Notes: generated by a model from the sequence alone, not told the origin. 55,204 nucleotides of DNA, filler included, from Asterionella formosa (GCA_002256025.1; 4 parts of 4 records of this genome joined end to end with filler, not necessarily neighbours in it); one strand, 5' to 3'. Positions 1 to 55,204 are shown, numbered from the whole stretch's first letter. Numbers and translations are program-made.

Positions 1-412
1 TTTCAAGTGTATGGGTGAAAGGGCGCTTATTTTATGATGCTCAAGTTACTTAGGCACTATCAAGTGACAGGGATAAGGATATGACAGGAATCATACAACA
101 AATAAATCGAAGGCGATATTTTTGTATGAAGCTGCGTATATCATATAACAGTGAGTCCTCAAAACATGGGGTAATCCGTGTTCTGGCAATATTTTCGTCG
201 ATCGCACTTTTCAACCAATATTTTAGGAGAAACCAATTGCTATAAACTTATATCTAATGGCATAGCCTTAGAGCGTACATGCTCAGGATTGCGGTCGAAG
301 TTTTAAAATTAACAAATCTGCATTTGGTAGGGTCAAACCGTGTTTTTCTCCTGTTCAGTGGGTCACAGCGGTTCCAAATTTTTTTTAGTGGGTCACATCA
401 GTTTTTTACTGG
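1..412 (-). mobile_element. Terminal part of a pogo-like (Tc1/mariner superfamily) DNA transposon, running off the window start
   Basis: Ends in GGGTCACATCAGTTTTTTACTGG followed by TA (413-414), matching the TIR of the 31473-34853 element. About 170-365 aligns by eye with the reverse complement of that element's left arm (31485-31690). Confidence 0.75.
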
Positions 413-1206
413 TACCAGGTACAGAAAAGCGTCCTACCGGTACTTTACCTCCTTGTACCAGGTAGTATGATCATACCTAGTCAGTATGTAAAAGTATGTT
501 GCTAGCTACGCACACGGAGAAGATGGTATCTTGAATGCTACATAGAATAGAGTATGAGGTACCAGGGTACCTGGTAGTACCGATAAGCAATACCAGTGGA
601 TTCGCACTGCTGACGTCGACTCCAGCTCAATGATAAATGTCGTATGTACGCACACTACATACAGAAACATGCATGAATCATACCGTAATCTCCCAGTAAT
701 TCATATGGCTTCGATTCACAAAAGCGAGGACGTTGCGTCACCAGGAAGCACCTGCTGATGGGTACATGAAATACTACATAATAGGTATGTACTGTAAAGT
801 AAGTATGACTTCGGAGCTGCTGTAGAATACAGTAGAGGAATATATAGGTACCATTGAAATGAACTCTGCCAATGCTAATTTCCGATTTCTTCAAGCAAGA
901 AGCGACTTACCTACCGGTAGTATTACTGCGCAGATGGACTCACAGGCCCATCAGAACAAATTCGTTCTGCCGGATTCAATCCTTTTTTCTCTGCTTCCCA
1001 TCCCATTCGCACAAATTCATGTACCGGTAGATCACCTGACACATTTCTATCATTCTTTCACACTTGCCAGCCATCATCAAGCTACTGAAAACTTTGCCAA
1101 AGAATACCTTTTTCAAAACCATTCATTCACCTCGGCAGTCGTTCCCACTTTCTAATCGTCGACTTTCTGCCTCTGATTCAAGGCGCACGATAATAAAACC
1201 ATTCCA

Positions 1207-2604
1207 ATGATCATGACTAAATGGATTGTAGCGACATTCTTTTTATCGGCCGTGGCCTTTGCTCCGGGATTAACGACCCGCTCACTTCAGAGGACAACTA
1301 TTCCACCACTTCATATCTCATGGTGGGACTCGGAAGGCGACCACGAGTCATACCAGCGCGCAATGCAGAATAATGTTCGCCGAACAGACTTCCGTAACTT
1401 CCTGACGCAACGAAGTCTGCAATCGTTCATCTACCTTCTCAACTCTTGCCGAGATCCTCATACCGTGAGATGGCTCGAAGAATTTGGCGACTGGAAAAAC
1501 ATTGAGCACTTCCATGGAACAGGTGCTTTGAACTTGACGCGGTTCCCCACATGGGATGTCATGTTGTTGGACATGATGAAAATGCCTGAAGATGTCGTCG
1601 TCGTAAAAACTAGCAAACGCGGGCCAGGTTTTGGTGGAAGGAGGACTAAGAACCCTTTTTTGGAGGTGAGTACACAATAGGAGCTCTCGTGTCATCCTCG
1701 AGGATGTGGTCATAAATTCTTGGGCCATCATTTTCAGTCACGAAAAAGTGCCGATCGGAACTATGTAGAAATATAGTATGTTTCTACGCCGAAGCCATCT
1801 GCTCACATTGCAGCGCCTTCTTACGCCAAAAATTCATCACAGGAGGAATTCGTTGAATTTCGGATTGATGTAGACCCACCATCGTTAGTCAATCGCATCA
1901 TTTCTGTTAGAGAACAGCTCTCTGCTGAATGGGACGAAGACTTGGATACCTTGAGAGCCGCCAATGACATGATTTTGGAGTCTTACCACCACAGAACCAA
2001 GGGTCATCGTGCCGTCGAGGCGAAGGACGCTTCTGACTCAGGGACTGGTGCTGAAACTTTATTCAAGTCAAGCGCACGCGATGAGGTAGCCTTTGAACGG
2101 AACGCTCAGTTCATGTTACAGAATTCGAATGCTTTCAACGATCTGGCCTCGTCCCCCTTACGCCAAGGAAACTTTGATTTGCTCATGTTGCTTTCCACGC
2201 AAGAGAGTGTACATCGGGTTTTGCGCAATTACAAAGATGCCGGACGAGAACATGATGCAAACTTTGAGTGGTTTCGCGATTTTTACGTGGATCGTGTTGC
2301 GTGCTTTTTTGACGGTAACCAGGAACATGGTCGGGCCGACGATTTTCTGGATGAGCTTCTCCGCACTGCTCCGTTGGTTAAGAATGTCGGCAACAAGGTG
2401 GTCTTCATTGATCCCCTTCTAATTGTGGAAGACATCGTTCGAACACGTGGAGCTATAGCCATGGAGTGGAAAGAGGTTGCTGCCAACGTGCAGAAAGACC
2501 ACACTTCGTTGCGGCGTGAGCTCCTCGGTAAACAGATGGAGAGGTGGGGTCACGCTCCCACTGCGACAGAGGAAACGAGAGTGGAAACGAATAGCTTTCA
2601 GTAA
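1207..2604 (+). CDS. Plastid-targeted hypothetical protein, two exons (1207-1665, 1843-2604)
   Basis: Phase-0 intron GTGAGT (1666) to CACAG (1842) joins ORF 1207 in frame to ORF 1942 (...NPFLE|EEFVEFRIDVDPP...). The N-terminal hydrophobic signal ends in AVA-FAP, a diatom-type ASAFAP motif. Confidence 0.8.
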
Positions 2605-2881
2605 TAGGAAGCAGTAGACAATGAAGACACCTGTGAGTTTACATAAAATAAGGACGAGAATGACATGAACTGTTGAGACTGTGGTCAATTGGGTCAAGAC
2701 TCTTCGATATACATATAAAATAGGAAATTTTGAATGTTGCCTAATGGGTATGAACTTTCTGTCACTTGAAATTGAGATCAAAATGATACCAACTCACCTT
2801 TGTCAACTCCACCAAGTCGACAACAATTTCCACCACTACTCAGCTGCAAGGGAGCAAGCAGAAACTCTGTCAGCGTCTGCG

Positions 2882-4390
2882 TCACTTGATTTGTCCGTCG
2901 CCAATTCGTACGACTACCGTTTTGACGTGGAGAAAGGTCACTGCTCCTAACATGGACAATACTCCGTAGATGACAAGGGAACCATATTGAGCTGAAAAAA
3001 TGTTATCGGAAAAGGAGAAGGACACTAGTAACCCAATCATTGTTGGTGCAATTGCTCTTGCAATGCTTCCACCAGTATTACAAATACCATTCATTCGCCC
3101 ACGCTGTTCGGACGGTACAGTCTTATTGAGCGCTAACGCTAGCGAAGTAAAGAAGAGGCACGAACAAGTCTTGACAATACCCATCAAGAGTGCTAGTAAC
3201 GAGAAGATAACCCAAGTCACTTGGCCCAATTGATCTTGTAGGACCAGCGAGCTTGGTATCAGTGTACACGGTTGAATTCCAATCATGCTTCCAATGACCA
3301 ACGCTGAATGCACGCCGAAATGGTGGACCACCGTCTTGAAAACCGCATATTGCGCACAAGCAAATAAAACACCAGCCCCTGATAAGATTTTCCCAATGGA
3401 AGCCCCATTCAATCCAAGACCTCCTCGGTGCGACATGCAAAACAGAGGAAAAGCCACGTCAGCTGCCATGGAAATGAAGGAATAAATCCAATGAGAAATA
3501 AGAAGGGCACGGGTGTCAAGTCTACTCCAAATAGACTTTTGTCGTCCTTTCGTTTCGTCATTTTTATTCAATGGTAGAATCGCTTTTACATCCGCTGGTG
3601 AAAGTTGATCATCAGACGAGAATAATGAGCCCGTTCGACTGATCACTTGACGACTTGATGAAATCAACGTATTTATTAAGTCTGCCGGTATACGCCAGGG
3701 GCTTGTTCGTTTGCTCAATTCCAGGGTTTCTGGTAAAAAGAGACATACAGTGACCACAGCAATTATGCAACATATAGAGCCCAAAAAATTGGGCAAGATG
3801 AAAGGGTACTTGGTCAGAAGTTGAACTTGCCATTCATCCCCTCGCCAGAAATTCGGGTATTGCTGCAGAGGCTCGGCCAACAAACCTCCGATAGCTGGAC
3901 CAAACAAGTAGCCCCACGCTCTCATGCCAATCACAAGAGCCATAGCTCGTTGCTCCAACATTTCTTCCCCATTCGCGATTTCCGTTGCGACGGTTTTGGT
4001 ACATCCAAGCATGCCATTACTCATACCCAAACAAAACCTCCAGAAAACGGCATAAATGAAGGATTTTGAAAAACCAAACAATACGGAAAACAGGGAAGAC
4101 AATAGTAAGCTTGAGATAAGTACGAAAACACGTCCATATCGGTCAGACAGCCTTCCCCATTCGTATGATGTCAGAGTACGACCGACCATGAAGCTGGACT
4201 CCAATAAGCCTGCGTAGCTTCCAGCGTTTTCTTCATTTGCTGATGGTATCATTCGAATACAAAGGAATCCGGCATAAGGGAAAACTGATACCATCAAATA
4301 TGCATTCATAAAGCTGCAAAGACAAATAGAAACAATGGCAGCAGTTTGGTTACCAACCTTCACCGAGGGTAGCGATGATGTGCCCGTCAT
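2882..4390 (-). CDS. MFS transporter, zinc-induced-facilitator-like (ZIFL) type
   Basis: 502 aa with about 12 hydrophobic segments. MFS motif A (WGRLSDRYGR), GPAIGGLLAEP, KYPFILPN and a second-half EQRGRMNG motif. Confidence 0.85.
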   Translation of the reverse strand: MTGTSSLPSVKVGNQTAAIVSICLCSFMNAYLMVSVFPYAGFLCIRMIPSANEENAGSYAGLLESSFMVGRTLTSYEWGRLSDRYGRVFVLISSLLLSSLFSVLFGFSKSFIYAVFWRFCLGMSNGMLGCTKTVATEIANGEEMLEQRAMALVIGMRAWGYLFGPAIGGLLAEPLQQYPNFWRGDEWQVQLLTKYPFILPNFLGSICCIIAVVTVCLFLPETLELSKRTSPWRIPADLINTLISSSRQVISRTGSLFSSDDQLSPADVKAILPLNKNDETKGRQKSIWSRLDTRALLISHWIYSFISMAADVAFPLFCMSHRGGLGLNGASIGKILSGAGVLFACAQYAVFKTVVHHFGVHSALVIGSMIGIQPCTLIPSSLVLQDQLGQVTWVIFSLLALLMGIVKTCSCLFFTSLALALNKTVPSEQRGRMNGICNTGGSIARAIAPTMIGLLVSFSFSDNIFSAQYGSLVIYGVLSMLGAVTFLHVKTVVVRIGDGQIK

Positions 4391-4612
4391 GGTGATGAGG
4401 TGGCGACTGCAAAAAGTGTTGAAGAATTTGCAACTATTCTTTTATTCCATGATGTGCTCCGAGGTGGCGGGAAAATGCATGTTTCACTGGCTCTTCATGG
4501 ATCATGAACATGATCTAAACTTTAGTACCTGGTAGCTTCGCGGGGTATTCTTTGTCTACCGGGAAGGTCAGGTAAAACACGTTTTTTACTATGGCAACTA
4601 GTAGCTACGTTG

Positions 4613-4790
4613 GCTACCTCATGTAGTTTCAGGATGCAGCCAGCCATAAAAATAACGATTTAGCTAAATATCTCGACTATCAGTCCTTCCGGTAGGCAGC
4701 AGCTACCTCATGTAGTTTCAGGATGCAGCCAGCCATAAAAATAACGATTAAGCTAAATATCTCGACTTTCGGTCCTTCCGGTAGGCAGCA
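4613..4790. repeat. Near-perfect tandem duplication, 89-bp unit x2
   Basis: GCTACCTCATGTAGTTTCAGG... starts at 4613 and again at 4702, with few mismatches. Confidence 0.9.
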
Positions 4791-5719
4791 GCAGCGCAGC
4801 AATGATCATCGCTTATGTGCTCATGATGCCAAATACCCTATGTGTAGTACCTTGTACAGCAAGCAAGTACGCAATCTATTAGGTGGCAATGTACCCACCA
4901 GACACCTTTTATGTGCGTTTTTTCAGTTTTGACTCACTCACAATGATTCATCCCTTGCCTGCCAGAAGGGTTAGGCTGGCTTTCCATTCCAAACTCTCTT
5001 AAGTAACTTCTCCATCCTACGATAACCTACATGTGTGTTATGTGTTCATTCACAGAACCAAAATGCTTTTAAATACAGGATAAAGCTATATTGTCAACAT
5101 GTATCCGAAATATCATTTTCCGTCTCTCACCGGTACATATTGAGTTAGGGTTAGGGAAAAGGAACGACGCCTCTAGGCGTCATCCCTATAGAGCATCCAG
5201 CCCTTCTAGGGCTGGGCATGTAACTGTAGCACAGAGTATCACTAATCCTATAGATGGAAACTGGTATGAGAATGAGTGTGTAAGTACCGGTTGTTTGTCT
5301 TTTGATATCAATATGTAGAAGTGCACTGTGTTGTACTTACCAGAGTGATGGCCATGTAAAACTGTTATACATTATTATTATGTTATGCATGTCATATATA
5401 TAAAATTTCGCATTCGCGGGTGCATCCCGACTGACATGGTGAAGTGCCAATATTTGTTGTTACTTTTAGGTGGAGTTTAGCAATTCCATGGGCATGGCAA
5501 CAGTTGCGGCATGATGGTACATCGATGTTATGTTTTGAAAAATGTAATTGCTGTTGGTATGGTTAGGATTAGGGTTAGGGTTAAATTATCATTCATTAAC
5601 TCCAAGTCATATTTTGATCATCGAAATCTTGTTCAACTACTTCTACAGGTAATAGTGCTATTCAGGAACTGGAAGACGGTTTGGTTATAGAGTTCACAAA
5701 TCACTCAGTAACTTCTAGG

Positions 5720-5855
5720 CGTAATCAGTAAATTCTATTCGAAGTTAGCAAATTCTATTCGTAGTCAGCAAATTCTATTCATAGTCAGCAAATTCTATTT
5801 GTAGTCAGCAAATTCTAGTCGTTGTCAGCAAATTTCTAGTCATATGTAGTCAACA
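5720..5855. repeat. 20-bp minisatellite, about 6 copies (GTAGTCAGCAAATTCTATTC)
   Basis: Direct tandem copies at 20-bp period. The same unit forms the core of the 28.3-28.9 kb palindrome. Confidence 0.85.
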
Positions 5856-6749
5856 ACTTGATCTGTACTCGTAAACAAAAGAGCCATTTTGAAAATATCA
5901 ATGGACTATTATTTGATATTGTTTAATAGAGAATCAAAAAAATTGGTTTCCCCCCACAGATTGCCTTAGAGTAGCATGTTGCATGCTGTGAAAGTGTTAA
6001 ATCTTGGCTGTCACAACTTCGTTGTTTTGTGCATCGCCTAAACTACGTGAAGAAATGCGCCATCAGCGACTTCAATTTCCGTTGTCAATATGAGTGCTAT
6101 TACAATTATTTTTTACGGCATGATGCCGCATTCTCCAGCCGCTCACAACAACTAGTACACTGTGACAACTGACCATATAAAGTGATAGCGCAGCAGCATT
6201 CTTGGCAAGATTGGACTAACTCTTGTGGACACTTCACCCAGGGAGGCCTCCTCCGGCCAATCCTGAGTTGCCAGGTACATATCAGATGGGTAAAAACAAA
6301 TCAAGATCTCTCCATTCCGAAAAGATTATTTTCCAATTGCGGCGGCTATGAATTTTAAAGCTGAAATGCGTTTCCTACCGCGAAGGAATTCCATTTTGGG
6401 AGTTGTTGGAAATTCTTTGGAAAAAGTCATTCCTTTCCGCGCCAGAATTCCATCACTCCTTGCATATTTTGGAAAAATCGGCATATTTGAATACAATGTA
6501 ACAAAAGAAAACTACTTGCAATGTTAAATGAATCAACTGATCAACAATTTTGGTGCTTTTGGTAGCATCGGCTAGTGAGAACCTAACAAACAGGATAAAT
6601 GAAACAAATTATAGGAATCAATGATAAGATAAAATTATATGTTTTGGGCCCTTTGATTATTTGATGGATCTCTAGGCCATTTGCGTGGTCATTCCTATGC
6701 AATGGTAATTCCAAAAATTGAACTCCCAACAATTCATCTGAGAATGGCA

Positions 6750-7026
6750 TTATGTGAGCAAAATTATAAGACAATGTGAACTAAATCACAGAATTAATTG
6801 AAGTATTTCAAATAATTACGTGAAGGTGATCAAGTTATATAGTGATGATCAGGAATGCATGCATGATACCAGTACTCTGATCAAATATTTAATGTGATGT
6901 ATTCAGATAATATATAGATATATTCAAGTAAGCATTTTGATGTGTTCAACTAATTCATGTGATCCATCCAAAATCAACTAGGCTTATTTACGTGATGGTC
7001 ACTTCACGTAATACGCGGCTTAGATG
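6750..7026. repeat. Dispersed repeat, copy 1 (copy 2 at 37298-37568); probable transposon terminus
   Basis: About 275 bp highly similar in direct orientation. Both copies stop sharply at GCGGCTTAGATG, just after a TTACGTGA...TCACGTAA hairpin. Confidence 0.85.
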
Positions 7027-7800
7027 TCGTTGAATCTGCGGTGACTACCGGTAGGTTGATAACTTCTATTACTGTTAGATAATTTTTCTTTATGTACATG
7101 TACAAGTACGGTAGTCGAGAAAACTTGAGCGATGGACGTATCAAAGAGGGCGTAACATCTCAAAATGCAAGAAAATACGTTCTCATGTAACGTTGTACTG
7201 ATTTTCACGTACATACTAATTGTCGTGGTTGACATTTCTACCAGGTACGGGGTACCACCCTGGTACTTATACCAGCTACTCCAAAAGGGCAGTACGACAC
7301 ATAAGTCATTGTTTCTGTCGCTACATAATTCGAGGGTCTAAATACATCCCTACATATCCAAAGTACCAGGTAGCACCACTCGACAAAGCCTCTGACGTAG
7401 GAGCTGAGCAATGTGAAACAATATACCGGTACCTGCTACCAGGTACCTCGTACCCTGGTGCGTACCGGTATATAGTATGAAGATCTACGTATGCCCATAC
7501 ACACCACCTGTCCTACCACGCAAGTACACCGGCGTAATTTTACATGAAACTGGCTGTGGCTGATGCCAAGCGGAGCCTGATTCACATCAGCCAAGGGACA
7601 CTCTGAGGCGATCCGTAGTTACATTTCTTCAGGACAAGAAACTGAGAACTGCGTTCAATTCGTTGATCGCGTTGTCACTCCCTGAACCTGCAACTTAAGC
7701 AAGCGACCGCCTGCACTGACCGGTTAGCCTAGACTTTTGTGTAGGCTTCCAAAAGAGATTGATATTGATACATTGGATACCCAAAGCCACTCCAAGCAAT

Positions 7801-10800
7801 ATGAACATCAATGCATTATGCCTCGTTTTTGTTGTCTCGGTTGCCTCAACGGCATCCGGTTATACCTTCACATCAACAAGATGGGGGAAGGCACATGTGA
7901 AGTCATCTTCTAGAGCCTATCGATCCTCCCTGGTGATGAAAGAAGGAGGAAATGATTCTTTCTCGCTAGGCACCCTTTTTGGAGGCAACAAGCGCGACTC
8001 CACTATCCAAGCGTCGCCATCCCTGCGAGGGAATAAGGCAACTCTGGAGGCTCATCCTAGTGTGCGGCCTCATATTTCTCCATTGAATCGACTTGGAAAA
8101 GATAAGAAGAACATTCCAACCACTGCAGAGCCCCTTCCTGTCCATCCCGAAGTTGTTTCTGGTGTACTCGACAATGGCCTACCTTACATTATCCTTCCAA
8201 ACAAAAGCCCCCCTGGAAGATTTGAAGCGCATCTTCAGGTATTCTCCGGATCTGCAGATGAGTTGGAACCTCAACAAGGTATAGCTCACTTGACTGAGCA
8301 TGTAGCTTACATGGGATCTCGCAAACGTGAGCGCCTCTTTGGCACTGGATCTCAGACTAATGCCTACACTGATTTCCACCACACTGTGTTTTATGCTGCC
8401 TGTCCAGTGCAAACCCCCCGAGGAGGTGCTCCCATGCTTCCAATGGCGTTAGATGCCTTAGTAGACGTCATGGAGGCCCGTGTGGAAACGTCGAGATTGG
8501 AAAAAGAGCGTGCTGCTGTTCTGTCAGAGATGACCATGGTAAATACGATTGAATACCGTGTCGAGTGTCAGATTCTTTCGACTCTTCATCGTGAGAACAG
8601 ATTGGCGAAAAGATTCCCTATTGGAAAAGAGAGCTTGATCCGGACTTGGAAGAACGAAGACGTCAGGAGCTGGCAGCGTACTCATTACCGACCAGACAAT
8701 GTGCTCTTGTACCTTGTTGGAGACGTGGATCCCGCAGAAGCAGAGAAGGTGATTGCTGAGAAATTTGGTCACATTTCGGCAGAGAAACAGGCGAGTGACA
8801 TCAAACTTCCGGAAATCAGGAAAGAAGCTGCTGCTTTGGCCGATGCTCTAGTTGTCAAGACGGTAAAGGCTGCTCAAAGTTGGCATTATCCTCCCGTACG
8901 TCACGATTGGTGCGTTCCCAACGGAATGCAGATTGATGAAAGTCTTATCAAGTCAGGGGAGGTTATAGATTATGACATTCACCTCCAGAACTCATATCCT
9001 TTGGACGACAAGGTTGCATTGCTCGAGTCCCAGGAGGTTGCGCCTGGGAAGAAAATTCGCCCACACATTTACAGACACGAGCTGTTGCAGGCTTTCTCGC
9101 TCCATCTGTTTGCCAAGCGCCCCGTAGAACCCATCGTTGATATTGACTCCTTCCGTCGTAGTTTGGCTCGACGCATTGCTCTTGCAGCTTTGCAAATCCG
9201 TTTGAATGTCGGTGGTCGTAGCGACGATCCTGCTTTCACTTTTGTTGAATTCAACCAGCTCGATTCTGCTCGTGAGGGATGTGCTGTATGTAGTTTGGAT
9301 ATGACTGCCGAACCTAGGCGTTGGAAAGAGGCTATTTGCAAGTCTCTGTCCGAGATTCGCAAGCTTGGTTTGTATGGTGTCACCCCAGGTGAAATCGAGC
9401 GGTACGCCTCATCGCTCATGACCGACGCCGAGCAATTGGCTGCTCAAGGTGATCGTGTCGGCCACGGCGACCAACTTTCGCATTTGATGGAGACTGTTGC
9501 CAATGGTCATACTTTCATGTCTCCTGAGCAATCATACTACATGACTGCCAAGGCCCTTCAATCGTTGACTGTGGAAGATGTGAATACTGCTGCTGCTGAG
9601 CTTTGCTCTCATATCACTAGCTTCAATGCTGCGGCCCCTGCTGCTACTGGTGTCACTATTGCTGTGGCGTGTACGCCAAAGGGGGCAGAATCCGACGATC
9701 CTGCTTATTGTGACGAGGAAAGCTTGGTGAAAACAATTTACGAAGCGTGCCAGCTCGAGGTTGAACCGGCAGAGGAAGTAAACGTTCCACACTCCTTGAT
9801 ACCGAAAGAAGAAATTTCAAAGGCTTGCGAAGCTTATCCTCCAATTTGGAAGGGAGGAAGCTTCACTGATGGAACTCCTAATACTTCTCCTGATCAGATG
9901 ACACGTCCTTTCACGCTTCGTCGCCTCGGAAACGGAATTCGTATTGGTGTTGCTCAGAACCCCGCCGAATCTCAACGTGGACACCTTCGCTTGGTCGCAC
10001 CTGGTGGAAGGGATGCCGAGAAGAGACTTGGATTCAAGAAGGGATCAATGGCTATTGGAGCCCGCACCATGCAGGAGGGTGGAGCGTTTGGTCCGTGGAC
10101 GCGTGAGCAAGTTGAGCTTTTCTGTGTCGACCACCTCTTAATGGTTGAGATCAATTGCAATGAGGAGTCTGTCACTGTTGATTTTGTTTTCCCAACAACC
10201 AATGTTGGGAATGTTGGTTATGGTGATGACATTCAGCTGGGAATCACTGGAACCGAATCCGTTCTTCAGGTCATTCGCGAGATCATTATCGGATTCAAAT
10301 GGGAGGAAGATGCTCTTGGCCGCAGCAAGCAAAGCTTCCGCAGCTCTCATGAGAGTCTGCAGAAGAATCTTGAAGGCCTGACCACGGAGCGAGTGATGGA
10401 GACCATGACGAAAGAAGATGACAGATTTCTTTCTATTGACGTCGACTCTGTCAATGCCATCACCCTCGAGGATGCCAAGCAAGCCATCATGTCCCAAATG
10501 CTTCCTTCTGCTCTTGAAATTTCTATTGCTGGAGACTTTGATCCTAGAGAAGTTCTGGATATGGTGTACACATATCTCGGCAGTATTCCAGAGGATGCGA
10601 ACAAGGAATATCAGAGAGAGGCTGACGAAAAGTCCATGAGTGTTCCTTTGTTGGAGCGTCCTGGAAAGCACATTGATCTTGAATTAGTTGATTCTGATCC
10701 GCGAGCGGTAGCCTATGTCTCTGGCTCTGCGCCCAATGCATGGGGTTTCTTGGCTGATGGTACTACTGTGACAGAGAAAGTTTTGAATGCGGATCCCAAA

Positions 10801-11418
10801 GCATCCGATTATGACAAGAAGCGACGAGGACATCCTTTGTTCGCTCATGTTGCGCTTATGTTGCTTTCTGAGATTATCAACCGACGATTATTTAGTAATG
10901 TTCGGGAACGAAGACAACTTACCTATGATGCTAATTTTTCCTTTACTGGGTTCGAACGATTGTTGGGTGGTTGGTTTCTAGTGACGGTGACCGCTTCGAA
11001 GGAAAAAGCACAGCAAGCACTTGAGGCCTGCAAGGAGACTCTTACGTCCCTTCGCCGAGCCTCTCCAGTATCTGCTGACAATGTTGAATCTGCCAAGCGT
11101 GTTGTTTTGAACCGTCACGAGGGTGAGCTTCGAACATCTGCATACTGGACTCAAATCATGACAGGTATTCAAGAAGAGTCCATTCCTCTAAAGGGTCCCT
11201 TGAGTGTGACTGATTTTCATGCTGTGGTTGAGTCCATCACACCACGTGACTTGCAACTCACTCTCGAGACTCTTGGTTTGGATGAAAGTAATCTGTACAC
11301 CGCTATTGGTCAAACCATAACACCAGACAAACCAGAGGGAATCGAAGACGAGGACGATCAGTTAGTGAGACAAGCACCCGTGATTGGTATGCGACGAGGT
11401 GGTGCATTGACCGGCTAG
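7801..11418 (+). CDS. SPP: Plastid stromal processing peptidase (M16 zinc metallopeptidase)
   Basis: Single ORF of about 1205 aa from ATG 7801. Inverted zinc motif HLTEH within QQGIAHLTEHVAYMGS, plus NAYTDFHHTVF and RFPIG as in plant SPP. Signal peptide ends ASG-YTF, followed by a Ser/Arg-rich transit-like region. Confidence 0.93.
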   Translation: MNINALCLVFVVSVASTASGYTFTSTRWGKAHVKSSSRAYRSSLVMKEGGNDSFSLGTLFGGNKRDSTIQASPSLRGNKATLEAHPSVRPHISPLNRLGKDKKNIPTTAEPLPVHPEVVSGVLDNGLPYIILPNKSPPGRFEAHLQVFSGSADELEPQQGIAHLTEHVAYMGSRKRERLFGTGSQTNAYTDFHHTVFYAACPVQTPRGGAPMLPMALDALVDVMEARVETSRLEKERAAVLSEMTMVNTIEYRVECQILSTLHRENRLAKRFPIGKESLIRTWKNEDVRSWQRTHYRPDNVLLYLVGDVDPAEAEKVIAEKFGHISAEKQASDIKLPEIRKEAAALADALVVKTVKAAQSWHYPPVRHDWCVPNGMQIDESLIKSGEVIDYDIHLQNSYPLDDKVALLESQEVAPGKKIRPHIYRHELLQAFSLHLFAKRPVEPIVDIDSFRRSLARRIALAALQIRLNVGGRSDDPAFTFVEFNQLDSAREGCAVCSLDMTAEPRRWKEAICKSLSEIRKLGLYGVTPGEIERYASSLMTDAEQLAAQGDRVGHGDQLSHLMETVANGHTFMSPEQSYYMTAKALQSLTVEDVNTAAAELCSHITSFNAAAPAATGVTIAVACTPKGAESDDPAYCDEESLVKTIYEACQLEVEPAEEVNVPHSLIPKEEISKACEAYPPIWKGGSFTDGTPNTSPDQMTRPFTLRRLGNGIRIGVAQNPAESQRGHLRLVAPGGRDAEKRLGFKKGSMAIGARTMQEGGAFGPWTREQVELFCVDHLLMVEINCNEESVTVDFVFPTTNVGNVGYGDDIQLGITGTESVLQVIREIIIGFKWEEDALGRSKQSFRSSHESLQKNLEGLTTERVMETMTKEDDRFLSIDVDSVNAITLEDAKQAIMSQMLPSALEISIAGDFDPREVLDMVYTYLGSIPEDANKEYQREADEKSMSVPLLERPGKHIDLELVDSDPRAVAYVSGSAPNAWGFLADGTTVTEKVLNADPKASDYDKKRRGHPLFAHVALMLLSEIINRRLFSNVRERRQLTYDANFSFTGFERLLGGWFLVTVTASKEKAQQALEACKETLTSLRRASPVSADNVESAKRVVLNRHEGELRTSAYWTQIMTGIQEESIPLKGPLSVTDFHAVVESITPRDLQLTLETLGLDESNLYTAIGQTITPDKPEGIEDEDDQLVRQAPVIGMRRGGALTG

Positions 11419-11643
11419 AATATGATGTCAAGAATTATAAGTTTTATAGATGGAAATTAATATTATATGTTGAAGGTAGAACTACCAGGAAAACGGAGAA
11501 ATTATCAAAGCCGTGAATTGCTCCCGAACTATATTCAGGCAAAGCAAAAGTACAGCCAGGCAATGAAAAAAGGAAGATACTAATTATTGTGCGCTTTTTG
11601 ATCAAATCCAGTCGGGGGAGCCCACAATTGTAGACCAAACTTT

Positions 11644-12251
11644 TTACAACATCAATAATCCGGACGTCAGCACAATTGATGCTCCGATCATAATTTTGGA
11701 GGATTGGTCAGTTGTCGCATTGTTCACAGTCTCGGGGAACATGTCCCACATCATGTGTCTGCAAGCACCCAAATAATGGTATACAGTTGGAAATGCAACC
11801 GCCAACTTGGCGGTGGTGGCAGTAATCATCCCCATGCTTCCAATGGTTTCCATCACTGCTAGCGCGGCTCCGTCGCCTCCTGCCAACTCGATTCCTCCGA
11901 GACCCAAAGCACCCACTGAAAGAGCCATTCCAGTGATGCGGATGGAAATGCTCGTCAAGGCACCGATAGGGAAGGCGTAAATCGTCACGTGAGGGCTGAC
12001 TGGTCGACCGGTGAGAGCTTGACGGGAACTGTAGTTCTATAACAATTAGAGCGATTTTGATGTGTCAGACAGATACTCACAATGCACGGGGAACTACGGA
12101 CTGGCCTTTGTCCTTTTGGAGTTGACTTTACCTGCTTCTTGTACTCCTCTGCGCTCTGCTTGTTCATGGTCGTCATGGAACGAGTTCCTTGAGTCCAAAC
12201 AGTCCGTGAAAGGACTGTTCGAAGGGACCTTGCCGTTGGATGCATCATCAT
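11644..12251 (-). CDS. SDHC: Succinate dehydrogenase cytochrome b560 subunit, two exons (12251-12132, 12036-11644)
   Basis: A 95-bp phase-0 GTAAAG...TAG intron gives ...EEYKKQ|NYSSRQALTGRPVSPHVTIYAFP...SISIRITG...YHYLGACRHMMWD, the SDH3/SDHC signature motifs. Arg/Ser/Thr-rich mitochondrial presequence. Confidence 0.92.
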
Positions 12252-12785
12252 GGTGACAGCTGCTGGATCCTCTGGATATTTGAGATAGAGTTCGGCATTC
12301 TTCGCTTTTGTGCCGTGATTCTTCTCCTCCTATCCCCTCGTGCATACCGGTACGATGATTTGGTAACCAGGTACCGGTAGTAGTACCGGGGGGGATCTCG
12401 GATTCGACCTACTCGACCCCATTGCATAACCCGAACTCAGGGCTCACACGATAATTTTCCCGTCACCAGCTTGCTTTGAAGGTGTGTTGAACATGATCTG
12501 AACGAACTTTCCGCTCTCTTCCAATGGCAGCAACGATGATCGTCATGACACAACCGTAGGGAATGTACAGCGAACGTGAACGATTGATAAATTTGAAGGG
12601 GGCTGAGGAAGCGCTGAGTATGCCATTGCGATTCACGCTCGCTGCAATTTCCTTGATTTGTTTTAAAGCAGTCGAACTAGTCGTTGGACGGATGGAGTTC
12701 AAATACGTACGGGTACACAACAAGGCCTCGGATCCGCTTGCTAACACAGTCCTGTTCTCGTCTTATTCCATTCTAGCTGAATAAA

Positions 12786-13013
12786 ATGACTGCCGCACGA
12801 CTTATTAACAAGAGCATGTGGCTCTACGGGCCTGGGCCTGTCATGCGAAAGCCCACTGGTTTGGGATCTCGTCCTCCACTTCAGGGTCTTGTTTTGTGTG
12901 CATGCCAGGCAACCGTCATCTCCCTTACGGTCGCTTTTTCTTACCGAATCTTCGTGGCCAATCCTGAAACAAAGGCCATCGAGGAATACTACAAGGAGAA
13001 CCCTCCTCATTAA
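12786..13013 (+). CDS. Small single-TM protein resembling cytochrome c oxidase subunit 6C/Cox9
   Basis: 75 aa. VISLTVAFSYRIFVANPETKAIEEYY resembles the COX6C pattern (..SL.VA..YK..VA....KAY..FY). AAAATG start context. A possible 5'-UTR intron acceptor (CTAAC...TTCTAG) ends at 12776. Confidence 0.55.
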   Translation: MTAARLINKSMWLYGPGPVMRKPTGLGSRPPLQGLVLCACQATVISLTVAFSYRIFVANPETKAIEEYYKENPPH

Positions 13014-13733
13014 ACTTAGAGATGTATCCTAATTATTGCGAATAGCAATTATTGCAATTCTCATTACTTGCCATCACCTTGTATGAACTCATCATCATTC
13101 TGATTCATCTCAACACTACATATCTACCTATGCTGATGGACATGTAGTCTAGGTAGCTTACATACCCTTGATTTATCATGGAATATGTATACTTATTACT
13201 CAGCATGATTAGTGAATACAAGTGCCATTTGTTAAAGTACAATCAATGCCCATCAAAATTGTTGATCCCTCCATACAATCCCGGTGGATGCTACATATTG
13301 TTGTTGACAACCATTAGCCATATAAAGCAATCAATCAAACAAACAACATCAATGAGCAAAATACTAGATACAATCATGTACCTACTGTTCTTACCGGTAG
13401 TACCTGGTAGTTGATGAAAAGATAACGGTAACCGATCGGTACTGGATCACTGGTCTGGTAGGTACACCAGGTACCAGGTATACTCTACTTCTATGTACTA
13501 CCGGTACCCGGTACCGGGTACCAGGTACGCTGTCGACACAATCAGTTGCTTGCTTGACATTCCAATTCTTATGCATACACGCGGTATATTATTAAAATGT
13601 GATGGTAGTTGAAACACATAGAGATTCCTGATTCCTGATCAGGTTATGAGTGTCAATATATTTCGCCTCTAGTGACCTGATTAGGAACATGTACCACAAT
13701 CCACTAGATGATTGATTCAAGATCAAATGGTTA

Positions 13734-13833
13734 NNNNNNNNNNNNNNNNNNNNNNNNNNNNNNNNNNNNNNNNNNNNTTAATTAATTAANNNNNNNNNNN
13801 NNNNNNNNNNNNNNNNNNNNNNNNNNNNNNNNN
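13734..13833. other. Artificial contig linker (44 N + TTAATTAATTAA + 44 N)
   Basis: Exactly 100 nt with a six-frame stop cassette; identical at three places. Confidence 0.95.
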
Positions 13834-13960
13834 ACTGGAATTCTATTCTGCAGTAGAAGGCTATCAGGCTAATCAACCACAAGAAAGCAAGTATGAATAG
13901 TTTCAAATCAGTCTTACTACAGTGCGGCTCTTAGACCCAAATCTATTCCTACACATTTAC

Positions 13961-14476
13961 TTACAGCATCCATTCCGGAGTAAATGGTTCCTTAAAGTCA
14001 GACCATCTGCGCCACTCTTGTATCGCCGTTGGACGAAAGGGCCATTGTTCGATAGTAGAAGCAGAAGGTCCATCGCAGCGCCCTTCATGATGGCATTGTC
14101 GTTCTTCGCTGCAGCAGTTGCTGTTGTTATTGACAATGCATTCATACCAAAAGTTCAATTCTCTCATGACATTTGCGTAGCATTCTTGTTGTTGCTGATC
14201 ATCGTGATGATAGTAATTGTCGTGTTGTATCAAACTATTGTGTACTACTTGTCTTCTGGGACAAGAATACAACATTGGTTGTGGTGTCTTGGTACTTGGA
14301 GTAACATGTATGGGTTCTTTTTGGAAAAGGCAAGGTCGATTTTGCTGTTTTTGGTCCTCATCATGGTAACAAGGAGTAGTGGTGTGATGAGTACAACTTT
14401 CGTCATGCTGGTCCTGGTTCTTGATTTTGACATCAATGTGGTAGACGTGATTCTTGTAATTGACGTGAAGAAACAT
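13961..14476 (-). CDS. Possible orphan protein (about 171 aa, His/Gln/Cys-rich)
   Basis: Open frame from ATG 14476 (MFLHVNYKNHVYHIDVKIKN...PEWML). No recognisable domain. Confidence 0.35.
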   Translation of the reverse strand: MFLHVNYKNHVYHIDVKIKNQDQHDESCTHHTTTPCYHDEDQKQQNRPCLFQKEPIHVTPSTKTPQPMLYSCPRRQVVHNSLIQHDNYYHHDDQQQQECYANVMRELNFWYECIVNNNSNCCSEERQCHHEGRCDGPSASTIEQWPFRPTAIQEWRRWSDFKEPFTPEWML

Positions 14477-15290
14477 AATGGTTCGCTTCGATGTGTTGGT
14501 CAGATGGGTGAAATTGTGAGTACTGTATATCAAACTTATGTCATAGTACATTATAGTAAAAAGTACAATATCAATTTAGGGAAACAAGAACGACACCATG
14601 AATTGTGCATAATCGATCTTGCCAAAGGAGCCAGTGATCAATCTTGTCAGCAAATTGATGACGACGAGGTCGTCTTTGTTGACAAGAACAAAGAAAGAGA
14701 AAAACATAAGAAGCACGAAGGACTTGTACCACATGTACTACATACTGGTACACACCTGTACATAGCCACCCCAAGAGCCATATAGAACATGACATGTGTT
14801 GTACCTGGTAGTAGTATAAAATAATACTCTTCCCGGTTCGGACCTACATACCTAAATGATTATCGTACATGATAAACGGGTGTGCATTGGCCGGACATGA
14901 TGTCATCTCCGGATGCCTTCAATTATTTGAATTGAGAACTCTTCTTCGTCCTCGACACACCAGGCAGGCAGCAGCGGCAATCACGTGGAGGATAGCTACC
15001 GGCTTCGACCGGTCACACAAGAAGAACGCAAAACCTTTTTGTTGCAGAAAAATCTAGCTATAGTACCGGTAGGGTACTCCAGGGTTCCTGATACGTTGAA
15101 AAGTGAAGAAAGTGTTACTTCAAAATAATTAGCTATAGTATATTTTACCGGTAACTTCTTTATTTCAGCGCAGCACTCGTCCCTGTCAGGAAAAAGAAGA
15201 GTTGAAGCAACCAAGCAGTTTCAGTTTTGTTCCAAGCACCAGCAATCCATCAACTTGGAAGTTTCGGTAGCAAGCGTCGCACAAGCTAGA

Positions 15291-17750
15291 ATGATGGATG
15301 GGTACCCAGCAGCAGATGGCCTGAGACGGCGAAGAGGAAGACAAGAAGCCGGAAATGGCGAGCTTCCGTCTCCAGCCGCAGCGGAACAGTTGACGCCGCG
15401 ACAGCTGCAGAACCAGCGGTCGACTCCAGGGCCAGCCACAGCCGCCGTCCCCGCCTTATCGGTGGCGAGGCTGTACTACTGCGCCTCCGTGATCCTTTTC
15501 ATAGTGGCCGTCGTCGCCCCATCTGGCTCAGTCGCGCCGTCGGCGGGAGCGAGAGTCTTTTCTCGAGAGCCCGCAGCTGGCGGAAGCAAGGCGTTGCTTC
15601 CAGCAGAGTCAGCCTCCTCGCGACATGGACATGACAAGAGGGACGACGACGACTTTGACTTCTTCAAGGCCATTCAAGAGCTATTCACAGGCCAGCGACA
15701 AGAAGACGTTGTCGTCACACCTCCCAAGAAGGCAGCGCCTGCCTGGATTCGATGGCTCCTGCCTCCGCAGAAGGTGGAACCACAACAAGCACAGAAGGGC
15801 GAAGATTCGAAACTATTGCCAATCTTGGCGGCAATCATGGACCCCACATTGCTTCATCTCTCTCCGAACACTCCCACTGATATCATTGACAAGATTCTCA
15901 AATCAACAGAACGTTTGCTGGTCATTGCCAATTTCCTTCTGGTCATGACCTACTTGACACACGGGGCCGTCGCTGGCTTCTTTCTAGGAAGCCGCCGCGA
16001 CGGTGGAGATAGGGCGACATGGGCTGGACGAGAACGGCTTGGAGCATTCTTGGTGTTCAAGTTACTTTTGATTTCTGCTGTTGTTATACCCGACACCTTG
16101 GACCTATTGATTCTCTTGGGGTGGTATACACTCTTGAGCTTCCTCAGGTCACTGGCCGCTCTCGCCAGTGCCACCACATCTCATACCTCGCTGGCAGGTC
16201 AACCGCCGAAACCGGGAGTCTTGCAGTTGCTTGTCTTGATTTTGATGAGTGATGTTTTTGCAGCAGCACTCTGCGCCGGGCTCTTTCATGGAGCTGGGTG
16301 GGGTATGGTGCTTTTGTTGACTTGCGACTGTGCACTATTGGCCGTAGATGTCATCTGCCACATACTTCGTCATGTAGGACAAGGGTTGGAAGAACAGCAC
16401 TCCTCGCGTATTGCATCTATTGAAGATCGTCAGCTTGCCCTCCATGAGTTACGACGTGAAGCAGAAGGAGACGAAAACAGCCATACAAGCGACGATCTTG
16501 ATGAATTGATGGAAGAGTCGAGACGATTGGATCGTAGAATGGAGGTCTTGGAGACACGCAACGCAAAACGAGGCGAATTTTTGGAGACGGTTATACTCAT
16601 GTTGCAGTTGTTGGCACATGCTCTGACAGTTTGTCACTTTTTGCATATTTGGTCATTGCATGGACTACAATTTACATTAATTGACGGTGTGCTCGCGTTA
16701 CATCTGCACTCGGCATTCAGTACAGCTGGAAAGAAAATTGCAGATCGACGAAAATTAAATCAAATCGCTCGTGATCTTGATGGCCTCTTTGACGATGCCA
16801 ACGAGATGGAACTGCGAAAGGCTGCAGCCACTGGAGATGTATGTTGCATTTGCATGGGTACCATGTCGACTGGGAACATTAAGAAGGTTGGATGTGGGCA
16901 CATGTATCACACACATTGTCTGAGAGAAGTTGTGGAACGAGCCCGTTCGATTGAGGCTACGAGATGTCCATTATGTCGAGCATCGGTATTGGATGGAACG
17001 CAACCGGAAAACACAAGGAATAGCACAATAGCTCAGACAAACGCCGGTGCTCAACCAGCAATCGCGGCTACCACTAATCTAGGGCAGACAAATAATGCTG
17101 AAAATGATCACATACGTGAAGCTCCAGTCGCCAATTTGAACGCAGTTGGGGGCGGCGAGCATGCACTGTTTCGCTTTTCTACAGTAGGTTTATTACCTAC
17201 ATGGTTGCCACTGCCTGCTTTTTCCTTTGAGGTCGTTCGACGACCAACTCTGGGAGCAAATCCTATCGGAGAGGATGCGCTTCAAGACCCACGACAACGA
17301 CAATCTGTAATGAGACGATTACTTCTTCTTGCCGGCGTTGTCAGTATGACTCCCGACGAAGAAGCCGTGGTAATGGAGCAATTGGTAGATATGTTTCCTC
17401 AGTATGATCGAGCAGATTTGCTGCGGGAACTTAGAGCTCGTGGAAGTGCGGAAGATGTTGTAGAATCTGTCGTTTTAGGTTCATTTCTGGGAACTCCGAG
17501 AGGAGGTGGCATGATGGTTGACACTACTACTACCGGTACGACTGCTGTTGCGCCAACTCCAATCATCGACGAGCAAGAGCAACTGAATGAGGAAGCTGAA
17601 GAATGGGAAAGGGTTTCTAACCGTACTCAAGAATTGGAAGAAGAAACAGGAAATAGTGATGACGAGAATGATGCAGACGGGATTAATGCCTCAGATAATA
17701 ATGACAACGAAATGAGCGAACATGAGGCAAATAGTACTCATGCTCTTTGA
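15291..17750 (+). CDS. Membrane RING-H2 E3 ubiquitin ligase with CUE domain (gp78/AMFR / plant RIN2-like, ERAD)
   Basis: Multiple TM segments, then RING-H2 CCICM...CGHMYHTHC...CPLCR, then a CUE motif (LVDMFPQYDRADLLRELRARGS) and an acidic tail. First ATG at 15291. Confidence 0.85.
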   Translation: MMDGYPAADGLRRRRGRQEAGNGELPSPAAAEQLTPRQLQNQRSTPGPATAAVPALSVARLYYCASVILFIVAVVAPSGSVAPSAGARVFSREPAAGGSKALLPAESASSRHGHDKRDDDDFDFFKAIQELFTGQRQEDVVVTPPKKAAPAWIRWLLPPQKVEPQQAQKGEDSKLLPILAAIMDPTLLHLSPNTPTDIIDKILKSTERLLVIANFLLVMTYLTHGAVAGFFLGSRRDGGDRATWAGRERLGAFLVFKLLLISAVVIPDTLDLLILLGWYTLLSFLRSLAALASATTSHTSLAGQPPKPGVLQLLVLILMSDVFAAALCAGLFHGAGWGMVLLLTCDCALLAVDVICHILRHVGQGLEEQHSSRIASIEDRQLALHELRREAEGDENSHTSDDLDELMEESRRLDRRMEVLETRNAKRGEFLETVILMLQLLAHALTVCHFLHIWSLHGLQFTLIDGVLALHLHSAFSTAGKKIADRRKLNQIARDLDGLFDDANEMELRKAAATGDVCCICMGTMSTGNIKKVGCGHMYHTHCLREVVERARSIEATRCPLCRASVLDGTQPENTRNSTIAQTNAGAQPAIAATTNLGQTNNAENDHIREAPVANLNAVGGGEHALFRFSTVGLLPTWLPLPAFSFEVVRRPTLGANPIGEDALQDPRQRQSVMRRLLLLAGVVSMTPDEEAVVMEQLVDMFPQYDRADLLRELRARGSAEDVVESVVLGSFLGTPRGGGMMVDTTTTGTTAVAPTPIIDEQEQLNEEAEEWERVSNRTQELEEETGNSDDENDADGINASDNNDNEMSEHEANSTHAL

Positions 17751-17917
17751 CGTCGACCTCAAGGGAAAGTGGTATGATGATCAGTTCATATTTTCTCATT
17801 GCTACTTGATTGCATGTGTGAGCATTTGCTATAATTCGGAGTTGCCCCCCCCCCCCTATTTTACGCGCAAAAGTAATCAAATGTTGAATACCATACCATT
17901 ATACTACTCTGTAGTAA

Positions 17918-20452
17918 TTATACATTTTTGATTTTCATGACAGAATTTCCAATGGCAATTTCATCGTTGATAAATGCCTTTTGCGCCTTACCGTTGCTCA
18001 ACTTGTTTCCGTTCACACTCGTTCCGGATGACGACTTTAAGTCAGTCACCATAACAGTGAAGAACTTCTTTGAAGTATCCAGTTCGAGACGGACATGGGA
18101 TGGATTTGAAATGGATGAATCTTTGGGCATTGCAAAGGAAGAATCACCGGATCCACTGGGCTTTGCTCCAAGAACGAAAGTCTCCGACTGTCCCTTGATC
18201 AAATCAACCGCATTACCTTTGTATGGGCCCGCAATGAACACCAGAGAGACTCCCTGGCGACCTAAACTACTATTCTCAGCCGGAACTTGGTTTTCCTTCG
18301 CGATCGCTGCTTCGTCCAAGTCGGTCCTTTTGCTCGGTGCGGAAACGTTAGCAGCTAATGGAGCTATCTTAAATGTGGAATTGCCGATCTTAATTTCGTC
18401 GTTCACAAAGGCCTTTTGTGTCTTCCCCTTTCTCATTTTGGTTCCGTTCACACTTGTTCCCAATGAAGACTTCAAATCGGTCACCAGAACAGAGAAGAAT
18501 TTCCGACCCGTTTCCAATTCGAGACGAACATGGGATGGACTCGAGATTGAAGAGTCCTTGAGCATAGAGAATGATGAACCATCCTCAGCGCCTGGTCTTG
18601 CTCCGAGCAAGATTGTCTCTGACTCCCTCGCGATCATATTGATTGATTCACCTTTATATGGGCCAGCAATAAAGACTAGTGAGACGCCTGTACGTTCCAC
18701 CACGGTAACATTAGACACCGTAACCTTCTCATCATAACCCATCACGACAAATTTCGTTTTGGACATCGGTTCAGGTGAGAGAAATTCATCCTCAGGGATG
18801 GGAATAACCTTGAACGAAGATTCACCTATTTCAACAATATCATTAATGAAAATCTTTTGGGTCTTCTTCACCAACGAACCATTTACTCTTGTTCCAAAGG
18901 CTGACTTCAAGTCTGTCAAAGCAATTGTCTTCAGCTTCTTGTTCGCGTTGAGAACTAGCTTGACATGAGATTTATCGACTTCAGAATCTCCGACAATAGA
19001 ATAACCATCAGTTTCCGATGGATCTGATCCAATTGTCATGGTCTCGCGCTCACCAGTAGCAAGTGTGAATGAGTCGCCTTCGTGTGGTCCTGATATAAAT
19101 ATAATTTTGACCCCAATACGGCCTGCTTTAGGCTTGCCATCGTCGATCTTTTCCCAGTCCATCACTTCTGTTTCACCTTGTTCGCACGTAACAAAGGACA
19201 CATCCCCTTCGTGTGTTGTTTTAAATGTTTCTTCGTCTGAGTCTACTTCCATGGATTTATCGTCCACAACCTCAACCACCTGAAGCTTTTTGGCTTGAAT
19301 TTCCTCCCCTTCTCCTTCCACGTCGCGCTTAGTTGCTCGTGTGCGTCTGGTTGATACAGTAACGACATCGTTGACACCTTTCTTTGTGGTGGGTGCCTTT
19401 GCCTTTACTTTGCTTGGCTTGTTAGCCAGAGCAACTTTCTTCGTTGTAGCGGTAGAGACTTTCAAACCATCTAATAAGTCCAACAAAAATTCATAATCAG
19501 GGCTTTGTTTGTACGTCATACTTCGGACAATCGAAAAGTATTCTCGCATGGTATTTTCGGCCTGTTTGTTTCCTTCTGTACCCAGGGCAGAGAAGAACTT
19601 GGAATTCGATTTCGTCATGCATTCTTCCTTGACTATGCGAATTTCCTCATCTGATTTCCCTGAGCTCCAAGGTAACAACGAATCAAGTTTCGCCCCGTGG
19701 CTTGTAGTCTTGAGTCTCAAAATCAATTCGGAAATGACGTACCCGATCGCTTCTAAATCGTCACGCCGACTAACAGTAGCTCCTTTATGCACATTCAAGC
19801 TCGCATACAGTGGCGTTCCCACCATCCCTCCTTGTTCATTCTGTCTATGACCTGCCGTACTACCGTAGCTCTGCATGAGTCCCAAATCGATCATCCTGAT
19901 TTTCTTCTCTAGCGATTTGCCAGTTGAGTTGCCAGTCAGCATGAAATTTTCCGGCTTGACGTCAACGATGATAAGGTGCTTCTCGTGTACCGCCTGACAT
20001 ATTTTAATTAGATGTTTCGCCACGGGACCGATACTTATTGTTGACGATTTTGACATGTCGAGTAATCGCGGAACTATGTCCCAAAATGGAGCTTCCATGC
20101 GTTCCATGACCAAGTAACGGAAGCCTCCCACAATTCCCATCGACGGAGGCCCTTTGGTGGGAGGAAGGTCTGGAATGTACTCTCCCCTCAGAGACGTCAG
20201 ATGAGACGTGTAGATCAAATTCTCGTAGTACAATAGATCAGAATTGTGCTTCAACTCCTTCTTCTTCTTGGCTGAAATGGAATCGCCTGGAATCGGCGCC
20301 ACTTTGATGGCATAGCTTCCATTTGTCGAACCTGATCCTCTTATTGATGGCTCTAATATATGCACTGCTCCACAGGCACCTTCACCAATGACCTTCCCGA
20401 TGCGCCATTCAGGGCTGCGACGACCGATTTCCAGGCCTGTTGCACTTGACAT
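17918..20452 (-). CDS. CK1/VRK-family Ser/Thr kinase with three C-terminal FHA-like domains
   Basis: GEGACG loop, AIKV, DVKPENF, IDLGL, GTPLYAS and SRRDDLE (CK1-group hallmarks). Three repeats of GP..G....L.....IG/LG...SH....TDLKS..GT.VNG....DEI.IG.S, an FHA fold pattern. Confidence 0.88.
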   Translation of the reverse strand: MSSATGLEIGRRSPEWRIGKVIGEGACGAVHILEPSIRGSGSTNGSYAIKVAPIPGDSISAKKKKELKHNSDLLYYENLIYTSHLTSLRGEYIPDLPPTKGPPSMGIVGGFRYLVMERMEAPFWDIVPRLLDMSKSSTISIGPVAKHLIKICQAVHEKHLIIVDVKPENFMLTGNSTGKSLEKKIRMIDLGLMQSYGSTAGHRQNEQGGMVGTPLYASLNVHKGATVSRRDDLEAIGYVISELILRLKTTSHGAKLDSLLPWSSGKSDEEIRIVKEECMTKSNSKFFSALGTEGNKQAENTMREYFSIVRSMTYKQSPDYEFLLDLLDGLKVSTATTKKVALANKPSKVKAKAPTTKKGVNDVVTVSTRRTRATKRDVEGEGEEIQAKKLQVVEVVDDKSMEVDSDEETFKTTHEGDVSFVTCEQGETEVMDWEKIDDGKPKAGRIGVKIIFISGPHEGDSFTLATGERETMTIGSDPSETDGYSIVGDSEVDKSHVKLVLNANKKLKTIALTDLKSAFGTRVNGSLVKKTQKIFINDIVEIGESSFKVIPIPEDEFLSPEPMSKTKFVVMGYDEKVTVSNVTVVERTGVSLVFIAGPYKGESINMIARESETILLGARPGAEDGSSFSMLKDSSISSPSHVRLELETGRKFFSVLVTDLKSSLGTSVNGTKMRKGKTQKAFVNDEIKIGNSTFKIAPLAANVSAPSKRTDLDEAAIAKENQVPAENSSLGRQGVSLVFIAGPYKGNAVDLIKGQSETFVLGAKPSGSGDSSFAMPKDSSISNPSHVRLELDTSKKFFTVMVTDLKSSSGTSVNGNKLSNGKAQKAFINDEIAIGNSVMKIKNV

Positions 20453-21707
20453 GGTGAGAAACACTACCAGTGGGTAGTAGCGAACAATTTGCCGTTGTTA
20501 CTATGCAAAAAATGTAAATCAAACCACTCCTGATCCCAGCTATTGTATTGATTGGATATTTGTATATATATTTTGTGTATTTCATCCCTAGTAATTACAC
20601 GAAAATATTTCATTATACGCTGTCAAAGTACCGGTAGATACACATGTTTTAAATTCGGTTTCCAAGAAAGCATAAAATGCATGTGTTATCTAACATTTAC
20701 CGGGTATGTGTGCATAAAAATATACGCATGAAATATGCCGGGTTTTCTTGATCAGTATCCATATCTGAATACGTATACGCATTATGAATAGCAACGGTTA
20801 CAAAATGGACCATGCTGTACAAACAGGACACCAAGCAATGCAGATGGCGATACGGCGTTCCGGGAATTGATGTACGGTTAGGTACCTGGTTAGCGATCTT
20901 GCGCATCAATACAGATGTATATAGGGTTAGTGTTATATCATATATGTATAAGAATTCAATAATGAGAGAACTCGACTAACCCTCATTGTATACTTTGGTG
21001 TCGACTTGGAGAACGAGTTACACACAACGATTAACAAATAAGCTCATACATTCAACAAATACTACTACTTCTAGTTAGATACTTCACCTGGTACCGGTAC
21101 ACACGTCCCTTGTGCCTCGTAGTAAAGAACTACGGTGGAATTCTTGCCCGCTCACTCCCGGCAGGCAGAGAGGGCAACAACTGGCAAGAAGGAGTCCACA
21201 ACCGGAAACCACAGCAGGAAACCATGTATTGGAATCCAACACAAAGTGACAAAGTAATTTTCACCAAAATAAGGTTGCCTTTGAATTGGCTAGCTTCGTC
21301 GTTAGGGTTGCGAATCTGTGCTTTTGCTCTTTTTCCAACACAACAAGGTATATCATATTTAAAAGAACACGGGGGGGGGGGTATCATATGAAATGTGGCA
21401 CAGAATTTCTTGCCACATGATACTCATTTCTTTATATGTATGATGAATGTAAAGTATAATTATATGATCATGTCAAGTATACTTTTAATAAACAGCAAAC
21501 CATATAATTATCAAAACATTATCCTATGATCATGTACATTCTTTCATCACATACTTTCTAACTTACCATGGTTGTAATTCTAATCAAAATCACTATTGAA
21601 GATAGGTTGAAATGGATTGAAAAATTACTGCTAAATCTAGAAATGATTTTTATGTTTCTATATTCTGTGCGATTACACAATGTTTCCCTTTTCTATTGTC
21701 TCAACAT

Positions 21708-21864
21708 TGCTCTTGATGCACCATGCCTCCCGACTCCCTTCAATGCTGCTCTTGATACATGATGCCTCCTGCCTCCCTTCAATGCTCTTGATGCATGGTG
21801 CCTTCTGCCTAATGCCTCCTGCCTACCTTCAATGCTCTTTATGCATGCCTCCCGCCTCCCATTC
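21708..21864. repeat. Imperfect pyrimidine-rich tandem repeat, ~36-bp unit, about 4 copies
   Basis: TGCTCTTGATGCATGATGCCTCC(C/T)GCCTCCCTTCAA recurs. Confidence 0.75.
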
Positions 21865-22499
21865 ACTCTGATTCTGAAACTCTCATCTGACTGCCTTCTA
21901 CCTATCCCTCTTCCCTTTCTTGTTCCAGTTCTGAATTCGCATGCGCTACTATTCTATTGTTTTATCCATTTTGATTTCCTAAGCAAAGTAGCCAGTAACT
22001 TTCCATTTTATCATGCTTCACTTACCAGAAATCGATAAAATTTTCACATAGTAATTCAAAAAGTACACATCAATAAATCGTTTCACCAATGTCAATTATA
22101 ACTAATGACAATACTGTTTGATTAAAATTATCCTGAAAGTTAAAAAACACTCATGTGTCAGTTATGTTCTAACAGTTGAGCATTGCTTGACCCAATGAGA
22201 GCACTTACCAATTTGTTTGTCGAAATCGATGGTTTCCCACCAAATGCAAAATGAGCTATTGAATCACTTGAGAAGGAATCAATCATGATGTAGTCTTTGT
22301 GAACCCAACAATCGATCATCCTGGAATGTGCCCTTAATGTACCATTGATAGATTCCATTCACTTTTCCATTTTCAATTCTTCTCTAAGCCGCAAGGTGTC
22401 GTATCATTGTGTTGTTTCATCACTTCAGTTTTCCTGTTGATGTTGTTGATGTGATCTTCCATTCCAGAATGTATATCAGTATGCATGACAAGGAACCAT

Positions 22500-22905
22500 T
22501 AAACATGGTTTCAAATGTATTAGCCATGTATTCATTGATCTAAAGTTATTATAAATATATATATATTGTTGAGCACTTTTATCATAGATCAAAGAAGCCA
22601 AACTTTATATCGCACACCATGTGTATTCTATCATCACTTAAGCTTTTACATAACACAAATATATACAATGCACGAGGACATCATCATTGTTTTCCACAAC
22701 CTGATGTTCGTTTTTTGATTTTTTTGCGTATCAATTCTTCTACCTACAAGTCAGTGATTTATTATTTAAGCCCCTCAATTGCTTAGCAAGATTCATACAT
22801 CATTTTTCATATGGTACAAATCATATAGTAATTAGATGATTCATTTTCTCATATCATTGAAACTGTTCATCATATTATTAATATGCTTTGATCAAATGTT
22901 TAGAA
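22500..22905. repeat. AT-rich dispersed repeat; inverted partner at ~42745-43260
   Basis: Several blocks match as reverse complements, e.g. GCCCCTCAATT..TAGCAAGA.TCATACA vs TGTATGA.TCTTGCTAATTGAGGGGC, and ATGCTTTGATCAAA vs TTTGATCAAAGCAT. Confidence 0.7.
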
Positions 22906-23341
22906 TTACAGATCATAGTACGTTTTGGTAAAAGAGATTGCCAATAAAATTAGATCATGGATGAAAATATTTAGCTTTCTTGATCCTACTTTCAATATCC
23001 ATGTGACGGTAAACAATGCATATATATTTATACTTAAAAATATTCTCAATGATGATAAAAAAGATACATATCATATATCATATGATCGTCATTATAAGAT
23101 GCATTACACAAATAAGTTTTTTTCCATTTGCAGACGTAGCTAAAGTATTTTGGAAAGATTAAAATTTGCTAGCTATTTTTCAAAAAAATCATTATTCCAT
23201 AAAATGTGTGATAACCAGTATGCAGGTATCTGGTGCATGTATTAGTGGAAGCCGGTGGGAAGGAATTATTATCTAGAGGAGCACATACTTGCATTGTTAA
23301 ATATAACAGCATTTATGTAGGCCTATATGTACATCCCAATG

Positions 23342-23516
23342 AATTATAAAATGATAATCAAGGCAACTATTCATTCTGCTGCCTGCTGACAAGACCTGTG
23401 CTTCCCAAGTTTTGTTTGCATCGGTGAGTCCCCAACCATCTTTCATGAAACCCCTTTCATGAAAGGTTATCATCTTAGCCATCACAGCATTAGGGGAAAC
23501 TCCGATCACCTAGGAA
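23342..23516 (-). mobile_element. 5'-truncated copy of the SINE at 43670-44867
   Basis: Direct similarity to 43670-43858 (GGTGAGTCCCCAACCA, CACAGCATTAGGGGAAACTC, CCTAGGAA). It shares the same AATTATAAAATGATAATC end and lacks the tRNA head. Confidence 0.65.
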
Positions 23517-23869
23517 CTTTCCAAGAAGTACGCGAACTTCGCAGTAGAACGCGCGACTAGAATTTCGAATGATATGTCAAAAATAAAAAGCGAAGTCTGT
23601 ACGTCTGGTGGTTGCAACCTGAAGATCAATACAGTAAGATACATAGGCCTTAGTATAGATTTTCTTTTTCATTCTTTGATAATTAAGAGTAAGAAACTGT
23701 GACGCATACGAAAATTGATGCAAATTCTTTGATATAGATACATTGCCCTCCGCTCATTTCCCCTCAAATGGTATGTAACATCGATCTGTTGTCGTCGTTC
23801 ATGTTTGTTGATTTTGCTGCTTGCTTCTTGTTTGCTTCGTTGCTCTGTTGTTCGCTATGTTAGATTGTA

Positions 23870-24270
23870 GATATAGGTTGCCTTGCAGAAAGTTGTTGTC
23901 GAAATCCAGGGCACAGCGGTGTGTTTTGAATTGTTTGACAAGCTTCTCAATGCTGATGGGTCCGCTTCATGTGTTGTTGTGTCAACTTTGGCGTCCATCC
24001 TGCTGTCATCTTGTTGTTTGTCAAGATCTTTCCAAACCTTGAAGTATGTACATATATGTTGTCTTGTTGCTTGCCTTAAGAAGTGTCTTGTCCTTTTTGT
24101 TATTAACACTTTGTCTGTTTACATGCTCTCTCGCACCACAGACCTGAAATTCTCTTTACCCTTTTTACCCTTCAGAGAAACCAGACAGTAAAAATTCTTG
24201 GGGCAAGGCCAAGTAATTTTGATTCCCTCTCCTGCAATTCACAGTGACATTTCGGCGTTTGTTCAACAAG
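23870..24270 (-). pseudogene. Degraded C-terminal fragment of an IS630/Tc1-like DDE transposase
   Basis: Manual translation across a stop and frameshifts gives TPKCHCE/AGEGIKITWPCPKNFY...KENFRSVVRESM*...RHFLRQA..QHICTY...IEKLVKQFKTHRCALDFD. This matches the PK.HCEL..IE..W...K third-catalytic-residue motif. Confidence 0.6.
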
Positions 24271-24639
24271 TACTAATGTAATAACTGTTGTAGAAATTAT
24301 ATGAAACAACTTTTACTCTCTTCCTGTTATAATATCATGAATCGTGTTATTCAGTTTCCCACAAAGTTTTGAGTGGCATACATACCAGTACGAAAATCTT
24401 AAAAATTAATCGAAACCAATTAAACATATATTCATACATTGGGTACATGTATATAGTCTATCAAGAAATGTTAATGCGTTAGTTTTGCACCATCATCATC
24501 ATTTTTTTCAAAATGCATGTTGACATGATCGACGATATGCATGTTCCTGATGGTCAGATTATTGGCTTGATGGCAAGCAAAAATGGTCGCAGTTGCTCCC
24601 ATGGTCGACTTCTCTTTGTGTTTTTTTGGAGGTGGTCCT

Positions 24640-25130
24640 ACAAGAACTTGAGGATGCTATCCAGGTGCTGACCATAGACTGTGACCTCCATCCAGAAGGT
24701 CAAAGGTGAAGAGTTGGGTATCTTGCAATGCAGCCATAGTGGCGCTGGTGACGATTTTTGTTTCCATTGTCCCTGCTGGTCGATAAGTGGAAGTCCTTTG
24801 GGCTGCCACTTGGTGAAAAAATGGCCAAATGCAACACACAAACTTTGTTGTCGTCGAAACATGGACAAGTGACAGCAGAAAGGAACATTACCTTTTCGAT
24901 ATGATCTTTATCTCTTGTTCGCCTTGTGAGAGCCTCCTTTCCATGAGACAGATATATCTTCAACTTTTCCTCAGCAACAAAAATCCACTTTTCATCTATA
25001 TGGACCTGGTTGTAGAAGCCATTGTAATATCCAAACAGTCCTGGGTCGAAGTCAATGCCAGGGGAAGGATGTTCTTGATCGATTTCTGGAGAGAGGGAGT
25101 AACTGGTAGATACTAGTCTGGAATCATGAT
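24640..25130 (-). pseudogene. Degraded plant-type (DD39D) mariner transposase fragment
   Basis: VHIDEKWIF...KVMFLSAVTCP in ORF 24700-25197, then a frameshift to IWPFF...AAQRTSTYRPAGTMETK in ORF 24657-24839. These are characteristic DD39D motifs. Confidence 0.75.
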
Positions 25131-25484
25131 AAGTAGGGCTCCTTGATTTTTCACATTCCTTGTTCGTCATTGCCAATCTTGATTTTAAGATATGCACTTA
25201 ACCGATTCCATCATACCACCAATGAAATATATTATATATAGCTAGCTACTATGCATGACCAATTTATATTTGTTGGTGAGATGTAAGGCTAAAAAAGAAG
25301 ACATTCATGCAGATGAGCACACTCCAAAGTAAACGCTAACAATAAGCCATTTATCACATCTAGCTACTAAGTCCTGCAAGGAAGTGGTTGTGACAGGTGA
25401 AGGATTAGCAAAGAAGAGGCAGGAAGGGGTTTACATATTCGGACAAGGCTTGAATATAGCTATCTCATCATTGTTTTGCTCATT

Positions 25485-26204
25485 NNNNNNNNNNNNNNNN
25501 NNNNNNNNNNNNNNNNNNNNNNNNNNNNNNNNNNNNNNNNNNNNNNNNNNNNNNNNNNNNNNNNNNNNNNNNNNNNNNNNNNNNNNNNNNNNNNNNNNNN
25601 NNNNNNNNNNNNNNNNNNNNNNNNNNNNNNNNNNNNNNNNNNNNNNNNNNNNNNNNNNNNNNNNNNNNNNNNNNNNNNNNNNNNNNNNNNNNNNNNNNNN
25701 NNNNNNNNNNNNNNNNNNNNNNNNNNNNNNNNNNNNNNNNNNNNNNNNNNNNNNNNNNNNNNNNNNNNNNNNNNNNNNNNNNNNNNNNNNNNNNNNNNNN
25801 NNNNNNNNNNNNNNNNNNNNNNNNNNNNNNNNNNNNNNNNNNNNNNNNNNNNNNNNNNNNNNNNNNNNNNNNNNNNNNNNNNNNNNNNNNNNNNNNNNNN
25901 NNNNNNNNNNNNNNNNNNNNNNNNNNNNNNNNNNNNNNNNNNNNNNNNNNNNNNNNNNNNNNNNNNNNNNNNNNNNNNNNNNNNNNNNNNNNNNNNNNNN
26001 NNNNNNNNNNNNNNNNNNNNNNNNNNNNNNNNNNNNNNNNNNNNNNNNNNNNNNNNNNNNNNNNNNNNNNNNNNNNNNNNNNNNNNNNNNNNNNNNNNNN
26101 NNNNNNNNNNNNNNNNNNNNNNNNNNNNNNNNNNNNNNNNNNNNNNNNNNNNNNNNNNNNNNNNNNNNNNNNNNNNNNNNNNNNNNNNNNNNNNNNNNNN
26201 NNNN
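25485..26204. other. Assembly gap, 720 N
   Basis: Plain run of N without the stop cassette. Confidence 0.95.
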
Positions 26205-26215
26205 ATAGCGATGTC

Positions 26216-26791
26216 ATGCAAGTCGCAGCGACAAACAAATTCTTTCTCGAAAAAGTTCTTCCTCTGGTTCAAACCCTCTACATATTGACTCCCAACCAAC
26301 TTACGGTACCCCAGGCGCAACGATTCGCGAATGGCGGTGTCATCAGTGTTTATCTCGGCATCATTGATCGAATCAGCGGATCCGCAGACGCTGACGACCA
26401 GATCACGCACTGCATGGACTTTCTTGGTCACTTTCCAAAGCTGCAAGAAGTTCATTATGGTCAAATGTGCTACCGCCACAATACTGGCGATAGGGATATC
26501 TTTGTTACTTGGCGAGGGAAAAGAAATCTCACGTACAATCAGAATCCCTACCTCAGAACAATCAATGTGTGCCCAATGCGGGAACATTCTGATTCAAGAT
26601 TTGTGAAAATAGCGGAAATTCATCATGCGTTGTTGAATGCCGTCGATTCTGCAATTCAGAAAGGGCGGCTTCCGAAAACCGTTAAATTTTATGGCCTTGT
26701 TCCAATCAACAACGAGCCCATATGCCAGATTTGTGATAATATGAAAGAAAAGATGTTTCTAGGCAACGCAAAGAAACGAAAACATACTTAA
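26216..26791 (+). CDS. Hypothetical protein, probably 5'-incomplete (starts at the gap edge)
   Basis: 191-aa open frame with protein-like composition beginning 11 nt after the gap. No recognised domain. Confidence 0.45.
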   Translation: MQVAATNKFFLEKVLPLVQTLYILTPNQLTVPQAQRFANGGVISVYLGIIDRISGSADADDQITHCMDFLGHFPKLQEVHYGQMCYRHNTGDRDIFVTWRGKRNLTYNQNPYLRTINVCPMREHSDSRFVKIAEIHHALLNAVDSAIQKGRLPKTVKFYGLVPINNEPICQICDNMKEKMFLGNAKKRKHT

Positions 26792-26969
26792 AGGGGAAAC
26801 GAATAATAGATCAAAAACGATACATAATTACTTAAGTGGGATATATGTAACTTGATTTTGATTGATTTCCATTTGAAAATCAATAGCAATGAAATGAGAA
26901 TGCAAAATGATAGCAACGAAAACTGGTGAACAGCACAGTTTTTTACTTCGATAATGTCAGAGATCCTCA

Positions 26970-27182
26970 ATGACGGAAGTCTGAATCTAATTCTGTATTG
27001 CCCAAGGGAAAAGAATGATGTTCCCTGCATTTATGGTGAGTAGATCGAATTGGAAGGGAGTCACAAAAAAGCAGTCATGACGGAAGTCTGAGTCTAATTC
27101 TGCGTTGCCCGAGGGAAAAAGAATGACGTTCCCTGCATTTATGGGGAGTAGATCGAATTGGAAGGGAGTCACAAAAAAGCAG
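26970..27182. repeat. Tandem duplication, ~107-bp unit x2
   Basis: ATGACGGAAGTCTGA...GGAGTCACAAAAAAGCAG starts at 26970 and 27077. Confidence 0.9.
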
Positions 27183-27561
27183 GCAAGTGATGCTTTGGGC
27201 ATTATCTGCCAAAAGTCAGGCCATGTATGATTCACCTATCACGAAAAGCAATATGCAACAATGCAATCGTGACTCAACCTTAATAAATCCTTTCTGTGGC
27301 CCATTTCAAAATTTGCGTAGCAATGCGCAAACTGGCATCATTTGAGAGTTTTCGATCAGTCGAGAACTAGAGGCTACAATGAGGACCTTTAGTTCGATGT
27401 TTCAGTGAAGCATTGTAGCAATTACTGCCTAAAGGAGCGAGGTGGCAACTCAGGCAAGATTCCATTTTCAAGTCTAGGTGTGCCTGCCATTCAGGGCTAG
27501 GTTCAAACCTAAGATGGTCCCTTCTTAGCTGATCTTGGCATGAATTTTTATTTACAAAGCT

Positions 27562-27661
27562 NNNNNNNNNNNNNNNNNNNNNNNNNNNNNNNNNNNNNNN
27601 NNNNNTTAATTAATTAANNNNNNNNNNNNNNNNNNNNNNNNNNNNNNNNNNNNNNNNNNNN
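27562..27661. other. Artificial contig linker
   Basis: 44 N + TTAATTAATTAA + 44 N. Confidence 0.95.
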
Positions 27662-28274
27662 CTCCTTGTAATTATCATTATCGTGTGTAAACGCATGTGT
27701 GTCCACTATGATCCGAACGAGTGCGGGAGAGGAAGAGCACAGGAGACAAGACTTTTCTGCTGATGATGATGATTTGACAATGACAGCGACCTCAACATCA
27801 GAACAATCGAAAATTATGACAAAAGAAAAGCTGAGGAAGGACAAACAAAATATCTAAAGAAGCAAGTCAAAATGGTGATGTTTTGTTCGATGAGCGATAA
27901 TATTTAATTAGCTGTGTTTTAGTTAGCATCTAGTTTGGCCAGCTCGTGTTGTTTAAATGTTTGCAAACCGAGTAAATGGTGACAGTATAACGGTAGTTGC
28001 TGGACTTGGAGTACCGGAAGCTACTTGTATACTATTCAAAAATATTAATTAGCCAATAGAGTACCTGTATTTCAGGACCCATAGTCTACCTGCATTTAAC
28101 CTGAAAAAACAAATGTTAGCGTTGCCTGCATTGACAAGAATACACGACAAAGTTGGTGTCAAATGTTGACTCGAATCGTGACACCCGATGCTTCGCACAC
28201 CCAGTCACGACCTTATCATTGCAGAATCAATTCATCAATGTGCGAACCAGGCTCCTGGTACATTTCATTTGACT

Positions 28275-28955
28275 GGAAGGTCCACTAGCGCACATTTTTG
28301 GTGCCTTTTTCAGTTTCGACTCACTCATCTCATGCCTGCCAGACGAGATAGGCCAGCTTTTGATGGAAACAATATTCCCTAAGTTATTTAGTGAAAGGTA
28401 ACTCTTATTGGCTGATGATGATTTGCAGAATCCGTCTCTGAACACGACTCGGATTCGCTGACTGATGAATGTTTTCAGCTAACCATCTTCTAGCTTGCTT
28501 TGGAATACAAATCATAGGAATCCTACCTTTCTACATTTAGAACTTGCTGACAATGGCTAGAATATGCTGACAACGACTAGAATTTGCTGACAATGACTAG
28601 TCAGCAGTTTCTAGTCGTAGTCAGCAGTTTCGAGACATTGTCAGCAAATCCAACTAGTCAATGTCAGCAAGTTCTAGTAGTATAGGAACTTAGTAGGATT
28701 CCTATGTTGATTCCGAAGCTGGAAGACGGTTTGCTGAACACGTTCATCAGTCAGCAAATCTGATTTGTGTTCAGAGACTGATTCTTCAAATTTTCATCGC
28801 TAAATAAGAGTAAAAAGTTTTACTAAATTACTTAAGGAATATAATTTTCATGGAAAGCCAGTCTATCTCGGGCTCGTCCAGCAGGCATGAGACAATCTCT
28901 TGGGAGTGCGATGAAACTGAAAGGTGTGTATAGGACCTGCGCCACCAGACCTTCC
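28275..28955. repeat. Long imperfect palindrome (foldback) with a 20-bp minisatellite core
   Basis: Arms pair from TCTCATGCCTGC (28328) / GCAGGCATGAGA (28892) inward to the centre TGACTAGTCA (28594-28603). Weaker pairing extends out to GGAAGGTC/GACCTTCC. Confidence 0.85.
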
Positions 28956-31472
28956 TTAGGATGGCTGATTGACATGTAGGGCACCATAAGATAACCTGAG
29001 TCTCAGGTGCAACAAAAGGAGTGGCTAGGATCTCCAAGGCACGTTTTCAACCTTTCACATGCAACCTTTTGTGCTTCAAACATTTGTTGATAAAATGGGC
29101 AATTGAAAGTCATTGTAAAAAAATTTCTTAGCTAAATTAATATTCTTTTCATGATGACAATCGACCAAAGCGAAATGAGGGGTTGATTACTGTCGTTTTG
29201 ATTTTCAACTAATTATTTTAACAGTTACACATGTTTCTTTAACATCAAATTCCAAAAAAACAACACAAATATCCATGGTGCTGACCTACATTGATGAATT
29301 TCGTAAATTGGTGGTCCTCGTAATGGTAGACTCGTACAACACTGCAGACAGCCCCAGTATTTGAATGTGTACATTTTACTGTAGGTTGGTATATTCTTTT
29401 CGTTAATGAGCACAACAGTGTCTGTGTCCATTTTTAATGAATTAAATTTTCTTTTTGCAGCATCATCCTTGCACCTCATAATTGAAAAATCACGCCACCA
29501 AAAGGAAAATTTACAATGACAATAATTGACTCTGTGTGGTAATTTTGAAGCATTTTGAAGCAATGGTACTTCTTTCTGATCGTTTCCTTCTCAACCCCGT
29601 ACGTCCATCTTAATTTATAGACTTACATGAATATATTCAAGATTCAATCAAGAATGGGGGTCATTCTTTTAAAGCCCTTATTGTCGGTGATGTTTTGGTA
29701 TGCTGTTTTTGTTTCTTTTTTGCCTTTGTTCCACATTCTGGCTGAGTGAGCTATTGCTTCTCAAACTTCTACCGCCTCCTTCCTTAACTATATCCATTTA
29801 GGAATGAATTTTCAAGATTCAAACGAGAATGGGGATCGTTTCCAAGCCTCTTTGGTGGCGCTTTTCTTGGTATATTGTTTTCGTCTCCCTTTACATTTCC
29901 TCTTTCAATGAAGTCCAAAAAAACATTCAGTGATGAGCAACACATTTGATGGCATATCTAGTGAATCAATGAATAAGTAAAAAAAGGTAGTAAGGATGAT
30001 GAATGCAACGTTGATTCAAGCAAGGGCAAAGATTTCTGATTTTAAAGTCTCACTTTTATACTTGTCCCAGCCACCCTTGTTGTTATTCTCAGCAGATATT
30101 ACCACATCCAAACCATTATTGCTTGCTTCTTCGTCTTATTTATCTTTTCCATCGAGATTCAAGAAGAGCTGATGAACTGAGAGCGCTCCGGTTTTCAGGA
30201 GGCGTTGAAATAAATGTTTTCCTAGCTAAGACAAGCTAGGAGGAGAATGCTGCCCAATTTTGGCGTTGCTCTACTGCCTTTCTTTGCTTTAGGAGTGCCA
30301 GCATGATAGTTGCTTTGTTGCTGGGAATAAAATAGATTGTACACACTTAAGAATATTTACAACTATTAAGCAGCTGCTTGTATTTGGTTTGATTTCATTT
30401 GGATTTAGAATATAAATGATTTTTGCGAACAATATTTTTGTGGTTGAGGATCAAGAAATTATTCAATTGGAAGTACAAAAAAATGTCAGTTGGCCAATAA
30501 TGAAGGAAGTTATCGAAACTATTCTAGCTCACTTTTATCATATATATTGTATGATGAATAACATTTTATATGTGATGTCATGCCCTTAAACTATGTACGT
30601 AGCTAAGTTCGTCATTTTGGGCCGCCACCAAAATTATGAATTTGGGTTTTCTTTTTTGACTAGCGTTTTTTGTGGTGGTTTTAACAGTAATCAGCGTTGT
30701 AGATGAAACACATTATTACGTCTCAGTCAATCTGCAGCATGCACTTGTGATCAGATCAAGGGTTGTCTTCTGCAGCAGCAAGGGAGATTCCCTTTCGAAC
30801 ACCATATAATGTTTGCAAACATTCAAAACAAGCTTGATATGTTAGAAACAAAACTTGACTCAATTACAAAGGAGATCGAGATTATGTTTACACATATGAG
30901 GACAAGAAGGAAGCGCAAAACTGTGGTTGATGAGTACAGCTCCTGATTCACTACCATCTGGTCCACGGTCATGGATGATTGTTGGATGAGAAGAATTGGT
31001 TCTTGCAATTAGTATAGAGAAATATGTTAGAGTTTGCGAAATTGGTTGATTACAATGGCAAAGCGCACAGACCAATCATCTTGGTTCTTACCTTATTTCA
31101 TATTGGAGATGTCAAAAAGCATTTTATTTTCTGATAAACAAGCTAGACAACTTGTGTGAGCGTTTGCAATGAACAAAAGGCAAGAAATAAATGAAATAAC
31201 AATCAACATCATACCAATATAAGCGCCAGCAAAACAACCTTGACAACGACCTCAAGAATTCGTCGGTGAATCTTGAATTTTCTTTCATGAGAAGCTGTAA
31301 TTAAGAAAGGAGTAAGAGGTGTAAGAAGTAGAAGATCAGAAAGAGTCACAATCACATCAAACTGACCATGCAGAAGCAACCTTCATCATGGCGATTTCTT
31401 ATTTTGGCATCATTTTACAATTTATGTGGCGCAAGGATGATGATGATGATACTAGGGTACTGGTACCAGGTA

Positions 31473-34400
31473 CCAGTAAAAAACTGCCGTGACCCATTGA
31501 ACGCAGAATAACACGTCTTGCTGTCAAAACTTTAGTAAATTTAAGTTCTGAGAGTTCTGGCTCCTTCTCGAGCATGTAGGCTAGTCAGCTATGTATTTTG
31601 TTTGAGATTTGGAGTCAATTGTTCATCTCAATAGATTGCCGGAAATAGTGAATCGACAAAAAATCATAGAGAACACGGATTACGGTAAGTTTGGAGTTCT
31701 CATTGTCATATAATATACAACGATATGTACAAATATTTCGACATTGATTTAATTAGTGTCTGAACGTTAACCACATTTATAGCAATAAAGATTTTGTTTT
31801 GGTATTGAATTGTACAGAGATGGCAAATGATATGGGCGGGCCTATATCTGATTGAGGATTTTGATATATACGTATCTGTCAGTCCACAAAACATGAAAAA
31901 CAGTAAACAGCTATCACGCAAACCAGCATCACCATGCCGAAGTCAAGAAAAAGTCGAGCTTCCAGCATCAAGAAGGAGACAGAGGCACTTCATTATGCTC
32001 AGGTCGTTATTCAACGCAACATGCTTGGCATTGTTACAGAACTTGAAGCAATCAAGGCGAACAATAATGGAAAGCTCCCATACGGAGCCATTACCAACAT
32101 GGTGAAGGCTCAGAAGGTATACTTGCCTTGGCTTACCAAAAAAAAGTCGACTACTGGTTACGAAAGGCAGGTGCTAGTGCTGTCCCCAACATGGGTATAC
32201 TATCAGGAGATTCTCAGGCAGATATGCGCTCATTTTACTATTCAAGTAGTAGAACATCTACTTTGACAAGAGAAGAGGAGGATGACAAGCAACATGACAG
32301 TGGATGATAATATCAATGCTATTAATAGTATTGAATTATTTTCTACAACTATGACTACTGCTGCAGTTAGTGTTCCTGCAGTCATTCCCCATTCTTACTG
32401 GAGGCCGGCCAAAGGGAACCACTCAAATGGCATCAGCATCGATGCAAAGAAATATCGAAGAATGCATTGTCCAGTCGGCCACAGAATACATGAGGGCTAG
32501 AGAAGAAGTGCAGCAAAAGAACAAGAAATCAAGTAGATTCACACTTGCCTGCATAATTGGGGGGAGAAAAGAGGCGCTTGGTATTCCTCTTGGAGTTGAA
32601 ATAAATATAGAAACAGTGAGATCTCGGGCAAAACGCAAAAAACCCCAGGGAAAAACGAAGCTTCAACGTCACCAATGCTCGAAGTTGAGCCATACATTAT
32701 TGTGCTGATTGAACAACTCTCCAAAATGCGAGTCCCAATTACATGTCGGCAGGGACTGGAACTTGCTAACTCACTTGTGTCTGGTAAATCCATCATGGAA
32801 AATATTGTGCTGTGGAGGCAGAAACTTTGCATTTCATTCAGAGAGGATCCAATATTGTCTAAACCACTGGGATCAGGGTACTGGAGGAGATTCATGGGTC
32901 GCAATTGGCTTCATGTCAAGGCAAAGAAAGGTGTCAAATTCGATGGGAAGCGTGCTGACTGGTGCACATTAAGGAACTTTGAGCAGATGTATAGCAGAGA
33001 TGTGTATGAAGAAATGGCCAAGATGGGTATTGCGGAAAAGCTGGATGAAGAAGTGTGGTTGAATAAATCAGGAGATGTTGTTGCAAATGAGGAAGGAGCC
33101 CTGGGAATGAAAACAAAGTACATTTTGAAGCATCCCAACAAACTCATATTTGTTGATGAAGTCGGAAGTAACACCAGTCAGGCAAAAGATGGACAGAAGG
33201 GGGGTGAGAAAGTGTTATGTATTGGAACAGCGGCAAGACCACAACAACGAAGTGCTATGAAGGATGCGCATTTTACAGACTTGGGATTTACAGCTGCCGA
33301 AGGAACTCCAGTGATGTGTGCTATAATTTTTGCTGCCAAAGAGCTTGAAGTTAGTTGGGTACAGGGGCTTAACCCGTTTGTGGAATGGCATGGCAATGAG
33401 GACGACTTCAACCTAACAAACACTGGTAAAAGAAAAGCGATATCCCCAGGGACCTGTGTGTGTGCTAAATGGAAAGCATGTGCCCACTTTGTGTTGTTGT
33501 TCGGAATCAGGAAGCATTACTGCAGAAGTGTTGGTGAGAATGTTGGCCCAAATGGATTCTTTGGAATTGTTTGACCGCAGTGATGGATTAAACCCTTTCC
33601 TCATCCTAGAAGGACATGGCTGGCTCCAGATTCGATTGCTCCTTTCTCGAATATATCAACAGCCCTTTGACCCCATGGAGTGTGTGTATAGGTGTCCCTT
33701 ATGGAACCTCCTACTGGAAAGTCGGAGATTTGTCGGAGCAGAATGGAAGTTTCAAAATGGACATTGTTGCCCTTGTTTCAACTGCCTGGGGGAAAAGCTT
33801 TGCAAATAAAAGAACAAACAGAAAAGCAGTCTCAGAATGAGGATGGGGGCCTCTCAACTATAACCTTCTGCTCACTGCGGAAATGCAAAATACAAGCACT
33901 CAACTCAATTCATCACTTGCTGGAACCACAACCAACTCGAATGTAACACCTGAAATGCTGAATCTGACAGACGGATATTCTGGGTCATTGACAGAAAAAA
34001 TTGTTGCCTTTCGCAAGAGAGAATATGCAAGGGATGGAATAGATGCTGATGATCATGCAAGGAAACGAAAGGAAACAGCACATGCTGCAATAGATCAACA
34101 CAAAAGGATTTCTGCTGGACAACACTTTGCTGCTGGTAACTGTCAACTTGGTCCAGAACTTTGGTATCATGCAAAAGAAGTTATGAAAATACAACAGCTT
34201 GCACAAGACGAAAAGGAAAAGCGAGCAAATATTCGATTTCAAACAATGGTGGACAAGGTTGATGCTGTGAGAGCAACTGGAAAGCTGATTGAATCATACA
34301 ATGTCACTGAACTCAGAACTCTTAATATTTGGTATAAACGTGAGGGTGATGCAACAGTACCAAATACAAGGCAACAGCTGCTTCAAAGGTACATCGACAC

Positions 34401-34853
34401 TTGCCATCAAGGGGAGCAGATTCCACGAAATGCACTTGCTGCAGCACAGCTTCCTGATCCTCAGCATGCTGCTGAAGATGCAGGTGATGCTGTGACCAAT
34501 GGGATCGCAATGATCTGACCATTGGATTTGAAAGTTGGAGGAGCATCATGATGGTGGAAGGTGCGGCATCTTGAATATATGTTTTTAGTAAAAAGGTGTA
34601 ATGAAATAAAAGTGCATGAACACATGACCTAATTCGTCCTCGAAAATGTATATAAATTTATAGACATTTATTCAGAAAAAAGTATATACTGCCATGACCC
34701 ATTGAAATCACTTCTTAGCTGTTTTATTATCATCGTATCGATACTGTTCTGACACTATCGAACAGATGGGTCCGAAATTCGATAGAATTTACCTTTAGTC
34801 GGAGAAGTCAAACAAGCACCCTAACTGAAGGGGTCATGGCAGTTTTTTACTGG
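31473..34853 (+). mobile_element. Full-length pogo-like DNA transposon (3381 bp) with TIRs and TA target duplication
   Basis: TA|CCAGTAAAAAACTGCCGTGACCC ... GGGTCATGGCAGTTTTTTACTGG|TA. An extra TIR-core copy ACTGCCATGACCCATTGAA lies at ~34688. Contains a transposase. Confidence 0.9.
31934..34518 (+). pseudogene. Frameshifted pogo/DDE_1-type transposase
   Basis: Successive ORFs in shifting frames: GGRPKG, a CENP-B-like HTH (LGSGYWRRFMGRN), FVDEVGSNT (first D), LILEGHG (second D altered) and GDLSEQNGSFK (third D). Confidence 0.8.
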
Positions 34854-35819
34854 TACCAGGTACAAACAAGTCTATGATTAGTTAATTAAATATGGGCGCG
34901 GTCAATTGTGCTCATTTCCTAATGAAATGTACCAGACTCCTCTAATTTAATAAAACGAACACGCAAACGAAACTGGCGCAGTCTGCAGTGTTATACGAGT
35001 GTACCATGAGGACCTCCAATTTTACCACCATTCAACAACCAGGTATCTGTACCAGGCAGATACCAGGATTAAAAAGGTACATGAGGAAGAAAGTAAGGCT
35101 GCTGGTACCAGATCAAGTTCTTTCAACTAATATCCTGCTCTCGTGACTAATTCATTTACTACATGCATCTATATTTGTGAAATAGTAAGGATATTTGTGG
35201 TGTCTTATTTCATGCATGGACAATCTACAGTTTATAGTTGTGCACTGCACATAAATAATATGAACTATTATAGTGAACAAGATTTCTCGTCGAGGTTTTC
35301 ATGTGATGGTTCAGAATCATACAGTGATTTCCAAGACAAAACTACCAGTAGTTGATGTTACAACTACATATTTTTAAACTTCAAGATAAAATTGTTTTGG
35401 AGGATAAATAATTGCGAAAGACAACTCATCGTATGGTACATATGCCAAAAAGGTATGAATTGGCCAAGAAATGACAGTAAAAAGAGTTTTCGCCATCCTC
35501 ATGCACCAAATCGACGCAACGATACTAAGCATCGCCGCTGAAGGCTGAAAAAAAGGAAGCATTGCTTGTCAATGTAAAATTGGCAAATTGAACTTGCACT
35601 ACGCCAAAGAAATGCGGACTCGAGAGAGTGTCCTTCAGCGCTTATCAGAAGCACTCATGCGATGATAGCTAACCAAGTTTAGTACTGGTACAAGCAACCC
35701 GAGTGCATGTTGTTGTCTTGCGCTGTGTCGTGGCTCAGTTGTTCTAACCCCTTGGCGCTTTTCCCCTCAAATACTCCATCCGTACTCACGATTGGTAGAA
35801 TAATTTATCTCTGCAAGGA

Positions 35820-37174
35820 TTGCAGTCGTCGGACGCACGCTTAGTCAAAGTAGACCTGCTGCAGAATTCAAATCTTTCCATTCTCAAACTAGGCTACAAC
35901 AAATTGGGCAACGACGTTAATTTTCAATTCGTTGACTGTCGGGATTTCAACACACCGCGCTTTGGGATCGTTGGATCTTGGATTCAACCAAGTCGGCGAT
36001 GATGGGATTAGATCATTGGCACATCTTGCTTTGTTTGGATCTGCCTTGCATACGCTCAACTTGCTTGGCAGGGATTCACATGCGGGAAGAAGGAGCCATG
36101 GCGTTGGCTGATGGGATGAGGAGATGGTGCGCTGTGACCTTTTGACTGGAAATACACTTGAAGGATCCAAGAGCTTGTTTTAGGCGGAACAAGCATGAGA
36201 CCGATGGGCTGCCACACAGTTGCTGCGATGCTCTGAATGTACGAATCACACAGAAATGAGGAAGACACAACAGATTTAAATTTCATCATGCCCGTAAACT
36301 GGTTAACTCATCAGTTGATTGTTTTCAATTTAAAATCCAGGCGTAATTCTTAACTTTTGTAGGACGAGGCTAAAGGTAGGTCATCCAGTCCATGTGCAAC
36401 TAGGAGTAACTATTGGCTGTGTCCTCTCTCTCTTGTCATATTTGTTCAAGTCACACTTGTAGCCTCAGAAATTTTCCCCGACGAAATTGGAAGCAAGACT
36501 GCGCCAGATTTTTTCGTGTAGATTGTAGGTTCTGTTGGTACAAAGAGGAAGTCATGGCTGCGCCAGGATTTTTGACCTTCTGAATTCATAAAAACACCAA
36601 CATTTAACACCACAGTGAACAATTAATTTTCAACATGGGGAAGACCCTTACAACTAGCATCCCCCTTCCAGATGTTCAGCTGCCTCACTATAAACAAATC
36701 TTTTATCAGCTCACCTAGGGTTTGTTGCACCAACAGGAGGTGGAATGATGCAACATTGAGATCGTCCGCAATGGATGCTTTTAAGGTAAAAAATTTTCTT
36801 GCTGTTTTTGCTATCATATCACCAAGCAAGTGATAATTCATAATGATATGCTGTTATTCTCAACATTCATTTGACATTTGAACAGGCCTTTTCATAAAAG
36901 GAGTGTTCTTTTGAAAGCAGGAGTGATAGAAGGTGAAATGATGCAATATGGAGACCCGCCCACAATGGAAGATTTTACTAAGGTAAGCTTAATCCTCAGT
37001 TTTTGTCATCACATCAGCAAAGCGAGCGATAAATTTTCACACGCTTTTGCTATTGTTCTCTACATTTATTTTACATTTTATCCATCCATTTCACAACAGG
37101 AGCATTCTTTTGAATGCATCAGTGAGTTGCGGTGCTGCCTAGTGGGTAATGCCGGTGTCTTGCTGTCAATTTGA
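35820..37174 (+). pseudogene. Decayed RNI-like leucine-rich-repeat gene
   Basis: Fragments LSILKLGYNKLGND and LGSLDLGFNQVGDDGIRSLA...LHTLNL lie in shifting frames. A downstream exon-like piece has a GTAAGC...ACAG intron. Multiple stops. Confidence 0.45.
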
Positions 37175-37297
37175 CTGCTCCGTGAAACAGTTGAATAGTT
37201 AGTAATCAACATATTTGATAGTACATTTAAATTATGTGAACAAAATTACAGAATTAAGTAAACAAATTTAATACACTACGTGAACTATACAATAGAA

Positions 37298-37568
37298 TTA
37301 CGTGAACAAAATTATAAGGCAATGTGAATTAAATTACAGAATTAATTGAAGTATTTCAAATAATTATGTGAAGGTGGTCATGTAATATAGTGATGATCAG
37401 GAATGCATGCATGATACTCTGATCAAATAATTAACGTGATGTATTCAGATAATATATAGATATATTCAAGTAACCATTTTGATGTATTCAACTAATTCAT
37501 GTGATCTATTCAAAATCAACTAGGCTTAATTACGTGATAGTCACTTTACGTAATACGCGGCTTAGATG
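37298..37568. repeat. Dispersed repeat, copy 2 (see 6750-7026)
   Basis: Direct similarity and the same right boundary. Preceded by short (A/C)GTGAAC subrepeats and followed by degenerate GTCAGCAA repeats. Confidence 0.85.
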
Positions 37569-39669
37569 CAGTAGTCAACTTATGAAATCAGTAGTCAGCG
37601 AATATTTCAAATTTTCAGCAAATCAAGTCAGCAGTTAGCAACAAGAAGTCCGAAGTCAGCAAGTTGAAGTTGGTAGTCAGCGATTCTGCTGTGAAAGGTG
37701 GCAGCGCTTTTCCGTTCGAAACTTTATAACGGTAACAGGTAACATAATTCATGGAAATATTTTGAGATTTTTCATTATTTCGGAATTGATGAGCCGGTCA
37801 GACTTCCTATCACGAAGTAGGTTGAAACCGCAACGTGGAATTTTTATCACATAGTAGTGCGCGCAATTTGCTGATTACTGGACCTTCCTGGTATATAAAT
37901 GCTATGGGTGTACTGACTCTACTACCACAACGCTGATAATAATTGGGTTTATGCTTCATATATTCTAAGTAGTCAACACAGAATCCTATGTGTAGGTAAC
38001 TTGCTTATCAGGATAAGGGCACCACAAAGTCCCCTAAAGCAAACATGTTTGCATTGGGTATTTCACTCCCATTCTTACCATGGATTTTTAGGGTTACCAA
38101 AAAAAACTCAGTTTGGGCGGTTCTTCTTTTGGTCCACCATTAGCAAAGGCCAACACTTTCCCAAAACAGAGAGATCTTTCCCAACTTGACAGCTGTTAAG
38201 AAATCAACAAAGCATGAAACTTCTTATGGTACGTGCCTACCACCAGCAGCTGTATAAGAACGACTGGACAAATTCAGATAAATAGGGAAAAACAGGCTCT
38301 GACAAAATGTAATTTAGAGTTAAAGCACTTAGGTACTCTTTTTAGTTTAAGCAAATGGACTCTAGTGACTTCAGCAAAATTTTGATTAAACTAGACAAAC
38401 ATACTAGTCCTTAATTCATTTGTACATGCTGCCTACGTCACTACAGAAGGACATTGTTACTGGTACACTCCTGTTGGCGGTTGGCTTGCCGAGTAGTATA
38501 GACTAGGTTTATATGTAGCAGTGTGAATGAATGGGCTGCTGCACATTACTACTTATGACTATAGGGCATTACTGGTTGTTTTGATCATGGCACACTGGAG
38601 TGCTTCACATTTGTCGGCTCCCACAGTGACTACCACTTTAAATGTACAAATTGCCAATTCGTAATCAATTCTCAAGAGACAATAACCTTATTTCACATCT
38701 TTTCCTTCGATTATTCGTGTTAATGCTATAGTCTTAGTTTTATTTGTTGTGTAGCTACTATGAAAGTATCATTTCTGCTAGTAGCATCATTGTTTGTTAA
38801 AAATTGCCCAACTCTAAATCACATGTAGCATGTCATATCTGCTCGTAGCATTGTCGTTTTAAGATTTGGCAACTCTAAGTTACATGAATGTGCCACTGGT
38901 GACTTCAATCTTCGCTGTCAATATTACTATTATTAGGATTCTTATTCTTCTATGATTGTAGTGTCTATGTTGTCCTTCATATATGTACCATGGTACCAAA
39001 ATACTGGGAAAGCATCGTACACGTTCCACCTTAGATAAATGGGGCAATTGGCTATTTCGCATCCAACACATATACAAACTAGACTACCGGCATGTGGATA
39101 AAATTGGTTTTCGATGTGGACTGAAAAAGGGCAATGTACTACCGGTACTAGTGGCGAAAAGCGTGCCGATACCAGTAGCGGTAGCTAGGTTATGAAATGC
39201 CTACCGGTATGTCGTTTAGATACCGGTACTCGACTTGGCCCGGCGCCGCTCGATCGGTCAACCAACCTACTCGCGCCTCCCAAGTCTCGAACACCATAAA
39301 ACACGAATGCAGTCTCCACCCTCGATCGTATCGTCTTACCTTCAGCAACCTCCCATCCATGCCTTCATGTAGCCCCCTTTGAAACCTGCGAACCCGAAGA
39401 AATGATGCCAATAATATGAGATGAACCCCTTTCAAGCATGCGAAGCCGACTTGGTCAACAAAAAACTGATTTTGCTCACTCACAAATGTAAGCGCAGCAG
39501 ATTGCGAGATACCCAACTTTCAGTTCACTTGTTAGTGGCCCTTTCAAATAGGTTAGTCACATCTCGTCTACGCAATTTGGAGAGATCGCAACCCTTTACA
39601 ACACCAGTTAGCTCCTTATGCACAACTCACTAAGTGCTAACCCTTGGAATTTGTCGAAAGGACTACATA

Positions 39670-40574
39670 ATGGAGCTCCTCCTTACAATCCGCGTTTTGA
39701 TTACTGTGCTAGTTATTGTATCACCATCGTGTGCTGGAACCATTACTGTCGAAAAAGAAAAAGAATTTCAGGTGAGTTTCCTATTCGTGCTGATGATGTT
39801 CTGCAGGTTGACACGAGTTCGAATCAAATTGACATGAGTTCTCACATCATGTTATGACACTCAAATATTTCAATTTCGCAGGTAGCAGAGTCTTCCGGTG
39901 ATGAGACCAAACGTCACCTTAATCAGCGAAGAATTGCAAAAATGAAGAAGATTGAACGCGCTTGGTGGAATTGGAATATCTGCCAAGATGCATTCAATAA
40001 AAAATCATGTGTCTCACAAAATGGTGTGCCCGAGGGGTACATCTTCCTTGCTGGTCAACAAGGTGATTGTGCGACAATTCCAACGAGAACCTGCACGATC
40101 GCCATAGATCCTGATGGCGCGACTCCGACTATCTTTTTCCCTGTCATCAACTTTGCTTATCGAGACTTTGACGATGATGGAGATGGAACTGCCTGTCCTC
40201 CTTCTCGAGGCCAAATCGATCCAGCTGTAGTGAATTCATTAAGAGTGCAGAAGGCGAATTACATCAAGAGGCCATATGCGAAACTCAAGGGCCGTCCCAT
40301 GACCATCGACTATATTGTTAACGCCAATCCTTATTACTTAAAGAGCTGTCCAAATAAAAAGGCTGCCTGCTGTGATGGCTGTGATAATCCAGTTTGCGAG
40401 GACTGCAAGGGTGTTGATATATACCCTAGCTATGGCTACTATGTAATGTCCAACACTGGCAAATGGCGTCCCGGAGAAACACGCGTTTATGAATTTGGTG
40501 CCAGCATCGAATTCGACAGTGAGCCTTTCTGTCCATCTGTGAAGTATATACTAAAGGCGGTGAAGAAAGGTTAG
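39670..40574 (+). CDS. Secreted Cys-rich protein, two exons (39670-39771, 39882-40574)
   Basis: Signal peptide MELLLTIRVLITVLVIVSPSCAG. A phase-0 intron GTGAGT (39772) to CGCAG (39881) joins in frame to ORF 39942-40574. Confidence 0.75.
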
Positions 40575-41384
40575 GGAGCAGAACTCCAGTTGATACCGCC
40601 ACCTGTTTGACATTGCATGTTGTCAGTTTTCCATCTGTATATTGTGTGATGGTCCTAACCAAGCTATTCCGGTGACTCTTGTACTTTTACAAGGAGTTCA
40701 TTCCGTTTGCGTTTCATGTTTCTTTCCATGCATTCAGCACAAATGAAGAAGACATTCGGATTATTTGAAGTATTGTAGCACTGGCAGAGCAATTCTATAC
40801 TTATCATGGTACTCCGAGTACCTTTAATATTTTTTCTTCGCTTGCTCTACCATGTAACATATCATGAGTGTACTTGGGGCTACTATGCCTTGTGATACAG
40901 GATACTTGATCTCGAGTGCAAAGGAGCTACACATGCAAAAACAGCAATTCAATTAATAATTTTACTAACACTAGATATCTAAATAATTCATTCCTCCCAT
41001 GAAGTGAGTGGATGCAAACCCACTGGATTCCCATAAAACGTGTGGTTAGCATTTGTGATTGCAGGTGTTTCGTTGGATCCCTGAAAATTCCTCTGCATTC
41101 AACATGCACAGACACAAGTTTGCTGTGCATCAATGTTTTTAGGTGCCATAAGGTAATTCTTGTGGGCCCAAGAAGCAAATTCAACAGTTAACTTCCAGTC
41201 AAGTAGTCGTCTTAATAGTCTTTTTCCCTTCCTTGACTCTTACTTAACCTGGAAATATTCGGTCATGCAAATTTTTATCACAAATTTGCGTAAAATGAAC
41301 GTATTATACTTTCCAATGGAGCCGTCTAATCAAAAATGATGTTTCCGCCTATTTTACATCACTTCTCTGCTTGTTTCTGGCCCT

Positions 41385-41484
41385 NNNNNNNNNNNNNNNN
41401 NNNNNNNNNNNNNNNNNNNNNNNNNNNNTTAATTAATTAANNNNNNNNNNNNNNNNNNNNNNNNNNNNNNNNNNNNNNNNNNNN
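41385..41484. other. Artificial contig linker
   Basis: 44 N + TTAATTAATTAA + 44 N. Confidence 0.95.
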
Positions 41485-42008
41485 TAAGAAGTGGTATACC
41501 AGTATATTTCTCCGATGGTGCATGTCGTCTTCTTGCGTGAAAATCATGAAACAAAGAGGAATGTCCACGTAAACTCTGGTACCTGGTACTCCGCCTAGTA
41601 GAAAACAGATGTGGCGATTTGCCGCGACTCAAGTACCGGGTTCCTCATAAAAGGTGCTGAAAACACGTCATAAAGGAATCTTAGCCTATCTCTCCCCCAC
41701 CTTCATCTTTTTCGATATTTCTTCTGATGTATTATACAATATATCCATTTATTGTAATTCATATGTTACCTTGCCGGCGTTTTACTTTGAAGCAAATTCA
41801 TATATTACCTTGCCGGCGTTCCATTCCACAATTTACAGCACAATACGGTACCTGTACTAGGTAGTTGTCTCAAATGCATAAAAAGTAAATGCTCGATGCT
41901 GGACCACTGCTGCATTGCTTAGTTCACCATGATCATGGTTCATCCTCTCATTTTCCCCAATGAAGACACAAGTGATTCTCGTAATGAGGACGCTCAGCAA
42001 CAGCGCCA

Positions 42009-42680
42009 ATGACCCTCAGTCCAGCCGGGTATTTTAATGTGTCAGATCGCTTGGGTGTGGCATTTGATAGCAAAATAGACGTCAAGCATCGTGGCAGTGA
42101 GAACAAGATGATTGGAGATTTCATTGGTGATGAGCCTTCGCATAAGATCAGTGAAAAAGTACTTGAAGATACCAATAATGACAACGGCGGCGATGTTTAG
42201 ATTGGTGGCACTACTGTACAACTGAAAGATCCCAATGGTACAGTTGTCATGTCAACCATGACTGACTGCAATGGTAACTTCACGTTGAATGCTTCTCCAG
42301 GCATGTACACAATTGTCAAACAGACACCTCCTGGATTCGTCAATGTTGGCAGCAGCACAATTTCTGTAAATACAAGTGCTGCAAATGTTTTGAACATTCA
42401 TTTCGATGACCAACACCCCATCAATACTCCCAAGTGTGAGTGGCTGCCTCTCCAGTTACTTTTTGCTTGGATCAATTTCCAGAAGTGTCAAGGATGATAC
42501 CAACAACAATGATACTAGTGAAGACACTAACTTGGTAGGTGTGACTGATACTCTATAGGGTCCAAGTGGTAATGGCCCTATTCTATATACTACTGTTACT
42601 GACTTCAATGGCGACTTTGTGTTGGTGAATTTGCCTAATGGCAATTATTTTGTTAAGAAGATCATCATATCAGCCATTTC
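42009..42680 (+). pseudogene. Disrupted SdrD-B / Cna-B-type repeat surface protein
   Basis: ISEKVLEDTNNDNGGDV*IGGTTVQLKDPNGTVVMSTMTDCNGNFTLNASPGMYTIVKQTPPGF, and a second repeat DTNNND...TTVTDFNGDFVLVNLPNGNY. In-frame stops and a frameshift. Confidence 0.65.
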
Positions 42681-42744
42681 TGACCAGAAAGTATGATATG
42701 TAGATCTGAAATCAATAAAGTTGATTTCTACACCATCCTATACT

Positions 42745-43260
42745 ACGTTTGATCAAAGCATATTGATCATATGATCAATGGTGTCATTGAAATGAGAAAA
42801 TGAACTATCCAAATATATTTTAAGTTGCAGGATAAATTGATATTTAAAGTAAGATTCAATGATGATCCTAAATGTATGGTATTCAGTTTTCCACTCCGCT
42901 GTATTAGGGTAGCACTCCCATCACACAAGAAAATACCATGTATGCTGGTGTAGGTCCTGACTTTTTTTGTAGTTGATCTATATATATATTCAAATTAATA
43001 TATGATTTTTACCATATAAAAAATAGCTGTATGACTCTTGCTAATTGAGGGGCCTATCAGGTCGTGGAAATCAATGATATCATCATGCGTTGCATAAATT
43101 TGAATAATGTATAAGATTCACTGATGATAGTATACACATGATGTGCGATGTAGTAGTAAAGAGTATCTTTGAACTATGCAAATGTTTCTCTGTATATATA
43201 TATATATATAAATTTCATAATTTTATAAATGTATAGCTAGTACATGGCTGGCTAATACAG
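42745..43260. repeat. Inverted partner of the 22500-22905 repeat
   Basis: Block-wise reverse-complement similarity. Carries an extra ~180-bp segment (~42815-42990). Confidence 0.65.
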
Positions 43261-43669
43261 TTGCTGCATCATTTCTATACATACATCCTGTTTGCCATTC
43301 ATAAATATTCTTGCTTGTATTTCTTTAGACACAGGCACTGATATTTTAGCTAGTATTGCATACATCCATCGGCGTTTATTTCCTTAGTATAGCATCTTCT
43401 ACTAACAGCTAGCTGTAAATACAGGGAACATGTGCACAACATCCAACTACTAGCCAGGCTGCTTGTCCATTCAAAGAAACATTTTTCGGAGGCAATAAGA
43501 CTCTATATATATTCTCATGATAATCAGGTAGTGCTTATATACAGAGTTTTTAACATCATGCGAATATTACTGGATTTTACATATATTTTGTGTATTTATA
43601 AAAGAACAGTACATGGTACATGGTAAAGTACAAGATACCAGGTACCAGGTACCAGTACCTGGTACTGGT

Positions 43670-44867
43670 AATTATAAAATGATAATCTGTTTTATAGCCC
43701 ATTCATACTCCCCTTTTCAAGGCAAGTATTCATTGTGCTACCTGCGAACACGACATGTGCTTCCCTGGTTTTGTTAGCATAGGTGAGTCCCCAACCACCT
43801 TTTGCAAAAGTTGATTGTCTTAGCCACAGCATTAGGGGAAACTCTGACTGCCTAGGAAGGCAGCACAAGCTGCTTGTAAGGGGGCAATCCCACCATATCT
43901 TGCACACTAAGCAAGACCTAGAGGGACAGTAAGGAGTGTGGGAGTCGAACCCAACAATAATAAATTGCCGGAATCAAACCACACAACTTCAGATCATAGG
44001 CATTGTGCTCAACCAACTACCAGGTACCTCTGTCTAGTAACAGTTGCATCGATTCGCCGGCACCACCAATGTCTTTACTGTTCGCATATGAAGGATTATG
44101 TAGCCTACATACTAAATTTCTACGTGTGGGTCGGCTTACTCGAAAAAATGCGTTTTTTATGAGTTACATAGACGTGAACATATACTCGGTTTCTGTAATT
44201 AAATTTTTAGCATAAAATAAATAAATCGAAACCAATTTAACATACGTATATACATTGCATACGTATACCTATCGCCAACTGCTGTTTCACATCGGCCGGC
44301 CAGTCAAATATTTGCGGGAAACCAGATACAACAATCCACTATCATAATTATAACATAAATAGAATAATTGTCGTTTTGTATACTTTCTACGGTTGTTTAA
44401 CCTACCGGTACTTGGACCATGCCACCTGATGTTTAACGGTTACAAAACTCAAAACGAGCATACCGTCGTTTTCTTCCTTCCCACCATCGCCACTTTCGGG
44501 GTCGCACATTCCATAATTGAACGCAAGTTTCAGTTGTTCAACTGTTATGTCGTACTTTGTACGTATGTTGAGAATAGATGGTTCGAAGAAAAATGGGTCC
44601 TCATGCATCTCCATTTTGCTCGAGATAGCTACAAGTGAAAATCGAAAAATCCCAAAAACGTTTTTTTCAAATGTAGTTGCCAATTTTAGTATTATTATAT
44701 ATAATGTATACATGATTCTGTAGCTTAGAGCAAGCCGAACAATAGGGCAACTGAGCCGGAGAAAATCGTAGGAGTCAAAATGGCCCCGGATAAATTTGAA
44801 TTATCGATGCAACTGTTACTAGACAGAGGGAGTACCGGGTACCTGGTACCCGGTAAGCCATTCCCTC
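43670..44867 (-). mobile_element. tRNA-derived SINE (~360 bp) interrupted in its A-box by a MITE and four 7-bp insertions
   Basis: The reconstructed head GAGGGAATGGCTTAGTTGGTTGAGCAC...GTGGTTTGATTCCGGC has tRNA layout (A-box, decayed B-box). A second B-box-like GGTTCGACTCC lies at ~43941-43951. The 3' body recurs at 23342-23516 and ends AT-rich. Confidence 0.65.
44027..44832. mobile_element. Stowaway-like MITE / non-autonomous mariner (806 bp)
   Basis: TA|CCTCTGTCTAGTAACAGTTGCATCGAT ... ATCGATGCAACTGTTACTAGACAGAGGGAG|TA. The right end reads CTCCCTCTGT on the other strand, the Stowaway/DD39D terminus type; the left end lacks 3 nt. No ORF. Confidence 0.85.
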
Positions 44868-45389
44868 GGGTACCCTGGTACCAGGTACCGGCATATACAT
44901 CGACAACACGCTCATTTTTCCTGAACCAAAGTTCTTTCTTCATACAAAAAATCGGGTGTGACGACTCCGACCAAAAGCAATTATCGTATGTAGCAATTGT
45001 ACTTTGTTCAAAATTTATTTGTCTGTTCTACATGGAGGTAGAATTTATGGCATGCCCTTATTTTACCGTTGCTTGCTGCGCTATGTATGACCAAATTAAT
45101 GCACAATGCACAACGCCACCACACAAAGCACAAATGCCCAGAGTTATACATGTAGCTATTACGCGGTGGCATCAATGCTCTCCCTCCGCCCCTTTGTTGT
45201 CCTGTCCATATTTGATGCTGAACGGAAAGAACCAAGCGGCCCGGTCCACCTATCCCTTGCTTACTTCTTGGATTGCGTCCATTAAAATCCTGTCCACATC
45301 ACTTCTCATTGGTTTTAGGGGCTCATTGAACATCGCCGATAAAAGGTCTTGAGGTCTAGCCAGGGTCACCGTAGTTAGCGACAAAGGAA

Positions 45390-47267
45390 ATGGACGAGTC
45401 GGAGGGAGAATACTGCAAGAGCAGAATGACGACCATTTCTGATTATCAAGCAGTAGGAGATGATTTCAAACAAGGTCACGAAACTGAGTCTCTGGGAATA
45501 AAGCAAATGGCTTCCAAGTGCACCAAGGTGTTTCAATCATCAACAGAGATGTCACCAAAAACCGTAGTCGATCCCAACAAAACCCCGATTGCAACATTGT
45601 CCAAGTCTGATTCAATTCGAAGGACTCTTCGAGAGAGGGAAAAGAGATTAAGCGCTTTGGTGAAAGAAAGCAGCTGGCGTTTGAACAGTGTAAGCGATGG
45701 GGTCCCTCCAGAAATGCCGATGACTGATTCGATTGAATCTGGTTTTATTCCGGACAAATTACCGCCCATGATATTTGAAGGTAAAGAAGAATCGGATCGA
45801 AATGAAGCCATGAAAACCTTATCTAAAGCTATTTTGACTTTAAAAGGGAGACTCGAACAAGAGAAATCGAAAACATACGAATTGAAGAAAGAGGTCGCTG
45901 CCAGGAAGCTGTCATTTCAACGGAAGGGGATAGAAGCTCTGGGCCTTGTATCCGAGACGAGAAAGTTGAAGGAAACAAACGAAAAATTAGAGGAGGAAAT
46001 GGTACATTTGAAAGAACAGTTGGAGGAACATCAAGCTGTGGTGAAGAACATTCAAGCTGAAAATTTTATGTTTAAGCGAGAGGAAGTGTCTCTTCGGGGC
46101 CAGCTTGTCGTTGCCAGACAAAAAATTCAAAGTGACTCTACTTCCCAGAGAGAACATCTTGATTTCTTAGAATACGAAGTTCTGTCCAAGAACGAGAAAA
46201 TTGACAACTTGAAGCAGGAACTGAACGAAAGACTTAAGCGGATTGTTGAGCTAGAGGTGGCGCTAGAGACTCACAGCCATCGCTACCACGAATCATTTAT
46301 GGAATGGGTTAGAAATGATGGAGCCATGAGTTATGGAAACGTAGATACCGGTGCAGCTTTGATGGATACACCGCTAGGTCAGGATCCACCGGAGATTTTG
46401 AAAAAACCTATCTTGACTCAGGGTATCTCTCGATTCTTTCGTCGCTTGAAAAGCAAGAATAAAATCGGAAGAAATCAACAATTCTTTTTTCGCACAGCTG
46501 CACCAGGCAACCTTGAAATCCGCTTGCGAAGTGAAATAGCAAGCTTGGAATCCAGATACATTCGCGATCAGTTCGCTGCCAAGATTAAGATAGAGGAGTT
46601 GAAACAAGAAAACAGCGAATATCGGATCCAGATTCTTTCTACTTTAGAGCTTGCGTCTACCCAGCAAGTTGGACCCATGAATGCTGGATCCTCTCACCCG
46701 ATCTCAAGTCTCCCCTCCCGTACACGCTTTCTTGAAGAAAAGGTCGCGTCCCTCGAGAACGAGCGAACACTTCAGTCTCGATTAAATGAAAATCTCAAAA
46801 CTGAAATAGTTCGGCTTGAGGTCAACTCCAAGAAGCAGTCACAGCTAAATGAAGAAGTGTTGCAAAACCTTCGCCTCGATAACGAAGTGAAAGATGTCAA
46901 GTTGTCAAGCTTTGAACATGAACTAAGAACGACCACAGAAAAGTCATCAGACTTCTCAAATTATATCATGCAGTGCAATACAATTTCTGGGCTAGAGGCA
47001 AAGCTTCGAGAGAGCTTCACGGAAAAATTACGTCTGCATCGGGAGGGCGAAGTCAAAGACATGACGATTAATGCACTTCGCCAAGACATTGTGGGACTTC
47101 GAATACAGTTGTTTAAAAACCAAGACGAAATTACACATTCCGGACAAGAGGTTGTAAATCAAGGACTAACTTATCGGGATATGGATACGATGCAATCTGG
47201 TGTCTGTAACCATATGGAATTTCAGGCCTTGCCTGCCGTTAAGCTGTTACATGTTCATAATGAGTGA
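45390..47267 (+). CDS. Long coiled-coil hypothetical protein (625 aa)
   Basis: Uninterrupted ORF with E/K/L-rich heptad character. No catalytic motif recognised. Confidence 0.75.
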   Translation: MDESEGEYCKSRMTTISDYQAVGDDFKQGHETESLGIKQMASKCTKVFQSSTEMSPKTVVDPNKTPIATLSKSDSIRRTLREREKRLSALVKESSWRLNSVSDGVPPEMPMTDSIESGFIPDKLPPMIFEGKEESDRNEAMKTLSKAILTLKGRLEQEKSKTYELKKEVAARKLSFQRKGIEALGLVSETRKLKETNEKLEEEMVHLKEQLEEHQAVVKNIQAENFMFKREEVSLRGQLVVARQKIQSDSTSQREHLDFLEYEVLSKNEKIDNLKQELNERLKRIVELEVALETHSHRYHESFMEWVRNDGAMSYGNVDTGAALMDTPLGQDPPEILKKPILTQGISRFFRRLKSKNKIGRNQQFFFRTAAPGNLEIRLRSEIASLESRYIRDQFAAKIKIEELKQENSEYRIQILSTLELASTQQVGPMNAGSSHPISSLPSRTRFLEEKVASLENERTLQSRLNENLKTEIVRLEVNSKKQSQLNEEVLQNLRLDNEVKDVKLSSFEHELRTTTEKSSDFSNYIMQCNTISGLEAKLRESFTEKLRLHREGEVKDMTINALRQDIVGLRIQLFKNQDEITHSGQEVVNQGLTYRDMDTMQSGVCNHMEFQALPAVKLLHVHNE

Positions 47268-47446
47268 TAACCTGCGTTTAGGTAAGCGATAATTGGAGTG
47301 AGTTTATTTAAGATTCAGCGAGTCAGTTTATTTACAGTAAGCTACAAACAAAATTGTTAGCAAGAGAATCAATGCTAAGTTAAAAGATGTCATAATGGAT
47401 TATATTGTATACGTCGCTATTCAATGGCACTTATCATCATGCTGTG

Positions 47447-48472
47447 TCACTCGAAATGGTCTTCTACCTTGGTCAGGACCACTGTTTTCATTCCTGTATC
47501 CACCTCGACTGATGTCATGGCTCCCGCTTCCATCTCCGCTGCCGCCAAAGCCTCAAGATCTTCCTTTGCCTTCGCAGCTTCTTTTGCTTCGAGAGTTGCC
47601 TCGGCCTTCGCATGTGCAGTAGAAGCTGCAGCTTCCCTTTGAACAACTTGCAAGTTCTCGCTTAGCTGCTGAATTGTCTGGCTTTGTATCTCATGCGTCT
47701 GCGTCAATTTCTCCAAACGACTCTCGGCTTCCTCTAATTCCTTCTTCAAATCAACATCGGTTCCTTCGGAAGCAGCCCGATTCTTAAGGCGTTCCATCTC
47801 CTGTTGATTCTTCTTGATTTGCTCATCATAGTCCCTCTGCATGTCCTCCTTTTGTTCTTCCAACAAATCCAACTGTTTGCGCAACTCAAGTTCTGTACGA
47901 CAACGGTCTTCCACAATCTCGGTAATTTCTGACTTTAAAGACGTAACAACTTCATTGCAGGACTGCTCGACCAGTTCCATCTGTTGAGAAGTTGCCTCCA
48001 TCTTCTTAACGGCCTTCGCCAACTGTGCCTGCAATTTCATAACGTACTGGCTATCCACACCAGACTTCGGGGCGACGCCCTTGATCAGGTTAGCATACTC
48101 ATGAATGGCTTCCTTGTCTTGCATATCTCTTTCAAGCGCTTCGAGGCGCTCTTCCATAGCCAGAGTCTGTCGCTGCAAACGGTCTGCTTCGAGTCGATGC
48201 AAAATGGCTTCTTCCATTTGCTTCAAGCGTTCTTCTTCGAGTTCCTTTTGAAGGGCAGCGAGTTCCTGTTCCTTCTCTAGGCGTTTCTTCTCCATTCCAC
48301 TAATGGTCGAATCGCGAGATCTGATTGTCTTTTCAAGAGTGTTTCGTGACAGGTCTTCCTCGTCGTCATCTGCCCCAGCGAAGGCGCTAGGGCGGATGTC
48401 GCCTTGCGAAGTACCTGCTGTAGTTGTGGGCCGATTAGAAGATCGAGTGAAGTTTGATATCTGGCGAATCAT
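47447..48472 (-). CDS. Coiled-coil hypothetical protein (about 341 aa from ATG 48472)
   Basis: Uninterrupted E/Q/K-rich ORF; first ATG follows an AACAAC context. Convergent with 45390-47267. Confidence 0.75.
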   Translation of the reverse strand: MIRQISNFTRSSNRPTTTAGTSQGDIRPSAFAGADDDEEDLSRNTLEKTIRSRDSTISGMEKKRLEKEQELAALQKELEEERLKQMEEAILHRLEADRLQRQTLAMEERLEALERDMQDKEAIHEYANLIKGVAPKSGVDSQYVMKLQAQLAKAVKKMEATSQQMELVEQSCNEVVTSLKSEITEIVEDRCRTELELRKQLDLLEEQKEDMQRDYDEQIKKNQQEMERLKNRAASEGTDVDLKKELEEAESRLEKLTQTHEIQSQTIQQLSENLQVVQREAAASTAHAKAEATLEAKEAAKAKEDLEALAAAEMEAGAMTSVEVDTGMKTVVLTKVEDHFE

Positions 48473-49199
48473 GTTGTTGTTGATTGGCGTACTTGTGAGC
48501 GATCGTAATAGGGCTTTGTGTGTACCTGATGGTGCCCTGATACCAAACACTTCAGCCTTGTTTGTCAATGATCAGCCAACCGAAATGAAGATGACTGCGG
48601 GAGTACAGCGACTGATATTCTCTAACGACTTCAAATACTCCTAAATACCACAAAACTTCGTGTTATTTCTGTGTGTATAGTGTCGATTATAGCTACTAGG
48701 AATGTTGCATGTACGTAGTGCATACAGTTGGAGCTATGTTTTTTCAGTACCAGTACCCACGATGGCACATTCAAACACGACATGTTAATCTCCGCCAATT
48801 GCAGGCTCCCAGATCCTTGGAAAAAACCAATACTTGATGGAACAAGCGGAATCAAAGTACTGAAGCCAAGAGATATTCTGATGCTAGTATTGGAACTTGA
48901 CGATGCTGGTGGCAATGCTGAAGGAGGTCTTGGCATGCATCTGCTGCATTGGACTTGACTCAATTTTAAATCTAAAAAGGAGCTCAAAATTTTGTTAATA
49001 CAAAATTGAAGAACAGTTATTTCCAACTGAGACATATCCTCATGAGAATTTGTCATTGTCACTTGAGGCCAAACTGTTCCAAGATGAAAGTATGTTGACT
49101 TGGTTGGTGGGTCAGATGTAACAGATAACAAAACGTTTGTTTGATCTGTTGCTACCACCTGACGTTTTAAAACATTCCAGGACTCCATCTCCAAACGGA

Positions 49200-49750
49200 A
49201 TTGTGCCCGGTTGCCAAGAAATTTGGTTTTGCCATTTCTTTTTAGTTTCAATAGAGTTTCCAATACTTTCACAATTGTAAATGGTCCACATGACCATCTG
49301 CTGTCATCTTCTGGTTGAAATAACATGGAATCATGTTCAGTGGCCATCAGGACAAGCGATCTGCAATGGTGCTTTGGTGCCAGTATAGAAAGATTCTGAT
49401 AAACCAATTTCTTCAGGTGTTTGGTATTCTTGTGGAAGATATCCTGTATCAGTGCATAACAATTCCAATTGTTTGGTGCATCCAGGGATGATGCAGTACC
49501 AGTACTTACGGGCAAGATGAAATAATTGATCCAAATGTTCATCCAAACTTGCATCTTTTCCAGGATCACAGACTTGACATAATCCATCATTTATAGCAAA
49601 AAGATAATGCACAAAATGGTTGTTTTCCTCCTCATCTAATCTTTTGCAATAGACAATTAGCACATAGTTACTGTCATGATGAAGTGGATGACAATCACCT
49701 TGGTATATATAGTTTGTTATTACCCTTTTCTGGCTTCTCCTCCAGATCAA
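49200..49750 (-). pseudogene. Possible Ulp1/C48-like cysteine peptidase remnant, probably transposon-borne
   Basis: YVLIVYC...NHFVHYLFAINDGLCQVCD (His to Asp 17 residues), then after a frameshift QPEDDSRWSCGPF (Gln...Cys). This is the order of the C48 triad. Confidence 0.4.
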
Positions 49751-51370
49751 ATATAACCTTATATAACCTATACATCAGTTGGATGAAGTTCATGAATTAT
49801 ATAATGGATCATAGAGCAAGGTAATTGTTTCAAGGTCCCAACATGCAAGATCTTTAAAATCTGAAGATGATTTTTTGATACCTTTGACTCCATAAAATAC
49901 AGAGGTGTAATTGCATATTTCTTGTGGGGTACATGTGTACAAATCTTTCCACAATTTTAGTTGTCCATGCGTTTTCGGCAAACTCAAGGAAAATGCAGTT
50001 TGCTTTGGCATAATAACTCTACACATTTCACAAACCGACTCTTCACAAAAGTAGCTAGCTGCCTTCGGGATTGTTCTCAATGATTTTACATAGAAATTCT
50101 TTTTCTTCCATGTATGATTTGGAAAAAAATTCAATGTTGTGCTTCAAAATTTGTTCCCCATTCAGTGCATCAACTGCCTTGTTGATTAGCCAACATCACA
50201 TCTCTGTCAGCATTGATCCTCTTGAATTCTTGGTCTTGATCTAACGCAGAATTTTTCTTGAATATGATCTTTTCTTTTAGAAATGCAATAGTTTCTCTGC
50301 TTTCATGATGTTAACCTTGATGTTCTGGACAAGTAGTGAGATACATTTCTTGGTTTTGCAACTTTTCAACCATTTCAACTTCAGAAGTGATGTCTCCCAC
50401 ATGGTCCATTACACTTTTTGCATAAAAGTGTCCGAAAATGCATAATGAGTTAATCAGGGAAACTTGGAATTACTTTTTTGAACTAAATTTGTAGCAAATC
50501 AATATTAATTTCTATCAATGATAGAAACTTTTCCTAGCCAAATTTTCAATGACTCTTTTTACTTAGTATATTGAAAATCGAAAAATAAAATAAATTTTTA
50601 CTACTGTACATTTTGTCAAGAAATCGGATGTATAGTGTATCAGATGTACTTACGTTTTCGACATAGAACACATCATACACAAAACAAACCTTGTATATAC
50701 TTTGTACATTCCGGATATATAGCGTTACATATTATACATGCTTAGCATACATACTACTGGGTACTACCAGTATTTGCATGTGTTTTTGTACAGCTGCCTG
50801 TGGTATGGGGTTGATGAGACAGCAACTCCATCTTGACCTTGACGAAATTACGGATTTGAATATCTTCACGAATATTGACAATTAACAATTCCTATTTCGC
50901 AAATGTATGAACACTAACATAGACAAGATTATCGTTGAATAATCAAATTTTTGCACTAGTATTGACAACAAAATGTCGAAATCAGCTCTGAACGTTGTTT
51001 TTGGTCGTCATTTGCTCAGTTTTGAAGATGGGACCAAAACGAGACACGGTTGAGTCCGCAGTGATTAGCTTGATAACTTTGACTAGATAAGGTTTTCTAT
51101 GTTTTGTAAAAATAGATGAGAAAACTTGAGCGACAATATTCTTGGAAAGGGCACAACATTTCAAGATGCAAGAAATACCTCAACGTCAATTTTGTCGTGA
51201 CTTTCATGTAGCTCCGGCTCCAGTTCACTACTACTCCCATCCGCCTCAAACACCTCGACACATATACACCAGTTCTGGTCCGCCGCCCGTCTGTGAATAG
51301 ATTTTCCATTAGATCTAACGTTTTACTCAGCATACGTTGAAAAACTGATTGATCATTCAAATATTTTGAC

Positions 51371-51720
51371 ATGTTGATGATAATTTTGATAAATCAACGG
51401 CAGTGTCTGTATGATCAATCAAATATGAACATGAGGATAGTAGCATACACATGTTAGGTTATGCGTATATAAGAACTCGTATATATTAGTCACCAAATCT
51501 AATCGGTTAAACAAAATTGTTGATGTATTGATCAAATGTTGTGTTATGTTGATGATAATTTTGATATAGCAATGATCGTGTTGGTGTGGTCAATCAAATT
51601 TTTTGTCAGATTATTTTCTTACACACGTCAGGTTACGCATAGATAGAATTCATATATATTATTGATCAAAACTAATATGCTAACCAAATGCTTTGATATA
51701 TTGATACGTTGTTTGATTGA
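51371..51720. repeat. Diverged AT-rich tandem repeat, 175-bp unit x2
   Basis: ATGTTGATGATAATTTTGATA at 51371 and 51546, with continued similarity downstream. Confidence 0.75.
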
Positions 51721-54018
51721 TCAATAGCTGTTGCTCTTTGATCATTTATTGTTTTAGCGAAGGTTATGACTTTACACAGATCACCTTACATGTATGTAAA
51801 CCTTGTACCCAACGATGCCATCAGAATGAATTCTGTGCAACAACGGTGCGCTCCTTATTGCCATTCCGATTTGAATGCTCTACCGGTACATGCTTTGATC
51901 CAATTCTTGTACCGGTAGTATTCGTCATTATCTCTCCATTTGCATATCAGTAATCGAATTTCTTACAAGCCTTGTGCGTTTATTGAACAATCCCTTACAA
52001 GCTACCTTCTTGCAGGGACGAAGATGATCTCAGTCTTATAACAAATGATATGGTCTCGATATTGATGGGGAATTATGCTGGCGAGGTTTGATTGTTTGTT
52101 TGTTACTCGAAATCAAAAGCTTTGGTCAATTTATACGACAGAATTGGAGAACGATGCATTGAAGGCCATACCCGATTCCAATTCCAACCGAAATCAAGAA
52201 GATTTTCCCTTTTGATCATAATTCGCCCATTGCGAACATCGATCCGTATTTCGAATCTGCTCTTCAAGATGAGATGTGAATCAAAGTGAAGATGGACCAG
52301 ATGGCGGCGCAGTTTGTTGCTCATGGCCTTAATCATGGGTCTTCCAATCTCATTGACTAGTAGCTATTGGCGAGCACATTTGTATGCTGCAGAATTAGAG
52401 CCGCAACATCACTAATCAGGAAGTAGCTTCATTTCATTCAGGAAAAAGTAGCATCACATGAACCTTGAATAGCAGGGGGTTCGAAATAACAATTGTAACT
52501 TTGCCTAATAACATTGTACCATCACATTGTTTTAAGAAATCTCTTTATCGGCAACATCAGAGGCACTATATAGGACAGCCAAACCCCATTGCCACACATA
52601 TACTTTCCACAAAGTGACCGCTTTATAAATATAGCTTATATATACGTAGTGTAGCTTGTCCCACACATATGTTCTTGCCACTCCGACGAAGTGTAAAATA
52701 TTTATGAGGGTACCAGAACCATTATTCAATCAATAGCTGTTTCCAATGTCTTACAGCAACAATGATGGTTGTCGAAATGAGTCCAATGATGTTGATAAAC
52801 TTCTCCGTTATTGGGGTGTTTCAAATGATCCCTGTATTGGTGCTGGTATTGATACAGAAGAAAAGAGGAACAAGCTTCTGTGCACCATTACAGCCACATT
52901 TTAGAAACATCGCCAAAATTGGGAAACTCTTTTTCCTGACAAGCCGATGGAATTCGTCATACCTGTCAATCCAAGAAAAGATCACCGACGTTGTGTATTC
53001 TCCGTTTATGCATTGACACAGGCGAGTGAAGACGAAATAGTTGATGCCAGTTCATCTTCTCCCAATACCATTCCAAGAAGTAAAGATTGTGTTGCTTGTA
53101 TGCCCGTGGTAGATCTTATTTCTACTTCCTCAGAGCGTCTAATTGAGTCTATCGAATCTAATAGACTTGATACAAAATCTCCCCATTACAAAGCAAAAGC
53201 AAAATGTAAATTAAAGACAACTCCAGGCATGGTTGCCAACCCGGAAGAAGCAGTCCATGACTTGTCACCAAAGAGTTCCGAAATTGTAGGAGTGATAGGG
53301 AAAGTAAATAAAGAACAGGTCAAGGAGGAAAGAAATTTGTCCCATTTATCCAGTAAGGAGTTAGAAATATTGAAACAGGACATGGTTGCCAGTCTGAATG
53401 TAGTTCATGGGTGCATTTGGTGGGATATTGTCTTCTTTCTGATGTAGTCTAAAATCTCGAGGAAAGTGAGTTTTCCATAAAATCATCGCTGGTCCTATAT
53501 GTTTCCGAAATTTCCTTGAAGTTTCAAATGATGCTTTGTTTAACAAGCCAGACTCTAGGACCACATAGAAGTTGAGAACAAAATCCAGGACACTTTCATC
53601 TAGTCTCTTTTTGTCATCTAGTCTCCTCTCCTTGCCTTTGTCATCATGATCAAAGTATCTAACCAGTAAGAGTAGTTCCTTACTCTTCTGTTGTCTCTTT
53701 AACAGACAACATGAATTACGCCATAGAAACACGTTTTTCCTGATTGAAAAATCTGCGATCGGTATCCCCTTCACAACCAAGATTGTTCCATTCCTTGTAG
53801 CAATCGGAACATTTGCCATTCCAGATAACAAGTGATATATGGCACTATCGATAGCGTGCAAATGTCAAGTCTTCAAGAAAAACGTGACTGTAACAGAACA
53901 AGGAAGCAGAAAAGGATAATGGTCTGTCAACTATAGAATTAGACAGTGGGCAAGTGCTGGATCAGAAGCGATGCAGCACCGACATTCTCAGTAATAGACA
54001 TTAGATTGGTAGCGCAAA

Positions 54019-54265
54019 GCTACAGTTTCATAGTACCTGGTACCAGTGTAGTAATAGGTACAGTTTCACTGTAGCCACATCATGTTCCGACCGTGTATTG
54101 AGACAAAGGAAAGAAGGGAATGCTGGTAGGGCAAACCTACAGTTTCACAGTATCCACGTCATGTTCCGACCGGGTATTGAGACAAGGAGAAGTAGGGACT
54201 TCTGGTATGGCAAACCTACAGTTTTACAGTACCAGCGTAGTAATAGGTACAGTTTCACAGTACCG
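54019..54265. repeat. Compound tandem repeat (~79-bp unit x2 flanked by a duplicated ~45-bp block)
   Basis: TCATGTTCCGACCG.GTATTGAGACAA occurs twice. TACAGTTT.A.AGTA...GTAGTAATAGGTACAGTTTCAC occurs at both ends. Confidence 0.8.
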
Positions 54266-54829
54266 GTATTCGAATTCCTGTTAAGTCTTGGATATATTAT
54301 CTAATCATACATACTGGTAGGGCATTAAATGTTCCTTCAAAAATGTTACTAGACATACAGAGATGTATGTTATACACACTTTTTGAAGAAGAGGAAATTT
54401 TGAGATATTGTTAAAAAATTCATGCCGGTAATGCATTCTATTCCACATAAAAACTGATGAGGGAATGGTGATAGAGAGCCTTCTTCCGGTATCAAACCAA
54501 CCGGTGGGTAGAGGTAAGTTATATGATTGTTTTGCTTCTCAACTGTGGCTACCAAGGGGCTTATGATCAGTACCGTGTGAGACCGGAAGCAAACTATAAA
54601 ATTTTATTGCTGTTCGTGTGCCCTGCTACCACTCAAAAGTTTCTACACTTCCTCAGGAAAAACGATTAAATCAACCTAATTACGAGGTTAGAAACCGCAC
54701 TTAATATCTTTGTGCACAATGCTGCAGAGGGTTTGTAGTGTCTGTGTCCAATAATTTGGACTTCAACCTTAATAACATCTTTCCCTTCCATATATGCAGA
54801 TGTGAGGAATAACAACGCTACCTGTCACC

Positions 54830-55185
54830 CATCAATCAACAGTGAGAGCATAGGTAATTTACTATACTCTCATTTGATGCTCGTTATGTCGATTGGAACA
54901 TGAAGTTACTATAGAGATTGTTTATGTCATCAGTTTGTGGCACATGTGTGGCTGGTGATGCTTTAATCGTTGCAACACTTTTGCTAACATAGGAACCTTG
55001 GAGAATGTGGCTTGCTACCATTCTTAATGGAAGCAACAATCAACCATGAGAGCACAGGTGATTAATATGCTCATTGCCTGCTCATACGGAAATTGGAGTG
55101 ATGGATTGTTCATGTGATCGCTTCGTTGCACATATCTTCGTTTAGATGCCTTGCTTACTTGATGCAACAGTTTTGCTAACATTGT
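54830..55185. repeat. Diverged ~200-bp tandem repeat x2
   Basis: TGAGAGCA.AGGT.ATT and TGCAACA.TTTTGCTAACAT each recur about 195-203 bp apart. Confidence 0.6.
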
Positions 55186-55204
55186 TGTAATTATATCTTA
55201 CAGG

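Follow-up and report, generated by a model that had tools for sequence, protein, structure and literature searches.

A single TA in a SINE of the diatom Asterionella formosa interrupted by stacked CCNGG units, probable excision scars of Tc1/mariner-type transposons

A TA dinucleotide within a tRNA-derived SINE of Asterionella formosa (GCA_002256025.1) is interrupted by four 7-bp TA-bounded units of the form CCNGG and by an 806-bp inverted-repeat element lying between the first and second of them. Identification of the units as transposon excision scars is well supported, and the reading that we favour as probable is that Tc1/mariner-type transposons inserted and excised serially here, at a preferred target of their own making. 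The sequence analysed (the window, 55,204 nucleotides, filler included) consists of contigs joined by N44-TTAATTAATTAA-N44 linkers, and the locus lies wholly inside the piece spanning 41485-55204. Direct reading of the + strand shows an order that matches the earlier description base for base over 44005-44867:

43670-44017, minus strand: SINE body and tail, with a B-box-like motif GGTTCGACTCC; the 3' tail is shared with 23358-23516
44005-44017, as read on the + strand: SINE-body sequence GTGCTCAACCAAC
44018-44019: first TA, read from sequence and tRNA geometry as one of the copies of the TA originally present in the D-loop / A-box of the SINE
44020-44026: scar unit 1, CCAGG (44020-44024) plus TA (44025-44026); TACCAGGTA starts at 44018
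44027-44832: 806-bp element with terminal inverted repeats (TIR), TA on both sides
44833-44855: TA (44833-44834), then scar units 2-4, CCGGG+TA, CCTGG+TA and CCCGG+TA, the last TA at 44854-44855
44856-44867, SINE on the minus strand: 12-nt SINE head AGCCATTCCCTC, comprising the 5' strand of the acceptor, positions 8-9 and the start of the D stem

Tandem Repeats Finder (TRF) reports a 7-bp period at 44832-44855. The string of TA, CCNGG units, 806-bp element and 12-nt head claimed by the original prediction is therefore exact in the sequence, and its right half is also present in an independent sequencing run.

The SINE and its single ancestral TA

The tRNA geometry of the SINE was scored by script on a collapsed sequence from which 44020-44855 had been removed. 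In this sequence the D stem pairs at 4/4 positions, U8, A14 and G18G19 are in place, the B-box motif lies in a T arm pairing at 4/5, and the acceptor pairs at 5/7, its first seven bases being matched against the stretch that follows the T arm. The A and B boxes assume tRNA-like spacing only after this removal. Random 12-mers drawn from the window equalled the geometry of the head in 109 of 200,000 trials, and in the minimum-energy fold of the collapsed SINE the first six bases pair with a perfect complement slightly further 3'. The earlier proposal that the site derives from a single TA is supported by this restoration of D-arm, T-arm and acceptor geometry across the gap; on evidence internal to the locus, the head and body of the SINE were probably once joined through one ancestral TA. 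The bases flanking that TA are themselves C and T, not the preferred G, a point that speaks against the favoured reading.

Standard RNA searches did not report the element. ARAGORN called a tRNA neither in the window nor, with stringency at its default or at 80%, in the collapsed sequence; lowering the stringency to 60% gave junk calls everywhere, including 13 "genes" in the uncollapsed control. Rfam, run at E<=10 on the window as it stands, with the SINE interrupted, gave seven weak matches, none of them to a tRNA or a SINE. The best of these, mir-1271, was rejected, as its 23.6 bits fall short of the gathering score (80.5) and it consists of the palindromic array only. The SINE is nevertheless present in high copy, as judged by contig depth and by hundreds of contigs per position in all four sequencing runs compared. 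A 76% relative of its 3' tail lies at 23358-23516, with neither a head nor an array at its end. Searches for further copies elsewhere gave six loci in a metagenome scan with a 19-mer, all of them chance matches in bacterial-looking sequence; 19- and 20-mers found no match in the scans of viruses and of prokaryote genomes.

Related arrays occur immediately outside the SINE, and a comparable one lies elsewhere in the window:

43610-43670, at the SINE 3' edge: array A1, ten TA-bounded units by sequence parse, given as CATGG, CATGG, AAG, CAAGA, CCAGG, CCAGG, CCAG, CCTGG and CTGG
44871-44897, outside the SINE head: array A3, TA-CCCTGG-TA-CCAGG-TA-CCGGCA-TA-TA by sequence parse
13499-13527: four-unit array CCGG, CCCGG, CCGGG, CCAGG, by TRF and parse

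Arrays A1 and A3 were absent from the earlier description of the locus. TRF finds period 7 in A1 at 43628-43665, and the grammar resumes three bases past the 12-nt head (GGG-TA-CCCTGG-TA-CCAGG-TA-CCGGCA-TA-TA, 44868-44897). The presence of arrays at both edges places the SINE within a GGTACC-rich tract; the interrupted TA is not isolated in this tract, being 12 bases from a flanking array.

Scar units, the resident element and a candidate donor

The window contains 17 copies of the word GGTACCNGGTACC when at most one mismatch is allowed; 100 shuffles averaged 0.03, and none of them reached 17. GGTACC occurs 34 times where composition predicts 8. Over the whole window there are 22 sites of TACCGGTA, 21 of TACC[AT]GGTA, 5 of TACC[GC]GGTA and 18 of TACCAGTA/TACTGGTA; TACCGGTA and TACC[AT]GGTA stand at 46-49 times their second-order Markov expectation. 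TA is found on both sides of 21 of the 89 CC[AT]GG words, 5 of the 24 CC[GC]GG words and 22 of the 106 CCGG words in the window, where the chance value for TA-bounded CC[AT]GG or CC[GC]GG is well under one. Parsed under a strict grammar, the window contains 66 units in 53 arrays, 47 of which are single units. When the three arrays with intact element ends are left out, adjacent units differ in eight pairs and are identical in one. This argues against simple slippage, which was ruled out as the sole cause.

A candidate source for at least part of these units resides in the window, together with a third end of the same family:

31473-34853, + strand: candidate donor transposon, 3381 bp, TA-flanked, ends CCAGTAAAAAACTGCC(G/A)TGACCC; TACCAGGTA adjoins both ends
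32600-33574: decayed transposase frame of the donor
390-421, minus strand: third end of the CCAGT TIR family (end at 390-412), 2 mismatches, followed by TACCAGGTA

The donor has 23-bp ends of the form CCAGT...ACTGG, so that the inner bases of CC[AT]GG units are the terminal bases of a resident TA element; CC[GC]GG units have no such match in the window, and a search of the window for a CCG-ended donor found none. According to PMC6943129, Tc1/mariner transposases cut the non-transferred strand within the element, a few bases from its end, and end-joining leaves the scars; the scar of the CAGT-ended Sleeping Beauty is given there as TAC(A/T)GTA. The interpretation of the TA-x-TA units as Tc1/mariner footprints, put forward in the original prediction, is supported in that they are TA-bounded, match the resident CCAGT...ACTGG ends and have the canonical footprint shape of that source.

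The donor protein has 39 homologues, which share the motifs FVDEVGSN, LLLDGHGS and WQVGDSxEQNG. Pfam assigns no family to five donor frames or to any of 15 family members, and a PDB sequence-profile search with the donor protein gave only noise (E 1.1). The predicted structure of the donor transposase is of low confidence (mean pLDDT 52.6); it aligns best and over the greatest length to the catalytic domains of the mariner family (Metnase and Mos1, Z 9.1, rmsd 3.8, 181-185 of about 201 residues), while retroviral integrase cores come within 1 Z unit of these but over only about 128 residues. The top Foldseek match of the model is likewise Metnase, with E 1.7e-3. Within the limits of a low-confidence model, the protein is thus a candidate transposase that would fit mariner catalytic domains best, and its shared motifs resemble the catalytic motifs of pogo-like transposases. 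Two other leads in the window were dropped: a frame at 24700-25197 considered as a mariner-like transposase, for which Pfam offers only a sub-threshold zf-C5HC2, and the TA-flanked pairs 29327/35003 and 28373/28841 considered as element ends, in which the inverted repeat continues through the TA.

The 806-bp element is of a different kind. Its ends are perfect 27-bp inverted repeats (44027-53 and 44803-29; 2 matches, 0 mismatches, 0 expected). The right end reads ...GACAGAGGGAG, the reverse complement of which is TA-CTCCCTCTG / TA-CTCCCTCTGTCTAG, i.e. a TA-CTCCCTCTGTC end; the left end reads TA-CCTCTG, TA-CCTCTGTCTAG, starts with CCTCTGTC and is three bases short of the right end. Lack of these terminal bases may have frozen the element in place. 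A primer sequence in PMC3660474 gives a rice Stowaway end as TA-CTCCCTCCGTCCC, and a terminus of this CTCCCTC type is present at the right end (CTCCCTCTGTC against CTCCCTCCGTCCC), the left being shortened as above. Judged by its sequence, the element is non-autonomous and Stowaway-like: its longest frame (132 aa) has no Pfam family, and no autonomous partner was identified within the window. Since it ends CTC...GAG, it cannot be the source of the CCNGG scars. The copy at this locus departs from the family majority at many positions in the contig comparison, indicating that it is not very young. Other copies of the family share ...GAG-TA-CC and then diverge, with loose ends at 44836 in at least nine contigs of run X6 and at least five of run X8, at an agreement of 0.43-0.5 among the matches listed. 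Viral scans contained no other copies of either the 806-bp or the CCAGT-ended elements, and a search for related loci gave 34 pattern matches and no relatives.

These observations suggest the following course of events. A tRNA-derived SINE copy, running on the minus strand from a head at 44867 to a tail near 43670, would have resided in the GGTACC-rich tract, and its D-loop / A-box would have offered a lone TA as target to Tc1/mariner-type cut-and-paste transposons, which are specific for TA. With every insertion the TA would be doubled; later excision, cutting a few bases inside the element, would leave flanks retaining terminal CCA(G) or CCG(G). Joining of the two 3' overhangs over a central mismatch would then produce TA-CC-N-GG-TA, lengthening the site by 7 bp that include one more TA; this product has the form of the Sleeping Beauty TAC(A/T)GTA scar with a C:G pair added at either side. 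For CCAG overhangs, pairing over CAG/CTG would leave a central mismatch and yield TACC(A/T)GGTA. CCGG overhangs would yield TACCGGTA when paired perfectly and TACC(G/C)GGTA when offset by one base, as would fit the 22:5 ratio of these words. Four such scars would have been stacked, the Stowaway-like 806-bp element still sitting in a TA between scars 1 and 2, and since scars make TAs with an outer G (GG-TA-CC), further insertions were probably attracted. In this scheme we infer the overhang length, the equation of each unit with a separate event, the order of the events and a target preference as the force behind the stacking.

Origin and number of the units

How many transposition events the units represent depends on whether each was made singly. 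If one or two excisions were repaired by repeated rounds of synthesis primed by microhomology at the self-complementary GGTACC ends, or were followed by slippage and point mutation including CpG deamination, many units could come from few events, and the "five hits" of the earlier description would then overstate the number of insertions. The units are indeed palindromic and can pair with one another, and a multi-unit event explains as well as repeated targeting why arrays are far in excess of neutral re-targeting. Single CpG transitions convert CCGGG to CCAGG and CCCGG to CCTGG, and the change of CCGG to CCAG/CTGG covers 15 non-terminal TACCAGTA/TACTGGTA sites. One CCGG-ended donor plus decay could therefore contribute to the variety of units, and the claim that all four central bases imply at least two donor end types is not established, because CpG decay is an alternative that does not require them and the window holds no CCG-ended donor. 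Decay alone, however, fails to explain the excess of CC[AT]GG, as the ratio of CCGG to CCAG/CTGG (22:15) differs from that of CC[GC]GG to CC[AT]GG (5:21; Fisher p=0.002). Production of many units by few events is further opposed by the difference between neighbours in 8/9 adjacent pairs, by the predominance of single units (47/53 arrays) and by the intact element between units 1 and 2, which requires at least one separate insertion into, or beside, an existing scar array. We regard it as unlikely. In another arrangement the units were delivered by insertion: a scar mimics an element end (TA-CCAG...), could act as a surrogate end and could travel along with the transposon. All three CCAGT-family ends are followed by TACCAGGTA, with a TA outside the unit as well, and the inverted repeat extends across the unit (36 nt, 92%). 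At all three ends, however, the same strand carries A as the central base, contrary to the expectation for an inverted repeat; the ends of the 806-bp element (CTCCCTC...) are of an unrelated kind, and the units on its two sides differ from each other (CCAGG and CCGGG); and most units stand alone with no element near (the 47 single-unit sites). Delivery of this kind is very unlikely.

The ancestral state of the locus and its assembly admit two further doubts. The 12-nt head could be a chance island, so that a 5'-truncated SINE would lie in an older GGTACC tract at 43610-44897 and no TA of an A-box would have been hit. Arrays on both sides of the SINE, short non-scar islands (AAG, CAAGA) within A1 and the failure of ARAGORN and Rfam to recognise the head are in keeping with this. 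Against it, the head completes the D stem, supplies U8 and the D-loop spacing and pairs with the stretch beyond the T arm, a combination as rare among random 12-mers as reported above, and the minimum-energy fold also gives its first six bases a perfect complement further 3'; a chance origin of the head is accordingly improbable to a high degree. Misjoining of high-copy SINE, MITE and array sequences in a draft assembly is the least credible account, and we give it hardly any weight. All three components are high copy (in run X1, with 14,284 contigs, the summed depth across 43606-44918 is 140,000-850,000, and that of the unique flanks about 1,000), and the contigs of the window are joined by linkers. 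Parts of 42000-48000 are contained in contigs of 20 of the 24 listed runs (14 studies), four of which were compared (X1, X4, X6 and X8). A 713-nt contig of X6, a run from another study, extends over 44809-45521 with 0 gaps and three other letters and covers the element end, three units, the head, the second array and unique flank; this colinearity shows that the right half is not an artefact of the GCA_002256025.1 assembly. A contig of X4 begins at 44869. At the left junction (44017-44027) the pieces listed include no spanning contig, but the head and the body, which lie on opposite sides of the element, fit each other, as a false join would not bring about. The matches listed contain no joint that removes the element or any unit and no empty-site or shorter allele; contigs break at repeats, so that this result is silent either way, as are the stretches that contigs of X4 and X8 leave uncovered.

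Scar-made targets and relation to known systems

Serial excision, the reading preferred here, raises the question of whether scars attract further insertions, as proposed in the original prediction of a self-reinforcing hotspot. Tc1/mariner transposons require TA, neighbouring bases bias the choice among TAs, and re-insertion near the donor site is common. A neutral simulation was run 20,000 times with 63 events and about 3,170 TAs, each TA, including those made by scars, being equally likely to be hit. The window has arrays of 4, 5 and 3(+1) units, the +1 being a unit beyond the element and the three arrays with intact element ends being left out; in the simulation the probability that the largest array reached at least four units was 0.0005, and three arrays of at least three units arose in 0/20,000 runs. 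Of the bases immediately outward of scars (100 flanks), 45% are G and 31% C, compared with 25.5% and 18.7% for all TAs (p=1.8e-5 for G). The two complete TA elements each lie between two CCNGG units, and the third element end also adjoins such a scar, although GGTACC is the context of only 34 of 3,283 TAs. Occurrence of scars and intact elements in GG-TA-CC above chance suggests that scars probably attract further insertions. On the other hand, TACCAGGTA abuts all three CCAGT-family ends, so that it could be carried along by the element instead of marking a preferred target. The hotspot is thus partly supported: array sizes beyond the neutral model, the G/C-rich flanks of scars and the GG-TA-CC context of both complete elements speak for it, while multi-unit repair in one event and carried scars remain as alternatives. 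We advance only tentatively, as a possibility more doubtful than the scar reading itself, the wider idea that scars serve as preferred GG-TA-CC landing sites for at least two unrelated families and so ratchet single TAs into GGTACC-rich tandem tracts throughout the genome. Sleeping Beauty prefers AT-rich palindromic targets; the favoured context here, unlike that preference, apparently has G/C beside the TA. As this context is made by the transposons' own scars, its preference would feed back on itself.

The components of the locus have known counterparts. Like the TACAGTA/TACTGTA footprints of Sleeping Beauty, as presented in PMC6943129, the units are bounded by a duplicated TA, enclose terminal bases, are palindromic and have an ambiguous central base attributable to end-joined 3' overhangs. 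Unlike these, they have five inner bases (CC-N-GG) instead of three and occur with all four central bases, and their abundance (about 48 canonical sites in 55 kb), their arrays of up to five units and the intact elements inside arrays set them apart from canonical footprints. The 806-bp element shares with plant Stowaway MITEs, which are mobilised by mariner-like transposases, the TA duplication, the TA-CTCCCTC(T/C)GTC terminus (at its right end), the non-coding character and a very high copy number (PMC3660474), but differs in its diatom host, in a length that is great for a MITE and in the shortened left terminus. The SINE resembles the tRNA-derived SINE2 type in its A- and B-box-like motifs, D- and T-arm geometry, high copy number and shared 3' tail; unlike that type it is missed by ARAGORN and Rfam, has its anticodon region separated from the T arm by extra bases, and lacks an A-rich tail. 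A literature search, judged largely at abstract level, found neither stacked scars in diatoms nor these words described there as transposon scars. Such scars, Stowaway-like MITEs and tRNA-derived SINEs are therefore known in themselves; what is new is the density of the scars, their five-base form, their stacking and the apparent re-use of the target.

Normally, excision scars are rare, occur singly and are difficult to identify, whereas here they are stereotyped and countable, and they constitute a fossil record of cut-and-paste activity in diatoms, whose DNA transposons are little studied. To this record the locus contributes a datable substrate in the SINE head, an element caught within an array and a candidate donor, and it illustrates how transposon traffic can destroy a Pol III promoter box in a SINE. 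If scars do attract insertions, tandem repeats would arise as a product of transposition and later insertions would gather in tracts where they do no harm, which would connect the target choice of transposons with DNA repair and the birth of repeats in a new way. The wider ratchet, if true, would amount to a transposon-driven route to minisatellite birth, in which self-made "landing pads" would keep later insertions off genes.

Contig joins and TA-bounded units

The motif N44-TTAATTAATTAA-N44 is found three times in the window, at 13734–13833, 27562–27661 and 41385–41484, and looks like a six-frame-stop linker between separate contigs. A further gap of 720 N lies at 25485–26204. Therefore, adjacency across the linkers and this gap is not real. 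Contig ends also lie near several of the window's arrays.

The TA-bounded 11-mer TA-CCGGTAG-TA occurs seven times in the window versus 0.01 expected.

Positions of TA-CCGGTAG-TA in the window
914, 12374, 13394 and 51912, plus strand
13496, 17528 and 39137, minus strand

The sequence continuing beyond the unit is unrelated at each of the seven sites, indicating that TA-CCGGTAG-TA is a longer stereotyped insertion rather than an element end. Further TA-bounded units (CATGG twice, AAG and CAAGA) are present at 43610–43635, within the scar array at the 3' edge of the SINE; these may be scars from other donors or aberrant repairs.

The interrupted SINE and the 806-bp element

The window copy of the SINE, a tRNA-derived-type retroposon, contains two B-box-like motifs approximately 30 bases apart (43940–43990). 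Close to its 3' end it also carries 31 inserted nt relative to 23358–23516. Most contigs of the SINE family display a small indel at 43958 when compared with this copy. Beyond the SINE, one contig from sequencing run X4 carries an 8-base insertion, CATCCTGG, after 44928, absent from the window and from run X6; this insertion is a strain polymorphism and is not of the TA-scar type.

After position 44797, within the Stowaway-like 806-bp element, 25 family contigs in run X1, 13 in X4 and nine in X6 diverge from the window copy and share a common alternative continuation. Therefore, the body of the element is common to a family with a different terminus, perhaps a longer parent. A relative of part of the element (70–80%) was located at 24290–24453, where it adjoins a 165-aa open frame (24700–25197). 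A Pfam search of this frame gave only a sub-threshold match to zf-C5HC2 and, with this as the sole match, its identification as a mariner-like remnant is not supported.

The 3.4-kb transposon and its protein family

The 3.4-kb transposon at 31473–34853, a candidate scar donor, is enclosed by a long inverted duplication with arms at 29327–29370 and 34960–35003. These arms were ruled out as simple TA-flanked ends, as the inverted repeat continues through the TA. The protein encoded by the transposon (frame 32600–33574) is a member of a multi-copy family: 39 homologues were identified, with E values as low as 1e-144, and a Pfam family was absent from every member searched. Despite this absence, the low-confidence predicted model of the protein displays a putative mariner-like catalytic fold. 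The family may represent an unclassified branch of TA-targeting transposases.
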